From Malacoraja senta (Eukaryota): a DNA stretch of 64,000 bases. Position numbers and translations under genes: made by a program. Below the pieces are notes generated by a model, which saw only the letters and a list, made by a program, of their open reading frames with translations, did no database searches and had not been told where the DNA came from. The stretch covers positions 4,900,001-4,964,000 of the forward strand of contig CM075993.1 of NCBI GenBank assembly GCA_038087875.1. Reading direction: 5' to 3'. How positions within the stretch are numbered: the stretch's first letter is position 1; every line of letters starts with the position of its first letter. Of this stretch, positions 1-64,000 are shown one piece after another.

Positions 1-638
1 ACATAGATATAGACATAGAAAATAGGTGCAGGAGTAGGCCATTCGGCCCTTCGAGCCTGCACCGCCATTCAATATGATCATGGCTGATCATCCAACTCAG
101 TATCCTGTACCTGCCTTCTCTCCATACCCCCTGATCCCTTTAGCCACAAGGGCCACATCTAACTCCCTCTTAAATATAGCCAATGAACTGACCTCAACTA
201 CATTCTGTGGCAGAGAATTCCAGAGATTCACCACTCTCTGTGTAAAAAATGTTTTTCTCATCTCAGTCCTAAAAGATTTCCCCTTTATCCTTAAACTGTG
301 ACCCCTTGTTCTGGACTTCCCCAACATCGGGAACAATCTTCCTGCATCTAGTCTGTCCAACCCCTTAAGAATTTTGTAAGTTTCTATAAGATCCCCCCTC
401 AATCTTCTAAATTCTAGCGAGTACAAGCCGAGTCTATCCAGTCTTTCTTCATATGAAAGTCCTGCCATCCCAGGAATCAGTCTGGTGAACCTTCTCTGTA
501 CTCCCTCTATGGCAAGAATGTCCTTCCTCAGATTAGGAGACCAAAACTGTACGCAATACTCCAGGTGTGGTCTCACCAAGACCCTGTACAACTGCAGTAG
601 AACCTCCCTGCTCCTATACTCAAATCCTTTTGCTATGA
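1..638 (-). mobile_element. CR1 LINE, 5'-truncated 3' end
   Basis: ORF 97-591 encodes the CR1 ORF2 C-terminus (LVRPHLEYCVQFWSP..RRLRGDLIETYKIL..FFTQRVVNLWNSLP), followed by a hairpin and TCTATG-type tail. Confidence 0.93.
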
Positions 639-1289
639 CCTACCTGTTGGGATCTGTGGATTGGCACTCTGTATCTTCTGTGGGTCCACGCTTCTCATTC
701 ATTGTACACTGACTGGCCTTTTCCAAATGTACTGCCTCTGAGTTCTCCAGAATAAAATCCATTGATTCCTTCCTGGTGCCCCAGATTCCCTCACTGCCAC
801 CAAGGACTGTCAAATACATTGCCAGCTTTGGATGGAGGTTCAGTGGACACAGGTTGTGCAAGCCCAAATGCCACTGTTGTGCCACATGCCAACAGTCCAA
901 CTCAAAGCCTTGTGCAATTTCCAATACCAGCAGTGCAGGAACAATGATATATACTTGCAAGAGAAAAATGTCTAATGAATTAGAAATCACAAAGCTGCTT
1001 GAAATTTGTAATAAGAATAGATTCTGTAAACAGGCAGCATGTCAGGAAACTGCTCTGGGGATTGTAAAAAGCAATTAACATGACAGGAAAGAAAGGCATT
1101 TTTTTCTGTTTGGGATTGCCCAGTGGTCAGTCTGACTACTTGGTTAACCAGACTGCCCGCAATAGGTCAAGTGGCTTAAAGAGTCGAGTGTATTTAATTG
1201 TCATATGTACCGACAATGGAAGAATTAAGATTCTTACCTGGGTGCAGCTAAACAGGCCCATTAACAGAATACACACGTGATATAATAAT

Positions 1290-1720
1290 AGAAACATAGG
1301 TGCAGGAGTAGGCTATTCGGCCCTTTGAGCCTGCACCGCCATTCAATATGATCATGGCTGATCATCCAACTCAGTATCCTGTACCTGCTTTCTCTCCATA
1401 CCCCCTGATCCCTTTAGCCACAAGGGCCACATCTAACTCCCTCTTAAATATAGCCAATGAACTGGCCTCAATTACCTTCTGTGGCAGAGAATTCCAGAGA
1501 TTCACCACTCTTTGTGTAAAAAATGTTTTTCTCATCTCGGTCCTAAAAGACTTCCCCCTTATCCTTAAACTGTGACCCCTTGTTCTGGACTTCCCCAACA
1601 TCGGGAACAATCTTCCTGCATCTAGCCTGTCCAACCCCTTAAGAATTTTGTACGTTTCTATAAGATCCCCCCCTCAATCTTCTAAACTCTAGCGAGTACA
1701 AGCCGAGTCTATCCAGTCTT
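1290..1720 (-). mobile_element. CR1 LINE 3' fragment, near-identical to the copy at 1-638
   Basis: Same ORF2 C-terminus and 3' UTR sequence. Confidence 0.92.
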
Positions 1721-1762
1721 TATCAAAAATAAAATAAAATAAAAACCATAATATTAGGTAAC

Positions 1763-1897
1763 CATCATCATCATCGGCGGTCACTCGAAACGAGTATGAC
1801 TGTCCTCTTTCGGGAGGACGCCTGTGCATGACTTTGTTTAACGTGGGGAGACTGGGGCACAGACAGCCACCCCACGGTCCTTGACGGATCTGGGTCC
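1763..1897 (-). mobile_element. 3' fragment of an RTE-like non-autonomous retroposon with (GAT)n tail
   Basis: Near-identical to 15611-15745; ends in tandem GAT. Confidence 0.55.
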
Positions 1898-2159
1898 GTA
1901 TACAAGACAAGGCAAGAGAGTTTATTGTCATGTGTCCCAGATAGGACAATGAAATTCTCCGGACAATATAAGTGCAAAACCTTAGTCCACAGTGCAACCA
2001 AAGTCATGAGAAGATGATAGTTGCTGAGGTAGTGGTTGGTAGTGTGCAGTGTTCAAGAATCTAATGGGAAGAAGTTATTCTTGAACCTGGAGGTCCTGTA
2101 CCAACCTCCCCATTGTAATAGCGAAATGAGAGTGCGGCCAGTGTGGTGTGGGTCTTTGA

Positions 2160-2402
2160 GTTTAAGAAGGAACTGAAGATGCTGGAAAATCGAAGGTAGG
2201 CAAAAGTGCTGGAGAAACTCAGCGTGTGCAGCAGCATCTATGGAGCGAAGGAAATAGGCAACGTTTCGGCCCGAAACCCTTCTGGGTTTCGTCCCGAAAC
2301 GTTGCCTATTTCCTTCAGGGTTTCGGAACAAAACGTTGCCTATTTCCTTCGCTCCATAGATGCTGCCCCACCCGCTGAGTTTCTCCAGCACTTTTGTCTA
2401 CC
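2160..2402. mobile_element. Penelope-derived foldback insertion inside a Rex1-like fragment
   Basis: Inverted arms centred on GGGTTTCG..CCCGAAACGTT; flanked by direct repeat GGGTCTTTGA. Confidence 0.75.
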
Positions 2403-3064
2403 TGTGGGGTCTTTGATATTGGCTGCCTTTTTGAGGGAGCCAACACCCTCTGGTTTAGGAAGAGGGAGGCAAGAATTTAAGACCCTCTACTAAACCGTGA
2501 TGGCTGTTTATCTAACGCTGCGGTACACCGGGTAAATAAATGTATTAACTAATGCAATATTCCGACAGAGTTTCAGAATATGAAAATAACCAGTTAGCCC
2601 AAATAATACGATACGATAGAACTTTATTCATTCCAGGAGGGAAATTGGTTTGCCAACACTCATAAAACACTAGAAGATAGATACAACTAAATGTGAAATT
2701 AAAGTGATGAGTGGAAAGTTCAAGATTGGGGATGTGCAAAGATTGGGTGGGGGTGGGAGGGAGGGGGAAGGGGAGTCAGTCTACCCCACGACAGTCAGTC
2801 TACCCCACGACAGAAGAGGGAGGAGTAGTACAGTCGGACATCAGGGGGTATGGAGAGAAGGCAGGTACGGGATACTGAGTTGGATGATCAGCCATGATAA
2901 TATTGAATGGCAGTGCAGGCTCGAAGGGCCGAATGGCCTACTCCTGCACCTATTTTCTATGTATCTATGTATCAGTCGATCTTATTATTTATCATGGCTG
3001 ATTTATATTCCTGACTGTCGGTGTTTGAGTTAACTGTTTGATCACCCTGTTTCTCCTTGTTTAG

Positions 3065-3141
3065 GATTTCGAATCTTTTGCCTGGCCACAATTCCAAATC
3101 CAGCAGCAACAACTCAGTCAGCGCCACTGCACCACCCCTTG
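3065..3141 (+). CDS. PSTPIP1: PSTPIP1 internal coding exon (linker before the SH3 domain); upstream exons lie outside the window or were not found
   Basis: Polypyrimidine tract + tttag acceptor and GTGAGT donor. Translates (R)ISNLLPGHNSKSSSNNSVSATAPPL, resembling the PSTPIP1 RFSGLLHG linker. Its phase-1 end joins the next exon in frame. Confidence 0.75.
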
Positions 3142-3189
3142 GTGAGTAATGGTATTGACATAAATTATGCTTTCAGAATTATTATTTTT

Positions 3190-3678
3190 GAGTGGCGCAG
3201 CGGTAGAGTTGCTGCCTTATGGCCCTGTCCCACTGTACGAGGTAATTCAAGAGCTCTCCCGAGTTTTACCAAAAATCAAACTTGTGGTAAGCATGTAGAA
3301 TGTACGTCGGAGCTCGGGGACGTCTCTTAGCGGCTCGTAACGCTAACGGCAGGTACTCGGGAAACGCGGTAAGCTCGGGAAGACTCGTGAACATTTTTCA
3401 ACATGTTGAAAAATGTCCACGAGAGCCCCGAGTACCCACGAGCGGCCATTACCGTAAATCTCCGAGTTCGAATCAGGGGAAACTCGGGAGAACTCTTGAA
3501 TTACCTCGTACAGTGGGACAGCCCCATTACAGCACCAGAGACCCGGGTTTGACCCTGACTACGGGTGCTGTCTGTACGGAGTTTGTACGTTCTCCCCGTG
3601 ACCTGAGTGGGTTTTCTCCGAGACCTTCGGTTTCCTCCCACACTCCAAAGACGTACAGGTATGTAGGTTGATTGGCGT
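3190..3678 (+). mobile_element. HE1-type V-SINE split by a Harbinger MITE
   Basis: tRNA-like head GTGGCGCAGCGGTAGAGTTGCTGCCTTA resumes after the MITE as CAGCACCAGAGACCCGGG, followed by the V-domain. Confidence 0.8.
3220..3526. mobile_element. PIF/Harbinger-type MITE
   Basis: ~34-bp TIRs TGG(CC/GG)CTGTCCCACTGTACGAGGTAATTCAAGAG; TTA target duplication at 3217-3219 and 3527-3529. Confidence 0.88.
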
Positions 3679-4246
3679 AGTCGGGATCGAACCTGGGTCT
3701 CTGGCGCTGTGAGGCAGTAGTTCTACCGCTGCGTCACCGTGCTGCCCTTAGCAGTCATGATACATTACTGTGAGTTCCTCCTGTTTCCATGGTCACTCTT
3801 TAGGAAGGCGGGGAATGCACAAAATTACTGGAGTTTGTGATCAGATTTGCTATCAATGTTGCCTTCTCTCGAGATTGATCTGGGCTGCATGAAGTAACCA
3901 TGCAGAGAGTAGACTTGGTATTCTGAGGAAAGGCTGGGATAAAGGGGATAGGTAGAGAATGTTTCCACTTGTGGGAGAGCCTAGGACCAGTGGCCACAGC
4001 CTCATAATTCAAGGCTGTTCATTTAGGAGGCTGAGGAGGAATTGCCTTAGTCAGAAGGTGGTGAATCTGTGGAATTAATTGCCACAGAAGGTTGTGGAGG
4101 CCAAGTCAATGGATATTTTTAAGGCAAAGGTCGATATATTCTTGATTAGTACAGGTGTTAGGGATTTATGGGGAGAAGGCAGGAGGTTGAGATACATCAG
4201 CCACGATTGAATGGCAGAGGTAGACTTGATGGGCTGAATGGCCTAA

Positions 4247-4954
4247 AGCCCCTGTCCCACTTTCACAACCTAATTGGCGACCTCTGCCGAGTTTCCCCTT
4301 GACTCATACTCGCAACATGGTCGCCACGAGGTCGTAGGAGGTCTTCGTAACTCTTCCTCGTGCTCGTGAGTGGTCTCCGCTTACTCGTGGCCTCAAGTAG
4401 GTCGCGGCGTTTTTCCAGCCTGATAAAAAATGTCCACGAGTAAAAAAAGGTCGGAATGGAAAAAATTGATACTTTTTACTCGTAGGTAGGTCGTAGTAGG
4501 CCGTGATGGTAGTTGTAGGTAGTCGTAGGTCGGTAACTGGCCCGAGAAAAAAGAATGCAAACAAGACATCATTTTATTATGCGATCATTTTCCACTCGTA
4601 GCTAGTAGTAGTTAGTCTTAGGTGTGGAAGACTGAGGTCGAGGGGGGTCGTAGGAGGTCGTAGACATAGTCGTAGGAGGTCATAGACATAGTCGTAGGAG
4701 GTCGTAGACATAGTCGTAGGAGGTCGTAGACATAGTCGTAGGAGGTCGTAGACATAGTCGTAGGAAGTCGTAGACATAGTCGTAGGAGGTCGTAGACATA
4801 GTCGTAGGAGGTCGTAGACATAGTCGTAGGAGGTCGTAGAAATAGTCGTAGGAAGTCTTTTACTTCGGCGAGTCAACACGACCTTGGCATTTTTTTCAAC
4901 TCGTCTAGGGTCTTCTAAACTCGTGGATTAGATCGACCAAGTGGGACAGGCCCT
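4247..4954. mobile_element. PIF/Harbinger-type MITE inserted in a CR1 3' tail
   Basis: TIRs AG..CCTGTCCCACTT / AAGTGGGACAGGCCCT; TAA duplication at 4244-4246 and 4955-4957. Confidence 0.85.
4657..4854. repeat. 22-bp minisatellite, 9 copies (GTCGTAGACATAGTCGTAGGAG)
   Basis: Directly visible tandem array with few variants, inside the MITE. Confidence 0.95.
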
Positions 4955-5375
4955 TAATTCTGCTCCTAATCACTTAGAGAGTTATGATAGTTACCTGCCT
5001 TGGACATGGGTACAGGCTTCCACTTACCACTAGATGGCAACATTGGTCTGCTTTTGCAAAAACAATGAATCCCACAAAATCCAACCACAATCTTTCTTAT
5101 TGATAAATATTGCCCACAGGCCAGGTTCAGCACTCTTAGTTCAGGGATGATCCGTTTTTCAGTCACTGGGTGATGTTCAGTGATATAAATACTCACAATA
5201 AACTGGGAGGGGGGGGGGAGATTAAGCCATGGCTTGTGATGTGCGGACAAAATTAATACCATAGATTTGTCATTGTAATTGGAATTAATTTATGAGCCAA
5301 GTATGTAAACATTCAGTTTTAACCTTGAGATAAAGTTTTTGCAGTGCTCACACTATGTTGGTTTTCTGTGTTTAG

Positions 5376-5461
5376 TGGCAGAAGAATTGTACGCCACTGT
5401 TGCTGTTACACAGGAGGAAACCCCAAACAACTACAGAGTTCTCTACGACTACACTGCCCAG
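5376..5461 (+). CDS. PSTPIP1: PSTPIP1 penultimate coding exon (start of SH3)
   Basis: tttag acceptor and GTAAAC donor. Encodes (V)AEELYATVAVTQEETPNNYRVLYDYTAQ, matching the PSTPIP1 ..VYTAI..YRALYDYTAQ region. Confidence 0.92.
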
Positions 5462-5539
5462 GTAAACGTGACACTTCCCTGTTGCCACTCTCTGGTGAGG
5501 CGCTGTCTCTCCTTGCAAAAGGGCCTTCTATATAAGTCT

Positions 5540-6253
5540 TTAAGAAGGAACTGCAGATGCTGGAAAATCGTCGCTTTACCTCCCCCCTTGACTCCATTCA
5601 AGGACCCAAGCAGTCTTTCCAGGTGAGGCAGAGGTTCACCTGCACCTCCTCCAACCTCATCCGTTGCATCCGCTGCTCTAGATGTCAGCTGCTCTACGTC
5701 GGTGAGACCAAGCGTAGGCTTGGCGATCGCTTCGCCCAACACCTCCGCTCGGTTCGCAATAACCAAGGAGGTGCAGTCCTCTTTCTTACAGTTTGGCTTT
5801 CTTCCCAACCAATTGTTCAAGCAACATGCACCTTAATTTAGTTCAACAAAGAAACTGACAAGTTACTAAAGATCTCCTGGTGGCTCAGTACTTCAACTCC
5901 CCCTCCCATTCCAAATCTGACCTTTCTGTCCTGGGCCTCCTCCATGGCCAGAGTGAGTCCCACTGCAAATTGGAGGAACAGCACCTCATGTTTCGCTTGG
6001 GCAGTTTGCACCCCAGCGGTATGAACATTGATTTCTCTAATTTCAGGTACTCCTTACTTTCTCCTCCCCTTCCCAGCTCTCCCTCAGCCCTCTGGCTCCA
6101 CCTCTACCTTTCTTCTTCCCCCCCCCCCCACCCCCCCCCCCACCCCCACCCTCACATCAGCCTGAAGAAGGGTTTCGGCCCGAAAACGTTGCCTATTTCC
6201 TTCACTCCATACATGCTGCCTCACCCGCTGAGTTTCTCCAGCACTTTTGTCTA
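5540..6253 (+). mobile_element. Penelope-like element 3' part (GIY-YIG endonuclease remnant + terminal repeat), with a short inverted 5' piece
   Basis: NLIRCIRCSRCQLLYVGETKRRLGDRFAQH..LEEQHLMFRLGSLHPSGMN. Flanked by CCTTCTATATAAGTCT direct repeats at 5524-5539 and 6254-6269. Confidence 0.88.
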
Positions 6254-6367
6254 CCTTCTATATAAGTCTGCAGTGTGCAGGAAGGAACTGCAGATGCTGG
6301 ATTATAGCGAGGATAGACACAAAATGCTGGAGTGACTCAGCATCTCCGGAGATGCTGCCCGACCGGC

Positions 6368-6590
6368 TGGTTCGATCCTGACTATGGGTGCTGCCTGTTT
6401 GTACGTTCTCCCCGTGACCTGCGTGGGTTTTCTCCAGGTGCTCAGGTTTTCAACCACACTCCAAAGACGTACAGGTTTGCAGGTTAATTGGCTTGGTAAA
6501 ATTGTAAATTGTCCCTAGTGTGTGTAGGATAGTGTTAGTGTACGCGGATCGCTGGACCTGTTCCTGTGCTGTATCTCTAAACTAATCTAA
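6368..6590 (+). mobile_element. HE1-type SINE (5'-truncated)
   Basis: GGTTCGATCC B-box, V-domain and CTAAA tail. Confidence 0.8.
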
Positions 6591-6854
6591 AGCTATTTGC
6601 TAAGTGAAATTTTTATTTTGTCCCCGATAGCGACCCCAGAAATGTCCTTGAAAGACTGTAGAAGTGATCCATTTCTCCATTTGCTTGCTATAAATATATT
6701 TTCTTAAGATAATAAATGTCGTTTATATTGCTTTTCTTTGATTGGGATAGATACTGGGGGGGGGGGGAGGAATTGGGGGTCAGTTTTATGACCTGGGCTG
6801 CTGGTAAAATGAACTCGTACCTCCTGCGTTCTCAACCCTCTGTGTCTTCGTCAG

Positions 6855-6986
6855 AATGGCGACGAGTTGGACATTGCTGCCGACGACATTATCCAGATCA
6901 CAGACGAGAGTGATGATGGGTGGTGGACAGCAAGCCGCAACGGGCAGAGTGGCCTCGTCCCCAGCACCTACTTGGAGAAGGCCTGA
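6855..6986 (+). CDS. PSTPIP1: PSTPIP1 terminal coding exon (rest of SH3, stop TGA)
   Basis: tcag acceptor. Encodes [43 protein letters not shown], a canonical SH3 ending the protein. PSTPIP2 lacks an SH3, and the gene is adjacent to TSPAN3. Confidence 0.93.
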
Positions 6987-7567
6987 GCTCCAAGCACGGC
7001 ACAAATCCAGCTGCATGTCGATTGAAGAACAGGGAAACTTGTTGTAGCGGTCGATGGTGGCCGCCTGCTGCTTTGTTTTAAGTTTACGTGAGGTGATTGA
7101 TTAAATGCTGTTGTTGGTCACACATTGTAGATTTATCACTTGTAGGCCAGTACTGTGTGGCAACTTAGACAATTGACAATAGACAACAGGTACAGGAGTA
7201 GGCCCTTCGAGCCAGCACCGCCATTCAATGTGATCATCCCCAATCAGTCCCCCGTTCCTGCCTTCTCCCCATATCCCCTGACTCTGCTATTTTTAAGAGC
7301 CCTATCTGGCTCTCTCTTGAAAGCATCCAGAGAACCTGCCTCCACCACCCTCTGAGGCAGAGAGCGCGTGTAACATTACTGCAGAATTATATTATGCGTT
7401 CCTGTGAGACGGGAATAACTTATTCCTACACATCTCGAAATTACGTTCTTGCACTAATGAACTCCTGGAACTTTGTGGCATTCTGCTCTTCTTCCACTTT
7501 TGCCCTATTCTGGCTACTGACCAGTGCATGCGTGGATATGTATTGTAAAGCATCTACCCTGCACTTC

Positions 7568-7975
7568 TGTGGAAAGGAACTGCAGATGTTGGTTTAAACC
7601 GAAGATAGACACAAAACGCTGGAGTCACTCAGCGGGACAGGCAGCATCTCTGGAGAGAAGGAATGGGTGACGTTTTTGGGTCGAGATCCTTCTTCAGGTA
7701 GCCCCGGCATTCCCTCTCTCTATCCCTCCCCCACCCAAGTCGCACCAGCTTCTCGTTTTCACCCAACAAACGGCTAACAATGGCCTGTTTCCTTTATCAT
7801 CGTTACTTTCTTGCGTATCTTTCATCCATTGTTCTTTATCTCTCTACATCATCGTCTATATCTCTCGTTTCCCTTATCCCCTGACAGGTCTGAAGAAGGG
7901 TCTTGACCTGAAACGTCGCACATTCCTTCTCTCCAGAGATGCTGCCTGTCCCGCTGAGTTACTCTGGCTGTTTTT
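7568..7975. mobile_element. Penelope-derived foldback element in the putative PSTPIP1 3' UTR
   Basis: Inverted terminal-repeat arms around a Penelope 3' UTR segment. Confidence 0.75.
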
Positions 7976-8324
7976 GTTCACCCAGTGCTTGCACTGATTC
8001 CAACTGTTCATGTGAATAACAAAGTTGTATCAGAGGTAGACAAAAATGCTGGAGAAACTCAGCGGGTGCAGCAGCATCTATGGAGCGAAGGAAAGAGGCA
8101 ACGTTTCGGGTCGAAACCCTTCGCACCCGCTGAGTTTCTCCAGCATTTCTGTGTACCTGGGATTTTCCAGCATCTGCAGTTCCTCTTAAACAAAAAGTTG
8201 AATCAATGAACCAACTCGGGGCAGTTTGTGAACGTCCTCACCTTCATGAATGAATTAACGAGAGACCTTTAAGGAGAGTCCCAGAGCAATGTATAACCAA
8301 TACTGGAGATACCCAAAATAATGT

Positions 8325-8930
8325 TTAAATCAACTATTTACAAAAATACACGCAAAAATACAAACAAACCCACCACCATAATACAAAATAAACCAAATAT
8401 TCTTAAATATTAAATCACTATTTCCCCCATCCTTATTGAGAATACATTCCACCCCCGGTGGTGCCCAGCAATCCCCCAGGGCGCCAGTGGACAGCGGGTA
8501 GTCCCTCTCTAGTATCGCCCGGGCGCGGACGTACCCCCGGAAAAGGGGCTGGCAGCCGGCTCGGGCAGAGCCCTCTTCCACCTGGCGCCGTGACTCGTGG
8601 ATGGCCAGCTTGGCCAGGCCCAAGAGCAACCTAACCAGGACATCTTCAGCCCTGCACCTCCTCCCCTACGCATGGGGTGTCCGAAGATGAGGATGGTGGG
8701 TGTGAAGTGCAGCCAGAAGGAGCAGCCTCTTTTTAGATATTGGAACAGGGGCTGCAGCCTCACGCACTCCATGTACGCACGTGGAACACAGACTCTTCCA
8801 GCCCGCAACGGTGGCAGGCGAGTCTGTGAACCGCGAGAGAAACAGGTTGCACGGGACTCCTTAGTGCAGTATCCTCCACCCCAGGCCCCCGCTGTAGAGG
8901 GGGAGAATCCCTGCGTAGGGGACCCCCACT
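8325..8930 (-). mobile_element. Tx1/L1-clade LINE 3' fragment (degenerate ORF2 C-terminus)
   Basis: Frameshifted pieces YMECVRLQPLFQYLK, FWLHFTPTILIFGHP and LLGLAKLAIHESRRQ. Confidence 0.65.
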
Positions 8931-9698
8931 GCATGATCCAGCTTTGGTGGAGCAGTTGAAGAAGGACCCATCAGTGTCGAGTTCTGTCTGCCTTCAGATC
9001 CCACACTGGCTATCCAAGTGGTTCATTGTTCCCAGAAAATATCTTGACAAAGAAATGCTGGAGTTTATCGATTCTGAATCTAGGATTGTCAATTCCTTTC
9101 CTGTATTGCCCATCTTTATTCCTGAGGCATGTGAATGGTTTTATTGTACAGTGTTTAGTTTTAGATAGTCTAAGAATCATTGTGATTTCTAGCCGTTAGT
9201 TTGAATGTCAGAAAACACTTCCATTTTCCAAAAGCATATGTGTGTGTGTGTGTGTGCATAACACTGACTATCTTGCAGTTGTCACAATCTATCGTTATAG
9301 ATTTATGTGAAGGTTTTAACATTGAAACTACTTATCGTGACATTTAAGCTGCAAAACTTGCAAATAGCCGGCTGTAGTGTTGCAGTTGCAATTTCTGGCC
9401 ATGAGGCGGTGCAATGGAGCATGTTCTAGTGTTATAACTGTGTTCACCATTTCAGTAATTGTACTGTTAAATGCTGGACTTGTTCGCTGTGAGACATGGT
9501 AGCAAGAGCAGTATTCAGATCCTGTATTAAAAGTTGCATATAGTTTTATATAAATAGTGACAGTGAGAAAGTGACAAAAATCTCTACACAGTGATAGTTT
9601 GTGATTTAAGTATTAACCGTTGTAAATAGTTAAGGAGCCAAACTAATATATAGCCACAAGACTCATTTTATGTCTACCTGTCTCATTAGCAAATGCTT

Positions 9699-9704
9699 AA
9701 TAAA
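9699..9704 (+). terminator. Candidate distal PSTPIP1 polyadenylation signal AATAAA
   Basis: AATAAA ends a repeat-poor AT-rich UTR-like stretch and is followed by a T/GT-rich element. Alternative ATTAAA sites occur near 7100 and 9526. Confidence 0.4.
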
Positions 9705-11091
9705 GTTGGTTTATAATTTGCTTTTCAGAAATGAATGTTTTTTTTTGGCTTCTTGGGAAAGCTACTTTGATACTGATGATGAAACTCGCCTTTATAACTG
9801 CGTCCATTTTCAGAGCCGCACAACATAGCGACCGGCCCTTTGGCCCATCTCGTCCATGCAAGCGATGCCCATGTGCGCTGACCCCATTTGCCCGCACGAG
9901 ACACAAAGTGCTGGAGTAACTCAGCGTGTCAGACAGCATCTGATGGAGAACATGGACAGGGAAAGTTTTGGGTCAGGACACCTCTTCAGTCTCAAGAAGG
10001 GTCTCGATCCAAAACATCTCCTATCAATGGTTGAGAGAGACGCTGCCTGATCCGCTGAATTACTCCAGCACTTTTTTGTAATCCAACATCTGCTTAGGGT
10101 TTCGGCCCGAAACGTTACCTATTTCCTTCGCTCCATAGATGCTGCTGCACCCGCTGAGTTTCTCCAGTATTTTTGTGTACCTTCGATTTTCCAGCATCTG
10201 CAGTTCCTTCTTTAATAATCTGCTGTTCCTTATCCCTCTAACATTTTAGATGGATATTGTTTGACGGTTTCCAGCAGCTGCAGGTGGTATTTGTCACCCA
10301 TAGATGGTGCCAGAGGTCCACCTTGCATTTTTTAATCATACCACAATTAAATAGTTGCAGTACAGCACAAGAATAGGCCCTTTAGCCCACAAAGTCTGTG
10401 CCAAATTCCAGGCACCCACCACTCTTATGAAAAAAATTGCCAGAGACATCTTTAAACTTTCCCCTTCTCACTTTAAAGTTAAATCCACTAGTCTTTGACA
10501 ACTCCACCCAGGGAACAAATTCTGACTGCCTGCCCTATCCAAGCCTCTCAATCTTACAAACTTCTATCAGGTTCTCCCCTCAGTCTCCAGCGCTCAAGAG
10601 AAAACAATCCAAGTTTGTCCAACCTCCCCTTATAGTTAATACACCAACATCAACCCAGGCAGAATCCTGGTAAACCTCGGCTGCACCCTCTCCAAAGCCT
10701 CCACATCCTTCCTGTAATGGGGTGACCATAACTGCACACACTATTCCAAATGTGTATCAAGGAACTGCAGATGCTGGTTTAAACCATAGACACAAAATGC
10801 TGGAGTAACTCAGTGGGACAGGCAGCATGTCTGGAGAGAAGGAATGGGTGACGTTTTGGGTCAAGCCGGATTCGACCTGAAACGTCACCCATTCCTTCTC
10901 TCCAAAGATGCTACCTGTCACACTATTTCAAATGTGGCCTAACCGGCATTATATGAAGCTGCAACACGACTTCCTGACTCTTATCCCGAACGCCGGGATC
11001 ACTAGGTGATTCCTATTTTAAATGTTCTTGTTTTAACCGGCACTGCTGATGGAAATAGTGCAAGAATAATCTGCAGCAGTGAGGATAGACA

Positions 11092-11335
11092 ATTTCAGGT
11101 AGTCCCTGCTTTCTCCTTCTTTCCCCTCCCCTTCCCAGCTCTCCCACATCCCACTGTCTCCGCCTCTTCCTTTCTTCTTCCCGCCCCCCCCCCCCACCCT
11201 CACATCAGTCTGAAGAAGGGTCTCGACCCGAAACGTCGCCTATTTCCTTCGCTCCATAGATGCTGCCTCACCCGCTGAGTTTTTCCAGCATTTTTGACTC
11301 CCTTCGATTTTCCAGCATCTGCAGTTCCTTCTTAA
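11092..11335 (+). mobile_element. Penelope-like 3' terminal fragment with intact hammerhead core
   Basis: AATTTCAGGTAG ORF end and C-rich tract, then CTGAAGAAGGGTCTCGACCCGAAACGTC. Confidence 0.8.
11210..11237 (+). ncRNA. Minimal type-I hammerhead ribozyme motif (representative copy)
   Basis: CUGAAGA, A, stem II GGGU-CUCG-ACCC, GAAA, palindromic ACGU stem III, GUC cleavage triplet. Confidence 0.7.
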
Positions 11336-11666
11336 CCTGCAACAATGAGGATGTTACCCGTGCTGTCGCAACTCATTTCCCCACCAAAAACTATGAATAT
11401 ATTATGTAATATCCATATATACTAGATTCCACGACAATCTTTGCCACACTGCTCTTTCACACAGCCATTATACTTATCTTTAACATTCCAAGATTCCATT
11501 ATCATTAAGGTTCCAAGATGGCGCCCAACACAGGCGACTATCTGCCCGCTCGCCACAGAAGCAGATCCTCTTAGTTCTCTACTCCGACAGCAACATTTTA
11601 AACTTTAACTATGATCTTCTTAAACTCCTCTCAGATCAGTCCTTACTTCGACTCCTGGAAGTGTCA

Positions 11667-11874
11667 AGGGCCTGTCCCACTTACGCGATTTTCTTTCGGC
11701 GACATGTCGCGGGGTGACGCCTGTTTGGTCGTGAGTAGTCGCCCAAAGAGTCGTACCTTTTTCTGGTCGCCGCTGGATTTTCAACATGTTGAAGATTTTC
11801 GGCGACCTGCTGCGACGACTATGACGGGTGCCGGCAAGTCGCCGAAAAAAAATCGTGTAAGTGGGACAGGCCCT
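11667..11874. mobile_element. PIF/Harbinger-type MITE
   Basis: TIRs AGGGCCTGTCCCACTTAC(G/A)CGATTTT; flanks TCA/TTA. A truncated relative lies at 22765-22922. Confidence 0.8.
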
Positions 11875-12584
11875 TTATTCCCTTATCATGTACACTGTAA
11901 ATGGATCGACTGTAATCATGTATTGTCTTTCTGCTGACTGGAGAGCACGCAACAAAAAGCTTTTTGCACTGCACCTCTGTACTTGCCAGGTTTTGTCCCA
12001 CCCCCACTTCTCTTCCAGCTTTCTTCTCCCCCCCCCCCCAATCACAAATCGTCTGAAGAAGGGTCTTGCCCTGAAAAGGCACCTATCTATGTTCTCCAAA
12101 GATGGTGCCTGATCCACTGAGTTACTCCAGCACTTTGTGTCCCTTAAAAAAAAAAAAAAAAGTACATTATGAATTCGTCAAAGGCTGCTCACCCCAAATT
12201 AAAAAAACAAAAAATTGCTGGAAACACTTAGCAGGTCAGACAGCATCTGTGGAAAGAGAATCAAATTTCCAAGTTGAAAGCCCTTCGTGACACAATTGCT
12301 AAATGCTTATCACCGATTTTGAGCTGGATTCTCCTGGCAAGTAAAGGTCTCTGCTTTCAATTTAACCTCTGCCATCATCTCCCTTGGTGATCGTACACTA
12401 GTGCCTGTGAAGTGTCTGTGACTGCGAAAGCAGATTGCGAGCACTCGTAGCTTGAAGCTGGGAAAATGTACCTTTCCGGTAACCTTTCCGGGCCGTGGAA
12501 TGACAATGCTTCTGCCCTCTCCACAAGGTCAACAACAATTAGAATAATCAGCGTCGATTTCCCAGACATTCTCATGGAAATCAA

Positions 12585-12586
<2 letters not shown>

Positions 12587-12637
<51 letters not shown>
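12587..12637. repeat. (CA)n microsatellite
   Basis: Direct observation. Confidence 0.97.
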
Positions 12638-12639
<2 letters not shown>

Positions 12640-13086
12640 CTTCAGCAACAGTACAGCAGGAAGAGGGTTAGTGTGCACAGTCGTTTTACACGCTGTGTAT
12701 AAGAGGCTCTCAGATGCTTTGTAACTTGACCCCTGCTTTTTCTCTTTGAAACAAAGATCAAACCATTTTCAGTTACTAAATCTTCTAGCCGCATGAGTGT
12801 AATAGATTATCTTTTACTGCCGAGCATCAAATTCCCCTTTTAACTAATGTTCTGGAAATAAGTTCCTGGCTCCCAAACAGTTAGCAACAATCATTGAATA
12901 TTTGGAAATGATGTGGTTGCTTTGATTATCATTAAACACACACACACACACACACTTGGTCCCAGGGACGACATGAAATCATTAATACATCTCCATAGGA
13001 AATAACTACTGAATATTTTTTTGCAGAATGCTGTTTTTGTTAATTCCTCTGCATTTTCTGTTTCCATTACTAGTAAGAACTCTGTT

Positions 13087-13447
13087 TTTGATGGAATAAT
13101 AATAATAATAATGGATGGGATTTATATAGCGCCTTTCTAATACTCAAGGCGCTTTACATCGCATTATTCATTCACTCCTCAGTCACACTCGGTGGTGGTG
13201 AGCTACTTCTGTAGCCACAGCTGCCCTGGGGCAGACTGACGGAAGCGTGGCTGCTAATCTGCGCCTACGGCCCTTCCGACCACCACCAATCACTCACACA
13301 CATTCACACACATTCACACGCAGGCAAAGGTGGGTGAAGTGTCTTGCCCAAGGACACAACGACAGTATACACTCCAAGCGGGATTCGAACCGGCTACCTT
13401 CCGGTTGCCAGCTGAACACTTAGCCCATTGCGCCATCTGTCGTCCCA
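13087..13447 (-). mobile_element. tRNA-derived CORE/Mermaid-type SINE with L2-like tail and (TTA)n end
   Basis: Minus strand shows A-box TGGCGCAATGGG, B-box GGTTCGAATCC, GTGTCCTTGGGCAAGACACTT core motif and tail AAAGCGCCTTGAG..GGCGCTATATAAAT. Confidence 0.75.
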
Positions 13448-14097
13448 AATGAAAAATATAGCACGGAAATAGGCCCTTCGGCCCACCAAAGATAGACACA
13501 AAAAGCTGGAGTAACTCAGCGGGACAGGCAACAACTCTGGAGAGGAGTGGATGGCGTTTCGGGTCGAGACCTTCGGCCCACCGGGTCCGCGCTGACCAGC
13601 CAACCCCGCACATTAATACTATCCTACACACACTGGCAACAATTTAACCAAGCCAATTAACCTACAAACCTGTACATCTGTGGAGGAAATGGACAAATGA
13701 TGTTTTGGATCGGGACCCTAACACGGACTGATGGTAGTAATGGGTGGAGAAAGCTGGAAAAGAGGGGGTAAGGTGGGAGGGCAAAGCTTTGCAAATGGTA
13801 GATGGATAAGATGAGGAAGGGTGGGGGGGTGGTTGACAGATGAGTGGAGTAAGTGACAAAAGCTAGTTGAAAAGGAGACAGAGGGGGTGTCAGATATCGA
13901 GAATAGGATGGAAATATACAGCTAGAGGGAGGAATATGGGATGGATTGGGGAGGGGAAAGGAACAGGGTGACTTTTATATTGCACAACAGCTTTGTGTAA
14001 GAAGGAACTGCAGATGCTGGTTTAAACCCAAGATAGACACAAAAAAAGTAATTCAGTGGGTTAAGTAAGGCAGCATCCCTGGAGAGAAGGAATGGGT

Positions 14098-14125
14098 GAC
14101 GTTTCGGGTCGAGACCCTTCTTCAG
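14098..14125 (-). ncRNA. Minimal hammerhead ribozyme motif, intact core
   Basis: Reverse complement reads GGT-CTGAAGA-A-GGGT-CTCG-ACCC-GAAA-CG-TC-ACC. Confidence 0.65.
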
Positions 14126-14946
14126 ACCAAAACACTTTATCGTATTGTAAGCAAATTGACTACCTGGAAGCCTAACGATTAAAATGTTGTTTTTTTAATG
14201 ATATCTGGATGCACAGCTTGTATTTGGCTTCAGCCATAACTACTCATGTTCTCCAAAGGATCGATTCTGCTCGGCTCTGCGCTGGATAGTGCAGGAGTTG
14301 GGAGGGGGGAGGGGACGGTACTTGGCTGAAGTGTCACCCTGACCCCATTACGGTCACTGCAGCCTGGCACCAGTGGCAGGCTGGGAGGGTGTTGCACTGA
14401 GTGTTCTGTTAAATTTCAGCTGCAAACAGGCTGGAGCCCTGCCTCAAACAGCGAGGGCAAAACCTGACACTGCAGAATACAGCCACAAATAAAGGAAGTT
14501 AACCACAGGCATAAAGGAAGAATTTGCATTTCTATCGAACTTTCCTTGACTCTGGAACTTTTAAGGCCTTCATTGTGTGAATGCCGTTTTGTGGTGTGGT
14601 CTACTGACCTTTGATCAGAAACTGGACTGAAATTGTTGACCTGCAATTGTAAACCTTCGCTGACCATTAATTCACATCTGACCCATTTTAGTTAGGTTTG
14701 GACTAGAGACACGGCATTAGAAGCCGACCCAAGTCGATTGAGTGCGATTTATCCATTCACAGTAGACACAAAATGTTGGAGTAACTCAGCGGGTTAGGCA
14801 GCATCTCTGGAGAAAAGGAATAGTTGATGTTTCGGGTCGAGACTTTTCCTTGACCAGTCTAATGCCGAGTTACTCTAGTATTTTGTGTCTATCTTCAGTG
14901 TAAACTGGCATCTGCTGTTCCTTCCTACACACTAGTTCTATGTTTA

Positions 14947-15370
14947 GAAACATAGAAAATAGGTGCAGGAAATTCGGCCCTTCAAGCCAGCACCGCCATT
15001 CATTGTGATCATGGCTGATCGTCCCCTATCAATAACCCGTGCCTGCCTTCTCCCCATTGATTCCACTAGCCCCTAGAGCTCTATCTAACTCTCTCTTAAA
15101 TCCATCCAGTGATTTGGCCTCCACTGCCCTCTGTGGCAGGGAATTCCATAAATTCACAACTCTCTGGGTGATTTTTTTTTTTCTCACCTCAGTCTTAAAT
15201 GACCTCCCCTTTATTCTAAGACTGTGGCCCCTGGTTCTGGACTCGCCCAACATTGGGAACATTTTTCCTGCATCGAGCTTGTCCAGTCCTTTTATAATTT
15301 TATATGTTTCTATAAGATTTCCCCCTCATCCTTCTAAACTCCAGTGAATACAAGCCTAGTCTTTTCAATC
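14947..15370 (-). mobile_element. CR1 LINE 3' fragment
   Basis: RTRGHSLRIKG..TQRVVNLWNSLP motif plus tail. Confidence 0.88.
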
Positions 15371-15610
15371 TTTGTTTTGTGGGAGGAAACTGGAGCACCC
15401 GGAGAAAACCCATGGGGTCACAGGGATGTTTTTGCAAGGTTTTATATCACCATTAAGCAGAGGGCTCAACACTGTGGGTATAAAGCTCAATTTTTCTTTT
15501 CTCTGGATTTATATTTGTGTCTCCTCTCCGAGTTTTTCTTCTTTGAAGGTGTTGGGGTCGACTACCGCTTGCAACCCAACCACCTCACTCAGGCTAGTTT
15601 ACTGGGATGT

Positions 15611-16017
15611 CATCATCGGCAGTCACTCGAAACGAGTATGAGTGTCCTCTTTCGGAAGGACGCCTGTGCGTGACTTTGTTTAACGTGGGGAGACTGGTGC
15701 ACAGACAGCCACCTCACGGTCCTTGACGGATCTGGATCGGGATCCAGTGGCATGGAGTCCAAGATGACCGGGGACCCATTTCTGCTGCAGCCTTCATCCG
15801 CCTTCCCAGCCGTTGTGACGCTCCACTAAAGTCAGCCATCGTCCTCCGCCTGCTCCACCGTTGAGGTCTTGGTTGGATTGCTCTTTGGCAGGGACCTCCC
15901 CCTCGACCTTACCGCCATGGGTGGCCCTACCAGGAGCATAGCTCCAGACGGCATCGCTCTCAGGATCTCAGGACAACACGAGCTTCTCCACCACGGCAAG
16001 GTGACAATCCACGGAGA
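15611..16017 (-). mobile_element. Bipartite non-autonomous RTE-type retroposon (RTE 5' UTR-like head + GAT tail)
   Basis: Minus strand begins GTCACCTTGCCGTGGTGGAG..GATCCTGAGAGCGATGCC, resembling RTE/Expander 5' UTRs; no coding region. Confidence 0.6.
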
Positions 16018-16477
16018 TACGTCAGAGCAGAAGGCCACCTCATCAGCAGAGGGTGCTGGCCAGGCAGATACGCTGGACAATTCCTGTCCAGAATTGGCCT
16101 GGAGGCGCACAGCCCAATGATATGATCACTCAATCCTCCCATTTTAAGTTACCCCCAGCCCTTATATCTAGTCCCCCTTCCCTGGCGCACACCCATTTCT
16201 CACACCATCCTTCCCAGTCAACCTGCTCCTTTCCCATTCTCTGTACACTGACCTCCCATCCCTCATTTGCCCTATATTCCCACTCCACCCATATCCCTCC
16301 CTCCTGCTTGATCTTTCACTCCTCCTTCTCTCTCCTTGTCTGTTATGCTTTTGTCTCTTTTTCACCTCTGGCCTGTGTCACTTGCTTCCACCCATCTTCC
16401 AATCACTCCCCACCCCACCTCTCACCTGTATCTTCCCCCCCCCCCCCATCACTTGCCAGGCTTTGTCCCGTCCTCAC

Positions 16478-16690
16478 CAGCATCATCGAGGACCCACACC
16501 ATCCTGGCCACGATCTCATGTCACTCCTGCCATCGGGAAGGAGGTTTCGGTGCCCATAAATTAACGTCCAGGTTCAGGAGCAGCTTCATCCAAACCACCC
16601 TCAAGCTATTAAACACTCCGAACTCCAACTAAACTCCAAACTACCTTGATTACATTGGGACTTTGGGCTTTGTTTTTGCACTATATATAT
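16478..16690 (+). mobile_element. Rex1/Babar-like LINE 3' fragment
   Basis: SIIEDPHHPGHDLMSLLPSGRRFR motif; related pieces at ~2050-2160 (-) and ~32330-32550 (+). Confidence 0.6.
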
Positions 16691-17004
16691 TTTTTTAATT
16701 TATTGAATTAAAAAAAAAAATTTAAATATATTTTTATTAGAAGCAGTGTACAGTAGTATAAAGCATGGCATAGGACATAATACATTTCGTGTACAACTTC
16801 TATTTTAAATTTAACAAAAGAAAGATAACACAAGAAAAAGAAAGCGAGAAAAGGAAAGAGTGAAATAAGTTGTGATGTGTAGGACTGTGGAGTGCCACTC
16901 CAAGGGTTAACAAGTGATAGCTTGTAAAAAAATTAAGAAAAATAAAAAGAAACAGAAGAAAGAAAAAAAATATATTTTTTGTTTATTAGGGTATCAACCG
17001 AGTA

Positions 17005-17805
17005 TAGTCATCCCTTCCCACCCAAACCACCCCCTCCCCTGGTACCTGCCCCTGCAACCGCAGAAGATGCAACACCTGTCGCTATACCTCCTCCATCGAC
17101 TCTGTCTATGGACACCGACATTCCTTCCAGGTTAGGCAGAGGTTCACTTGCATCTCCTCCAACCTCATCTATTTTGTAACCGCTGTTCAAGATGTGGACT
17201 CTTATACATTGGCGAGACCAAACGCAGATTGGGCGATCGTTTCGCTGAAACACCTTCGCTCAGCCCAACCTGATCTCCCAGTTGCTGGACACTTACATTT
17301 CACTGTACATCTTGTATGTGTATGTGACAAATAAAGTTGACTTTAATTCTCCTTCCCATTCCTACACAGACCTTTCTGTCCTCGGTCTCCTCCATTGTCA
17401 GAGTGAGGCTAAACGCATATTGGAGGAACAGCATCTCATATTTTGCTTGTGCAGCTTACAGCCCAGTGGCATGAATATTGATTTCTCTCACTTCAGGTAG
17501 CCTCGGCATTCCCTCTCTCTCTATCCGTCCCCCACCCAAGTCACACTAGTTTCTCATTTTCACCCTACAAACATCTGACAATGGCCCGTTTCCTCCATCA
17601 TCATTACTTTTTTGCATATCTTTCATTCATTGTTCTTCACATCTCCACATCACCATCTATATCTCTCGTTTCCCTTATCCCTAACCAGTGTGACCGGAAA
17701 CGTCACCCATTCCTTCTCTCCAAAGATGCTGCTTGTCCCGCTGAGTTACTCCAGCTTTTGGTGTCCATCTTCAGTTTAAACCAGCATCTGTAGTTCCTTT
17801 TTACA
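17005..17805 (+). mobile_element. Degenerate Penelope-like element (GIY-YIG remnant + terminal repeat)
   Basis: ..LLYIGETKRRLGDRF.., FNSPSHSYTDLSVLGLLHCQSEAKRILEEQHLIF. Confidence 0.82.
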
Positions 17806-18048
17806 GATAATATTTTGTTGTGCTGCTGCAAGTAATAATTTCATTATTCCATTTCGGGACTCCTGACACAAAAATATTCTTCACTCTTTACCTCTTTTCC
17901 AGTATACTCCCCCTACCCAGAGTCTGAAGAAGGAACCCGACTCAAAATGTCATCTGTCCATTTCCCTCCCCACCCATGCCTTCAACTCTCCTCTCCTCTA
18001 TAAACCTTCAAGGTGAAACCAAGTAGCCCAACACTAAACAGCATCTAA

Positions 18049-18569
18049 AGGGGCTGTCTCACTTGGGGCGACCTAGTTTAGAAGAGTTTGAAAAAATGAC
18101 ATGTTGAAGACCTCCTTCAACTATGTAGAAGACCTCCTTCGACTATGTTGAAGACCAGCTTCGACTAGCTACGACTAACTTCGGGAAAATTGGACACCGA
18201 ATAGTGGAGAGTGAACACGACCTCCTTCGATCTCCTTTTGACCTCCAACCTTTCTTCGACTATGATGAAGACTATCTACGACTACCTTCGACTACCCTCG
18301 ATTACCTACGACTAACATGCCGACCTACAACGACTAAACAAAAGTATCGTTTTTTTCCATGGCGACCTTTTTTTTACTCGTGGCCATTTTTTAACATATT
18401 GAAAAAGACGCCGCGACCTAGCTGAGGCCTCGAGTACGAGGAGACCACTCTCGAACATGAAGGAGTTACGCAGACCTCCTACGACCTCGTGTCGACCATG
18501 CTGCGAGCATGAGTCGAGGGCAAACTCGCCAGAACTCGCGGATTAGGTCGCCCAAGTGGGACAGGCCCT
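18049..18569. mobile_element. PIF/Harbinger-type MITE
   Basis: TIRs AGGG..TGTC(T/C)CACTTGG..CGACCTA; TAA duplication at 18046-18048 and 18570-18572. The internal CTACGAC repeats are related to 4247-4954 in the opposite orientation. Confidence 0.85.
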
Positions 18570-19544
18570 TAAATATTCCACCTTATTCAATCCACTTAAT
18601 TCTTCGGGTGTTTAAGATCTCCTGGGCAATGGAAGGTGAGCAGGTGAGCTGGGTGAAGCGATGGAAGGCAGAAGGAATTATGGCAGAGAAACACCAGGAG
18701 AAAGAGGTGACCTCTGATGTAAAAAATTCCAGCAACATTTATTTTGAATGCAAAAGATTAATGCAGCTGCTAAAAATCATTACCTTCCCTGAAGCTCAAA
18801 CTGCTTTGAGAAATACTAAACGCTGTCATCATTCACGCTGGTGACTATGACATAAATAATAAGGGATTATACCGCCACACATTTACTGTTCTTATTTAGG
18901 ACCTTAGCAACACCATGTCTGCAAATACCAGGCACATCAGAGATAAACACTCTGAGTTCCCGAGGGACCAAAGTAGTCATGTGTTTAAAGTATTAAAATG
19001 TATTACGAAACACTCTTCACAAACTCAATGGCTCAATGTACTTTACAACAAGTGAAAAGTACTTCAGAAGTAGGGCCATTTGCTACAATATTTCCTACAT
19101 GGCAAATTATTTGTCTGTGGCAAACCCCCATTAAAGGGGAGGAAACAATTGGTGGTGATGATTTTGGGGACAAGGGTCAAATTTTACTTTGAAAAATGTT
19201 GAATAGACGAGAGCTTTGTCAATCATCACCACATCCCACAAAACATGTTTGAAGAAGGGTCCCGACCAGAAATGTCCCCTGTCCATTCCCTCCACAGTTG
19301 CTGCCTGACCTGCTGAGCTCCTCCAGCACTGAAGATGCAGGAATCTTGACCAAAACACAGTTACTTGTTTCTCCAAAACAAAAATCTTCAGGTCAGACAC
19401 AGAGGTGGGAAACTAAGCGGGTCGGACGCCAATTGTGAGGGATTGGATGGGTGACATATCGTATCTGCAGGATCCCATGCCAATATGTCACTTGCTCATT
19501 CCCTCCACAGATGCTGCCCGACCCACTGAGTTCCTTCAGCACAT

Positions 19545-19882
19545 TTGACCGCCCCGGGCCGCGGAGTTTGAACCGGGCCCGTTCGCGGAGCTCGGATTCA
19601 GCCGCGCGGACTTACTTACCATCACCCGGCGGGGTCACAACATCGGAAGCCTGGATCGCCCCAACGCAGAGGGAGAACAAGGAGGGAAGAAAGAGACAAG
19701 GACTTTAAGACTTTTGCCTTCCATCACAGTGAGGAGGGCCCTGGTGGACTCACTGTGGTGGATGTTAAATCTGTGTTTATTGTGTGTTTTGTTATTTTAT
19801 TCTCTGTTATGACTGCAAGGCATGAAATTTTGTTCAGACTGAAAAGTCTGAATGACAATAAAGGAATACAATACAATACAAT
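19545..19882 (+). mobile_element. GC-rich non-coding retroposon fragment with AATAAA and (TACAA)n tail
   Basis: CpG-rich body ending GACAATAAAGGAATACAATACAATACAAT; family not identified. Confidence 0.5.
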
Positions 19883-20366
19883 TTGTATTTTAATCAGAAG
19901 GTGGATGTTTCAAGCATCCAACTGCACTCAAACCAGAGGGGAAAGAAAATAGCACAAGTTCAGTTTCAACAATCTTTATATTCATTAATTCAGTTCACAT
20001 ATCGTATCCTTGCTACAAGGCTGCATTATTTCAAGAGACATTTTAAAACGGTTCATCAGAACTCTCACTACAAATACAGCAAACTGGGAAATAAAATATA
20101 CAATGTAAAATACCTTGATAGTACACAGTAAAACTAAAACAAAATTCAGGTTATAGATTAGAGTTGATGCTTAAATCTTGGAAGATCAGGCTTTTGAAAC
20201 AATTCATAGTTACTTCTGATTATAGTTTCCTTGATTGCTACAGTATTAGTCATTTTTGTACTGTTTAATCTCGACTAGTTATACAGCCTCAGATATAGCT
20301 ATTGTGTGTACACTTGTGAGGATTAACCCCAGCAGCTCAGACTGTAAGATGTGCTTTAAATTTACT

Positions 20367-20783
<417 letters not shown>

Positions 20784-22538
20784 TCAGTGAGAGCAAAGAA
20801 AAAATACATTTCACAAGTTCATTCCATACCTGGGCAACAAGATCACAAACTGATACAGGTGAAGGCAGACACATCTTTGTTCAAGCAGTCCAACCCCAAG
20901 TCCCTTCTAATTATTTTTTTTCCAGTGGGTAAAGCATTTGCATCTTCTCGAGGATGCCCATTCCATTGGCGAGATTGTAGTTACTCGACTAGTAATCTCA
21001 AAATACAAACTAGTGTCCTATTCATTAATGGACAGCAGGGTGACGCCGAGGTAGAGTTGCTGCCTCACAGCGCAAAGAGACCAGAGTTTGATCCTGACTG
21101 CGGGCGCTTGTCTGTACGTTGTCCCGTGACCTGCGTGGGTTTTCTCCGTGTTCGTCAGTTTTCTCCCACACTACAAAGATGTACAGGTTTGTAGCTATTG
21201 GCTCAGTATAATTGTAAATTGTCCCCAGCATGTGTAGGATAGCTGTAATGTGCAGGGATCACTGGTTGGCACGGACTCGGCAGGCCGAAGGGTCTGTTTC
21301 CGTGCTTTAAATCATAAACAACATGCATGTTAACCACCAAAATAGGACAGGGCATTGGCTGCATGCCAAACAGTAGCTGTAATATATAGCACGGCCATTC
21401 TTTGGTTGAGCATTTGTTGAGAGAGGCACTTGTATAGTGGAATAATATGCGAATTACGTAATTGAGGCAAAACTGCTCCACCCAACCTCCTGCTACACAG
21501 TAGGCGCAGAATTGATCACCAGACTCAACTGCACAATCCTTAGCATTAGATCTGCCAAAATATAATGTAACCTTAATGCCTGACTATAGAATGTGGTTTC
21601 AAAAACCTGTAGTACAGCAAATGTTTAATTTATGAAGTGATTGCTATGTTATAAAGCATAGCCTCAAGATTCTTCCCAGAGATAAATACACCAAGCACGC
21701 TAAAGAAATCAGGTGACTATGGATTAGTCAGAGATTAGGTTTTAACAAACATTTTTTTTCAATAAAAGTCGGTACAGACTCGGTGGGCTGAAGGGCCTGT
21801 TTCCACACTGTTTCACTAAACTCCTAACTCCACAACGACAGCCCCCCTAGTCAGGAATGAACCCGGGTCTCTGGTGCTGCGAGGCAGCAGCTCTCCTGCT
21901 GTGCCACTGAATTGCAGGATATATTAGTGTTCCAGGATTTTAATTTGTCCAAGCTGTAACTGACTCCAAAGAATCTCCTGCATGTCCCCTGTTTATAAGC
22001 AACATCGAGGGTTAGCCAAATGAAAACCTCAGATGTTTAAGGAATCTCGATTTCCTGGCAATGCTCAGTTAATCCCATTATAGGAGCAAGCATCAAGTGC
22101 AGAGCCACGTTGACAGTTGGTATCCTTACTGACAGCAGCTGCTGGCATGGTGAACACAAAACCCATACAAAATTGAAAATGCATCAACTGCCAGGAGTGG
22201 ATCAAGACTGCAATCAAATAGATAAGTTCAGACAGCAGTCAACTCAATTTGGCTTCACGCTGGCAATTGCAATGTAATGCAACACCCTTAGATTACCACC
22301 TTATAATAATTTCTGGCCGTGCAGAATTCTAGATTACAGTTATGTCTAACTAAGCACATTGGCTATGGTGATCAAGACTAGTCCCTTCACAATGCAAAAA
22401 CAATGGAGGTTTTGCAATCAGGGATTTAACTGCAAAGGTTAAGATTAGACTTAAATTTATTCAAAGCTGTTGCAAAAATAACACACTATAACTACAAACG
22501 ATTTCAGATAAGGCTCAGGTTTTCTTTTTAACATTGTG

Positions 22539-22764
22539 AGCACGGTGGCGCAGCGGTAGAGTTGCTGCCTTAGAGCGCCAGAGACCCGGGTTCGATCCTG
22601 ACTACGGGCGCTGTCTGTACGGAGTTTGTATGTTCTCTCCGTGACCTGTGTGGGTTTTCTCCGAGATCTTCGGTTTCCTCCCAAACTCCAAAGATGTACA
22701 AGTTTGTAGGTTAATTGGCTTGGTATAAATGAAAACTGTCCCCAGTGTGTGTAGGTTAGTGTAA
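22539..22764 (+). mobile_element. HE1-type SINE interrupted by a Harbinger MITE fragment
   Basis: Full tRNA-like head and V-domain; a MITE TIR begins after TAA at 22765. Confidence 0.82.
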
Positions 22765-25700
22765 AGGGCCTGTCCCACTTACGCAATTTTTTGGGCGATT
22801 TGCCAGCACCAGTCAAAGTCGCAGCAGGTTGCCAAAAATTTTCAACATATTGAAAATCCAGCAGCGACCAGAAAAAGGTACGACTTTTTGGGCGACTACT
22901 CATGACCATACAGGTGACATGTCCTTTGTGCACCTGGGGGGTGAGGCACGAGTTGGTTGGAGGATCTCCACAGTCTGCTCCAAGATTGCCATTCACAGGT
23001 CCAGGCAATAGTTTGTTTGTTTGTTTTTGCATTAGTTTATTGTCACGTGTACTTGAGGTACAGTGAAAAGCTGTTTAGTTGCGTGCTATCTAGTCAACGG
23101 AAAGACTATACATGATAACAATGAAGTCGTCCACAGTGTACGAGTAAAAGATAAAGGGAATAACGTTTAGTGCAAGATAAGTCCGATTAAAGATAGTCCA
23201 AGGGTGACCAATGTGGTAGATGGTTTGTCAGGATCGCTCTCTAGTTAGTGAGAGCATGGTTCAGCTGCCTGATCACAGCCAACAGATAGTCGGTCCCACT
23301 TCTGAGGATATAACAATCCCTGAATGTCCCTGTAGAGAGAGCACAGGGTGAAGAATTGTTCTATGAAGGCCTTCTGGAATCCTGTGCTACAGGGGCTAGA
23401 GTACTTCCTGGACACGGGTGGCAATGTTTTAATTTGACGTTTTAATTTAATGAGTATTTGTAAATCCAGAATTGAGAATTATGTTAATGTTGTGAATATT
23501 TTAAGATGAAGACGTAAAGCATTGTTAAATGCATTTCTTTTCCTCAGATGTTTGATGCGCTCAAAGTGAAGGCACAAAAGACTGCTCAGGCTCAGCAAGA
23601 GAGAGAATAAAGCTTGGATTCTGGGAGGTGGGGTGGGACAGAGCAAAACTACAGAACCACCCAGCAGAATGCTCGATTGTTAGGCCGAGTAATTCACCAA
23701 CCACAAATAAAGTCGGTCAACAATGTGAAGCAGATTACAATAGGTAAAGGGATGTGTTCTACGCTGCTCCTTGCAAACTTTTCCCACACCCTAAATCTAA
23801 TTCCAAAGCAGAAGTCACTGGAGGCCAGCTGCCCATTAGCAAAGCAGTCACGCAAACAAACAAAAAATCTGCCCTTTGAAGTGCAATAGAAAGTGAACAA
23901 GATTACCGCGATGGTCTTTTGATGTTGACTGCAGCACCTCAGACTCTGCAGTCAGTTTGTTATAAACCTCCACAAGGTAATTTTTTTTACAGCTCGATAA
24001 GAAATAACACAATGGCCAAGGGATATTTGTCGTGACCACACAACACTTGTTTTCTACCAGTAAACGTGTTTTAGGTTGGTAATCAAGTATTTTTGAAATG
24101 TTATAGGTAAACGTGACATGTGACATAAGGCATAAATTTCAAGAACTGATAACTTTGCAGATTATTGCACAAAGTCTGCACTTTGAACAGGATTCAGTTT
24201 TAAGCACAAATTAATGTGACTTAAATGGTTTCCAATAAAATGTAGCAACCAAAGGAGGCACCATTTTATTTGTAAAATACGACAAAATAATGTCAGCTTA
24301 ATTTGTTCGCCTGTCCAAGACAAGTGCGGCAGAGCTAAAGTCTTTAATGCGTTTTCATTGCCAATTAAATTAAGTTTATTTTCCTTGCTTGGCAATTCTA
24401 CTTCTGTGGAATACAGTTCAACAGCACCGCACCAGTCACCTTTACTCATGTTATCTCAGACAGTGTACACCTTCATATATCAAGAGTCAGGTGTCATTTA
24501 TACCTGGTTCAAAGCCAAAGTGCATATTTGACAGCCTGCAAACACAAAAATCCGACAGGGCTCATAAGGTTAATAGAACAGTCTAAGGGTGATGGAGGTC
24601 TCGACAAAACACTTTTGGAAGGATGAACCCAGGTGGATGATCAATGTTTTTAAATGTCTCCCTTTGTCCACTATGATTCATTGTTACCTTAATTATTGTT
24701 GGCTGGTATCAGGTTGGGAGCTGTGGGCTTCAGGAGGCAGAATGAGTTATTAATATTTACACTCCCCAACCAGCTGACTAGCCAAGACTAAGCTGCTCCC
24801 CAGCAAATACCACTGATAAAAGATAAAAGTTGGATTAGTTCCAACTTCGATCTGAGAACTCCAATCCACTCACAATTAGAGAGTAACTCGGTGGGACAGG
24901 CAGCATCTATGGATAGAAGGAATGGGTGACGTTCCAGCTCGAGATCATTCTTCAGACTGGAGAAGGGTCTCGACCCGGAACGTCACCAATTCCTTCTATC
25001 CAGAGATGCTGCCTGTCCCCCTTAATTGCAATTTGCTGTCCCAGATTTTGAACTATTTCCTAAAGGAAACATCTTTTCCATTTACCCTTTTTAAACCAGT
25101 TATGATTTTATACATACATGTCCATCAAACTTTCGCTCAATCTTTTTTTGCCCCAAGAACCATCCCAGCTTCTCTAATCTAATTCCGTTTAAATCTCTCG
25201 TCCCCGGAAACATTATGTTAAGTCCAAATACGACTGAAGTTCTGTCAATTGTTATTGCTGAGGGATGACTTCTTTATTGGATCCGAATCCTGCGTAGCTC
25301 CAGGTTGAAAACAGAAATCAATGCAAGCTTTTCCATTTTAGCTGCCTGGATTGCTACAAGATTATATTGTGAAAATACTAGACAGTGTATATTGACCCCA
25401 GTATTTAAAGGAAAACCAACCTCATCTGGCAATATTGGTATTCCAGTGATGCACAAAGTCAAATTGAGCAATCAGGGTTTAGGATTGTGTACGATCTTTT
25501 TTTTAAAATCCATCAACTATTATATTATAAAAGCTGAAAGGAAGGATTGTTGGAGGTTTTACACCCAGTAGCCCCATGCCTCAGACTATACTTAATTTCC
25601 ACCAAGACAAGCTTTCCCCACAATGCGTGAAAGATAATTCATCCAGTCTGCAATCACGTACATTTAATACGGAAATGCAACGGCACTCAAAGCAACACAG

Positions 25701-26574
25701 ATGTTTAGGAAATATTGGATGATATGGGGGAAAACTTAATTAGCACAAAGTTTTGTTTTGTTTTTAAAAAAAAGCACATTTATCACGAAAGAATAAAAAG
25801 TGTTCCATAAAAACTTGCACAAAACTATTTCTTTTAAAAAAGGAAAATGGCTTTCTATTGATAAACTTGGAGAGACAACTGTTGCCCCCTCTGCTTCTGC
25901 AGACAGAGGATTAGTGTTTTAACATAACAAATGGTATACAGAAGTAGCCAGCAATGCATGTAAATCTGCAGAAACAAAGCTGCCGTCATAAAGCTGTTTT
26001 TCACTTTGAGAAGTGCAGGTCAGTTTTTAACGACCACCAGTTTATCTGCAAAGGAAAATTCAGGGAGAGGTTGATAAACGTTGCTCTGTACTTTCTCTTT
26101 TAGCAGATCTGTGGTACATTGCCCTCATTTTCAAATTTTAATATCTATGAATATTGCAAAGTAATTGATGCGGCGTTTACTTCCAAGATGGGAGGAAGCC
26201 CCTCGGCAGAGAAATGAACCAACTCTTCTGCAAAGAATTTGGACATGGGAGTATTTTTGTGATAGCTCTGGCTCACAACTTTCACCTCAAAAACTAATAG
26301 GAGGAATGCCTACAGGCTGTGAAAGCCCAATGAGAGAAACAATACCAGGATATTTAAACCGTCCCAAATGGAACTGCGCCAAAACCTTAAAAGTACCCAC
26401 AATTAAGCATTAATTGCCTATGCCGTGCATGAGGAGGAGCAGGAGAAAACCTTTCAGACTGTTGAGCCTGTTCTGACATTCAAAGCCACACGGGCGATCT
26501 TCCATCTCAAACACCATTACCTTTCCCGATCCTCATATCACTCAATTCCTTTAAAACCAGCAACCTAACAATCA

Positions 26575-26885
26575 TGGTGGCGCTGTGGTAGAATTGCTGC
26601 CTTACAGTGCTTGCAGCGCCGGAGACCCGTGGTCAATCCCGACTACGGGTGCTGTCAGTACGGAGTTTGTACGTTCTCCCCGTTGCCTGCATTGGATTTT
26701 CTCCGAGATCTTCGGTTTCCTCCCACACTCCAAAGAGGTACAGGTTTGTAGGTTAATTGGCTTGGTATAAGTGTTAATTGTCCCTAATGTGTGTAGGATA
26801 GTATTAATGTGTGGGGATCGCTGGTCAGTGTAAACTTGGTGGGCCGAAGGGCCTGTTTCCACGCTGTATCTCCAAACTAAACTAA
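26575..26885 (+). mobile_element. HE1-type SINE, near full length
   Basis: Head, V-domain and (CTAAA)n tail. Confidence 0.85.
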
Positions 26886-27729
26886 AAAATAAATGCACTC
26901 TTCAATAGAGAATTCCAAACATTTACTGCTCTGAAAAAACCCTCTTCATTTCAGTTATAAATAGCCTACGCTTACCAGAAGGGAACATCCATGCCCTATC
27001 CCTCTTGCAAGCCCTCCAAGAATTTTGTATTTTCAAAGAGATCAACTTTCATTCTTCTAAGCAAAGAAAGTACAGAGTCAAGTGTGTATTTAATGGGCCC
27101 GACTGCCTAAATTGTGCACAATATTTCAGGAATGGTCTCACCTAGAGCGTGTACAAGTGAGCAGTCTGAAGAAGTGTCCCAACCAAAAACGTCGCTTTTA
27201 TTCCCTCCATGATGCTGCCTGACCCGCTGATTTATTCCAGCACTTTGTGTTTTGAGTGATATTGCATATTATTCTAACGGTTGCTTTCCCCCCAACACGA
27301 GCACGGTGGCTGCAGCACATACCATCTACAAAATACAGTGCAGATATTCCTCTAATTTACTCCAAACACCACCTCCCTGTCCTGGGAACTTTATCGTAAA
27401 ACAACGCAAGGGCAGCAGGGACAAAGGACCACCACACCCCACAGATAACCTTCAAGTCGCAAGATGCTTGCAATCCTTTACAGTATTGGCCTACATCTCG
27501 GAACTTGAGGGTGGTGGGTATATGGAACAAGCTGCCAGAGGAGGTAGTGGAGGCAGGTACGATAACAACATAAAAGATATTTGGATAGGTATATGGATAG
27601 GAAAGGTTGAGAGGGACATGGGCCAAACGTTGGCAGGTAGGTCTAGTGTAGATGAGGTATCTTGGACGGCATGGCAAGTTGGGCTGAACAGCCCGTTTCC
27701 ATGCTGTATGACTAGACCTTCAAGCGTTG

Positions 27730-28965
27730 GCAGGAACTGCAGATGCTGGTTTACACCGAAGATAGACACAAATTGCAGGAGTAACTCAACGGGACAGGCA
27801 GCATCTCTGGAGAGAAGGAATAGGTAATGTTTAGACTGAAAGTCAGGGGAGGGGGAGAATAGAGATATGGAAGGGCGGGATGTGAAAACAACAGATTAAA
27901 GCAGATGATGCTAAGGAAATGTAGAATGGTTCACAGCTAGCTGAGGGGAAAGTGACAATGTGGCATACAATCAGTAATATTTAATCAGGACAGTAGAACT
28001 AGTCGGAGATCTAGTAGGAGGGAGGGAAGGACAGGGAAAGCAAGGGTTACTTGAAGTTAGAGAAATCAATATTCGTACCGCTGGGTTGTAAGCTACCCAA
28101 GCAAAATATGAAGATGGGTCTCGACACGAAACGTCACCCATTTCCTTCGCTCCATGATGCTGCCTCACCCGCTGAGTTTCTCCAGCATTTTTGTCTACAA
28201 GCAAAATATGAGGTGCTGTTCCTCCAATTTGTGTTGGGCCTCTTTTTGACAGTGGAGGCAGCCCTGGATTGAAAGGTCAGTATGAGAGTGGGAGGGGGAG
28301 TTAAAGTGTTTAGCAATCGGGAGATCACATAGGTCTAGGAGGACCGAGCGAAGGTGTTCATCGAAACGATCGCCGAGCCTGCGCTTGGTCTCGCCAATAT
28401 ATAGTCCAAACCTGGAACAGCGGATACAGTGGATGAGGTTGGTGGAGGTGCAAGTGATCCACTGCCTCACCTGAAAGGACTGTCAGGGTCCTTGAACAAA
28501 GTCGAGGGAGGAGGTATAGGGACAGGTGTTGCATCTCGTGTGGTTGCAGGGGAAAGTACCTGGGTAGAGGGTGGTTTGGGTGGGAAAGGATGAGTTAACC
28601 AGGGAGTTGCGGAGGGAATGGTCTCTGCGAAAAGGTAGACAAAAATGCTGGAGAAACTCAGCGGGTGAGGCAGCATCTATGGACCGAAGGAAAAACGTTT
28701 CGGGTCGACACCCTTATTCAGACTCTGCGAAAATGTATGGAGATGGGAAGACGTGGTCGGTGGTGGGCTCCTGTAGGAGGTGGCCAATTTGTCAGAGGAT
28801 TATGTGCTGTACGCGACGGCTGATTGCCGTGAAAGGTGAGGACTGGGGGGATTCTGTCCCTGTTGTGACTGAGGGGAGGGGGAGCAAGAGCGGAGCTGCT
28901 GGATACCGAGGAGACACGTGCGGGCGCCTCATCTATGATGGAAGAAGGGATTCACCGTTCCCTTT
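27730..28965 (-). mobile_element. Penelope-like element with nested Penelope terminal-repeat insertions
   Basis: TCTSTNLIHCIRCSRFGLYIGETKRRLGDRFDEHLRSV..KLEEQHLIFCL on the minus strand. Confidence 0.82.
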
Positions 28966-31201
28966 TTGCCTAGCAGTTGATAGCAAGTTTCCTTTGGGAA
29001 CATTGACAATTGAGTACTGGACACCAGTAGTTCGAGCACCGTACCGTGCATAAAGGCTGCTTGGGACTGATAAATGGAAGCGTAGACTTTCACCACAACA
29101 ATTCAAAAATTTATGGGTATGAACACAACTCAAAGAAACATAAACTACACCACCAATATTTACAACTGAATGTTTGATGCCATGAGATAATCACAAGCTA
29201 CTGTGCTATTTTGCAAATAGAATATGAAATTTAGCAAGGGGGTAACATGTTAGCAAATGGCCTGTTATTGATTTTAAAAATCCATGGCTATAATCATTGG
29301 CTATGACACGACATTGCATTATGTTCCTGTCAACAAACATTTTCTGTCCAATGTACATCACTCAGACTCAGAAGGTCAAACGCCTTCATTCTTTATAGTG
29401 CAAGTTGCCAATCATTCTATGTGAACCTGGATGCAAAATGCCACTACAATACAAGGTCTTTTTTTTATTTTTTAAACAGGCAATGTTATAGTGAAATACA
29501 ACATGGACAGCTTCTTCGACCCACTGAACCTGTACTGAGCACCCATTTACACAAATCCCCACATGAATCCCATTTTTTAAATTCTCCCCACATTCTCTTC
29601 AATTCCCCTACATTTTACTACTTACCTTTGCTCGAGGCAATTTACAGCAGCTAATTAACCTATCTACATCTTTGCGATGTGGGAGGATGTTGGAGCAGCC
29701 AGGAGACATCCATATTCTTAGTCAATTTCTGCATGTGGGCACATTTTAGGAGGAATTGCTGGATAGCAATCAAGGGAGTACATTTTCTTTCTTCACTGCT
29801 GTTTCCATCGGGGTTAATATTACAATGCCGCTGTTGTCTTCCATGCTTAAAAACGTACCTTTCAACCACTTAACAGCTCCACAAAGCTGCATTACCAAAA
29901 CAACCAGAGTCTCCTCATCTTTGGAGTAATTGTTTTTTTCCCCATGCCTTTTCAACTGGGGTAATGGCAAGGTCAGAATTCATGTTCATTTATCTCTACT
30001 TAACTTTGGAGAAGAGTTTAGTCTTGCTCCTGTAAAGTTACCCTAGACAAATTCTGTTGACTGTGTCAACTACTGTACATCAAAGGGGCCACTGATGCAA
30101 AATCAGGTAGCATTGATGATAAATTATCATCAATCATTTCCATAACACAACCATCAATTATTTCCATAACACAACCATCTGATGTGGGCATCAGAATTAA
30201 ATCTTCTGATAATTTCTAGTGTAAATAAAAGATTACAATGAGATACCAGTCACTTAAATGGATTTGAATGGCCATAAAACAACACAACAATCTACCTTAA
30301 AAGTCTGTGGCAGATCAATGAATAATGAACTTTTATGGCTGGAAATATTTGTCCATTGAACAACAGTCCTTGTGGCTCAAACCTGGTGTCTCGCACAGGG
30401 CTTCTCGATAGCAACACAAATCAAGAATCCGAACTTTGACAAAGGACTTTTGTAGGCAGGTACACAAACAATTTTCATGTAACCTTACAACCCAACGGTC
30501 TGAGCATTAAATTCTCCAATTTCAAGTAATGCCCTCTATTCCCCTATCATTACCCCTGCCCCACCACCCCGGTCACATATACATTTCTCCCATCATCTAC
30601 CACACTCCCCGGCACTGTACACATTTCCACTCAGTCATACACTCATTTCAGTCTCACATTTCCCTTTTCGCTCCCCTCTTTGGCCTCCCCTTCCACCCAT
30701 ATCTCTCCCTCCAGCTTTAAATTTCACTCCTCCTCTTTCCTCCTAACCTGACCCCTTTTGTCTACATCTTACCTCTAGCCTTTGTCACTTACTCCAGCCA
30801 TCAGCCAAACAACCCCACGTATCCACCTATCACTTGCTATCCTTTGTCGGGACCCAACCTCTCTTTTCCAGCTTTCACCCCTCCACTCCAATCAGTGCCT
30901 AAAATATCGCCTGTCCATTTCTTCCACAGATGCTGCAGGACCTGCTGATTTTCTCCAGCTATGTGTTTTATCCACGTAACCCCTACATGGGTAAAATATT
31001 CGTCCTGGAGACAGATCAAAGATAATGCACATCGCATTCTCCAGAGGAAAGAACAAAAAGGATTGTTTATAGCAATTTAATCTCTCAAGTTTTGAAAGAC
31101 AGCAAAACGTGCGAAGGAGAATCTCATGCTCGCAGAAGAGGAGATAAAACGCTGAATTTGATGCATAATTTAAAGGTAAACCATGACAGGTTTATATACC
31201 T

Positions 31202-31238
<37 letters not shown>

Positions 31239-31407
31239 CATACACACACACACACATATATACAAATATAAATATGGAAAGGAAATGAACTTCCTGCAAC
31301 AGATTAAAACAAAGAAAAAACCCACACAAATCATAAACTCTTCAAACTCCACCAAGCCGTAACCGCACAAAAACCCAAATTTCCTGTAACTGGATCCTCA
31401 AATGCTC

Positions 31408-31654
31408 GATAGACACAAAATGCTGGAGTAACTCAGCGGAACAGGTAGCATCTCTGGAGAGAAGGAATGGGTGACATTTCGGGTCAAAACCCTTCGTCAG
31501 ACTGATCCGCCTGAAGAAGGATCTCGACCCGAAACGTCACCCATTCCTTCTCTCCAGAGATGCTGCCTGCCCCGCTGAGTTACTCCAGCATTTTGTGTCT
31601 CTCTTCGATTTAAACCAGCATCTGCAGTTCTTTCCTACACATTTTGTCTCCTCC
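31408..31654. mobile_element. Penelope-derived foldback insertion with 13-bp TSD
   Basis: TCCTCAAATGCTC at 31395-31407 and 31655-31667; back-to-back hammerhead motifs at the centre. Confidence 0.85.
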
Positions 31655-32102
31655 TCCTCAAATGCTCTGTTGTTGCCATACATGGGGAAAAAAAGATTAA
31701 CCTGCAGCTGAGAAACACAAGAGAAGATTGAATGAAACTTCCAAGTTTCACTCATGGCTTCACCATTTTGGGTTAACATAAAACAAGTTAGCAACCTCTG
31801 CGTCAGTCTATTTGCCAGATGGTATGCAAGACGCAGGTGTGGTTTACAAGCAGGCAAATACACGTAGAGAAATCAACAATTAGGATGTAGGTCAAAAGCA
31901 AGCTTTGAAGATTCAAATAGTCTTGTGTAACAATCCATTACTGCTGGTGTTAGGTGCTTATTTCCGGGGTAGGTCATCAAAATCAATACTCAGAGGTGAA
32001 CAAGAGCGTTTGGTAATCCTTTTGGAGAACATGGAGAGAGAAGATGGGCTAATGGCCTCTTTCAGTGCCATTAGTTTCTTTATCAATTCATTCTATCCTT
32101 AC

Positions 32103-32186
32103 CTGAATCGCGGCGAATCCTAGAGCAGCTGTAATAACGTACATCATAATTTCTTGTAGTTTCTTCACCACCAGAACTTTGCATCC
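32103..32186 (-). CDS. TSPAN3: TSPAN3 exon 6
   Basis: cag/GTAAGG boundaries; 84 nt; GCKVLVVKKLQEIMMYVITAALGFAAIQ. Confidence 0.96.
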
Positions 32187-32652
32187 CTGCGGTTAAAGAT
32201 TAAAGGAAATAAACTTTGCCTTTATGCCTTTGTCTTTTTCACATTCCCTTATGTTTTCCCTCATTTCCAACCATGAACACTCCTACATCTTATAAAAACC
32301 AGTATCCATTACATTTTAACTAGCCCTTGCATCATGGCATGGAACAAAGGAGATTACAGAGAGTGATAGACATTGCCCGGTCCATCATAGATATTAATCT
32401 CCACACCATCGAAGGAATCTATAAAGGCCGCTATCTCACAAAGGCAGCCAGCAACAAAAACCCACACCACCCCAGTTGCACCCTACCATTGGGAAGAAGG
32501 TATAAGAGTCTGAAAACATGACCACTAGGTTCAGGAATAGCTTCTTCCTATTAAAAAAGTTACTTAGATGTTTATGATGTGCTATGATCTGCAGAATCAT
32601 TCTCTCAGTCCGATTACTTCATTTATTTCTGATAGATTTTTTGGGCTGTTTA

Positions 32653-32934
<282 letters not shown>

Positions 32935-34488
32935 TTACTGCACAGTTGACAAACTTGCCACATTGAACTGTTAAATGTAATGAAAATAACCAGATATGCA
33001 GGTTTTTTTGGGCTTGCTCGGACATTTCCTATCACCAAATGCAATAACATTTCCTGCAACTATTTGCTCTTGGTAGATTGCCAATCCCGTCAGTCATGAA
33101 GACAGCAAAGATGAAAATCTGAATAATGCAAATGGTGAAAATCTAAAATAAAAACAGATAATGCTGGAAATACTCAGCAGGTCAGGCTGCATCTGTGGGG
33201 AGAGAAACAGTTAACATATCAGGCCAAAGAATGTTAGAACTACATACAACACTAGTTAAGCCATAGACTGACTTGTGTACAATTCTTGGCACTATTTCAC
33301 TGGAAAGATACATTTCCACTTGACTGGATGCAAAGCACATTTACATGGATGTTAACAGGATTGGAACTGTTTGCCCATGAAGCAAAATTGGACGAGGTAA
33401 GGTTATTTTCACTGAAGTAGACATGGACAAGAGGAGACTTAATTAAGGTATAAAATTATGAGGGCCAAGACAGAATTAAGTAGGCCATATTTTTCTCAGT
33501 GGTGATAAAAAAAAGATGCAACATTTAAAACATTTGGTGGTAGGCTGAGGGGAGGAAAATGAGGGTGATAGGAATCCAGAACACCTTGCTTGCAAGAGCT
33601 GTAAAGGCCGCATCCCCAACCACATTAAAAAAAGTTCGATGTTTATGATGTGCCATGACCTGCAGAATCCCTCTCTCAGTCCGATCGCTTCATCAATACC
33701 TTATCATCATACAGCCCCGGGCTCATCCTGTTATCCCCTTGTCCTAACTATCTCTCCCTCTCCCACTCCACACTTGCTGGTTGAAATAGACCTGGTCGGC
33801 CAAAACTCCTGTTTCTGTGCTTGCAGTGTTACCATACCAATAGTCAAGCATGCAATTTTTCACTATTTCTACTCTAGCCCATTTTATTCTCTACATTACC
33901 GTTAACTATCCCCATCACCCAAATTCTATAGTGCACTTGCATGTTTGGGGCAATTTACTGCGGTCAAGTAACTGACCAATTTGCCCATTTGCTCATCCAC
34001 GAGAGGAAACCCAAGCACCTGAAGCAAACTCATGGGGTACAGTGCGAACATGCAAATTCCACACACAAAGTATTGGAAGTCAAAATTAAACAGCGGACCC
34101 TTTGATCCACTATGCCCATACTGACCATTAGGTACCCATCCATACAAATCCTATTTACCAGCACTTGGTCCATAACCTTCTATGCAATGGCGATTGAAGT
34201 ACTTCACCCGCTAGTTCCTACTAACCTACTGTGCTCCAGATTCCAAATATCTCTAGGTGAAAAAGATCTTCCTCAGAACCTCTCTAAATCTCTCACCCCT
34301 TACCTTAAACCTATGTCAAGAGTCAAGAGTGTTTTATTGTCATATGTCCCAGATTGAACAATGAAATTATGTACTTAATTTTAAGCAGAATGTTTATCAG
34401 GCACTTGGCATTATTGAAAGACAGCTTCTGAGGTATACATACTATGTGCAAATAGCCAAAAATAAACCAAATGATGTGAAAATTGCTA

Positions 34489-34623
<135 letters not shown>

Positions 34624-35319
34624 TTAAGGAATGGTCAGCTAATTTCACAGTAGTTTGAAAAAATATATTAGTTAAATGTTAGTTTTAAACTCATCTTTAC
34701 CCACTGTAGTTAGGATACAAGTTGAAAGTACAACCTCTAAACATTTGGCAAACACTCAGACCCACAGCTTCTTTTAAAGCAGCTGAAATGCAGGAAGTTA
34801 ACTAGTTATACCCCAGAGTTTACCAGGTGTGGGCAATGCAAGAGAACTTGAATACTTTATATGACAGTACCATTACAATCGACAAGGATGGTGCAATACA
34901 GTCATTTAACAACGTCACCAAGAGCAACCTTAGTTTACAGAAGGATTACACTAGCCCCAAGTACAAGCGTACAATCCCAGTTGAAAGCATGTTAATTTGG
35001 CATGAAATTAATAATTCTGTTGTATCTGAAGCTTTATAGTCCAAAATTAATCTTGCCTGTAAACTGCCTTTGCGTGCAAATAACATATGATTTTTACACA
35101 TCTGTATAAGCAAATTCAGATGATATGGATCAAGGGACATAGTCTAAAGTTCTACCATAGAATGTAAAATCTCAAAGAAGCAATACAAGAAGCTGTGCAT
35201 TCAGTCTAATGCTCTTGTAACTAATCACTCAGTGTTGGAGCGTACCATATAGGTTGAGGGGTGTTAACTAGTGAAAACACAATGAAAATACAGAAACTAG
35301 TGTTACTTTAGTGACACTT

Positions 35320-35598
35320 TACTTTAGAGATAGTGTGTAAACAGGCCCTTCTGCCAATCGAGTCCACACCGACCAATGATCACCCCGTACACTAGCACCA
35401 TCCCTCACACTAGGCGCAATTCACAGTTAACAAAGCCAATTAACCTACAAACGCGCACATCTATGGAGTGTGGGAGGAAACCGCAGTAGCCGGAGAAAAC
35501 AGGGAGAAGTACAAACTCCGTACAGACAGCACCTGGAGTCAGGATCGAACCCAGGTCTCTAGCGCTGTAAGGCAGCAAGTCTACCACTGCGCCACCGA
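35320..35598 (-). mobile_element. HE1-type SINE
   Basis: Reverse complement of the HE1-like copies seen elsewhere in the window. Confidence 0.82.
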
Positions 35599-36094
35599 GC
35601 GTTCGAAAATACAAGCATTCCAGCAAATCCACAGCCCGAATTGTCATACCCTGAATGTTCATACCCAGTCACCTTTCAAGTTTTTCTATAATGGCATCTC
35701 AATAGCACTTTGTAATGAGGATCATCATATTTCCTTCATCTCTAAAGACCACAGTTTGGTTAAACGCAAGGAAGACTCAGGAACAGGTCCGAGTCTCCAT
35801 AATGATCTTATCTTTTATATTTTAAAAAAGAACAACGACTGGATTTCTCAGTTTCTCCACCACGACCCCATTCAATGGATCACCCCTGTTCATTAGTTAA
35901 CTGTATATCCAACTCAACTTTGCCTTTTTGCTGACACACCTTTATTCAGTTTTATCGTTCTTGCAAAGTTGCTTTCTACAAAACATTTTGACGATAGATC
36001 CTAGTTTCTCTAACCTTACGTTTATAAATTAATTTTACAACATGAACAAATGATCTTGAAACTCCTTTCGGTTCCCTCTTTGCATCACAAAGAT

Positions 36095-36239
36095 GTGGTG
36101 GGAGATTGCAACCTTCACGTGGTCCGTCCGCCCTGTTTTGACGAATGCAATCAACCCGCCGTGCACAATCAAATAAGATCAAATAGAACAAGTTGTCCTG
36201 CAACTTTAGGCTGTGCAAGCCATGCGCAAGAAGAAGAAG
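36095..36239 (+). mobile_element. Short retroposon 3' end with (AAG)n tail and 11-bp TSD
   Basis: ATCACAAAGAT at 36084-36094 and 36240-36250; ends GCCATGCGCAAGAAGAAGAAG. Confidence 0.75.
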
Positions 36240-36639
36240 ATCACAAAGATTAGTTACCTTGGTGGATACAAAATCCACAGCCTTGTATCTTAAGATTAAA
36301 TTTAGCCGCTTTGAATGGTGACAATATATTGCAGTTTTACACTTCCTGTGTCAATTCTTACATAACATTCAAAGAAAGTCTGGATCGGAAATCTAAACAT
36401 CTTAGTCATAAGACGTGCACGACTAGTGTCACAAACTGATATTTAATTATTAGAGATATTTTATCTACTGCTATTGCTTTATAATTGGCACCTAGAAATT
36501 ACATTCAAATATGATCGCAACATTAGTATCCCTTTACCCTACAGCTTTTCAGTAGTGAATGGCAGTCTCTGAGGTAATGTCGTAGGCCCCCCTCAGTCAT
36601 GACTGACCATGGGTGCTGAGGTAATAGGATTATGTTTAC

Positions 36640-36714
36640 CTTTGCTCTGTAGATATAGCCGAGTACCACGACAACTCCTTCCGTGATGAAAACTATCAGT
36701 AGAATCAGCACAAA
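36640..36714 (-). CDS. TSPAN3: TSPAN3 exon 3 (TM3)
   Basis: aag acceptor and GTAAAC donor; 75 nt; FVLILLIVFITEGVVVVLGYIYRAK. Confidence 0.95.
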
Positions 36715-38670
36715 CTTGCATGAAAAAGAGAAAAAGTATTTCAGTTTCTGCAGTTTAAATTATGCAACTAACGTGTTACAATTAAGCCTTTGAACTAATT
36801 TTAAACATGTTTCCTTTCTTTGTCGTGCAGTTACTTTCATTACCTAAGAATACACGTTTCTAAACAGGAATATAAAACTTCAAGAAAAAAACAACATATT
36901 TTGGCCATTCAGCAGTCAACTAACCCGGCAACCATCAGGTGCAAGCCTGCCACCAAACCCCAACACATTTAAAGGGTTCCACTACATGGGTTTTCCATTA
37001 TATCATATATGCAATACCAATTGGCCAACAAGGCCACCACACAACAGGATGGATGCGATTTCCCTGGAGAAGCTGCCTGGAATGGACCATTTCAGTTACA
37101 ATGACTGATCTGACAGGCTGTTTTTCTTGGAGCCAAGGAGGAAGCCTGACAAATATAAAATTATGAGAGGCATCAATAAGGTTGACTGTAGGATACATTT
37201 CCTCATTACACATGTATATTAAACTAGAGGGCACAGGCATGGGGCTAAGAGATTTAGAGGAGATCTGAGGAAGAAATATTTCACTCAGAGGTTGGTTGGA
37301 ATCTGGGTATTGGAAACATTTAAATATATAGATGAACAAGGTATAGACGGCTATGGAACATGTGTGGGTACGAGCGATTAGAATGGGTAGTAAATTGATG
37401 GCTTGGCATGGTGGGATGAAGGGCTCTTTTCCATGTTGTTGAATCTATCTATGAATCTGTCAGGTGGATGCCAAAATTCAAGTATAGAGAATGCTCTTTC
37501 TAATGTTATCCAATCCTAGTTTAGCAATGAACACGTTTTCCCACATTGTTTGGGCACAGCAAGATTTGCACTATGTACACTTTCAGCTGCACAGGTGCAT
37601 TTTAAGTACAAATCATAATCGGCACCTTTCAACATATTTTATATAATCAGTCTCCTGTTGATAAAGTTCTCTTTTCTTTACATTGTTCGGGAAGGTAACA
37701 AATGTAGAGGCATTTATTTGCAGGGGCACAATGTTATTGACATAGGAATGATTCGCTTAAACTTGTATTGCATCATTAGGCACAGTAAATTTAACATAGT
37801 CTCACCAATGGAACCACGAGCAAACACTGTTTATTCACATAGCATAGAAACCCCATTTCCCCAATATTTTTTACTTATGCAATTAAAACACACAAACCTA
37901 GAAATCCCAAATTTGATTCCCAACCTGACTGAGCCAATTCAACTCGGGGTAGAATAAACTCAGATGAAGAGAACCCTGGGACAAAATTGCTTATTTCCTT
38001 TCACTCATTGACTGCTTTTAATGAACTGAAGGGAGAAAGGTTATGTTGATGAAATCACATCTCAGTACGAGTTATTAAGAATATAAATTTAAGGGAGATA
38101 AAAAATTGGGACTTTATAAAAAGGCATAATCAATCATGAAAGGACACAAAGTGCTGGAGTAACTCACAGGTCAGGCAGTATCTCTGGATAGGTGACATTT
38201 CGGGTTGAGACCTTCAAACAATTGGAGAGCCTTCTTTAGTCTGAAGAAGGGCCTCGACCTGAAACGTCACCTCCAGAGATGCTGCCTGAGGTACTCCAGC
38301 ACTTTGTGTCCTTTTGTGTATTAACCAGCATCTGCATTTCTTTGTTTCTACATGGTATGAACAATGGCTTAAATGTCACTCAACAAACATGCCTACAAGG
38401 GACACAATTTAAAATACAGTTCTTCTTGGCTCATTTGTCACCATCTCTCCCGCACAACACTGCTTTCTTCAGATTGATCGTATCTGCTAAGGGAGTTTGG
38501 AAAGCAATATTTAAGCCAAGTATAATACTCAAACCATATTTGATCCAACAAGGATCCTAATTTCAAAACAGTGATTTTAAAATTAGAATGTTTCAAAAAT
38601 ATTTTCAACATTTCAATTATGAAAGCTACATTGTGTGCCTCGAGGTAGAACATTTTACTGTAAATTATTA

Positions 38671-38934
<264 letters not shown>

Positions 38935-41083
38935 TCACTGGAATAACCAAATCTGAGCACAACAGTTCTTATTAACTATTTGATCTCCGATCACTGGGTC
39001 CGCCGTAGTTTTGTTGGAATGTGGATATTGGCAACCCTTCATTTATCATTTAGCTGCCCCCAAATATATCACAACACTGGATCAGATAACAATTATGACC
39101 TCCATAAAACTCTGTTCAAGCTTGAGAAATGTCACATAAAACAAAACAGCATCCAATAAGGCAGCAAGGAATCATACAGTGCAGAAACAGGCACTTTGAA
39201 TCCACCTTCTCCATGCCGACCATAATGCCCATCTCTACTAACTGCATTTGCCTGCATTAGGTCTGTATCACTACCAGTTTCCTAACCAAGCACCTGTCCA
39301 AATGCCCTTTAGTATTTTTTCATTGTATCTGCCTCCACTACCACCTCTTACAGCTTACTCCAGATAATTAATCACTGTGTGAAAAGCTTACCTTCTCTGA
39401 TCCATTTGAATTGTTATCCTCTCACATTAAACCTAGGAAAAAGATTCTGACCATATATCCTTGTATCTTATAAAGTAAACGCTTAGCTACCTACCTTCCA
39501 GTTAGAATAAGCCCAGTCTACCCAATCTCTCCTAATAACAGCCTTTCATTCCAGGCAACATCCTGGTAAATGGAAACAAAAGAAACAGCAGATACAGCAA
39601 TCTTAACAAAAACAAAACAAAGTGTTCAGCAGGTCAGGCAGTATTGTGGGCAGTCGACATTTTGGGTTGGATCCTTTTTCACGTCTGAAGCAGGGGTCCG
39701 CAAACTTCGTCTATCCATTCCTTCCACAAATGATGCCTGTTACGCCAAGTTCCTCAGCACTTTGTTTTTACTCAACATCCTGGTTATCTCTTTTCTACTT
39801 TCTCTATTTTTACCACATCCTTCCTGTATTGTAGCAATCAAAACCGTATAAATGTGGTCTAACCAGTTTTTTTTAACAACTTCAACAATGTCACAAATTT
39901 TATACTCGATGCTTTGGTTATTGAAGACAAGCATATCATATTTTACTACCATAAGCACTCATGTCACTACTTTCAAGAAGACCCAAGGTCTCTGTACATC
40001 AAAGCTCCAAAGATCCCTGTCATTTACTATATATGTCCTAACAGAATTTTACCTCCAAAAGTGCATTACTTCACACTTGTCTGGTTTAAATTCTATCTGC
40101 CACTGCTCCACCCAACTTCCCCTTTGATCTACATCAGAATAGATCGTACTGGCATTTATATTGGAGAAAACTAGAGCACGATATTTTAACTACAGTGATT
40201 GAACTTAGACCGAGGCTCTGGGGACAGTTTAGACTGAGCTGGGCAGATGAAAGCATGAAAAAGTTTGTGTGTATAGATAGGTGGTGCACCAGCAACTAAT
40301 CCAATGTTATCTCCATTCAGCTACCCCCAAAAGGAATAGCAGTAACATTGCTACAAGAAAATCAATGTTGAATATCTCAAGAACCGCACAAGGATCCAGT
40401 CCAAGATATCCTTCTGCAATGTTGTCAATGCACCAAAGCTTGAAGAACAGTATCTCAACTTCCATCTGGGTCCTTTACAGCTTTCAGGATTTAATATCGA
40501 AATCAACAAGTTCAGGCAATTTGCTATTTCCGATTGTATCAAAACTGGCTAGTTTTGCTGAAAGGTAATCTAAATGTAACGTCATTATTTCTTCTCTTCT
40601 TGGTCACTATGTGATTTGCTGCCCTTTTTCAGCATTTTTCTTTTGGTTTCAGCAACAGTTCTAACCTGCATTTCACATGTCCATCTTCTCATTAATCCAC
40701 TGACCAGATGGAGGTGTAAACTACGGAATTATCTTGGCAACTCTGGTCTCATCCTATCAAGACGTATGACCCTTGTCCTACCCAGGCCTCCCTTATCCCC
40801 CTGTAATTTAAACCTAATTTATTTTCCCTTTCCCAATTTTGACATATTTTATTAGCTGCTTCTCTTCCCTCAGATGCTGACTGAACCTACACATCTGGGC
40901 CAAATCTACTTTTATCTCACATTTCCAACATCTGCATTCTTGACTATTAAAAACTTTTAAAGAATTTTGTACATTCAACAAAGCTGAAATGTTTAAAACA
41001 CATTTATACAGGGATAGTAATAGTAAATTTGCAGTGACAACCTAGATGATGTAGAAGCAGAGTTTGATAGTTGACATAATCAA

Positions 41084-41303
41084 GATAGACACAAAAAGCT
41101 GGAGTAACTCAGCGGGACAGGTAGCATCTCTGGAGAGAAGGAATGGGAGACATTTTGGGTCGAGATTTCTTCAGACTGAAAAAGGGTCTCAACCCAAAAC
41201 ATCACCCATTCCTTCTATCCAGAGATGCTGCCTGTCCCGCTGAGTTACTCCAACCTTTTGTGTCTATCTTCGGTGTAAACCAGCATCTGCAGTTCCTTCC
41301 TAC
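41084..41303. mobile_element. Penelope-derived foldback insertion with 10-bp TSD
   Basis: ACATAATCAA at 41074-41083 and 41304-41313; inverted arms. Confidence 0.85.
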
Positions 41304-42324
41304 ACATAATCAAAATACATTGGTAAAACAGGAAAAATGATTCAAGTGAACAAACTGGCAGGAATGAGAAAAGATTTGCATCGCAACAAAATTATGATGA
41401 ACTATAGAAACATTATATGGTTTGTTGTCAGTTTTGAGTTATGAAATCTCGTTAATTTTTTGATTATCATTGAAATTACCAATATGTTAGAATGGATTTA
41501 ATAGACAAATTGTAAAATTCTTGACAATAGAACGCCTAGTTTGATTAGTAAATGCACAATTTGAAAACAATTCTGAATATTTTGAAGAGATTAAACAATA
41601 TGTGAAACCCGGTAGATTGATCCGCTCAGGAAAAAAATCAAATCAAATTTTTCTTAAATGTATAACAAAATTCTGAATGTACAATGACAGGCAGTGTCTG
41701 GGGAACCAATACAGAAATTTAATTTGGTTAAAAACCATTGGGTTCAAAGACAAGATTCTTAAACGTAATTAAATGCACGATTACTAATTAGCAAGGAATG
41801 CTCTCCCTCAGCCAATGGGAAGTATCTGTCACTGGAGATGTATATTTATAAATGTACTAATGTAATAGGAACCAATGGCACGCTTGTGAATCGGATATTG
41901 AATTCATTGATTAATATTGCTGGGAACTACATGTATTGAGCCAGTTGTCTCTTATGAATTCTAGTCACATTACGAAGTGCACAACTCCGAAGATTGGAGT
42001 TTTCAAAGGCTTTTACGTAGGCACATGGATATGCAGAAAATGGAGGGAAATAGGTCATCATGTTCAGCAAATACAGTATGGGCCGAAGGACCTGGTGCTG
42101 TGCTGTACTGTTCAATGTTCTATTTTTTTTATTCCATTAAGTGAAATACAGAATTGTGGAACAGGTCCTCCAAAAGGCCAAGGAAAATTTCAGAATGTAA
42201 TTTATAGGTGATGTAAACCAGTAGGTTTGATATTGCTTGGGTAATTGGTTAAAATTGGTGCAGCACCGTGCGGACTCGGTGGGCCAAAGGGCCTCTTTCT
42301 GCGCTATGTCTCTAAGCATGGCAT

Positions 42325-42600
42325 GTTGGCGCAGCAGTAGAGTTGCTGCCTTGCAGCGCCAGAGACCCGGGTTTGATCCTGACTACAGGTGCTTGTCTGT
42401 ACGAAGTTTGAACGTTCTCCCCGTGACCTGCGTGGGTTTTCCGCGGGATCTCCGGTTTCCTCCCATACTCCAAAGTCAGGTTTGTAGGCTAATTGGCTTG
42501 GTATAATTGTAAATTCTCCCTAGTGTGCGTAGGATTGTGTTAGTGTGCAGGGATCGCTGGTCGGCGCGGAACTGTTTCCGCGCGGTATCTCTAAACTATG
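42325..42600 (+). mobile_element. HE1-type SINE
   Basis: Head, V-domain and tail. Confidence 0.8.
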
Positions 42601-43667
42601 CTAAACACAGTCAACGTGGGCTGAAGAGCCAGTTCCTGTGCTGCACTGCTCTATGTTTTATGAGTGTGCGACGTGCAGCAAATATAGCCAATGATTCACC
42701 ATCTGCCATCTTTCTGGCTATTATAATTCTTTCAAATATAAATAATGGAAAATATTCTGATTGCTTGGGCGTTTTTATTATCATACCTAAACTGCATCTA
42801 AACTACATCATAAACAGGTTCATATTTTAATAAAGAACTGTAACTGCCCTAAATGACTTTGCATTGCTGATTTTATCATGATGGTTAAGCAAAGAGTAGA
42901 TTGTTCTAAAGGTTTATTTTCTCACTCTATATACAATCTTTTAGATCATTCAAACCACCATCTATGGTTCAACGGTGTCCCTCCTTCTTGTAGTCTGGCA
43001 ACTTGGTTGAGTTTTGTTAACATTTCTTATTGTGTTGCTATTATTTAACATTCAAACCAAATCCCACCCCCCTCCATAAACCTTATAAAAGATTTCCTTT
43101 GGCCATGTGGTCTCACTGATTTTTGTTAAAATATATATTCATTCATGGAAAGTGACCACTGTGGGCAAGGATTCCTAATTCCTAATTGCAAAGATGCTGT
43201 TGATGTGAAATTTTGATTGCTGCAGTCCTTGCAGTGAAGATCTTCCCAAACGTTGGTGGCTAAAATTTTCCAGGAATTTGATGAAGGGAAATAGTGATAA
43301 ACTTTGAAATTGGTACAGCGTGCAAACATGCAGGGAACTTGCCAGTGCTTATGTTCCCTTGTAGCGATCACATGGTACTGAATTTAGACAAGCTTTCAAA
43401 GAGACTATTGCAACGATCTCTTACAAGTAAGTTCCTGCTGATACCTGTCAAAACTACTCAGCATTCTAGAATTATTTGGGATTGCAAGGATTACTGCAAA
43501 GAGTCTCCCTAAACCCCATCTTCCCCAGTACCTTCCAAGGGACAAGGAGAAGTGTGCAGACAAAATTGTGTGCCTTGTTCTGAGTAAGTCCCATTTGCTT
43601 TAGATGTGCGTGTCCATGTATGCCTGTGCCAAATCTGTGAAGCAGAGCCTGGTCTCTAGTAATCGTA

Positions 43668-43820
43668 GGTACACAAAAATGCTGGAGAAACTCAGCGGGT
43701 GCAGCAGCATCTAAGGAGCGAAGGCATCCTTCGCTCCATAGATGCTGCTGCACCCGCTGAGTTTCTCCAGCATTTTTGTGTACCTTCAATTTTCCAGCAT
43801 CTGCAGTTCCTTCTTAAACA
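43668..43820. mobile_element. Penelope-derived foldback insertion with 14-bp TSD
   Basis: CTCTAGTAATCGTA at 43654-43667 and 43821-43834. Confidence 0.87.
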
Positions 43821-44014
43821 CTCTAGTAATCGTAACTTGGTTGCCTTTGGAACATGACCTTGATCTGTTAACACCACATGGTGGTTTGGCTGTATCAGCC
43901 ACCACATTCAAAAAAATGAATACACAAGCATTTTCACTCATCAGAACTAAAGTGAAAGTTAGTTATCTTTGATCCCAGGGTACTGTCTAATAAGTGTTAG
44001 ATCCCAGGGTACGT

Positions 44015-44042
44015 CTGAAGAAGGGTTTCGGCCCGAAACGTT
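44015..44042 (+). ncRNA. Minimal hammerhead ribozyme motif, UUCG-loop variant
   Basis: CTGAAGA-A-GGGT-TTCG-GCCC-GAAA-CG-TT. Confidence 0.65.
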
Positions 44043-47000
44043 ACCTATTTCCTTCGCTCCATAGATGCTGCTGCACCTGCTGAGTTTCTCCAGCATTTTT
44101 GTGTACCCACTGTCTAATAAGACTAGTCGAGCTGCTGATATTAAAGCTTCATCCAACACAAATCTTTAATGCATTCACCAAAAATAATGCTTTGAAGGTC
44201 AAATGAAGTATAAACATAATGCAACATTAACAACTGGGTATTGAGTTACTAGGATCCTTTTGACAATCTATTGGCCCAAGGTCAAGTGTACCGAGAGATG
44301 CCAGACAGGATTATTTTAAAACAACTGGACAAATAGAGTTACATTCTTTGTCATGTGAGAAAAACTGCTCCAGCTGGAGGAAAATTAATAAAGGATTCCC
44401 AATCTAGTGTCCATGCTAGAAAATGAGTGGGTAAACAACTGGCATGAAGTGAAATGGTGGACATGGTCAAAGTATTAGTATTTCCGACAGATTCTAAATT
44501 ATGAACACTGATTGTTTTCAGCAAAAGTATTTTAAAATAGCCTTGTAAAACAATTTTATGAAGAAAACAGGACAGCTCAATTTTACTTTATCTTATTCCC
44601 TTTCTTCTTCTGATAGACTTTAAACTTTAGAGATACAGCGAGGAAACAGGTCTTTCGGCCCACCCTGTACATTGACACTATCCCACACGAGGGGCAATTT
44701 ACAATCTTACCAAAGCAAACATGTACGTCTTTGGAATGTGGAAGGAAACCAGTGCACCCAGAGAAAACCTACACGGTCACAGGGTGAACATACAAACTCC
44801 ATACAAACAGCACCCGTATTCAGGATCCTAATCCGGGTCTCCGGCACTGTAATGCAGCAACTCTACCACTGCGCCACTGTGCCGCCCTCAATAGTAGCAA
44901 GTATAGCAGCAACTCTTTCAGATTAACAGGTCTATTGTAACAGCAGTGTGTCTGGAATCTGTCAAATGATGCTTGGGTACAGCCATCCATTGGCCATTTA
45001 GTGGTTGTGCGTATTTAAGCTTTACTGGAGAACAATCAGAAGCAGAATGCCAGCGCACTCCAAACAAAGTTTCACTCACTCAGACTTGAATTCTAAACTA
45101 GAACAATCGGTTTGCTTTATCGTACATTGCCTACACATAAGTATTCTTACAATGAAATTTGCTTAGTTCAAATAAGAAATAAATTCACAATCTAAAACGT
45201 ACTATAGAAAGGCAGGCTTGGGTAGTTTGAGTGCCCATCTTATTTGGTGCAAACATATGACAAACCTGTTCACAGTCCTTCAAGACCGTATGAAAATGTA
45301 GAGTTTAAAAATTCAATGATGCAAAGATGTTCAAAGCTCAAATTTAAAAAAGGAATATTACACTTGAAACAAGTTGGGCTTTAATAGGAGTCAGAACTAT
45401 CCTTGTACTTTAGGCATCAGCGTCAAACACTCCCAGGTTTAATACACCACTGCTGCAGCATTTAACAGAACTTGCTATCAGTATACATTTTGGAGTATAG
45501 CCATTTTACTGACAAGGTATCAGAGAACAGCCAGCAACACTGAAACTATATACAAGCAGCAGTGTGTTCGAAAAGGAAAATAAATATCTGAAACACAAAC
45601 TGGAGGGCAGCCAAGATGCTGCTTTTAAATGAACACTGAGGTACGACACTGAGTTAGTATAACCAAGAAAATCCCAAGTGTAGTCTCTCATCTGTGCTAT
45701 TACATCTTCTCAGAAAGAGCAATGATTATTTCAACTGAACAGAAACACATGGTTCCCAGTCACCAACCACTAGCACATTCACTGGGTGCACCAATGATGG
45801 CAAGGCACCAACGATCATTTCTTGCTGTCTCAAGGAGTGACAGAGGACCCTTTTTTAACTGTTCCAGGACTTTTGGGATAAGAATTCAGACCCTGCTAAA
45901 ACCTTGCATACACGATGAACTAACTCTGGACAGAACCAGCAGCAAAAGTTCAATGGTACAAAAAAAGACTACTGCAAATCAACTTGTCAAACGGAGCACT
46001 GTCGAACACCTTTGTGATTGTATGCAGCCAACTGTACAGGCAATTATCAATGGAACCATTCAGAAACATTAACTGCTTCTAGGAAAAAGCTCAAGCGACA
46101 TCTCCAGTTAAATAGATCTTCCAGTTTGTACAATTCTTAAGTTGTAATACTTGTCTGGTTAGACACAAGTGTACAAAGACCAGCAATTTAGAAGCTAATT
46201 AATTCAGCGACATAAACAGTCCAAAATACACATTAGTATTTCTTAATACTGAAATCCAGGGTTTAAAAACTCTCGATTGCAATTAAATCTCAACACAGTC
46301 GGTCATACTTTATTAGCAAAGTATGTTTTGCAACATACAAGGAATTTGATTTGCCATACAGTCATACTACCAGTGTACCAAGAACAAAATCCTGGTTTCA
46401 TAGCTGCATTAAAATTGTTTCCAGCATTTGGATGCTTTCCCTTCCAGTTCTGCAAGATCTCTGCAGCTAGAGACATGTTCAGCCAAGCTTGCAGTTCCAA
46501 GGCTTCAACTTTCAAAGTACTTAGCAATTTTTAATCCTATACCTGGGTGGTAAAGTGTTGAGAAATTTACTGTATTGTTCAACAACAATGTTGATTTATA
46601 AAGACATTACTTGGACAGCACTATCCTACTCTTCATAATTATTAATTTCTCATTTCTTTCAGATTAAAGATGATATCAGTTTTAACCAACAACACCAAGC
46701 AATATCAGACCTACAGGTTTACACATGGGTTACCTACAGAAACTTCCCTTGGTTTCGGGAGATCATATTCCACAATTCAGATTAAAAAATAGAACACAGA
46801 ACAATACAGCACAGGAATAGGCCCTTTGGTCTGCAATGTCTGTTGCCAAACGTGATGCCAAGTTACATTATTCTCCTCTGCCTGACTGTGATCCACATCC
46901 TGCATATTCAAGGCCTCTTTAACAGCCTCTTAAATGCTACTATTATATATGCCTCCACCATGACCCTTGGCAGTCCATTCCAGGCATCCACCACTCTGCG

Positions 47001-47586
47001 TAAAGAAACGTACCCTGCACATCTCCATTAAACCTTCCCCCTCTGACCTTAAATGACTGTGACATTTCCACCTGTTGGAAAAAGGTTTTGACCATCTCCG
47101 AATATATGTCTCAATTTTACACACTTCAATCAGGTTGCCCTACACTTCCTTATAGCTAATTCCCTCTAATCTAGGTAGCCTCTTCTGCACCCACTCCAAA
47201 ACCCCCACATCTTTCCTGTAGTGGGGCGACCAGAACTGCACTCAAAACATCAATTGCAGCCCAAGCAACATTTTATAAATATGCAATATTACTTCTTGAC
47301 TCTTTTATCCAATGCCCCGACCGATGAAGGCAAGCATACCATACACCTTTTTTACATAATCTCCTGTGTTGCCACTTTCAGATAGCAATAGACTTAGATC
47401 CAAAGATCATCACTGCTCTCAAGGCTCTTGTCATTAACTGTGTACTTTCTCATTACATTCAACTCCCCAAAATGAAACACCTCGCACTTGCCCAGATTAA
47501 ATGCCCAAGTGCCATCTCCCCGCCCATATCTGTAACTGATCGATATCCTGCTGTATCCGTTGATAGCCTTCTTCACTCTCTATAGC

Positions 47587-48743
47587 ACTGCCCTGAGCTG
47601 GTTCATCTCCTACCTCAAAGGTAGGAGTTTCTCGACTAACATAGGCAACTCTTTCTCCTCCCCAGCTAATCTCTGCTGTGGGGTTCCACAAGGTTCCATC
47701 CTTGGCCCCATTCTCTTCTCCCTGTATATGCTCCCCTTAGGCCAAGTCATTGAAAGGCACGGCATTTCCTTTCATTGCTACGCAGACGATACACAACTCT
47801 ATCTCCCCCTGAAGCCCAAAAACCAATCAAATCTGTTTAACCTTACCCACTGCCTCGAGAATATAAAGTGTTGGATGGCCCAGAACTTCCTCCAACTAAA
47901 CGAGAGTAAGTCTGAGGTCATCCTTCTCGGCCCCTCGGACTCAATCAAAATGATAGCAGGCAGCCTTGGAAGCCTTATCCCACTACTCAAACCTCACGTC
48001 AAAAACCTTGGCGTGATATTTGACTCAGCACTGAAATTTGACAAACAAGTCAATGCCGTGGTAAAAGCTAGCTTCTTTCAGCTTCGGACGATAGCTAAAA
48101 TAAAACAATTCCTCCAGTTTGATGACCTCGAAAAGATCATCCACACATTCATCTCCTCCCGCCTAGATTACTGCAACTCCCTTTACACTGGCATCAGCCA
48201 ATCTTCCCTGTCCCGCCTGCAACTGGTCCAAAACGCCGCAGCGAGACTCCTGACGGGCACCCGAAAAAGGGACCACATCACCCCGATCCTGGCCTCTCTC
48301 CACTGGCTCCCTGTGCGGTTCCGTATAAACTTCAAGATCCTCCTCCATGTCTACAAAGCCCTCAATGGGCTTGCCCCCACCTACATAAAAAGTCTTCTCA
48401 CCCACCACTCCACCTCCAGGCCCCTCAGATCAGCCGACGGGGTTGCTGAATATCCCACGGTCTAGGCATAAGCTCAGGGGCAACCGCGCCTTTGCGGTTG
48501 CAGCCCCTAGACTGTGGAACAGCATCCCCTTTCCCATCAGAACTGCCCCCTCCATCGACTCTTTTAAGTCAAGACTAAAGACTTATCTATACTCCCAAGC
48601 CTTTCCTGACGTCCTCTGAGTGAGGGCTACATGTATATATGTACATAGTTTGTTTTGTTTGTGCTATTCTTATAACAAATGTAAAGCACTTTGGCCAACG
48701 AGAGTTGTTTTTTAAATGTGCTATATAAATATATGTGACTTGA
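47587..48743 (+). mobile_element. L2 LINE, 5'-truncated, near-intact RT C-terminus
   Basis: GVPQGSILGP, YADDTQLY and SRLDYCNSL motifs; one frameshift near 48438; L2 tail ending TGACTTGAC; TSD CTATAGC at 47580-47586 and 48744-48750. Confidence 0.92.
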
Positions 48744-48805
48744 CTATAGCTCCACTAATTTTTGTGTCATCTGCGAACTTGTTAACTTATATTATTGTCT
48801 AAGTC

Positions 48806-48808
<3 letters not shown>

Positions 48809-48893
<85 letters not shown>
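48809..48893. repeat. (TA)n microsatellite, ~42 units
   Basis: Direct observation. Confidence 0.97.
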
Positions 48894-48895
<2 letters not shown>

Positions 48896-51800
48896 CACGG
48901 AGGTCACAGCACTGAACCCTGCAGAACACATTGGTCTGACTTCCAGCCAGAATAACACACATGCACGACAAACCTATATTCTATGAGGAAGCCAGTTCTG
49001 AATCCAAACAAACAAGTCACTGTGCATCCCCTGCATCTATCTGGATAAGCCTACCACAAGGGACTTGATGAAATGCCTTACTAAAATCCATGTAGACAAC
49101 ATCCATGGTCCCACCATCATCAATCACTTTTGTCACCTGCTCAAAAAAACTCAATCATATTAGTGAGAAGTGACCTGCCTTGGAGAAAGCTATATTGACT
49201 ACCACTAATTTGTCCATTTTCTTCTAAATGAGAGCAAATCCTATCCCGAAGAATCCTTTCCCTACCACCAATGAAGGACTCAACGGCATATCATTTATTC
49301 AGCAAAAGAACAATATTGGTTATTCTCCAGCCCACCGGGACCTTACCTGTGGCTAGAGAATATACAAAGATCATCATCAAGGCTCCTGTAATCTCCTCTC
49401 TTGCCTCTCTCAATAACCTGTGATAGATCCCATCAAGCCATGGAAAATTATCCACCTTAATGCTCTTGAGTTCAGAGATTCAGCATGGAAACAGATCCTT
49501 TGGCCCACTTTGACCAACGTTCACCCGTACACTAGTTCTACCTTTACACTCGGGACAATTTACAGCAGCCAGTTAAGCTGCAAACCTGTACGTCTTCGGA
49601 AAGTGGGAGAAAACCAGAACACCCAGAAACCCTTTGCAGACACAGGGAGACTATACAAACTCCTTAAAGACAGTACCCCTAGTCAGGATCGAACCCAGGT
49701 CTCTGGCAATGTACAGCAGCAACTCTACCACTGTGCCACTGTTGGCTAGAGTGTCTCTTCAAGACACCCAACACCACCTCCTTGATCTTAAATTGCCCTA
49801 CTACAATAGTATACACCACACTAATCTCACTAAACTTCATGTTCTTCTCCTTGGTAAATATTAAAGTACATGTTTAGTACCTCGCTTACAACCGCAGATT
49901 CAAAGCATAAATTCCCAACTGTATCCTTGAGCAGTCCTACTTCCTTCCCTTCGAAACCCTCTTGGTTTTAACATATGTGGAAAAAGTCATTTTATGTCAC
50001 CTTGTCAAAAATAATAAAAAATAATAATATCTACTGTTAATAAAGTCAATAGTCACAAGGTCTTGAGACTTTATTGCATGGAACTGATCCATTCCTCCTC
50101 AGTCACCAACTTCACCCCACATTCACAGAAAATCTACCTCATTGGAGACCTTCAAGCTATCTTAAATCAGACTTTATCATGCACTAAATGTTGTACCCTT
50201 TATCCTGCATCTGTACACTGTAGACGGCTTGATTGGAACCATGTATAGTCTTTTTGTTGACTGGAAAGCAGGCAACAAAAAACCTTTCACTGTACCTCGG
50301 TACACGTGGCAATAATAAACTAAACTGCTATAGTTACTAACAAAAAGGATTTATACAAATGGTTTTAACCTACTCAGAAATATTATTTTGTAGGTTTCAA
50401 ACCAATAGACACTTAGATTTCATCTAGCAGGAGAACAAGAAAGTCCTAAATTTGACAAAACGATTATGCTGCGGCAATTCATCTCAATCACGATTTGCCT
50501 CCTAAGACAGCACAGACCAGCTTAAAAGTTAGTTATTAAAAAGATCAGCTAAGTCAACCGACCAGGATTTAAGTGCAGTACCTTAATTAGACGACATGCC
50601 CTGGGGAAATAGTTGCAAATCGATTTTTGTTCCAATGATCAAGTTACCACCACTCAGCTGCAACATCTGTTCCATCAAAATATGTACAAAAATCTGATCA
50701 CGTAAATGATATATGGGAAGGGGGGGTTTATATAAGGTCACTTCACAAAATCAATGTGGCCCTTCAGAGAAAAATATTAAATCCTCAAATACTACATTGG
50801 GAGAGAAGAGAAAAATTCTGTGTTTGGAATAATGGTTGATACATCCACAAAATTAATAAGCCCTATGCAAAGCTTTGATCACGTAATTGAATGCTACCGA
50901 TTATAACTTACATTGAAGTAGCTTTTGATATTGCTGAATAGAAGTCTCAAGATTCTGCCACTTTCTTTTCCCCCGTCGTCAACAAAATATTAAGAAATTA
51001 CTGGAGGATATTATTACAGGTCCCTCAATATTATTTCATGTTTCTGCCTTTCTTCGGTGTAATCTGACATATTTAATAATGATTCTTAACTTTTACTTTC
51101 GTCTGAAGTTAAGTTATGTAATTTTTTTTTAATTGTAGAGGAAGGTTGTCAAAGAACGCGGGTTCTTTGACAACCTTCAGACGGAAATTAGGGCGGAGAA
51201 TCAACAGGGAGCGTTTAATTTGGACAAGCGAGGGGTGGTGTATTTTGAGAGATCAAATGCAAGAGGAAAATATACAGTAGATGGCTGGAGCCTCAGGAGC
51301 ATTGAAAGGGATCTTGTGATCCATGTTCATTAGTCCATGAAAATGACAACGCAAGTGGATATGGTGATAAAGAAGGCATATGGCATGTCTGCCTTCATCA
51401 GTTAGGACACGGAGTACAAATCTGGCAAGTTGCTTAGGCGGCCACACTCGTACTTCGACCAAAACCTGGATACATGGTTCAACCGGTTAAACCTGCCTTT
51501 GAATGTAGTATGGGCATACAGTATTAGTAGGGGTGTGACAAGAGGAACAAATAAGTTCAGACGTAAAATACACACTGAAACTTTATTTCTCTAATCATAC
51601 CACTGCCTGTACATGGTAGGTAGCTTTCAAATCCAGTTGAAGATTTAGCTCAAAATACTGCCGTCGTTCATCTCAACAAAACAGGAAAAATGGGGAAGTG
51701 GTGAATGGAAGGTAAAAAATACATGAAAGAAACAATTTTAAAAAAAGCATGTCTTTAATGAAACCAGATTTATAATTTATGGGAAGTGGTTTAAGAAAAA

Positions 51801-54381
51801 TTGAATGGGGGGGGAGTGGGTCCCATGTTAATGGGGTAGAAACTTCAGACTAGCTAGCAGGATGAGAATTCACTGCCACTTATGTGAGAGCCATAACCGG
51901 AAATTGAGCTTTTTCTTATAGCCGTCTACATCTTATTTTATCATTAAATTTCTGTGCCTTCCTTTTCCAAGAATCAATCCTCATTGTGTAAATGTTATCC
52001 ATGTATTTCAACACACTAAGCCACAAATGTGCAAGCTTTGTATCTTTGTGACTTCTTAACAAAGAACGTTTTTTCGATAGCAATAGCCCCTGAATTTCCA
52101 GACATTTCTAACAAGGCAGTCCTTGATAATGTGCCCAAATGGTGCCCATAGACATCTGCCTTGTCAAGCCAGGAAAGTCTAAATCAGGAGACACCTGTCT
52201 GAAAGTGCACCTGAATCATATAAAGGAACATTAAGGAAAATGATCAAAAGTTTGTACAAAGTAGTGGATTCTATCTTGTTTAGGAGAGAAAGGTAAAAAT
52301 CCCTTCAAGGCTCAAAACCAATGACAACAAGCTGTGCAACAATTCATTGGCTTTATATACCCTTAAGCATAGGTTAGGTTAGGAGTCTCATGAATCTGAA
52401 ACAATACAAGCAAAACCATCTAACAATATGCATCATCACCATCCATGCAGAGTGCTTGGAATGTGTTTCTGTAAAGGCACAAGGGCAGATGAGTCCTGAT
52501 CACTATTGACTTCCAAAAAGGCAAAAAAAATGGAATGATTAAAACTCGGCTTGATCATCTCGATAGCAACAGAAGCAAAATCTCATCTTCATTAGAACCT
52601 TCAGAAATGCTGACCCAACAACCTGCTCTCTCCAACCTTGAGGCATCTTAAAACCAACAGTTTTGACCAACATTGTTGTCAATATCTCCTGTTGCACTGC
52701 ATTAATTAAAATGTTCAATTCCATTAAGAGTTATATGTAAACAAGATGCTGGTGATGTCAAATGCTGCAATGTAGGGGTGAGCAGAATGTATGGATTTGG
52801 CAAGAGGACTCCGCATATTTTAGATCAACTCCAAAACTATCAAGGATAACGAATCAATTATGGCACAAAGTGCTGCAGTAACTCAGCGGGTCAGGCAGGT
52901 GGAGAACATGGACAGGTGACATTTCAAATTTGCTGATCTGTGATCCAACACCACATGGTGATTACTCACCAAAAATTTGTACTATATTTGGTTGACAAAA
53001 AATTATTAAAATAACAACTTTGCATCAATAGCTACTTGGAGAAAATGTCCCAATTTTTCACAAATCTTTGTAGCTACCCACCTGGTTCTCGAATTAAGGC
53101 TACATTTTTCAGTGCTATAATATTACTATCCATTCCATCCGTTACCCTTCATTACAGTTTTGAGCAAATTATCCTTTAGCCTTCCAAATTGCGGAAACAT
53201 GACCCAAGAAGGATACTGAAGCTTGATTAAACCACTTAAGTATGCCAAATCTGCTATATGCAATTGGAGCAGTATTTATTAGACAAATTAAAAACAAAGC
53301 TTGACTTCATTAGTTCACTAGTTTCTCTCTCCCCAAAGTACTACCTGTTCTGAATATTTATAAAATCTTGTTTATTTTTCCAGATTTATAGCATCTGTGG
53401 CATTTTGATTTTAAACTAACCATTTAATTTGGTCTACAAGGTACGGTCAAAAGACACCCAAGGGTGAATGACACTAAATACAAATTGGTACTCTCAATTC
53501 CACACTATTTTCCGAACTGCAATGAGTAATGTTTTGTTTATAAATTGTAATATTTTATTAACTGGTGTCAAATTGAATATGCATCTCAATAATGTTTTAG
53601 ATTAGAAATTTCATCTGAATAAAGACTCTTTCTATATTATTTAAGCCTTGAGGCAATGAATACAATGGGAGACTGCATTGAATTACCCAGTAACTATATC
53701 TAACTTGGCATATGAATCATTTAAAACGGAGCTGGCCAGAGCTATTTCCATCTAATATTTTACATCTTCCCTGCCCATTTAAAACATGGGGGGGGGGGGG
53801 GGGTTTCCTCGAAGAAAAAAAGATAATCGTTTTATCTTCTCTTTTCAAATCTGGAAAAATAAACTAAATGCTGTTAACATTCAGAAAGGGGAGTACTTTG
53901 GGGGAGAGAGAAACTGGTGAACTACTGAAGTCAAGCTTCGTTTTTAATGTGTCTAAATACAGCTCTTTGAAATGTGAAATCTGGCTAGTTGCACATAATT
54001 CATAAAAGCATTCAGCAATGAAGCAAGGGACAAATGCTGGAAATTTTTTAAAAGAATGTATGAGAAATACTTGGATCTAAAGGGAAAAGGCTACATTTAA
54101 ACCCATCTTCTCAAGAATGCTAAAATGTAAATCTATGAAAGGGTTTTAAGATAAAATTCGGAGAATAAAGCCTGATTTATAGTGACTGGTCTTTATATTT
54201 GCTCCACCGTGTGGCAGCCTGACAACCAGCCACAGCTGCACCACCGCAGGTTTTCCGTGCACCCTAACTTCACGCCTTGGATAATCCCGCCCTCGTTGCT
54301 TAGCAACGGTGGGCCTAGCCAATCAGGCCGCCCGGCGCCGCGTCAATCACGCCCCCTTTCCAGCTTCCGGTCATCAGGCTA

Positions 54382-54549
<168 letters not shown>

Positions 54550-54853
54550 TTACACTGACGTTGGGTCGTTGCTCCCCGCCGCGGCCTGCAGCCCAACCCC
54601 CCGCCTCAGCTTCCAACCGACAAGTGCACGACGACGGCAGCCGGAGCCGGGCGCGGGGGGGGGGGGCCACGTGACCACGTGACCAGCCCGCCCACGTGAC
54701 GTGACCCGCCGCGTCACCGAGGCATTGCGTCATCGCTGGCTGCACGCCTGCTTGTCATCAGCGCTCAGACAGTGAAACGTCACCCATTCCTTCTCTCCAG
54801 AGTCAAGTCAAGTTTTATTCGTCACATGCACATACGAGATGTACAGTGAAAGG

Positions 54854-55281
54854 GGTTGGACAGGCTAGATGCAGGAAGATTATTCCCGATGTTGGGGAAG
54901 TCCAGAACTAGGGGTCACAGTTTAAGGATAAGGGGGAAATCCTTTAAGACCGAGATGAGGAAAAACGTTTTCACACAGAGAGTGGTGAATCTCTGGAACT
55001 CTCTGCCACAGAGGGTAGTTGAGGCCAGTTCATTGGCTATATTTAAGAGGGAGTTAGATGTGGCCCTTGTGGCTAAAGGGATCAGGGGGTATGGAGAGAA
55101 GGCAGGTATGGGATACTGAGTTGGATGATCAGCCATGATCATATTGAATGGCAGTGCAGGCTCGAAGGGCCGAATGGCCTACTCCTGCACCTATTTTCTA
55201 TATCTATGTATCTATATCAAATGGCGGTGCACGCTCGAAGGGCCGAATGGCCTACTCCTGCACCTATTTTCTATGTTTCTA
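54854..55281 (+). mobile_element. CR1 LINE 3' end with duplicated tail, upstream of the TSPAN3 promoter
   Basis: Near-identical to the CR1 at 1-360 in the opposite orientation; TGAAAGG direct repeats at 54847-54853 and 55282-55288. Confidence 0.9.
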
Positions 55282-56215
55282 TGAAAGGAAAAGTGACAAT
55301 GCTCGCGGACTTTGTGCAAAAAACAAACAAACAAACTGCAAACAGAATGGAAACAGAGATGCTGCACATGGAGAATGTGCAGACACCGTACAGACAGCAG
55401 CAGCAGAGGTCAGGATCGAACCCCTATCTCTGGTGCTCTGAGGCAACAGCTGCGCCACTCTCCCGCCCTTAAATGTTAATGCTTTTTTATCTTTCCACAG
55501 ATGCTACTTTGCCTGCAGGGTAATTCCAACATTTTCTGATTTGATTTCAGATATTCAACATACGCAGGTATTTTTAATGTTCAGGTAGGAAGCTCTCTAG
55601 CCCAAGGGAACAAGGAGTTTGCACGGGATGCTATCGTTTGTATCTCAACAAACATTCATTAATAATGTTTCTGGCATCTTGCTGTGTGTACATTAGTTGG
55701 GTGGTTTGTTTATTGAACAACAAATGAGGCAGTGCCTGCATGCAGGAAGTGCTAAAAAATTATCAACCCCCGCCCCCCACCTGTGTTCACCTATTGCCTG
55801 ACATGCTTTGTTATGCCCCTCATATCATGGCTATGCAATTTACATATTCAGAGACCATAAGCGATACAACATAAATGCAAATTTATTCTGTTAAACTAAA
55901 TAAAAAAAACAATTTTAATGCACTGTATATTTGTCCTTTACTCATTAACAGTTTTATCTATAGCACACAATTCCTGTAAGTGTCAAACCTACTTCCAATA
56001 TATATTTTTCCATTGCACTCTGTTGATAACACATTTATAGAACAGCATTGTCACTGAAACATCGTACTTCACAAGGACCCAGTGACTCCAGAAATAATTT
56101 TCTGACAGGATATGTTTCTCAGGCGCACATCAGCAACATTTTTTTGAACTTTGACTTATTTTGCAAATTTTGGGATTTTAATTACTCTGCTTAGCGTACA
56201 GGGTGCACAAGAACC

Positions 56216-56429
56216 TGGAGTAACTCAGTGGGACAGACAGCATCTCTGGAGAGAGGCAATGGGTGACGTTTCGGGTCGAGACCCTTCTTCAGACAGTCTG
56301 AAGAAGGGTCTCGACCTAAAATGTCACCCATTCATTTTCTCCAGAGATGCTGCCTGTCCCGCTGAGTTACTCCAGCATTTTGTGTCTATCTTCGGTTTAA
56401 ACCAGCATCCGCAGTTCCTTCCTACACAC
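56216..56429. mobile_element. Penelope-derived foldback with back-to-back hammerhead motifs
   Basis: Centre reads ..CTTCTTCAGAC A GTCTGAAGAAG..; flanks GCACAAGA(A/G)CCTG. Confidence 0.85.
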
Positions 56430-59400
56430 GCACAAGAGCCTGACGGAACCAATGCTAAAGTATAGAGAGACAATTTACTGACACCCCTACTGTGCTGGGA
56501 ACCTGGCACAAACCCCTCCCCATCACTCTGCCAGGAACCTGATGCAAATTCAGCAGCAAATCATCTCACAGCTCGGGGTGAAGAAGCTGCCTGTGGAGGC
56601 TGGTGTCGGACGGGATGCACTGAACAAACCAGCAGCTCCATGCACGGATGTGGGACCCAGGACTACACCCAGGCCAGAGGGTTGCGTGCATCCCAGGGCA
56701 CTGACTAGCAGTGGTCAAGAGGCCACACTGATCCTACCATTTCCATCTTCACCACCCATTGAAAGTGATGGAAGCTGCTGGCTTTTTGGCTACAGACCTT
56801 TCCACAGCGATCACCGTTGAGTTTATCACTGAAGCAATCTTCAAAATGGGGTGAGCTAAGTCCTTAAACTGTTGGAGATGCAAGGAAATGCAGGAGCTGG
56901 TTTACCAAAAAAATACACATAGTGCTGGAGTAAATAAGCAGGTCAGACAGCATCTCTGGAGAACATTTGTCTTAAAAAAGGTCCTGATGGGAAATAATAC
57001 AAATCCCTTTTGCTTGAATTTGCCTCTAAACCCTAATCCACATATGTATCCAAATGTTTTTTATAATTCATAACTGTATCCATTTCTATAGCTTCTGCTT
57101 ATTCCAGATATGGGCCGTCCTCTGAGTGAGAAAGGTATCCCTGAGGTCCCTCTTAAATCTCTCCTCTCTCACAAGCCTGTGTCCTCTATTTTTAGAATCC
57201 TCTACCTTGGTAAAAAATTGTTCACTTTATCCATGCACTTCATAATGTGCACTTCAATAAAGTCACCCTTCAACCTCCAATGCTCCGGAGAAAAAAATCC
57301 GAGCATATATAATCTCTATCTCACGCCCGTAAGTCCAGGCAGTATCCTGGTGATCTTAGTATTAAAGTTATACAATTTGTATGGTAAGTGATTGAATTTA
57401 GACGCTCTAATTAAGATGACAGCTGATGACACAAAAAACACGGATGTTAAGGAGGATGTAATGACACGCTTCAGTCAACCCCTGTATGGATATTAAAAAA
57501 ACACAAAGTGCTCAAGTAACTCAGCAGGTCAGGCAGCATCTGTGGAGAACATGGCTAGGAGACATTTCGGGTCGGGACCCTTCAGATTGAAGAAGAGTCC
57601 CGAGCTGAAACGTCACCTATCCATGTTCCCCTGCCTGACCTGCTGAGTTACTCCAGCACTTTCTATCATTTTTAGCAAACTAGCATCTGCAGTTCTTTGT
57701 TTCTACATTTTCCCTTTGTGGATATAACAACTTCTTGTCAAAACATGCTGAAACATTCCAACACTGCGACTCCGGCACTGACTGCAATCCTACTCACTTT
57801 CCTGATTTCGGTGTTCCTGACCCCAGCTCCAGTTCTGACCACGTGCCTGGCCCATATTCCAGAACACTGCTCCAGCCTTCCTGCACTCCCAGCCCTTGCC
57901 TCTGGATGTCCTCATCTCGCACACTGATTCTGCATTCTGGCACAGAACACCAAATGCAATCCAGCACATGGCATGGAGGGGAGCTCTCATTGAAACTCTC
58001 TGGATAACAAAAGGCCTAGATAGAGTGGACGTGGAAAGGATGTTTCTAGTAATGGGAGAGTCACATAAACATTGAACACAGCCTCAGAATAAAAGGACAT
58101 ACCTTCAGAATAGAGTTGATGAAGAATTTTATTTTCCAGAGGGTGGTGAATCTGTGGAATTCATTACCACAGATGGCGGTGGAGGCCAAGTTGTAGGGTA
58201 CTTCTAAATCAGAGATTGGTAGATTTACGATTAGTAAGGGTGTCAATGGTTACAGGGGAAGGCAGGAGAATGGGGTTGAGAGGGTAAAATAGATCAGCCA
58301 CGATTGAATGATGAAGAAGACTTGATGGGCTGTATGGCCCCATTCTCCTATGTTCATTCACCACAGAAGAGGGCTCTGGAGGAAATTGTAATGAGTACCA
58401 ACCCTCCCAGAAAAATATAGAATCATACAGCATGGAAACAGGCCCTTCGGCCCAACATTTCCATGTCGTCCAAGATGCCCCATCTAAGCTTGTCCCATTT
58501 GCCTGCATTTTGTGTTCATCCCTCTAAAACTTTCCTACCCATGTATCTGTCCAAATGTAGAGTGAGCAACATGACTCGTCTCACAGATGCATGAATCCCC
58601 AGACAGTACGTCAGTAGAGTGGGCTAAGTGTAATTAATGGTGGGGAGACAGCAGTTGCCTGTAGGAAGATATAAATGAAGTAGCAGATGGGCAGTGAGCA
58701 AATGGAATTACACTCAGAGAAGTGTGAAGTAATACAGTGAGGAGTGGCTGGGACTGACTGAACAAAAGGCATAGAAAACACAATAAATAATAGGATACTA
58801 AAATAATGTGTAAAGAAAAGGGGATCTTGGATCGTGTGTCCATAGATACAAGGATAATAATAATAATATCTTTTATTGTCATTGAACATAGGTGCAACGA
58901 GATTTGGTATGCAGCTTCCATCCGATGTCATAACTTAAACAACTAATACAATTTAGATACCCCGAGAAACATGATTTATAAAAAAGAACAGTAAAAGTGT
59001 ATAAAGTGCAAATAGGTCTGTGCCGGGTCAATGTGCGACGAGAATAGGTCAGGAGGACAAAATGGTTAAGAAGGCATAAGGTATACATTTTTAGCTGGTT
59101 TCTAGAATATAAGGGAAGTTTGTCTGGAACTGTATAAAGCACCAACCACATCAGATTTCTATCAACTTTCAGTACAAGGTGCAACTACCCTAGAGGGGGA
59201 AAGAAGAGATTCACAGGTATGTTGCTTGAACTGAAATAATTTTAGTCATGGGAAAATACGAGGAAAGTTTGAGAGAATACCCTTTGGAATACCCTAGGCT
59301 GAGAAGATATTTGTGGTATATGGAATTATATGAGGCCAAGATGAAGTGTGTAGGAAGGAACTACTTCCATCAGCAAATGGTTCCACACCAAGGAGGAAGT

Positions 59401-59684
59401 GAGATTAATGTCATTGCAAACTTTATTTTAACCAAAGGTGAAGATGGTCTGAAACTCATTGGATAAAAGGGCATCTCAGAGGCAGAAACTTACAGTACAT
59501 ATAAAATAAACTCTGATATGCACTTGAAGCCACAAGTTGAGAGCTGGAAAGTACACGTTCTTTATCAGCTATCTTGGCACCATATAAAGAAAGGGCATCC
59601 TTTTGTGCCATAAATGTCTATTATTCTGTGAACCATATTCTCATGAAAAGCATTTCTTTCCAACAAGTATTCAACTTTAATTCT

Positions 59685-59990
59685 TTAGTTTAGTTTCGAG
59701 ATACAGCATGAAAACAGGCCCTTTGGCCTTCCAAGTTGGTGCCGACCAGCGATCCCCATATGCTAACACTATCCTACACACTAGGGACAATTTACAATTT
59801 ACCAAGCCAATTAACGTACAAACCTGTACGGCTTTTGAATGTGGGAGGAAAGGAGTTCCTGGAGAAATCCTACGCAGGTCACGGGGAGAAGGTACAAACA
59901 CCACCTAGACAGCACCCGTAGTCAAGATGGAACCCGGGCCTCTGGCGCTGAAAGCCAGAAACTCTACATCTGCGCCACCATGCCACCCCT
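59685..59990 (-). mobile_element. HE1-type SINE
   Basis: Reverse-complement head, V-domain and tail. Confidence 0.8.
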
Positions 59991-62919
59991 AAAGTCAATC
60001 TCTCTCAAAGGTATATTTCTACTGAAGTTTGAGTTTGGTTTCATGAAGTGGTGGGTCAAACACAACCCCACATTGTCAATAGACAAAGGCACTTTGTCTA
60101 GAAGTTAATAGCTGGTCATTAGTACAAGACTTACTATAAAGAAGCATTGTACCCAACATCCAAACTCATTCCATTGACTACATGTTGGTTGAATTCTTGT
60201 AAACAATCACCAATCTTCTAATGTTTTTAGATTAGGCTGTCTGTTCTGATTATTTCATTTTTATTGCATTCTTGTGGCCACATTTTTGTTCTGTACATTA
60301 CTAAATAGTATAAATGATTCCAGCATCCCAGCATCTGCGATCTCATGTCTCCAGAATAAAATCTAGCTGGAAAAGCATAATTTTTGCCAGGATGAATATA
60401 ACATTCTTTTATGTAATACGCTAGTGGAAGTTTTAAACCATGTGTTAAACATGGTTCTGCAGTGTTGCAACTCCACCATGTTCAGTTTCCGTGATCTAAT
60501 ACAGCATTCTGTTCTGTCGGTACGCGTGAAATGTATCATTTATTTATTCATTTCATTCCACTTCAGGGAGAATTCCCACTGTTTCAAAACTTCGTCTCAA
60601 GATTAAAATAGAAAATGCAATGAGTTTAAAAAAAAAGATCTTCTTGAAACAGTTCTCTGAGCTTTCAAGTTGTAGTGAAACAGTGTGAGAGGAATGTGTG
60701 AAGCATCTGCTGCCAACACAGGAAAGAGAAGTGGTTGAGGAAGATGAGCCAAGGCAATTGCTTTGATCTTTGGCAGTGTGTCACAATGAAGCATCCTCTT
60801 ACTGAATGACGGTCCACGAGCTTTGGAGACTAGACCTTTTTCTTTGTGTTGGAAGGAACTACAGATGCTGGTTTACACTGAACAAAGACACTAAATGCTG
60901 GAATAACTCAGTGGGACAGGCAGCATCTCTAGAGAGAAAGAATGGGTGACGTTTTAGGTCAGACTGATGAAGGGTCTCGACCCAAAATGTCACCTATTCC
61001 TTCTCTCCAGAGACGAGGCCTTTTTCTTTATTTGGTGGTCAAGAGAAGTTGAAATCATCAGAAACAATTCAAGTTGTGACAAAGAACTGCAGACATTTGT
61101 ATTTTCTAACAATGAAAGAAGTGGGGAATAGATTGCAGAGAGGAAGAATTAAATTGAGGCAAGAGAAAGTAAGTACAGTTCAGCTCTATCAGCCATTCCA
61201 CAAATGCCATTTGTAAGGCTATTGGAAGAGGATGGAGAAATGGGATTAGTTGGATTGCTTTTGCATAGAGCATTTGTGCATTATTGGAAGAAGAGTAGGG
61301 GAGAATGGTCCTGACCTATAAAGTTATCTGTCCATTCTCTCCACAAATGCTGCCCGACCTGCTGAGTTCCTCCAGCACAAGATTCGAGCATCTGCAGTTC
61401 CTTGTGTCTCGAGTTTCATTTGATGTCCTGGCCTACATTTATCCCTCAACCAACATCAAATTGAGTCTTAAGAAAAGTCCAGAGCTGAAAAGTCACTTAT
61501 CCACTTTCTCCAGAGATGCTGCCTGACTCGCTGAGTTACTCCAGCATTTTGTGTCTGTCAGAATATCAAGTTGCTTATTAATGCTGTTTGAAGATGTTGT
61601 GAAATGGAAACCCATCGGCCACATTTACTACATTCCAGCAGTGACTGACCACATTAAGCCACGAATTAGCTGCGATTTGAAGTAGCAAAAGATAAATAAA
61701 TCCCACATTTGTTTTTGTTTTTGTCTGAAGATAGATGCTGCCTGATCCACTTTGTGTTCTGTACAAGATTTTTTTAGTTTGTTTCAAGTTTGACAAATGC
61801 ATTCTTTCCCTGCTAATCTCATCCTAAATCTTCCACATTTAATGAGCTATATCAGTGTCTCTTTGTTTGTTCGGCTTCACAGAACTGGTCTCAACCGTAG
61901 AAAGTGGTACCTAGTGTTTGAGGGAAAGCTTCAATAATTGATGGGGCTCTTTTCTCTTGGTGAATTTCAATAATTAATCAGGAGGGCTGGGGTTACTCAC
62001 TTGGGATGGTGTCAGGAATGTTGATCTGACTTTAACGCCTCATAAAATGCAGAGAGAAAATCAGTCAAATACGTTGCATCTGATCAAGTTCTCCTTTCTC
62101 CTGTTCCCTGTTCTCATATTTTTTTTGCTGTCAAATAGATAAAATGAGCACTCACAGTCTTTTTACCAGGGTAAGATTTCTAAAGCTAGAGGGTAGACAC
62201 AAAATGCTGGAGTAACTCCGCGGGACAGCAGCATCTCTGGAGAGAAGGAATGGGTGACGTTTTGGGTCAAGACCTCTTCTTCAGAGTGTCTAAAGCAAGA
62301 GGGCATGGACTTAATGTGAGAGGGGAGGGAATTCAGGGGAAACCTTTTCACTCAGAGGTTAGTCTGTACCTGGAATGAGCTGCCAGGGGAAGCTATAGAA
62401 GTGGATGCAATTACAACTTTCAATAGACATTTGGGACGAACAGCCATGATCACAATGAATGGCGGTGCTGGCTCGAAGGGCCGAATGGCCTCCGCCTGCA
62501 CCTATTTTCTCTGACAGATATATGGATAGGAAGGGTTTAGAGGGATATGGGCCAAATGCAGGTATGTAGGACTAGCCCTGAATGCCAACTTGGTCAGCAT
62601 GGACAAAGTGGGCTGAAGGGCCTGTTTTTGTGCTGTACAGCCTCATGACTTCAAATGGAAACTCACTGTTCAATGTTAATAATCAGTCATGTTCATATTG
62701 ACCATATTCTGGAAGGTGCCTCGGGCAAAAACAAGTGAATATTTTGGAGGAATTGATACCAATGCAGATTTACATTTAAAAAAAACAACGACTGGCTGAG
62801 GCTCTTCCAACATTTTCTGTTCCTGGATATTTTGGGGAGTTGGGGATGGTATTCATGTGTCCGAAATAAATGTCGAGAAAGCTAAAGCAAAATCAAAATG
62901 ACAATCTGATGACGACACC

Positions 62920-63328
62920 ACGCAATAACCAACTTGATCTCCCGGCAGCTCAGCACTTCAACTCCTCCTTCCATTCAAAATCCGACCTTTCTGGCCTGGG
63001 CCTCCTTCCTGGCCAGAGTGAGGCCCACCGTAAATTGGAGGAGCAGCACCTCATATTTCACTTGGGTAGTTTACACCCCAGCCATATGAAAATTGTCTTC
63101 TCTAATTTCAGGTAGTCCCTGCTTTCTCCTCCCCTTCCCAGCTCTCCCTCAGCCCACTCTTCCTTTCTTCTTCCCCCCCCCCCCCACCTTCACATCAGTC
63201 TGAAGAAGTGTCTCGACCCGAAACGTTGCCTATTTCCTTCGCTCCATAGATGCTGCCTCACTCGCTGAGTTTCTCCAGCATTTTTGTCTACCTTCGATTT
63301 TCCAGCATCTGCAGTTCCTTCTTAAACA
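62920..63328 (+). mobile_element. Penelope-like element 3' end
   Basis: AQHFNSSFHSKSDLSGLGLL..KLEEQHLIFHLGSLHP, followed by a terminal repeat with a hammerhead-like motif near 63200. Confidence 0.85.
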
Positions 63329-63631
63329 TAACCACTAAATTAATTAATGGATCTGTCTGTTTTCACGCTGCCTCAGTAGTTCATTTTCTCATTTTTAATA
63401 CAGAAATTTTTAACAGCAATGTTTGGATGCTCAGCCATAAAAATCATCTTTGTCAAGTTAATCATATCTTCATCTAATGCCAGCACATACTGTAAGCTTT
63501 AAGCAAGAGCAGAGGATAATGAACAGAAGCAGCTGTTACAGCAATTACTTCAGCATCAGATAAGAGCATTTAACCCATTACAATAAAGTGACTGATTGAG
63601 GAACTAATGTTGAAGTACAGATGTATACTCA

Positions 63632-63945
63632 TGAGATCATAAGACATAGGAACAGAATTAGGCCATTTGGCCCATCGAGTCTGCTCTACCATTCCATCGT
63701 GGCTGATCTATTTTTCCCTCAACCCCATTCTCCTGCCTTCTCCCTGTAACCTTTGACGTCCTGACTAATCGGGAACCTATCAATCTCTGCTCTAAAAATA
63801 TCCATTGACTTGGCCTCCACAGCCATCAGTAACAATGAATACCACAGATTCACCATCCTCTGGCTAAAGAAATTTTCCTCATCTCCATTCTAAAGGTACG
63901 TTCTTTTATTCTGAAGCTGTGCCCTCTGGTCCTAGACTCTCCCAC
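63632..63945 (-). mobile_element. CR1 LINE 3' fragment
   Basis: CR1 ORF2 end/3' UTR similar to 58010-58350 in the opposite orientation. Confidence 0.75.
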
Positions 63946-64000
63946 CACTGGCAATATCTATCATATTGGCATATGTGTGATCGCTCACCTGTAAGAGACT

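What the first reader, a model, noticed from the sequence alone, without database searches (positions are those of the whole stretch)
11205..11245. Minimal hammerhead ribozyme motif carried by the window's Penelope-like repeats
Seen: the motif CTGAAGA-A-[stem II]-GAAA-CG-T(C/T) recurs many times. Intact cores are at 7890-7917 (+), 11210-11237 (+), 14098-14125 (-), 44015-44042 (+) and ~56265-56292 (-), with many decayed copies. Stem II keeps pairing between subfamilies (GGGT-CTCG-ACCC vs GGGT-TTCG-GCCC). The first stem I pair varies compatibly (T-A, T.G, C-G). The free core position N7 is A, T (60964, CTGATGA) or C (~31495-31500, minus). Stem III is reduced to the palindrome ACGT/AACGTT. The motif lies just 3' of GIY-YIG ORF ends (6162, 11210, 63200). 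Established: Penelope-like elements carry minimal type-I hammerheads thought to cleave as dimers through a palindromic stem III, and an extra A after A9 occurs in natural hammerheads. Inference: this genome holds a very high-copy ribozyme-motif family, on the order of one copy per few kb here.
Basis: partly seen in the sequence, partly recalled or inferred. Interest (0 to 1): 0.85.

Follow-up and report, generated by a model that had tools for sequence, protein, structure and literature searches.

The report
Minimal hammerhead beside a retroelement's cap
This is one of more than 42,000 exact copies of a known kind of tiny self-cutting RNA motif carried by a Penelope-like jumping gene, and joints left in the genome suggest that the element's RNA starts 3-4 letters before the motif and is likely cut there in the living animal, which has been an open question for this class.

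Summary
Confirmed. Window 11210-11237 is a minimal type-I hammerhead motif in the pseudo-LTR of a Neptune-type Penelope-like element (PLE), in what is likely a cartilaginous fish. The genome holds 42,315 exact copies (control 0). A near-intact element has motif - 1,221-codon RT + GIY-YIG ORF - motif. Invertebrate homologues (32-58% protein identity) carry the motif at the same place, with two-sided covariation in helices I and II. The class was described in 2014, so the motif is a new member of a known kind.

The new part is the record of RNA ends. Solo copies and template-jump junctions begin at -4..-1 of the core, in an initiator-like TCAGTC and often behind an extra G, which suggests a capped start. 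A second class of junctions restarts at the first base after the predicted cut: 10 of 33, against 1.5 expected (hand-scored), two of them joined straight to poly(A). Likely mechanism: a dimer- or protein-assisted cut removes the capped first ~31 nt from part of the element RNA. No RNA assay was possible. A reverse-transcriptase stop at the palindrome would leave a similar footprint.

The parts
11091..11102 (+). 5' boundary of this copy: last codons and stop (TAG at 11100-11102) of the PLE endonuclease ORF
   Evidence: same sequence ends the ORF fragment at 62921-63115
11103..11204 (+). pyrimidine-rich pseudo-LTR spacer between ORF stop and the motif
11205..11210 (+). initiator-like TCAGTC; predicted transcription start at 11206/11207 (-4/-3 of the core); also half of the TCAG-T-CTGA palindrome at which many inverted pairs are centred
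   Evidence: start inferred from genome-wide boundaries and junctions; initiator consensus is recalled, from no call; palindrome
11208..11239 (+). minimal type-I hammerhead motif: 2-bp helix I (11208-11209 with 11238-11239), core CTGAAGA 11210-11216, bulged A 11217, helix II 11218-11229, GAAA 11230-11233, palindrome ACGT 11233-11236, C17 at 11237
11237..11238 (+). predicted cut site (after GUC); position +29 = 11238 is where junctions elsewhere in the genome restart
   Evidence: hammerhead rule
11238..11335 (+). pseudo-LTR tail; copies of the young subfamily end at about +93-96 or +128-132; holds the AGATGCTG/CAGCATCT stem
7890..7917 (+). second core, first pair of helix II is G.U
14098..14125 (-). 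intact core, solo copy starting at about -2
44013..44108 (+). solo copy of the young (UUCG-loop) subfamily, -2 to about +94, intact core 44015-44042, with a 13-bp target duplication (43982-43994 and 44109-44121)
56205..56426 (.). head-to-head pair; minus copy has an intact core at 56265-56292
5575..6274 (+). 5'-truncated PLE copy: GIY-YIG fragments (78-89% identical to the full-length ORF), spacer, damaged core at 6162, tail
62921..63326 (+). 5'-truncated PLE copy: endonuclease C-terminus, stop 63113-63115, core at 63200 with a helix II mismatch, tail
17026..17804 (+). older PLE copy with the CX4CxxC linker and endonuclease; hammerhead core partly deleted
28053..28963 (-). decayed PLE RT-thumb/endonuclease fragment with tail copies inserted in it

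Best explanation
The motif is the minimal type-I hammerhead of a Neptune-type Penelope-like retrotransposon, and it likely sits at the very 5' end of the element's RNA, where it is predicted to cut off the capped first ~31 nucleotides from part of the transcripts. SHOWN: the motif lies in both pseudo-LTRs of a full-length RT + GIY-YIG element, its helices covary across distant homologues, and genomic copies and junctions have two preferred 5' ends, at -4..-1 of the core and at +29, the base after the predicted cut. INFERRED: transcription starts at the initiator-like TCAGTC, which leaves only 3-4 nt before the core and so a 2-bp helix I. Helix III can form only between two motifs through the ACGU/AACGUU palindrome, probably with help from the element's protein. 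The element's RT starts internally at the tail (+94 or +131) and copies back to the RNA's 5' end, making the ~100-135 bp solo copies. Most templates are uncut. A cut RNA leaves an uncapped end at +29 that RT joins to another RNA 3' end, or that closes into a circle, giving the junctions and tandem arrays that start at +29. The cut would therefore act as a partial switch on the fate of the element's mRNA and not as a required step of each insertion. The dispersed copies are dead-on-arrival by-products that decay neutrally.
For: Full-length element L065: cores at 2723 and 6667 flank ORF 2886-6548 (RVT_1 E 5.9e-6, GIY-YIG E 0.002, both below Pfam cut-off; CX4CxxC linker). In 80 metagenome loci of protein homologues, 15 descriptor hits are on the ORF strand and 2 on the other; shuffles gave 0-2. 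One variant reads like the Acropora Neptune motif printed in the PMC4209133 supplement. On 13 aligned motifs 84.6% of cells pair against 63.0% shuffled (0/500) and 12-45% when slid; 16 core positions are invariant, N7 is A, C or T. Young subfamily: 16 of 34 core-bearing copies end 5' at 0..-6, against 8 of the other 18 over the next ~285 nt; many show 7-21 bp target duplications. Contigs from four public runs show loose ends before -3/-2. Of 33 ORF-start-to-core junction events, 20 restart at -4..-1 and 7 at -8..-6; G precedes 10 of the 14 starts at -3/-4, at least 5 not templated by the ORF (hand-scored). Of 33 ORF-start-to-tail events in +10..+42, 10 cover +29 against 1.5 expected (1 of 200,000 simulations); two have poly(A) joined straight to +29. 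Two of the 8 tandem arrays first examined start at +28/+29: 138 bp x 11 and 165 bp x 4. Literature: a PLE hammerhead cleaves only with the element's protein, and RT starts internally (PMC11167929, section 3 read).
Against: No cleavage assay and no raw RNA reads; only contigs of guessed-RNA runs were available. Solo insertions show no significant excess of 5' ends at +29 over +31 (about 21 vs 11 events on contig C1, p=0.22), and 2 of 230 profile hits begin there. In older subfamilies about 8 of 92 tail-end junction events start at +28/+29, and microhomology joints dominate (first 100 of 243 matches seen). Junctions were scored by hand, not blind, against a uniform null. 5 of the 10 events at +29 begin with A, which could be an untemplated A before a +30 restart; 5 begin with G and cannot be read that way. 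A smaller unexplained peak of 4 events lies at +42. The hammerhead fold is not the minimum-energy fold of monomer or dimer in ViennaRNA. In Anolis no RNA-seq reads began or ended at the cut (PMC11167929). All five full-length elements seen with a 5' core keep sequence upstream of the proposed start, which needs a second tandem copying event or an upstream start.
Confidence: 0.68

Rival explanations
1. It is the same PLE hammerhead motif, but the +29 restarts come from RT stalling at the 3' edge of the palindromic duplex or helix II and then jumping. The RNA is not cut, or too rarely to matter.
For: The AACGUU palindrome ends at +28 and can pair between two RNAs (-3.1 and -5.7 kcal/mol). Five further events lie at +30 and four at +42. 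No significant +29 excess among solo copies. Minimal hammerheads cleave poorly in vitro (PMC4209133).
Against: The duplex is weak. The peak falls on the one base predicted beforehand. Poly(A) joins directly to +29 in two events. No event at +29 shows an added G before it, unlike the -3/-4 class. The core is invariant across homologues with 32-58% protein identity.
Confidence: 0.2
2. The CAG|T one base before the core is a 3' splice site, as in Drosophila virilis Penelope, where the intron end maps to helix I. The 5' boundaries of copies would then reflect splicing, and helix I would be completed by an exon.
For: A long pyrimidine tract and CAG precede the core in all subfamilies. Older subfamilies have CAG|GT at the ORF end. 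There is precedent in PMC4209133 and PMC2377424.
Against: The donor-like GT is absent in the young subfamily. The flanks of solo copies are target-site duplications, not exons. No GT..AG joint was among the 15 joints shown of 136. Starts cluster at -4/-3, not at -1. Invertebrate homologues lack the CAG.
Confidence: 0.07
3. The motif in this lineage is a relic. It is kept for another job (promoter or RT/protein recognition) or only by recent common descent, and is catalytically dead because helix I has shrunk to 2 bp.
For: Homologues mostly have 3-5 bp in helix I. Flanking tail sequence is as well conserved among local subfamilies as the core. The core overlaps the initiator-like site. Naiad PLEs thrive without hammerheads (PMC8557442).
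Against: The five differences among local subfamilies all fall on tolerated places: loop II twice, two wobble changes, C17/U17. D. virilis has a 2-bp helix I (PMC4209133). The +29 junction peak.
Confidence: 0.05

Closest known systems
Minimal type-I hammerheads (min-HHR) of metazoan PLEs (Cervera and de la Pena 2014, PMC4209133; main text parts 1-2 of 4 and supplement part 1 of 3 read)
   Same: No helix III, palindromic 15.2-16.2, bulged base between 9 and 10.1, G10.1-C11.1, location in both pseudo-LTRs, many dispersed singles. The Acropora Neptune motif in their Fig. S3 reads like those in loci L128, L131 and L189, whose RTs are 43-58% identical to this element's.
   Different: Helix I is 2 bp (4-5 bp in their Schistosoma families). 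Copy number is 42,315 exact against about 4,000 in coelacanth and 9,000 in Xenopus. No cartilaginous fish is in their Table S1, and four shark/skate terms gave 0 hits in the supplement text (one file could not be searched). They had no in vivo evidence.
Poseidon element PAc of Anolis (PMC11167929; section 3 read in full)
   Same: Hammerhead at the pseudo-LTR/ORF junction, two internal RT start sites that define a 30-40 bp tail (here +94 and +131), and uncut RNA as the main template.
   Different: Other clade. In PAc the ORF starts inside helix II; here the ATG is at +164. They found no RNA-seq ends at the cut, whereas here genomic junctions restart at it.
Drosophila virilis Penelope (PMC2377424 passages; PMC4209133)
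   Same: Internal TATA-less promoter with initiator in the pseudo-LTR; 2-bp helix I.
   Different: Its start lies 46 bp before a 75-bp intron that ends at helix I, and it keeps a short helix III. Here the inferred start is 3-4 nt before the core and no intron was found.
Animal non-LTR retrozymes (bioRxiv 10.64898/2026.07.22.740005; parts 1 and 3 of 5 and passages read)
   Same: Tandem arrays derived from PLE pseudo-LTRs. Here 191-384 bp units hold all or most of the core. The preprint reports retrozymes in one chondrichthyan.
   Different: Almost all copies here are dispersed solos or inverted pairs. The arrays that start at +29 lack the core.
5' ribozymes of R2 and other LINEs (HDV-like), and viral 5'-UTR hammerheads that promote cap-independent translation (PMC13725137 passages)
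   Same: Self-cleavage at the 5' end of a coding RNA.
   Different: Those are other folds or viral RNAs. R2 ribozymes free the element from a co-transcript (recalled), whereas this cut would remove the element's own cap.

Membership tests
PLE minimal type-I hammerhead | Conserved core CUGANGA ... GAAA ... UH | tested here: met
PLE minimal type-I hammerhead | Helix II with G10.1-C11.1 and a bulged base after A9 | tested here: met
   G-C in 13 of 13 aligned motifs; bulged A invariant
PLE minimal type-I hammerhead | No monomeric helix III; palindromic 15.2-16.2 | tested here: met
   CG in all local subfamily majorities and 13 of 13 aligned motifs; CGCG in L158 and L199
PLE minimal type-I hammerhead | Helix I closing the core, with covariation | tested here: met
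   first pair 13 of 13 paired in four pair types, second 12 of 13; only 2 bp in this genome
PLE minimal type-I hammerhead | Located in the pseudo-LTRs flanking a PLE ORF, sense strand | tested here: met
   L065, L066, L069, L074, L075; 11 of 29 homologous loci checked had a core within 420 nt of the match end, several others being too short
PLE minimal type-I hammerhead | Self-cleavage as a dimer or with protein help | not testable with these tools
   indirect only: junction peak at +29
EN+ Penelope-like element, Neptune type | Single ORF with RT and C-terminal GIY-YIG endonuclease | tested here: met
   1,221 aa ORF; homologues carry RVT_1 and GIY-YIG marks
EN+ Penelope-like element, Neptune type | CX2-5CxxC linker between RT and EN (Neptune and Nematis, PMC8557442) | tested here: met
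   CX4CxxC in L065 and at window 17068 ff
EN+ Penelope-like element, Neptune type | Partial tandems, inverted 5'-truncated copies, optional 30-40 bp tail | tested here: met
EN+ Penelope-like element, Neptune type | RT phylogeny groups with Neptune rather than Nematis | not tested
   no named reference RTs were at hand; assignment rests on the linker and on the match of homologues' motifs to the Acropora Neptune motif
Non-LTR retrozyme | Tandem repeats with a hammerhead in each unit | tested here: not met
   not for the window copies, which are solos and inverted pairs; met by arrays elsewhere, such as L301 and L312-L315
Rfam hammerhead families | Match to an Rfam hammerhead model | tested here: not met
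   no hammerhead family among 14 matches at E<=1; the motif lacks helix III

The most novel reading that the evidence does not exclude
The genome keeps a fossil record of a PLE minimal hammerhead cutting in vivo. The ribozyme is the first thing transcribed, 3-4 nt from the cap, and removes the cap from a sizeable share of element RNAs: 10 junction events at +29 against 27 at -8..-1. Because it needs a second motif to fold, it could work as a concentration-dependent switch between translated mRNA and uncapped, circle-forming template. Tens of thousands of dispersed intact copies in host transcripts could act as partners in trans.
Probability: 0.45. Interest if true: 0.75.

Novelty: new member of a known kind. 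Interest (0 to 1): 0.55.

Why it matters
The motif class is known, but its in vivo activity and role are called 'still a mystery' (PMC7761336, passage) and 'still unclear' (PMC8557442, passage), and the one biochemical study found no RNA ends at the cut (PMC11167929). A young, very abundant family allows RNA 5' ends to be read from DNA junctions. Two end classes appear: one likely capped, just before the core, and one at the predicted cut. This gives a precise test for any PLE-rich genome, and a concrete role for the ribozyme, namely decapping part of the element's own RNA. It also offers an origin for retrozyme-like arrays. The copy number is large: an estimated 70,000-90,000 descriptor-passing motifs and about 0.8 million fragments, extrapolated from 399 kb. 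That is well above the counts in PMC4209133. Five searches of the held library found no report of this family or of such junctions. Two key papers (Lunse et al. 2017; Arkhipova et al. 2017) were not held and may bear on this.

Tried and rejected
Rfam scan: no hammerhead hit, only hairpin artefacts of the inverted pairs. N7 variation inside this genome as evidence of selection: weak; N7=T is 1.2% of N7=A and 2.5 times the A6=T control. N7=T as a product of inverted junctions: A precedes the core in 13 of 100 N7=T against 5 of 100 N7=A matches, p=0.08, not established. Host exons spliced onto the CAG|T site: rejected because upstream flanks are target duplications. Excess of solo 5' ends at the cut: not significant. 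Tail-end junctions of older subfamilies: dominated by microhomology. Folding energies: z-scores +0.5 to -1.6, no support for an unusually stable fold. Expression: no RNA holder listed on record; four contig sets were laid, none shows starts, ends or strand. Strand bias of copies in the window: 31 plus, 27 minus, none. Host gene of the window: not identified by Pfam. Lunse et al. 2017 and Arkhipova et al. 2017 were not held. A paper search for the extra-G cap signature found nothing, so that reading is recalled knowledge. Earlier scan findings: none by sequence, 358 by the words hammerhead and Penelope, none from this genome among the 8 shown.

Full report
1. Observation. Positions are given relative to the first C of the core (+1 = window 11210). 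Window 11210-11237 reads CTGAAGA-A-GGGT-CTCG-ACCC-GAAA-CG-TC. A descriptor for a minimal type-I hammerhead finds 6 cores in the window and none in 20 Markov controls. It finds 18 in 40 other 10-kb stretches, 14 of them with helix I of 2 bp or more; the 5 controls gave 0, 1, 0, 0, 0. All hits belong to one repeat family. The 40 stretches were taken at round coordinates on large contigs, not at random. A profile built from ten natural copies finds 58 fragments in the window and 172 in 399,200 bases elsewhere, with 0 in reversed sequence; 44 head-to-head pairs account for 88 of the 230. A 27-letter pattern has 42,315 exact matches in the 1.94-Gb genome, control 0. Rfam does not detect the motif.

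2. The carrier. GIY-YIG fragments precede the cores at 6162 and 63200. Walking upstream in the genome gave near-intact elements. L065 has a core at 2723, an ORF at 2886-6548 (1,221 codons; RVT_1 and GIY-YIG, both under Pfam's cut-off; CX4CxxC linker) and a core at 6667. The closest named proteins are from rays and sharks (63-73% identity), followed by marine invertebrates at about 50%, so the host is likely a cartilaginous fish. Partial tandems and inverted 5' copies are common. The linker defines Neptune and Nematis (PMC8557442, passages). No tree with named references was built.

3. Is the fold under selection? Inside the genome the evidence is modest. Copies decay mostly at CpG. The five differences among subfamilies all fall on tolerated places, but flanks are conserved too. 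Distant homologues are more telling. In 80 metagenome loci of related RTs, the descriptor hits 15 times on the ORF strand and twice on the other; shuffles gave 0-2. Of 29 loci checked, 11 have a core within 420 nt of the match end, mostly at about 100-140 nt; several of the rest end too soon. I aligned 13 motifs: 4 from this genome and 9 of the 17 metagenome hits, leaving out those with other loop or helix III lengths, near-duplicates and doubtful hits. The core is invariant apart from N7 and H17. 84.6% of cells pair against 63.0% in shuffles (0/500) and 12-45% when partners are slid. The first pair of helix I occurs as U-A, U.G, A-U and C-G. The rows are related, so the shuffle count is not a probability. 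One variant reads like the Acropora Neptune motif in the supplement of PMC4209133.

4. Where copies begin. In the young subfamily (UUCG loop), 34 core-bearing copies from 90 loci were mapped against L065. 16 end 5' at 0 to -6, 8 between -7 and -290, and 10 run on beyond about -290. 3' ends fall mostly at +93-96 (19 of 34) and +128-132 (8 of 34). Many solo copies show 7-21 bp target duplications, as does window 44015. This excludes host exons spliced onto the CAG|T site. Contigs of four public runs show loose ends before -4 to -2. A genome-wide gap pattern for ORF start joined to core gave 86 matches, 33 events after collapsing arrays and one duplicate. 20 restart at -4..-1, 7 at -8..-6, 5 at +3..+6 and 1 further up. 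G precedes 10 of the 14 starts at -4/-3, and at least 5 are not explained by the ORF; one reads poly(A)-G-start (scored by hand). TCAGTC fits the initiator consensus, and an extra 5' G is the mark of a copied cap. Both are recalled; my search for the second found no paper. Penelope has an internal initiator-type promoter (PMC2377424, passages). I infer a capped start 3-4 nt before the core, which would explain the 2-bp helix I. With internal RT initiation as shown for PAc (PMC11167929), copying from the tail back to that start gives the ~100-135 bp solos.

5. Trace of the cut. The ORF-start pattern showed perfect tandem arrays. Of 8 examined, two start at the predicted cut: 138 bp x 11 exactly at +29, and 165 bp x 4 at +28/+29. 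Two start at -4 and -1, one of them after poly(A). Four start at -36, -58, -106 and about -129, with short shared sequence at the joints. A gap pattern for ORF start joined to tail gave 53 matches, 39 events. Of the 33 that restart in +10..+42, 10 cover +29 against 1.5 expected under uniform placement (1 of 200,000 simulations; 10 of 30 against 2.0 for +20..+42). These 10 include the two arrays that prompted the test. Two have poly(A) joined to +29. Against: the scoring was by hand and not blind. Five of the ten begin with A, which may be untemplated. Five more events at +30 fit a CCT microhomology with the ORF, and four lie unexplained at +42. Solo copies show no significant excess at +29 over +31 (p=0.22), and older subfamilies show about 8 of 92. 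An RT stop at the edge of the palindromic duplex would look similar, and arrays could have grown at the DNA level after one junction event.

6. Mechanism. [quoted passage not shown] Most templates stay uncut, in line with PMC11167929. A fraction is cut after nt 17, loses the capped ~31-nt leader, and leaves an end that RT joins to RNA 3' ends or that circularises. Whether cutting silences the RNA, frees it as template, or allows cap-independent translation (as for viral 5' hammerheads, PMC13725137, passages) is open. The fold is not the predicted minimum-energy state, which fits low activity.

7. Known versus new. PMC4209133 defines this class, with counts of about 4,000 and 9,000 in coelacanth and Xenopus, low dimeric cleavage and no in vivo data. 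A 2026 preprint ties animal retrozymes to PLE pseudo-LTRs and includes one chondrichthyan (its supplements are closed and may list this family). Reviews call the in vivo role unresolved. Searches found no paper on this family or on junctions at the cut. Lunse et al. 2017 and Arkhipova et al. 2017 could not be read. Verdict: a new member of a known kind. Its added value is the very high copy number and an indirect, testable record of a cap-proximal start and of cutting in vivo.

Noticed in passing
window 9985-9994, 24951-24960, 41170-41179, 56292-56297, 57582-57585, 60958-60961: Head-to-head pairs are often centred on the TCAG-(A/T)-CTGA palindrome that overlaps the inferred start. Fold-back priming of the finished cDNA end would explain them; not tested beyond listing.
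   Followed up: partly
G000:C5488:71450-80334: Tandem array of 192-bp units (46 matches) from +4 of the core to the ORF start; it lacks the first three core bases.
   Followed up: no
L301 (G000:C1:28902540-28907175), L312-L315: Retrozyme-like arrays of 219-384 bp with an intact core in each unit: natural tandem substrates for dimeric cleavage.
   Followed up: partly
L065:2773-2898: An upstream ATG at +51 opens a 41-codon frame that overlaps the main ATG out of frame in the young subfamily; it appears to close early in the CTCG-loop subfamily. Read by eye.
   Followed up: no
L065 ORF start, +166 to +284: Junction acceptor ends cluster 0-120 nt into the ORF, several with short poly(A), which suggests prematurely ended short transcripts.
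   Followed up: partly
G000 contig C1, 14 of the first 100 rows: One junction form restarting near +31 recurs at many places, perhaps a secondary non-autonomous family lacking the core.
   Followed up: no
L065 ORF residues ~170-500: A long proline/serine-rich repetitive stretch lies between the N-terminal domain and the RT, making the ORF about 1,220 aa against about 900 in many homologues.
   Followed up: no
window 5380-5460 (+): A short exon-like stretch encodes YRVLYDYTAQ, which recalls the start of an SH3 domain (recalled; Pfam gave no hit). The window may be intronic.
   Followed up: partly
window 97-639 (-), 1371-1673 (-), 47536-48465 (+): Fragments of other LINE-type elements; the last has RVT_1 at E 1.5e-15.
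   Followed up: no
window 4577-4927 (-): A tandem repeat that translates as repeated TTSYDYVYDLLRLCLRPPT units; not examined.
   Followed up: no

Follow-up and report, generated by a model that had tools for sequence, protein, structure and literature searches.

Within the 64,000-nt stretch of the skate Malacoraja senta analysed here (contig CM075993.1; hereafter the window, to which all coordinates refer), many short insertions consist of two inverted copies of one repeat that meet, again and again, beside a hammerhead ribozyme motif. The insertion at 56218-56429 raises the question of what places the junction there. A first-pass annotation had attributed it to the ribozyme structure or its cut site, and had regarded the palindromes as a propagating, MITE-like class. 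The palindromes are head-to-head pseudo-LTR (pLTR) ends of a Penelope-like element (PLE), and each was likely assembled afresh on insertion rather than multiplied as a unit. The explanation favoured here, with a probability of about 0.6, is that the two strands of the nicked target both prime at the two start sites of Penelope and that both cDNAs stop near the same point, where they anneal.

Positions on the repeat are given as h numbers, h1 being the C with which the core motif CTGA opens. From hammerhead numbering, compared with PMC4209133, the ribozyme is predicted to cut between h28 and h29. The event sample is small (14-16 events in one 64-kb window), with 60 mapped segments; the axis set (n = 14) excludes the events at 5540 and 7697, in which one arm extends far upstream.

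The palindromes and their parent element

The focal element comprises a minus-strand arm, a single centre base and a plus-strand arm, enclosed by a 13-bp direct repeat with one mismatch:

56205-56217: left copy of the target-site duplication (TSD), 13 bp, one mismatch to the right copy; its inner end resembles a continuation of the element (7/10)
56218-56294, minus strand: short arm, subfamily A pLTR, h-1 to h75
56265-56292, minus strand: intact minimal hammerhead core; cut predicted between 56265 and 56264 from hammerhead numbering
56295: symmetry centre, with arm ends h-1 and h-2, about 29 nt upstream of either predicted cut site
56295-56427, plus strand: long arm, h-2 to h130
56298-56325, plus strand: hammerhead core in decay, with CpG-type changes and without the conserved G of GAAA
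56390-56427, plus strand: PLE 'tail', the approximately 36-38 nt separating short and long ends
56430-56442: right TSD copy, preceded by a 2-nt filler (56428-56429)

The element thus begins at 56218 and not, as first annotated, at 56216, since 56216-56217 belongs to the duplication. The palindrome arms 56206-56294 and 56296-56384 are 87% complementary, and as RNA the palindrome is predicted to form a single hairpin of -132 kcal/mol (z -16.6) that none of 200 shuffled sequences equalled. No Rfam family was matched at the gathering threshold, and a sequence-pattern scan of metagenomes and viral contigs returned no loci; the 26 and 21 loci obtained with a shorter pattern were dropped, all being chance-length matches of at most 33 nt.

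The end of a GIY-YIG endonuclease (EN), a pyrimidine-rich UTR and the pLTR unit are continuous at 5575-5769 plus 5866-6050, at 17200-17500 and at 62923-63115. Two parental 3' ends in the window are:

62923-63327, plus strand: parent 3' end, subfamily B; end of the GIY-YIG ORF (stop 63113-63115), pyrimidine-rich UTR ending in CAG at 63196-63198, core from 63200, long end
17200-17805, plus strand: parent 3' end, subfamily A; end of the GIY-YIG ORF, UTR, core with an internal deletion, long end

The EN fragment P0001 matches Pfam GIY-YIG with an E-value of 0.0025, its 18.5 bits lying below the cut-off of 22.6; 25 of 27 candidates passed in its homologue search, and the best named matches are skate and shark proteins. 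Because the EN end and UTR run into the unit, with this GIY-YIG match and these skate and shark relatives, the unit is identified as the pLTR of an endonuclease-bearing (EN+) PLE, and the EN-UTR-pLTR continuity bears out the Penelope origin proposed at first. The C-terminal GIY-YIG domain upstream of the repeat, the minimal hammerhead within the pLTR, the inverted truncated copy at the 5' end and the 30-40-bp tail on one side are features of such elements, and each of them is present here. No RT part of a PLE lies within the 64-kb window; in the relative P0006, for which Pfam called GIY-YIG only, an RT-like YIDD motif was seen upstream by eye. Judging by the EN motif, the parent may be Poseidon-like. 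A LINE-type fragment lies at 47536-48465 (RVT_1, E 1.4e-15), and a LINE-type segment on the minus strand at 97-639 is presumably a CR1-type C-terminus.

Three subfamilies (A, B and C) are about 20-25% apart. Of 14 pairs, 13 have both arms in one subfamily and one pair is tied; the overall distance between partners (12.4%, against 11.8% to other events) is uninformative on shared templates, since partners are no closer than other events.

Head-to-head arms are present at all 10 sites at which the first-pass annotation had listed inverted Penelope repeats. Six further head-to-head events (5540, 6340, 7697, 8123, 14850 and 43725), three of them with duplications, bring the total to 16. In every pair of the window the minus arm lies on the left and the plus arm on the right. 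The family occupies 6321 of the 64000 bases (approximately 10%), and most insertions are pLTR only, 140-250 bp long. Besides the focal element, the following were mapped:

2161-2403: palindrome of subfamily B in which a segment is repeated at the h5/h9 junction; duplication of 10 bp
5540-6253: twin-priming-type insertion, with an inverted tail-only arm at 5540-5570 (h96-126) and a long arm that comprises EN, UTR and core and ends at h91-96; the 16-bp duplication is perfect (5524-5539/6254-6269)
6275-6369: palindrome of subfamily A whose axis lies on the natural micro-palindrome h43-45
7571-7977: asymmetric pair; the 6-nt microhomology CTTCAG links the long arm, which stops at h1, to the place where the UTR begins in the other arm
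8034-8190: asymmetric pair, inner ends h6 and h60; 12-bp duplication
9899-10235: palindrome of subfamily C with T as centre base (h0); a B copy is nested at 10096-10215
10755-10918: palindrome of subfamily A with stem II as its axis; duplication of 18 bp
14764-14930: asymmetric or internally deleted pair, h6-12 and h64
24881-25022: subfamily A palindrome, centre A at h0; two rare variants common to both arms (in 0/36 and 1/37 other copies)
31408-31654: subfamily A palindrome, inner ends h-3/h1 plus filler; 13-bp duplication
38143-38352: subfamily C-type palindrome, complex junction ending at h0; overlapping 9-11-nt deletion in both arms
41088-41303: palindrome of subfamily A with A as centre base (h0); the right arm is the long one
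43668-43820: subfamily B palindrome without core, axis h36/37; 14-bp duplication
57501-57707: palindrome of subfamily C with A as centre base (h0); the right arm is the long one
60846-61009: subfamily A palindrome, centre A at h0, 13-nt core deletion in the long arm only; 20-bp duplication
44013-44107, plus strand: single-arm copy starting at h-1, 13-bp duplication; likewise 28632-28724, 62195-62285, 61465-61559 and 13994-14128

The four direct repeats cited earlier hold against a control of 2000 random flank pairs (10737-10754/10919-10936, 31395-31407/31655-31667, 41074-41087/41304-41317 and 56205-56217/56430-56442; p<=0.007). Repeats above chance were also found at 2280 and 60963 (p<=0.007) and, weakly, at 57585 (p 0.04), whereas 9989, 24956 and 38220 have none by the same control. 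The view that each palindrome is one integration event is therefore supported for the seven of 10 examples having a duplication (six with p<=0.007). Duplications measure 10-20 bp rather than 10-16 bp. The reported long/short asymmetry of the arms recurs across the mapped segments, with outer ends at h85-100 in 24 of 60 and at h122-131 in 22 of 60.

Three copies (10096-10215, 28109-28198 and 6275-6369) lie inside or beside others of the same family, among them a B copy in the tail of a C palindrome and a B copy within another copy's endonuclease region. The single-arm insertion at 44013 is preceded (43970-44013) by a 13-nt copy of nearby upstream target, a templated filler. The arm at 31511-31654 extends 13 nt beyond the usual long end; its pLTR frame is open from the core on, and in that frame the Anolis element PAc and the relative P0006 have an ATG at h4-6 where AAG stands here.

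Position of the inner ends relative to the ribozyme

Eight of the 14 axes lie at h-3 to +1, about 29 nt upstream of the predicted cut site, at a natural CAG-T-CTG micro-palindrome. Within the window, breakpoints are thus non-uniform on the consensus: eight of 14 in one 5-nt bin has p ~1e-7 under uniformity and 2.5e-6 after allowing for 19 bins, and a strict count (6/14) gives p 4e-5. The statement that junctions fall at or within the hammerhead motif agrees with this for the 10 palindromes first listed, eight lying at the 5' edge of the core (h-3 to +1) and two, 2280 (h5/h9) and 10865 (stem II), inside it.

Segment starts (n = 60) show the same preference. Twenty-four fall at h-3 to +2, or 22 when two that continue into the UTR are set aside; 12 fall at h3-20, four at h21-26, 10 beyond h31 and one at the cut site. 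The remaining nine extend upstream past h-3, which indicates that longer templates are also used. Single-arm copies with duplications of their own (28724, 44013 and 62285) begin at the same inner point as the palindrome arms, which makes the clustering a feature of cDNA ends, not of palindromes. In two arms, 11091-11335 (20-bp duplication with three mismatches) and 7698, the start lies no more than 8 nt from the stop codon of the ORF, at (C/T)TTCAG-GTAG, and the UTR start is possibly a second preferred inner end.

Contigs from related species (runs X18 and X19) and from a same-species run (X1) were mapped onto the subfamily B copy (62880-63350). Three runs carry an 'RNA?' label that is a guess, one being flagged as probably DNA, and since only contigs were mapped the boundaries are those of insertions rather than RNA starts. 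Among the rows listed, loose ends with unrelated flanks occur at 63197 (h-2) in 30 contigs of X18 and 16 of X19; 3' ends lie at 63292-63293 and 63328-63330, and the gap of about 36 nt between these outer ends is the PLE tail. None of the 24 loose-end rows listed, beyond which there are 1186 more, lies at the cut site, none of six listed for X1 lies at 63197, and no strand-switch joint at h0 is among the 15 of 66 joints listed. Depth steps were excluded as evidence because other subfamilies join only over the core and a poly-C tract lowers coverage.

That cleavage or folding of the ribozyme sets the axis is very improbable in the light of these positions. The axis does adjoin the motif, one axis lies at stem II, and the 5' core and stem II are missing from five copies; however, none of the 14 axes falls at h28/29, and the sole segment start there (1/60) comes from a copy that has a UTR but a deleted core. 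The arms continue across the cut site, implying an uncut template, and RT arriving from the 3' side stops beyond the whole core, past the fold. In vitro, moreover, cleavage can be dispensed with, and in Anolis no RNA ends were seen at the cut site (PMC11167929). A role of ribozyme structure in fixing the stop is therefore weakly supported at best, the stem II axis at 10865 and the five copies without 5' core and stem II being what speaks for it.

The five copies are those at 17690, 60950-60963 (minus strand), 27835 (minus strand), 30890 and 54770. The copy at 17690 and the long arm of 60963 appear to bear the same 13-nt deletion between GA microhomologies, which may reflect recurrent RT skipping or a deleted source lineage.

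The motif does occur back to back on opposite strands, as first described, but it is mostly decayed: an intact core remains in three of 20 arms and in both arms of none of 10 palindromes. Together with the computed cost of 35 kcal/mol for forcing the core open in the focal palindrome RNA, this argues against working ribozymes on both strands. The cut site is not what shapes insertions here.

Origin of the palindromes

The junction recurs at a short feature of the parent sequence, in which a pyrimidine tract is followed by CAG-T-CTGA, giving a 3-4-bp micro-palindrome centred on h0. The resulting 7-nt junction (CAG-A-CTG/CAG-T-CTG) is found in subfamily A (24956, 41176 and 60963) and in subfamily C (9989, 57585 and 38220), with both centre bases. 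Parent micro-palindromes underlie 10 of the 14 axes (eight at h0, one at stem II and one at h44).

The favoured reading would explain these features as follows. The palindromes would be 5'-truncated head-to-head pLTR insertions, formed anew through two priming events, one per nicked target strand. A common stopping point a little upstream of the core is likely for both cDNAs; with their ends at h-2 or h-3, they would anneal through CAG-T-CTG with one central mismatch, which could be repaired either way. The shared stop would be the template's 5' end, at about the A of CAG, within an initiator-like TCAGTC that is also splice-acceptor-like, and the stumps would be run-off copies. We infer from the sequence two separate cDNAs, their annealing with mismatch repair and the cause of the shared stop; the junction spot likely marks a fixed start of the copied RNA, though the motif behind the initiator reading is short and common. 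Initiator consensus sequences are of the TCAGTC type, and +1 would be h-2; the initiator reading consequently fits the modal inner end better than an acceptor does. Near the putative start, sequences resembling TATA and DPE elements can be made out by eye, but they are weak and carry no weight here.

Opposite segments within one TSD, the mark of twin-primed inversion, are present here. At 5540 the tail-only arm stops at h96, where the primer region of the other arm begins (h91-96), and the segments abut without overlap; this is one of 16 head-to-head events, the others overlapping partly or fully. Two cDNAs are also indicated by the asymmetric pairs 8123 (h6/h60) and 7697, by the deletion confined to the long arm at 60963, and by 41176 and 57585, where a centre A with the long arm on the right is a base that fold-back of the long arm could not supply. 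Against this, the overlap of most arms demands strand displacement or a second RNA, and four of six centre bases (9989, 38220, 60963 and 24956) and the focal junction fit fold-back of a single cDNA equally.

Fold-back is one competitor, though unlikely as the general route. It supposes a single priming at the long end, after which the cDNA snaps back at the micro-palindrome and is copied as DNA, the second arm being joined by microhomology or by endonuclease resolution. The 10 axes on micro-palindromes accord with it, as do the rare variants shared by both arms at 24956 and the shared deletion at 38220, which gene conversion would also explain. The favoured reading is in keeping with the match of short-type ends to the duplicated target at 74 of 160 positions, against a background of 25%, and with the common subfamily of partner arms; microhomology of this kind is, however, also expected from repair after fold-back. 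Arkhipova et al. (2013, PMC3846280) interpreted junction palindromes as products of self-priming, with an antisense strand as the template, and the tail is ascribed to EN resolution (PMC8557442). Yet fold-back cannot yield the asymmetric or non-overlapping arms of 5540, 7697 and 8123, nor the centre base at 41176 and 57585; single-arm copies share the short end site and the inner start; and the snap-back requires a 1-3-nt loop on a 3-4-bp stem. The two-cDNA and fold-back routes may both operate.

A variant that alters only the 'why here' step, and is also improbable, has splicing set the shared stop, with CAG as a 3' splice acceptor and RT halting at bound acceptor factors or at an exon-junction hairpin. 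A pyrimidine tract and CAG are present in UTR-bearing copies, clearly in four of eight rows with exact CAGT; the ORF end bears (C/T)TTCAG, the reverse complement of the core start; and one contig from a run guessed to be RNA jumps from 63060 to 63198 (X19, depth 140). The Drosophila virilis Penelope intron ends 4 nt before the core (PMC4209133; PMC2377424) and YAG lies just upstream of several other PLE hammerheads (PMC4209133 Fig. S3). However, none of the UTR-reaching copies in the window is exon-joined, no GT..AG joint is among the 15 of 66 listed, ends cluster at h-2/-1 rather than at h0 or h-3, and the donor site could not be fixed. Folding of hypothetical exon-joined junctions of subfamily B gave a small gain in self-dimer stability (-9.3 vs -7.7 kcal/mol).

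Propagation of a short non-autonomous master, either a SINE- or retrozyme-like unit from h-2 or a palindromic one equivalent to the MITE-like class first proposed, is a still weaker candidate. It would account for the very high density, for an identical junction in five to six events, for the apparent copying of decayed templates (24956 and 38220) and for head-to-tail units of 145-165 nt in related-species contigs. Recurrence of identical junctions had been named as the sign of a propagating master; the junction does recur, but it does so across subfamilies, in both polarities, with both centre bases and with differing outer ends, and so does not point to one. Short arms form no clade, lying 13.0% apart and 11.8% from long arms of other events, a comparison insensitive to a young, perfectly symmetric master, and the window holds no head-to-tail tandem unit. 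A palindromic, MITE-like master is thus unlikely, with variable TSDs and mostly dead cores also against it, while a short single-arm master may have been a source.

MITEs are defined by the short, fixed-length TSD of a DNA transposase. Classification as MITEs was rejected on account of the variable TSDs of 10-20 bp, the unpaired tail on one arm, the variable sizes and ends, and the identity of the ends as PLE pLTR rather than DNA transposon. Unlike the Penelope palindromes, the segments at 3219-3527 and 11666-11875, with 44-48-nt terminal inverted repeats starting GGCCTGTCCCACT-like, look like true MITEs. Of the first-pass interpretation, the Penelope origin, a single integration for each palindrome with a duplication and the non-random breakpoints beside the ribozyme are supported; the cut site and the MITE class are not.

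The X18 and X19 contigs run from the long end through pyrimidine-rich linkers of 16-34 nt into 63193-63200, at a depth of up to 759, and one linker type is common to two organisms. These head-to-tail units are possibly retrozyme-like arrays or circles derived from this pLTR. Assignment of the window insertions to non-LTR retrozymes was rejected, head-to-tail units with a complete hammerhead being absent.

Extending the two-cDNA reading, we tentatively suggest, though with considerable doubt, that in elasmobranchs the 5' end of Penelope RNA is fixed two bases ahead of the core; dual priming at the two internal start sites would then give self-annealing 'strong-stop' cDNAs and hence palindromes, whose centre would rebuild the pyrimidine-CAG-TC start or acceptor signal, so that stumps could seed stumps. 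If so, thousands of copies would form a nucleotide-level fossil record of the second-strand step of PLEs and of why they keep an intron.

Comparison with known systems

As an element, the family is ordinary PLE debris, abundant as it is, and its value is mechanistic. The completion of PLE integration and the formation of inverted pLTRs are stated to be an open question (PMC11167929; PMC3846280). The stumps offer countable tests of twin against self-priming, namely the centre base relative to the side of the long arm, abutting tail-only arms and a common inner end.

Twin-primed L1 segments do not overlap, whereas most pairs here overlap fully; the abutting geometry is that of 5540. In L1 twin priming (Ostertag and Kazazian 2001, as summarized in PMC2246262), both ends of the break prime on the RNA, producing an inversion inside one duplication. 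Poseidon of Anolis (PAc) is close in its biochemistry: its protein nicks and extends both target strands, two internal RT start sites define the tail, and ribozyme mutants insert normally (Frangieh et al. 2024, PMC11167929). The two outer ends 30-40 nt apart, the nicking and extension of both strands and the uncut RNA template are shared with the skate element; PAc differs in starting at a non-homologous site, whereas the short ends here have target microhomology, and inner ends and inverted joins are not treated in the available sections of that paper.

With the minimal hammerheads that Cervera and de la Pena (2014, PMC4209133) described in metazoan PLEs, the hammerhead here shares the extra base before stem II, the palindromic 2-bp helix III and a short helix I. 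That paper already notes pairs lying on opposite strands at distances of 100-700 bp, and the portions consulted contain no elasmobranch example and no mapping of breakpoints. The Fugu PLE hammerhead has a micro-palindrome, UUCAG-AA-CUGAA, at its 5' edge (PMC4209133 Fig. S3). On the strength of such motifs, teleosts may have the same junction bias. Animal non-LTR retrozymes are likewise short, hammerhead-bearing, PLE-derived units, but they are head-to-tail tandems, unlike the head-to-head, mostly core-dead units of the window (PMC7229834; bioRxiv 10.64898/2026.07.22.740005).

No mapping of PLE inner ends to an acceptor or initiator site, and no application of twin priming to PLEs, was found in the accessible literature, most subscription papers lying outside its scope. 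The closest likeness is to EN+ PLE insertions, whose described anatomy includes the head-to-head inverted pLTR, a 30-40-bp tail on one arm, an enclosing TSD, a junction palindrome and 5' microhomology (Arkhipova et al. 2013, PMC3846280; Craig et al. 2021, PMC8557442), so that the inverted terminal segments noted at first are known PLE anatomy. Compared with those insertions, the skate copies are mostly pLTR only, very dense and have inner ends on one 5-nt spot, and their TSDs are 10-20 bp long as against 8-10 bp in A. vaga. The inverted pLTR, the tail, the TSD, junction palindromes and facing hammerheads are thus known, and what seems to be new is a fixed inner end at a splice-acceptor- or initiator-like site.
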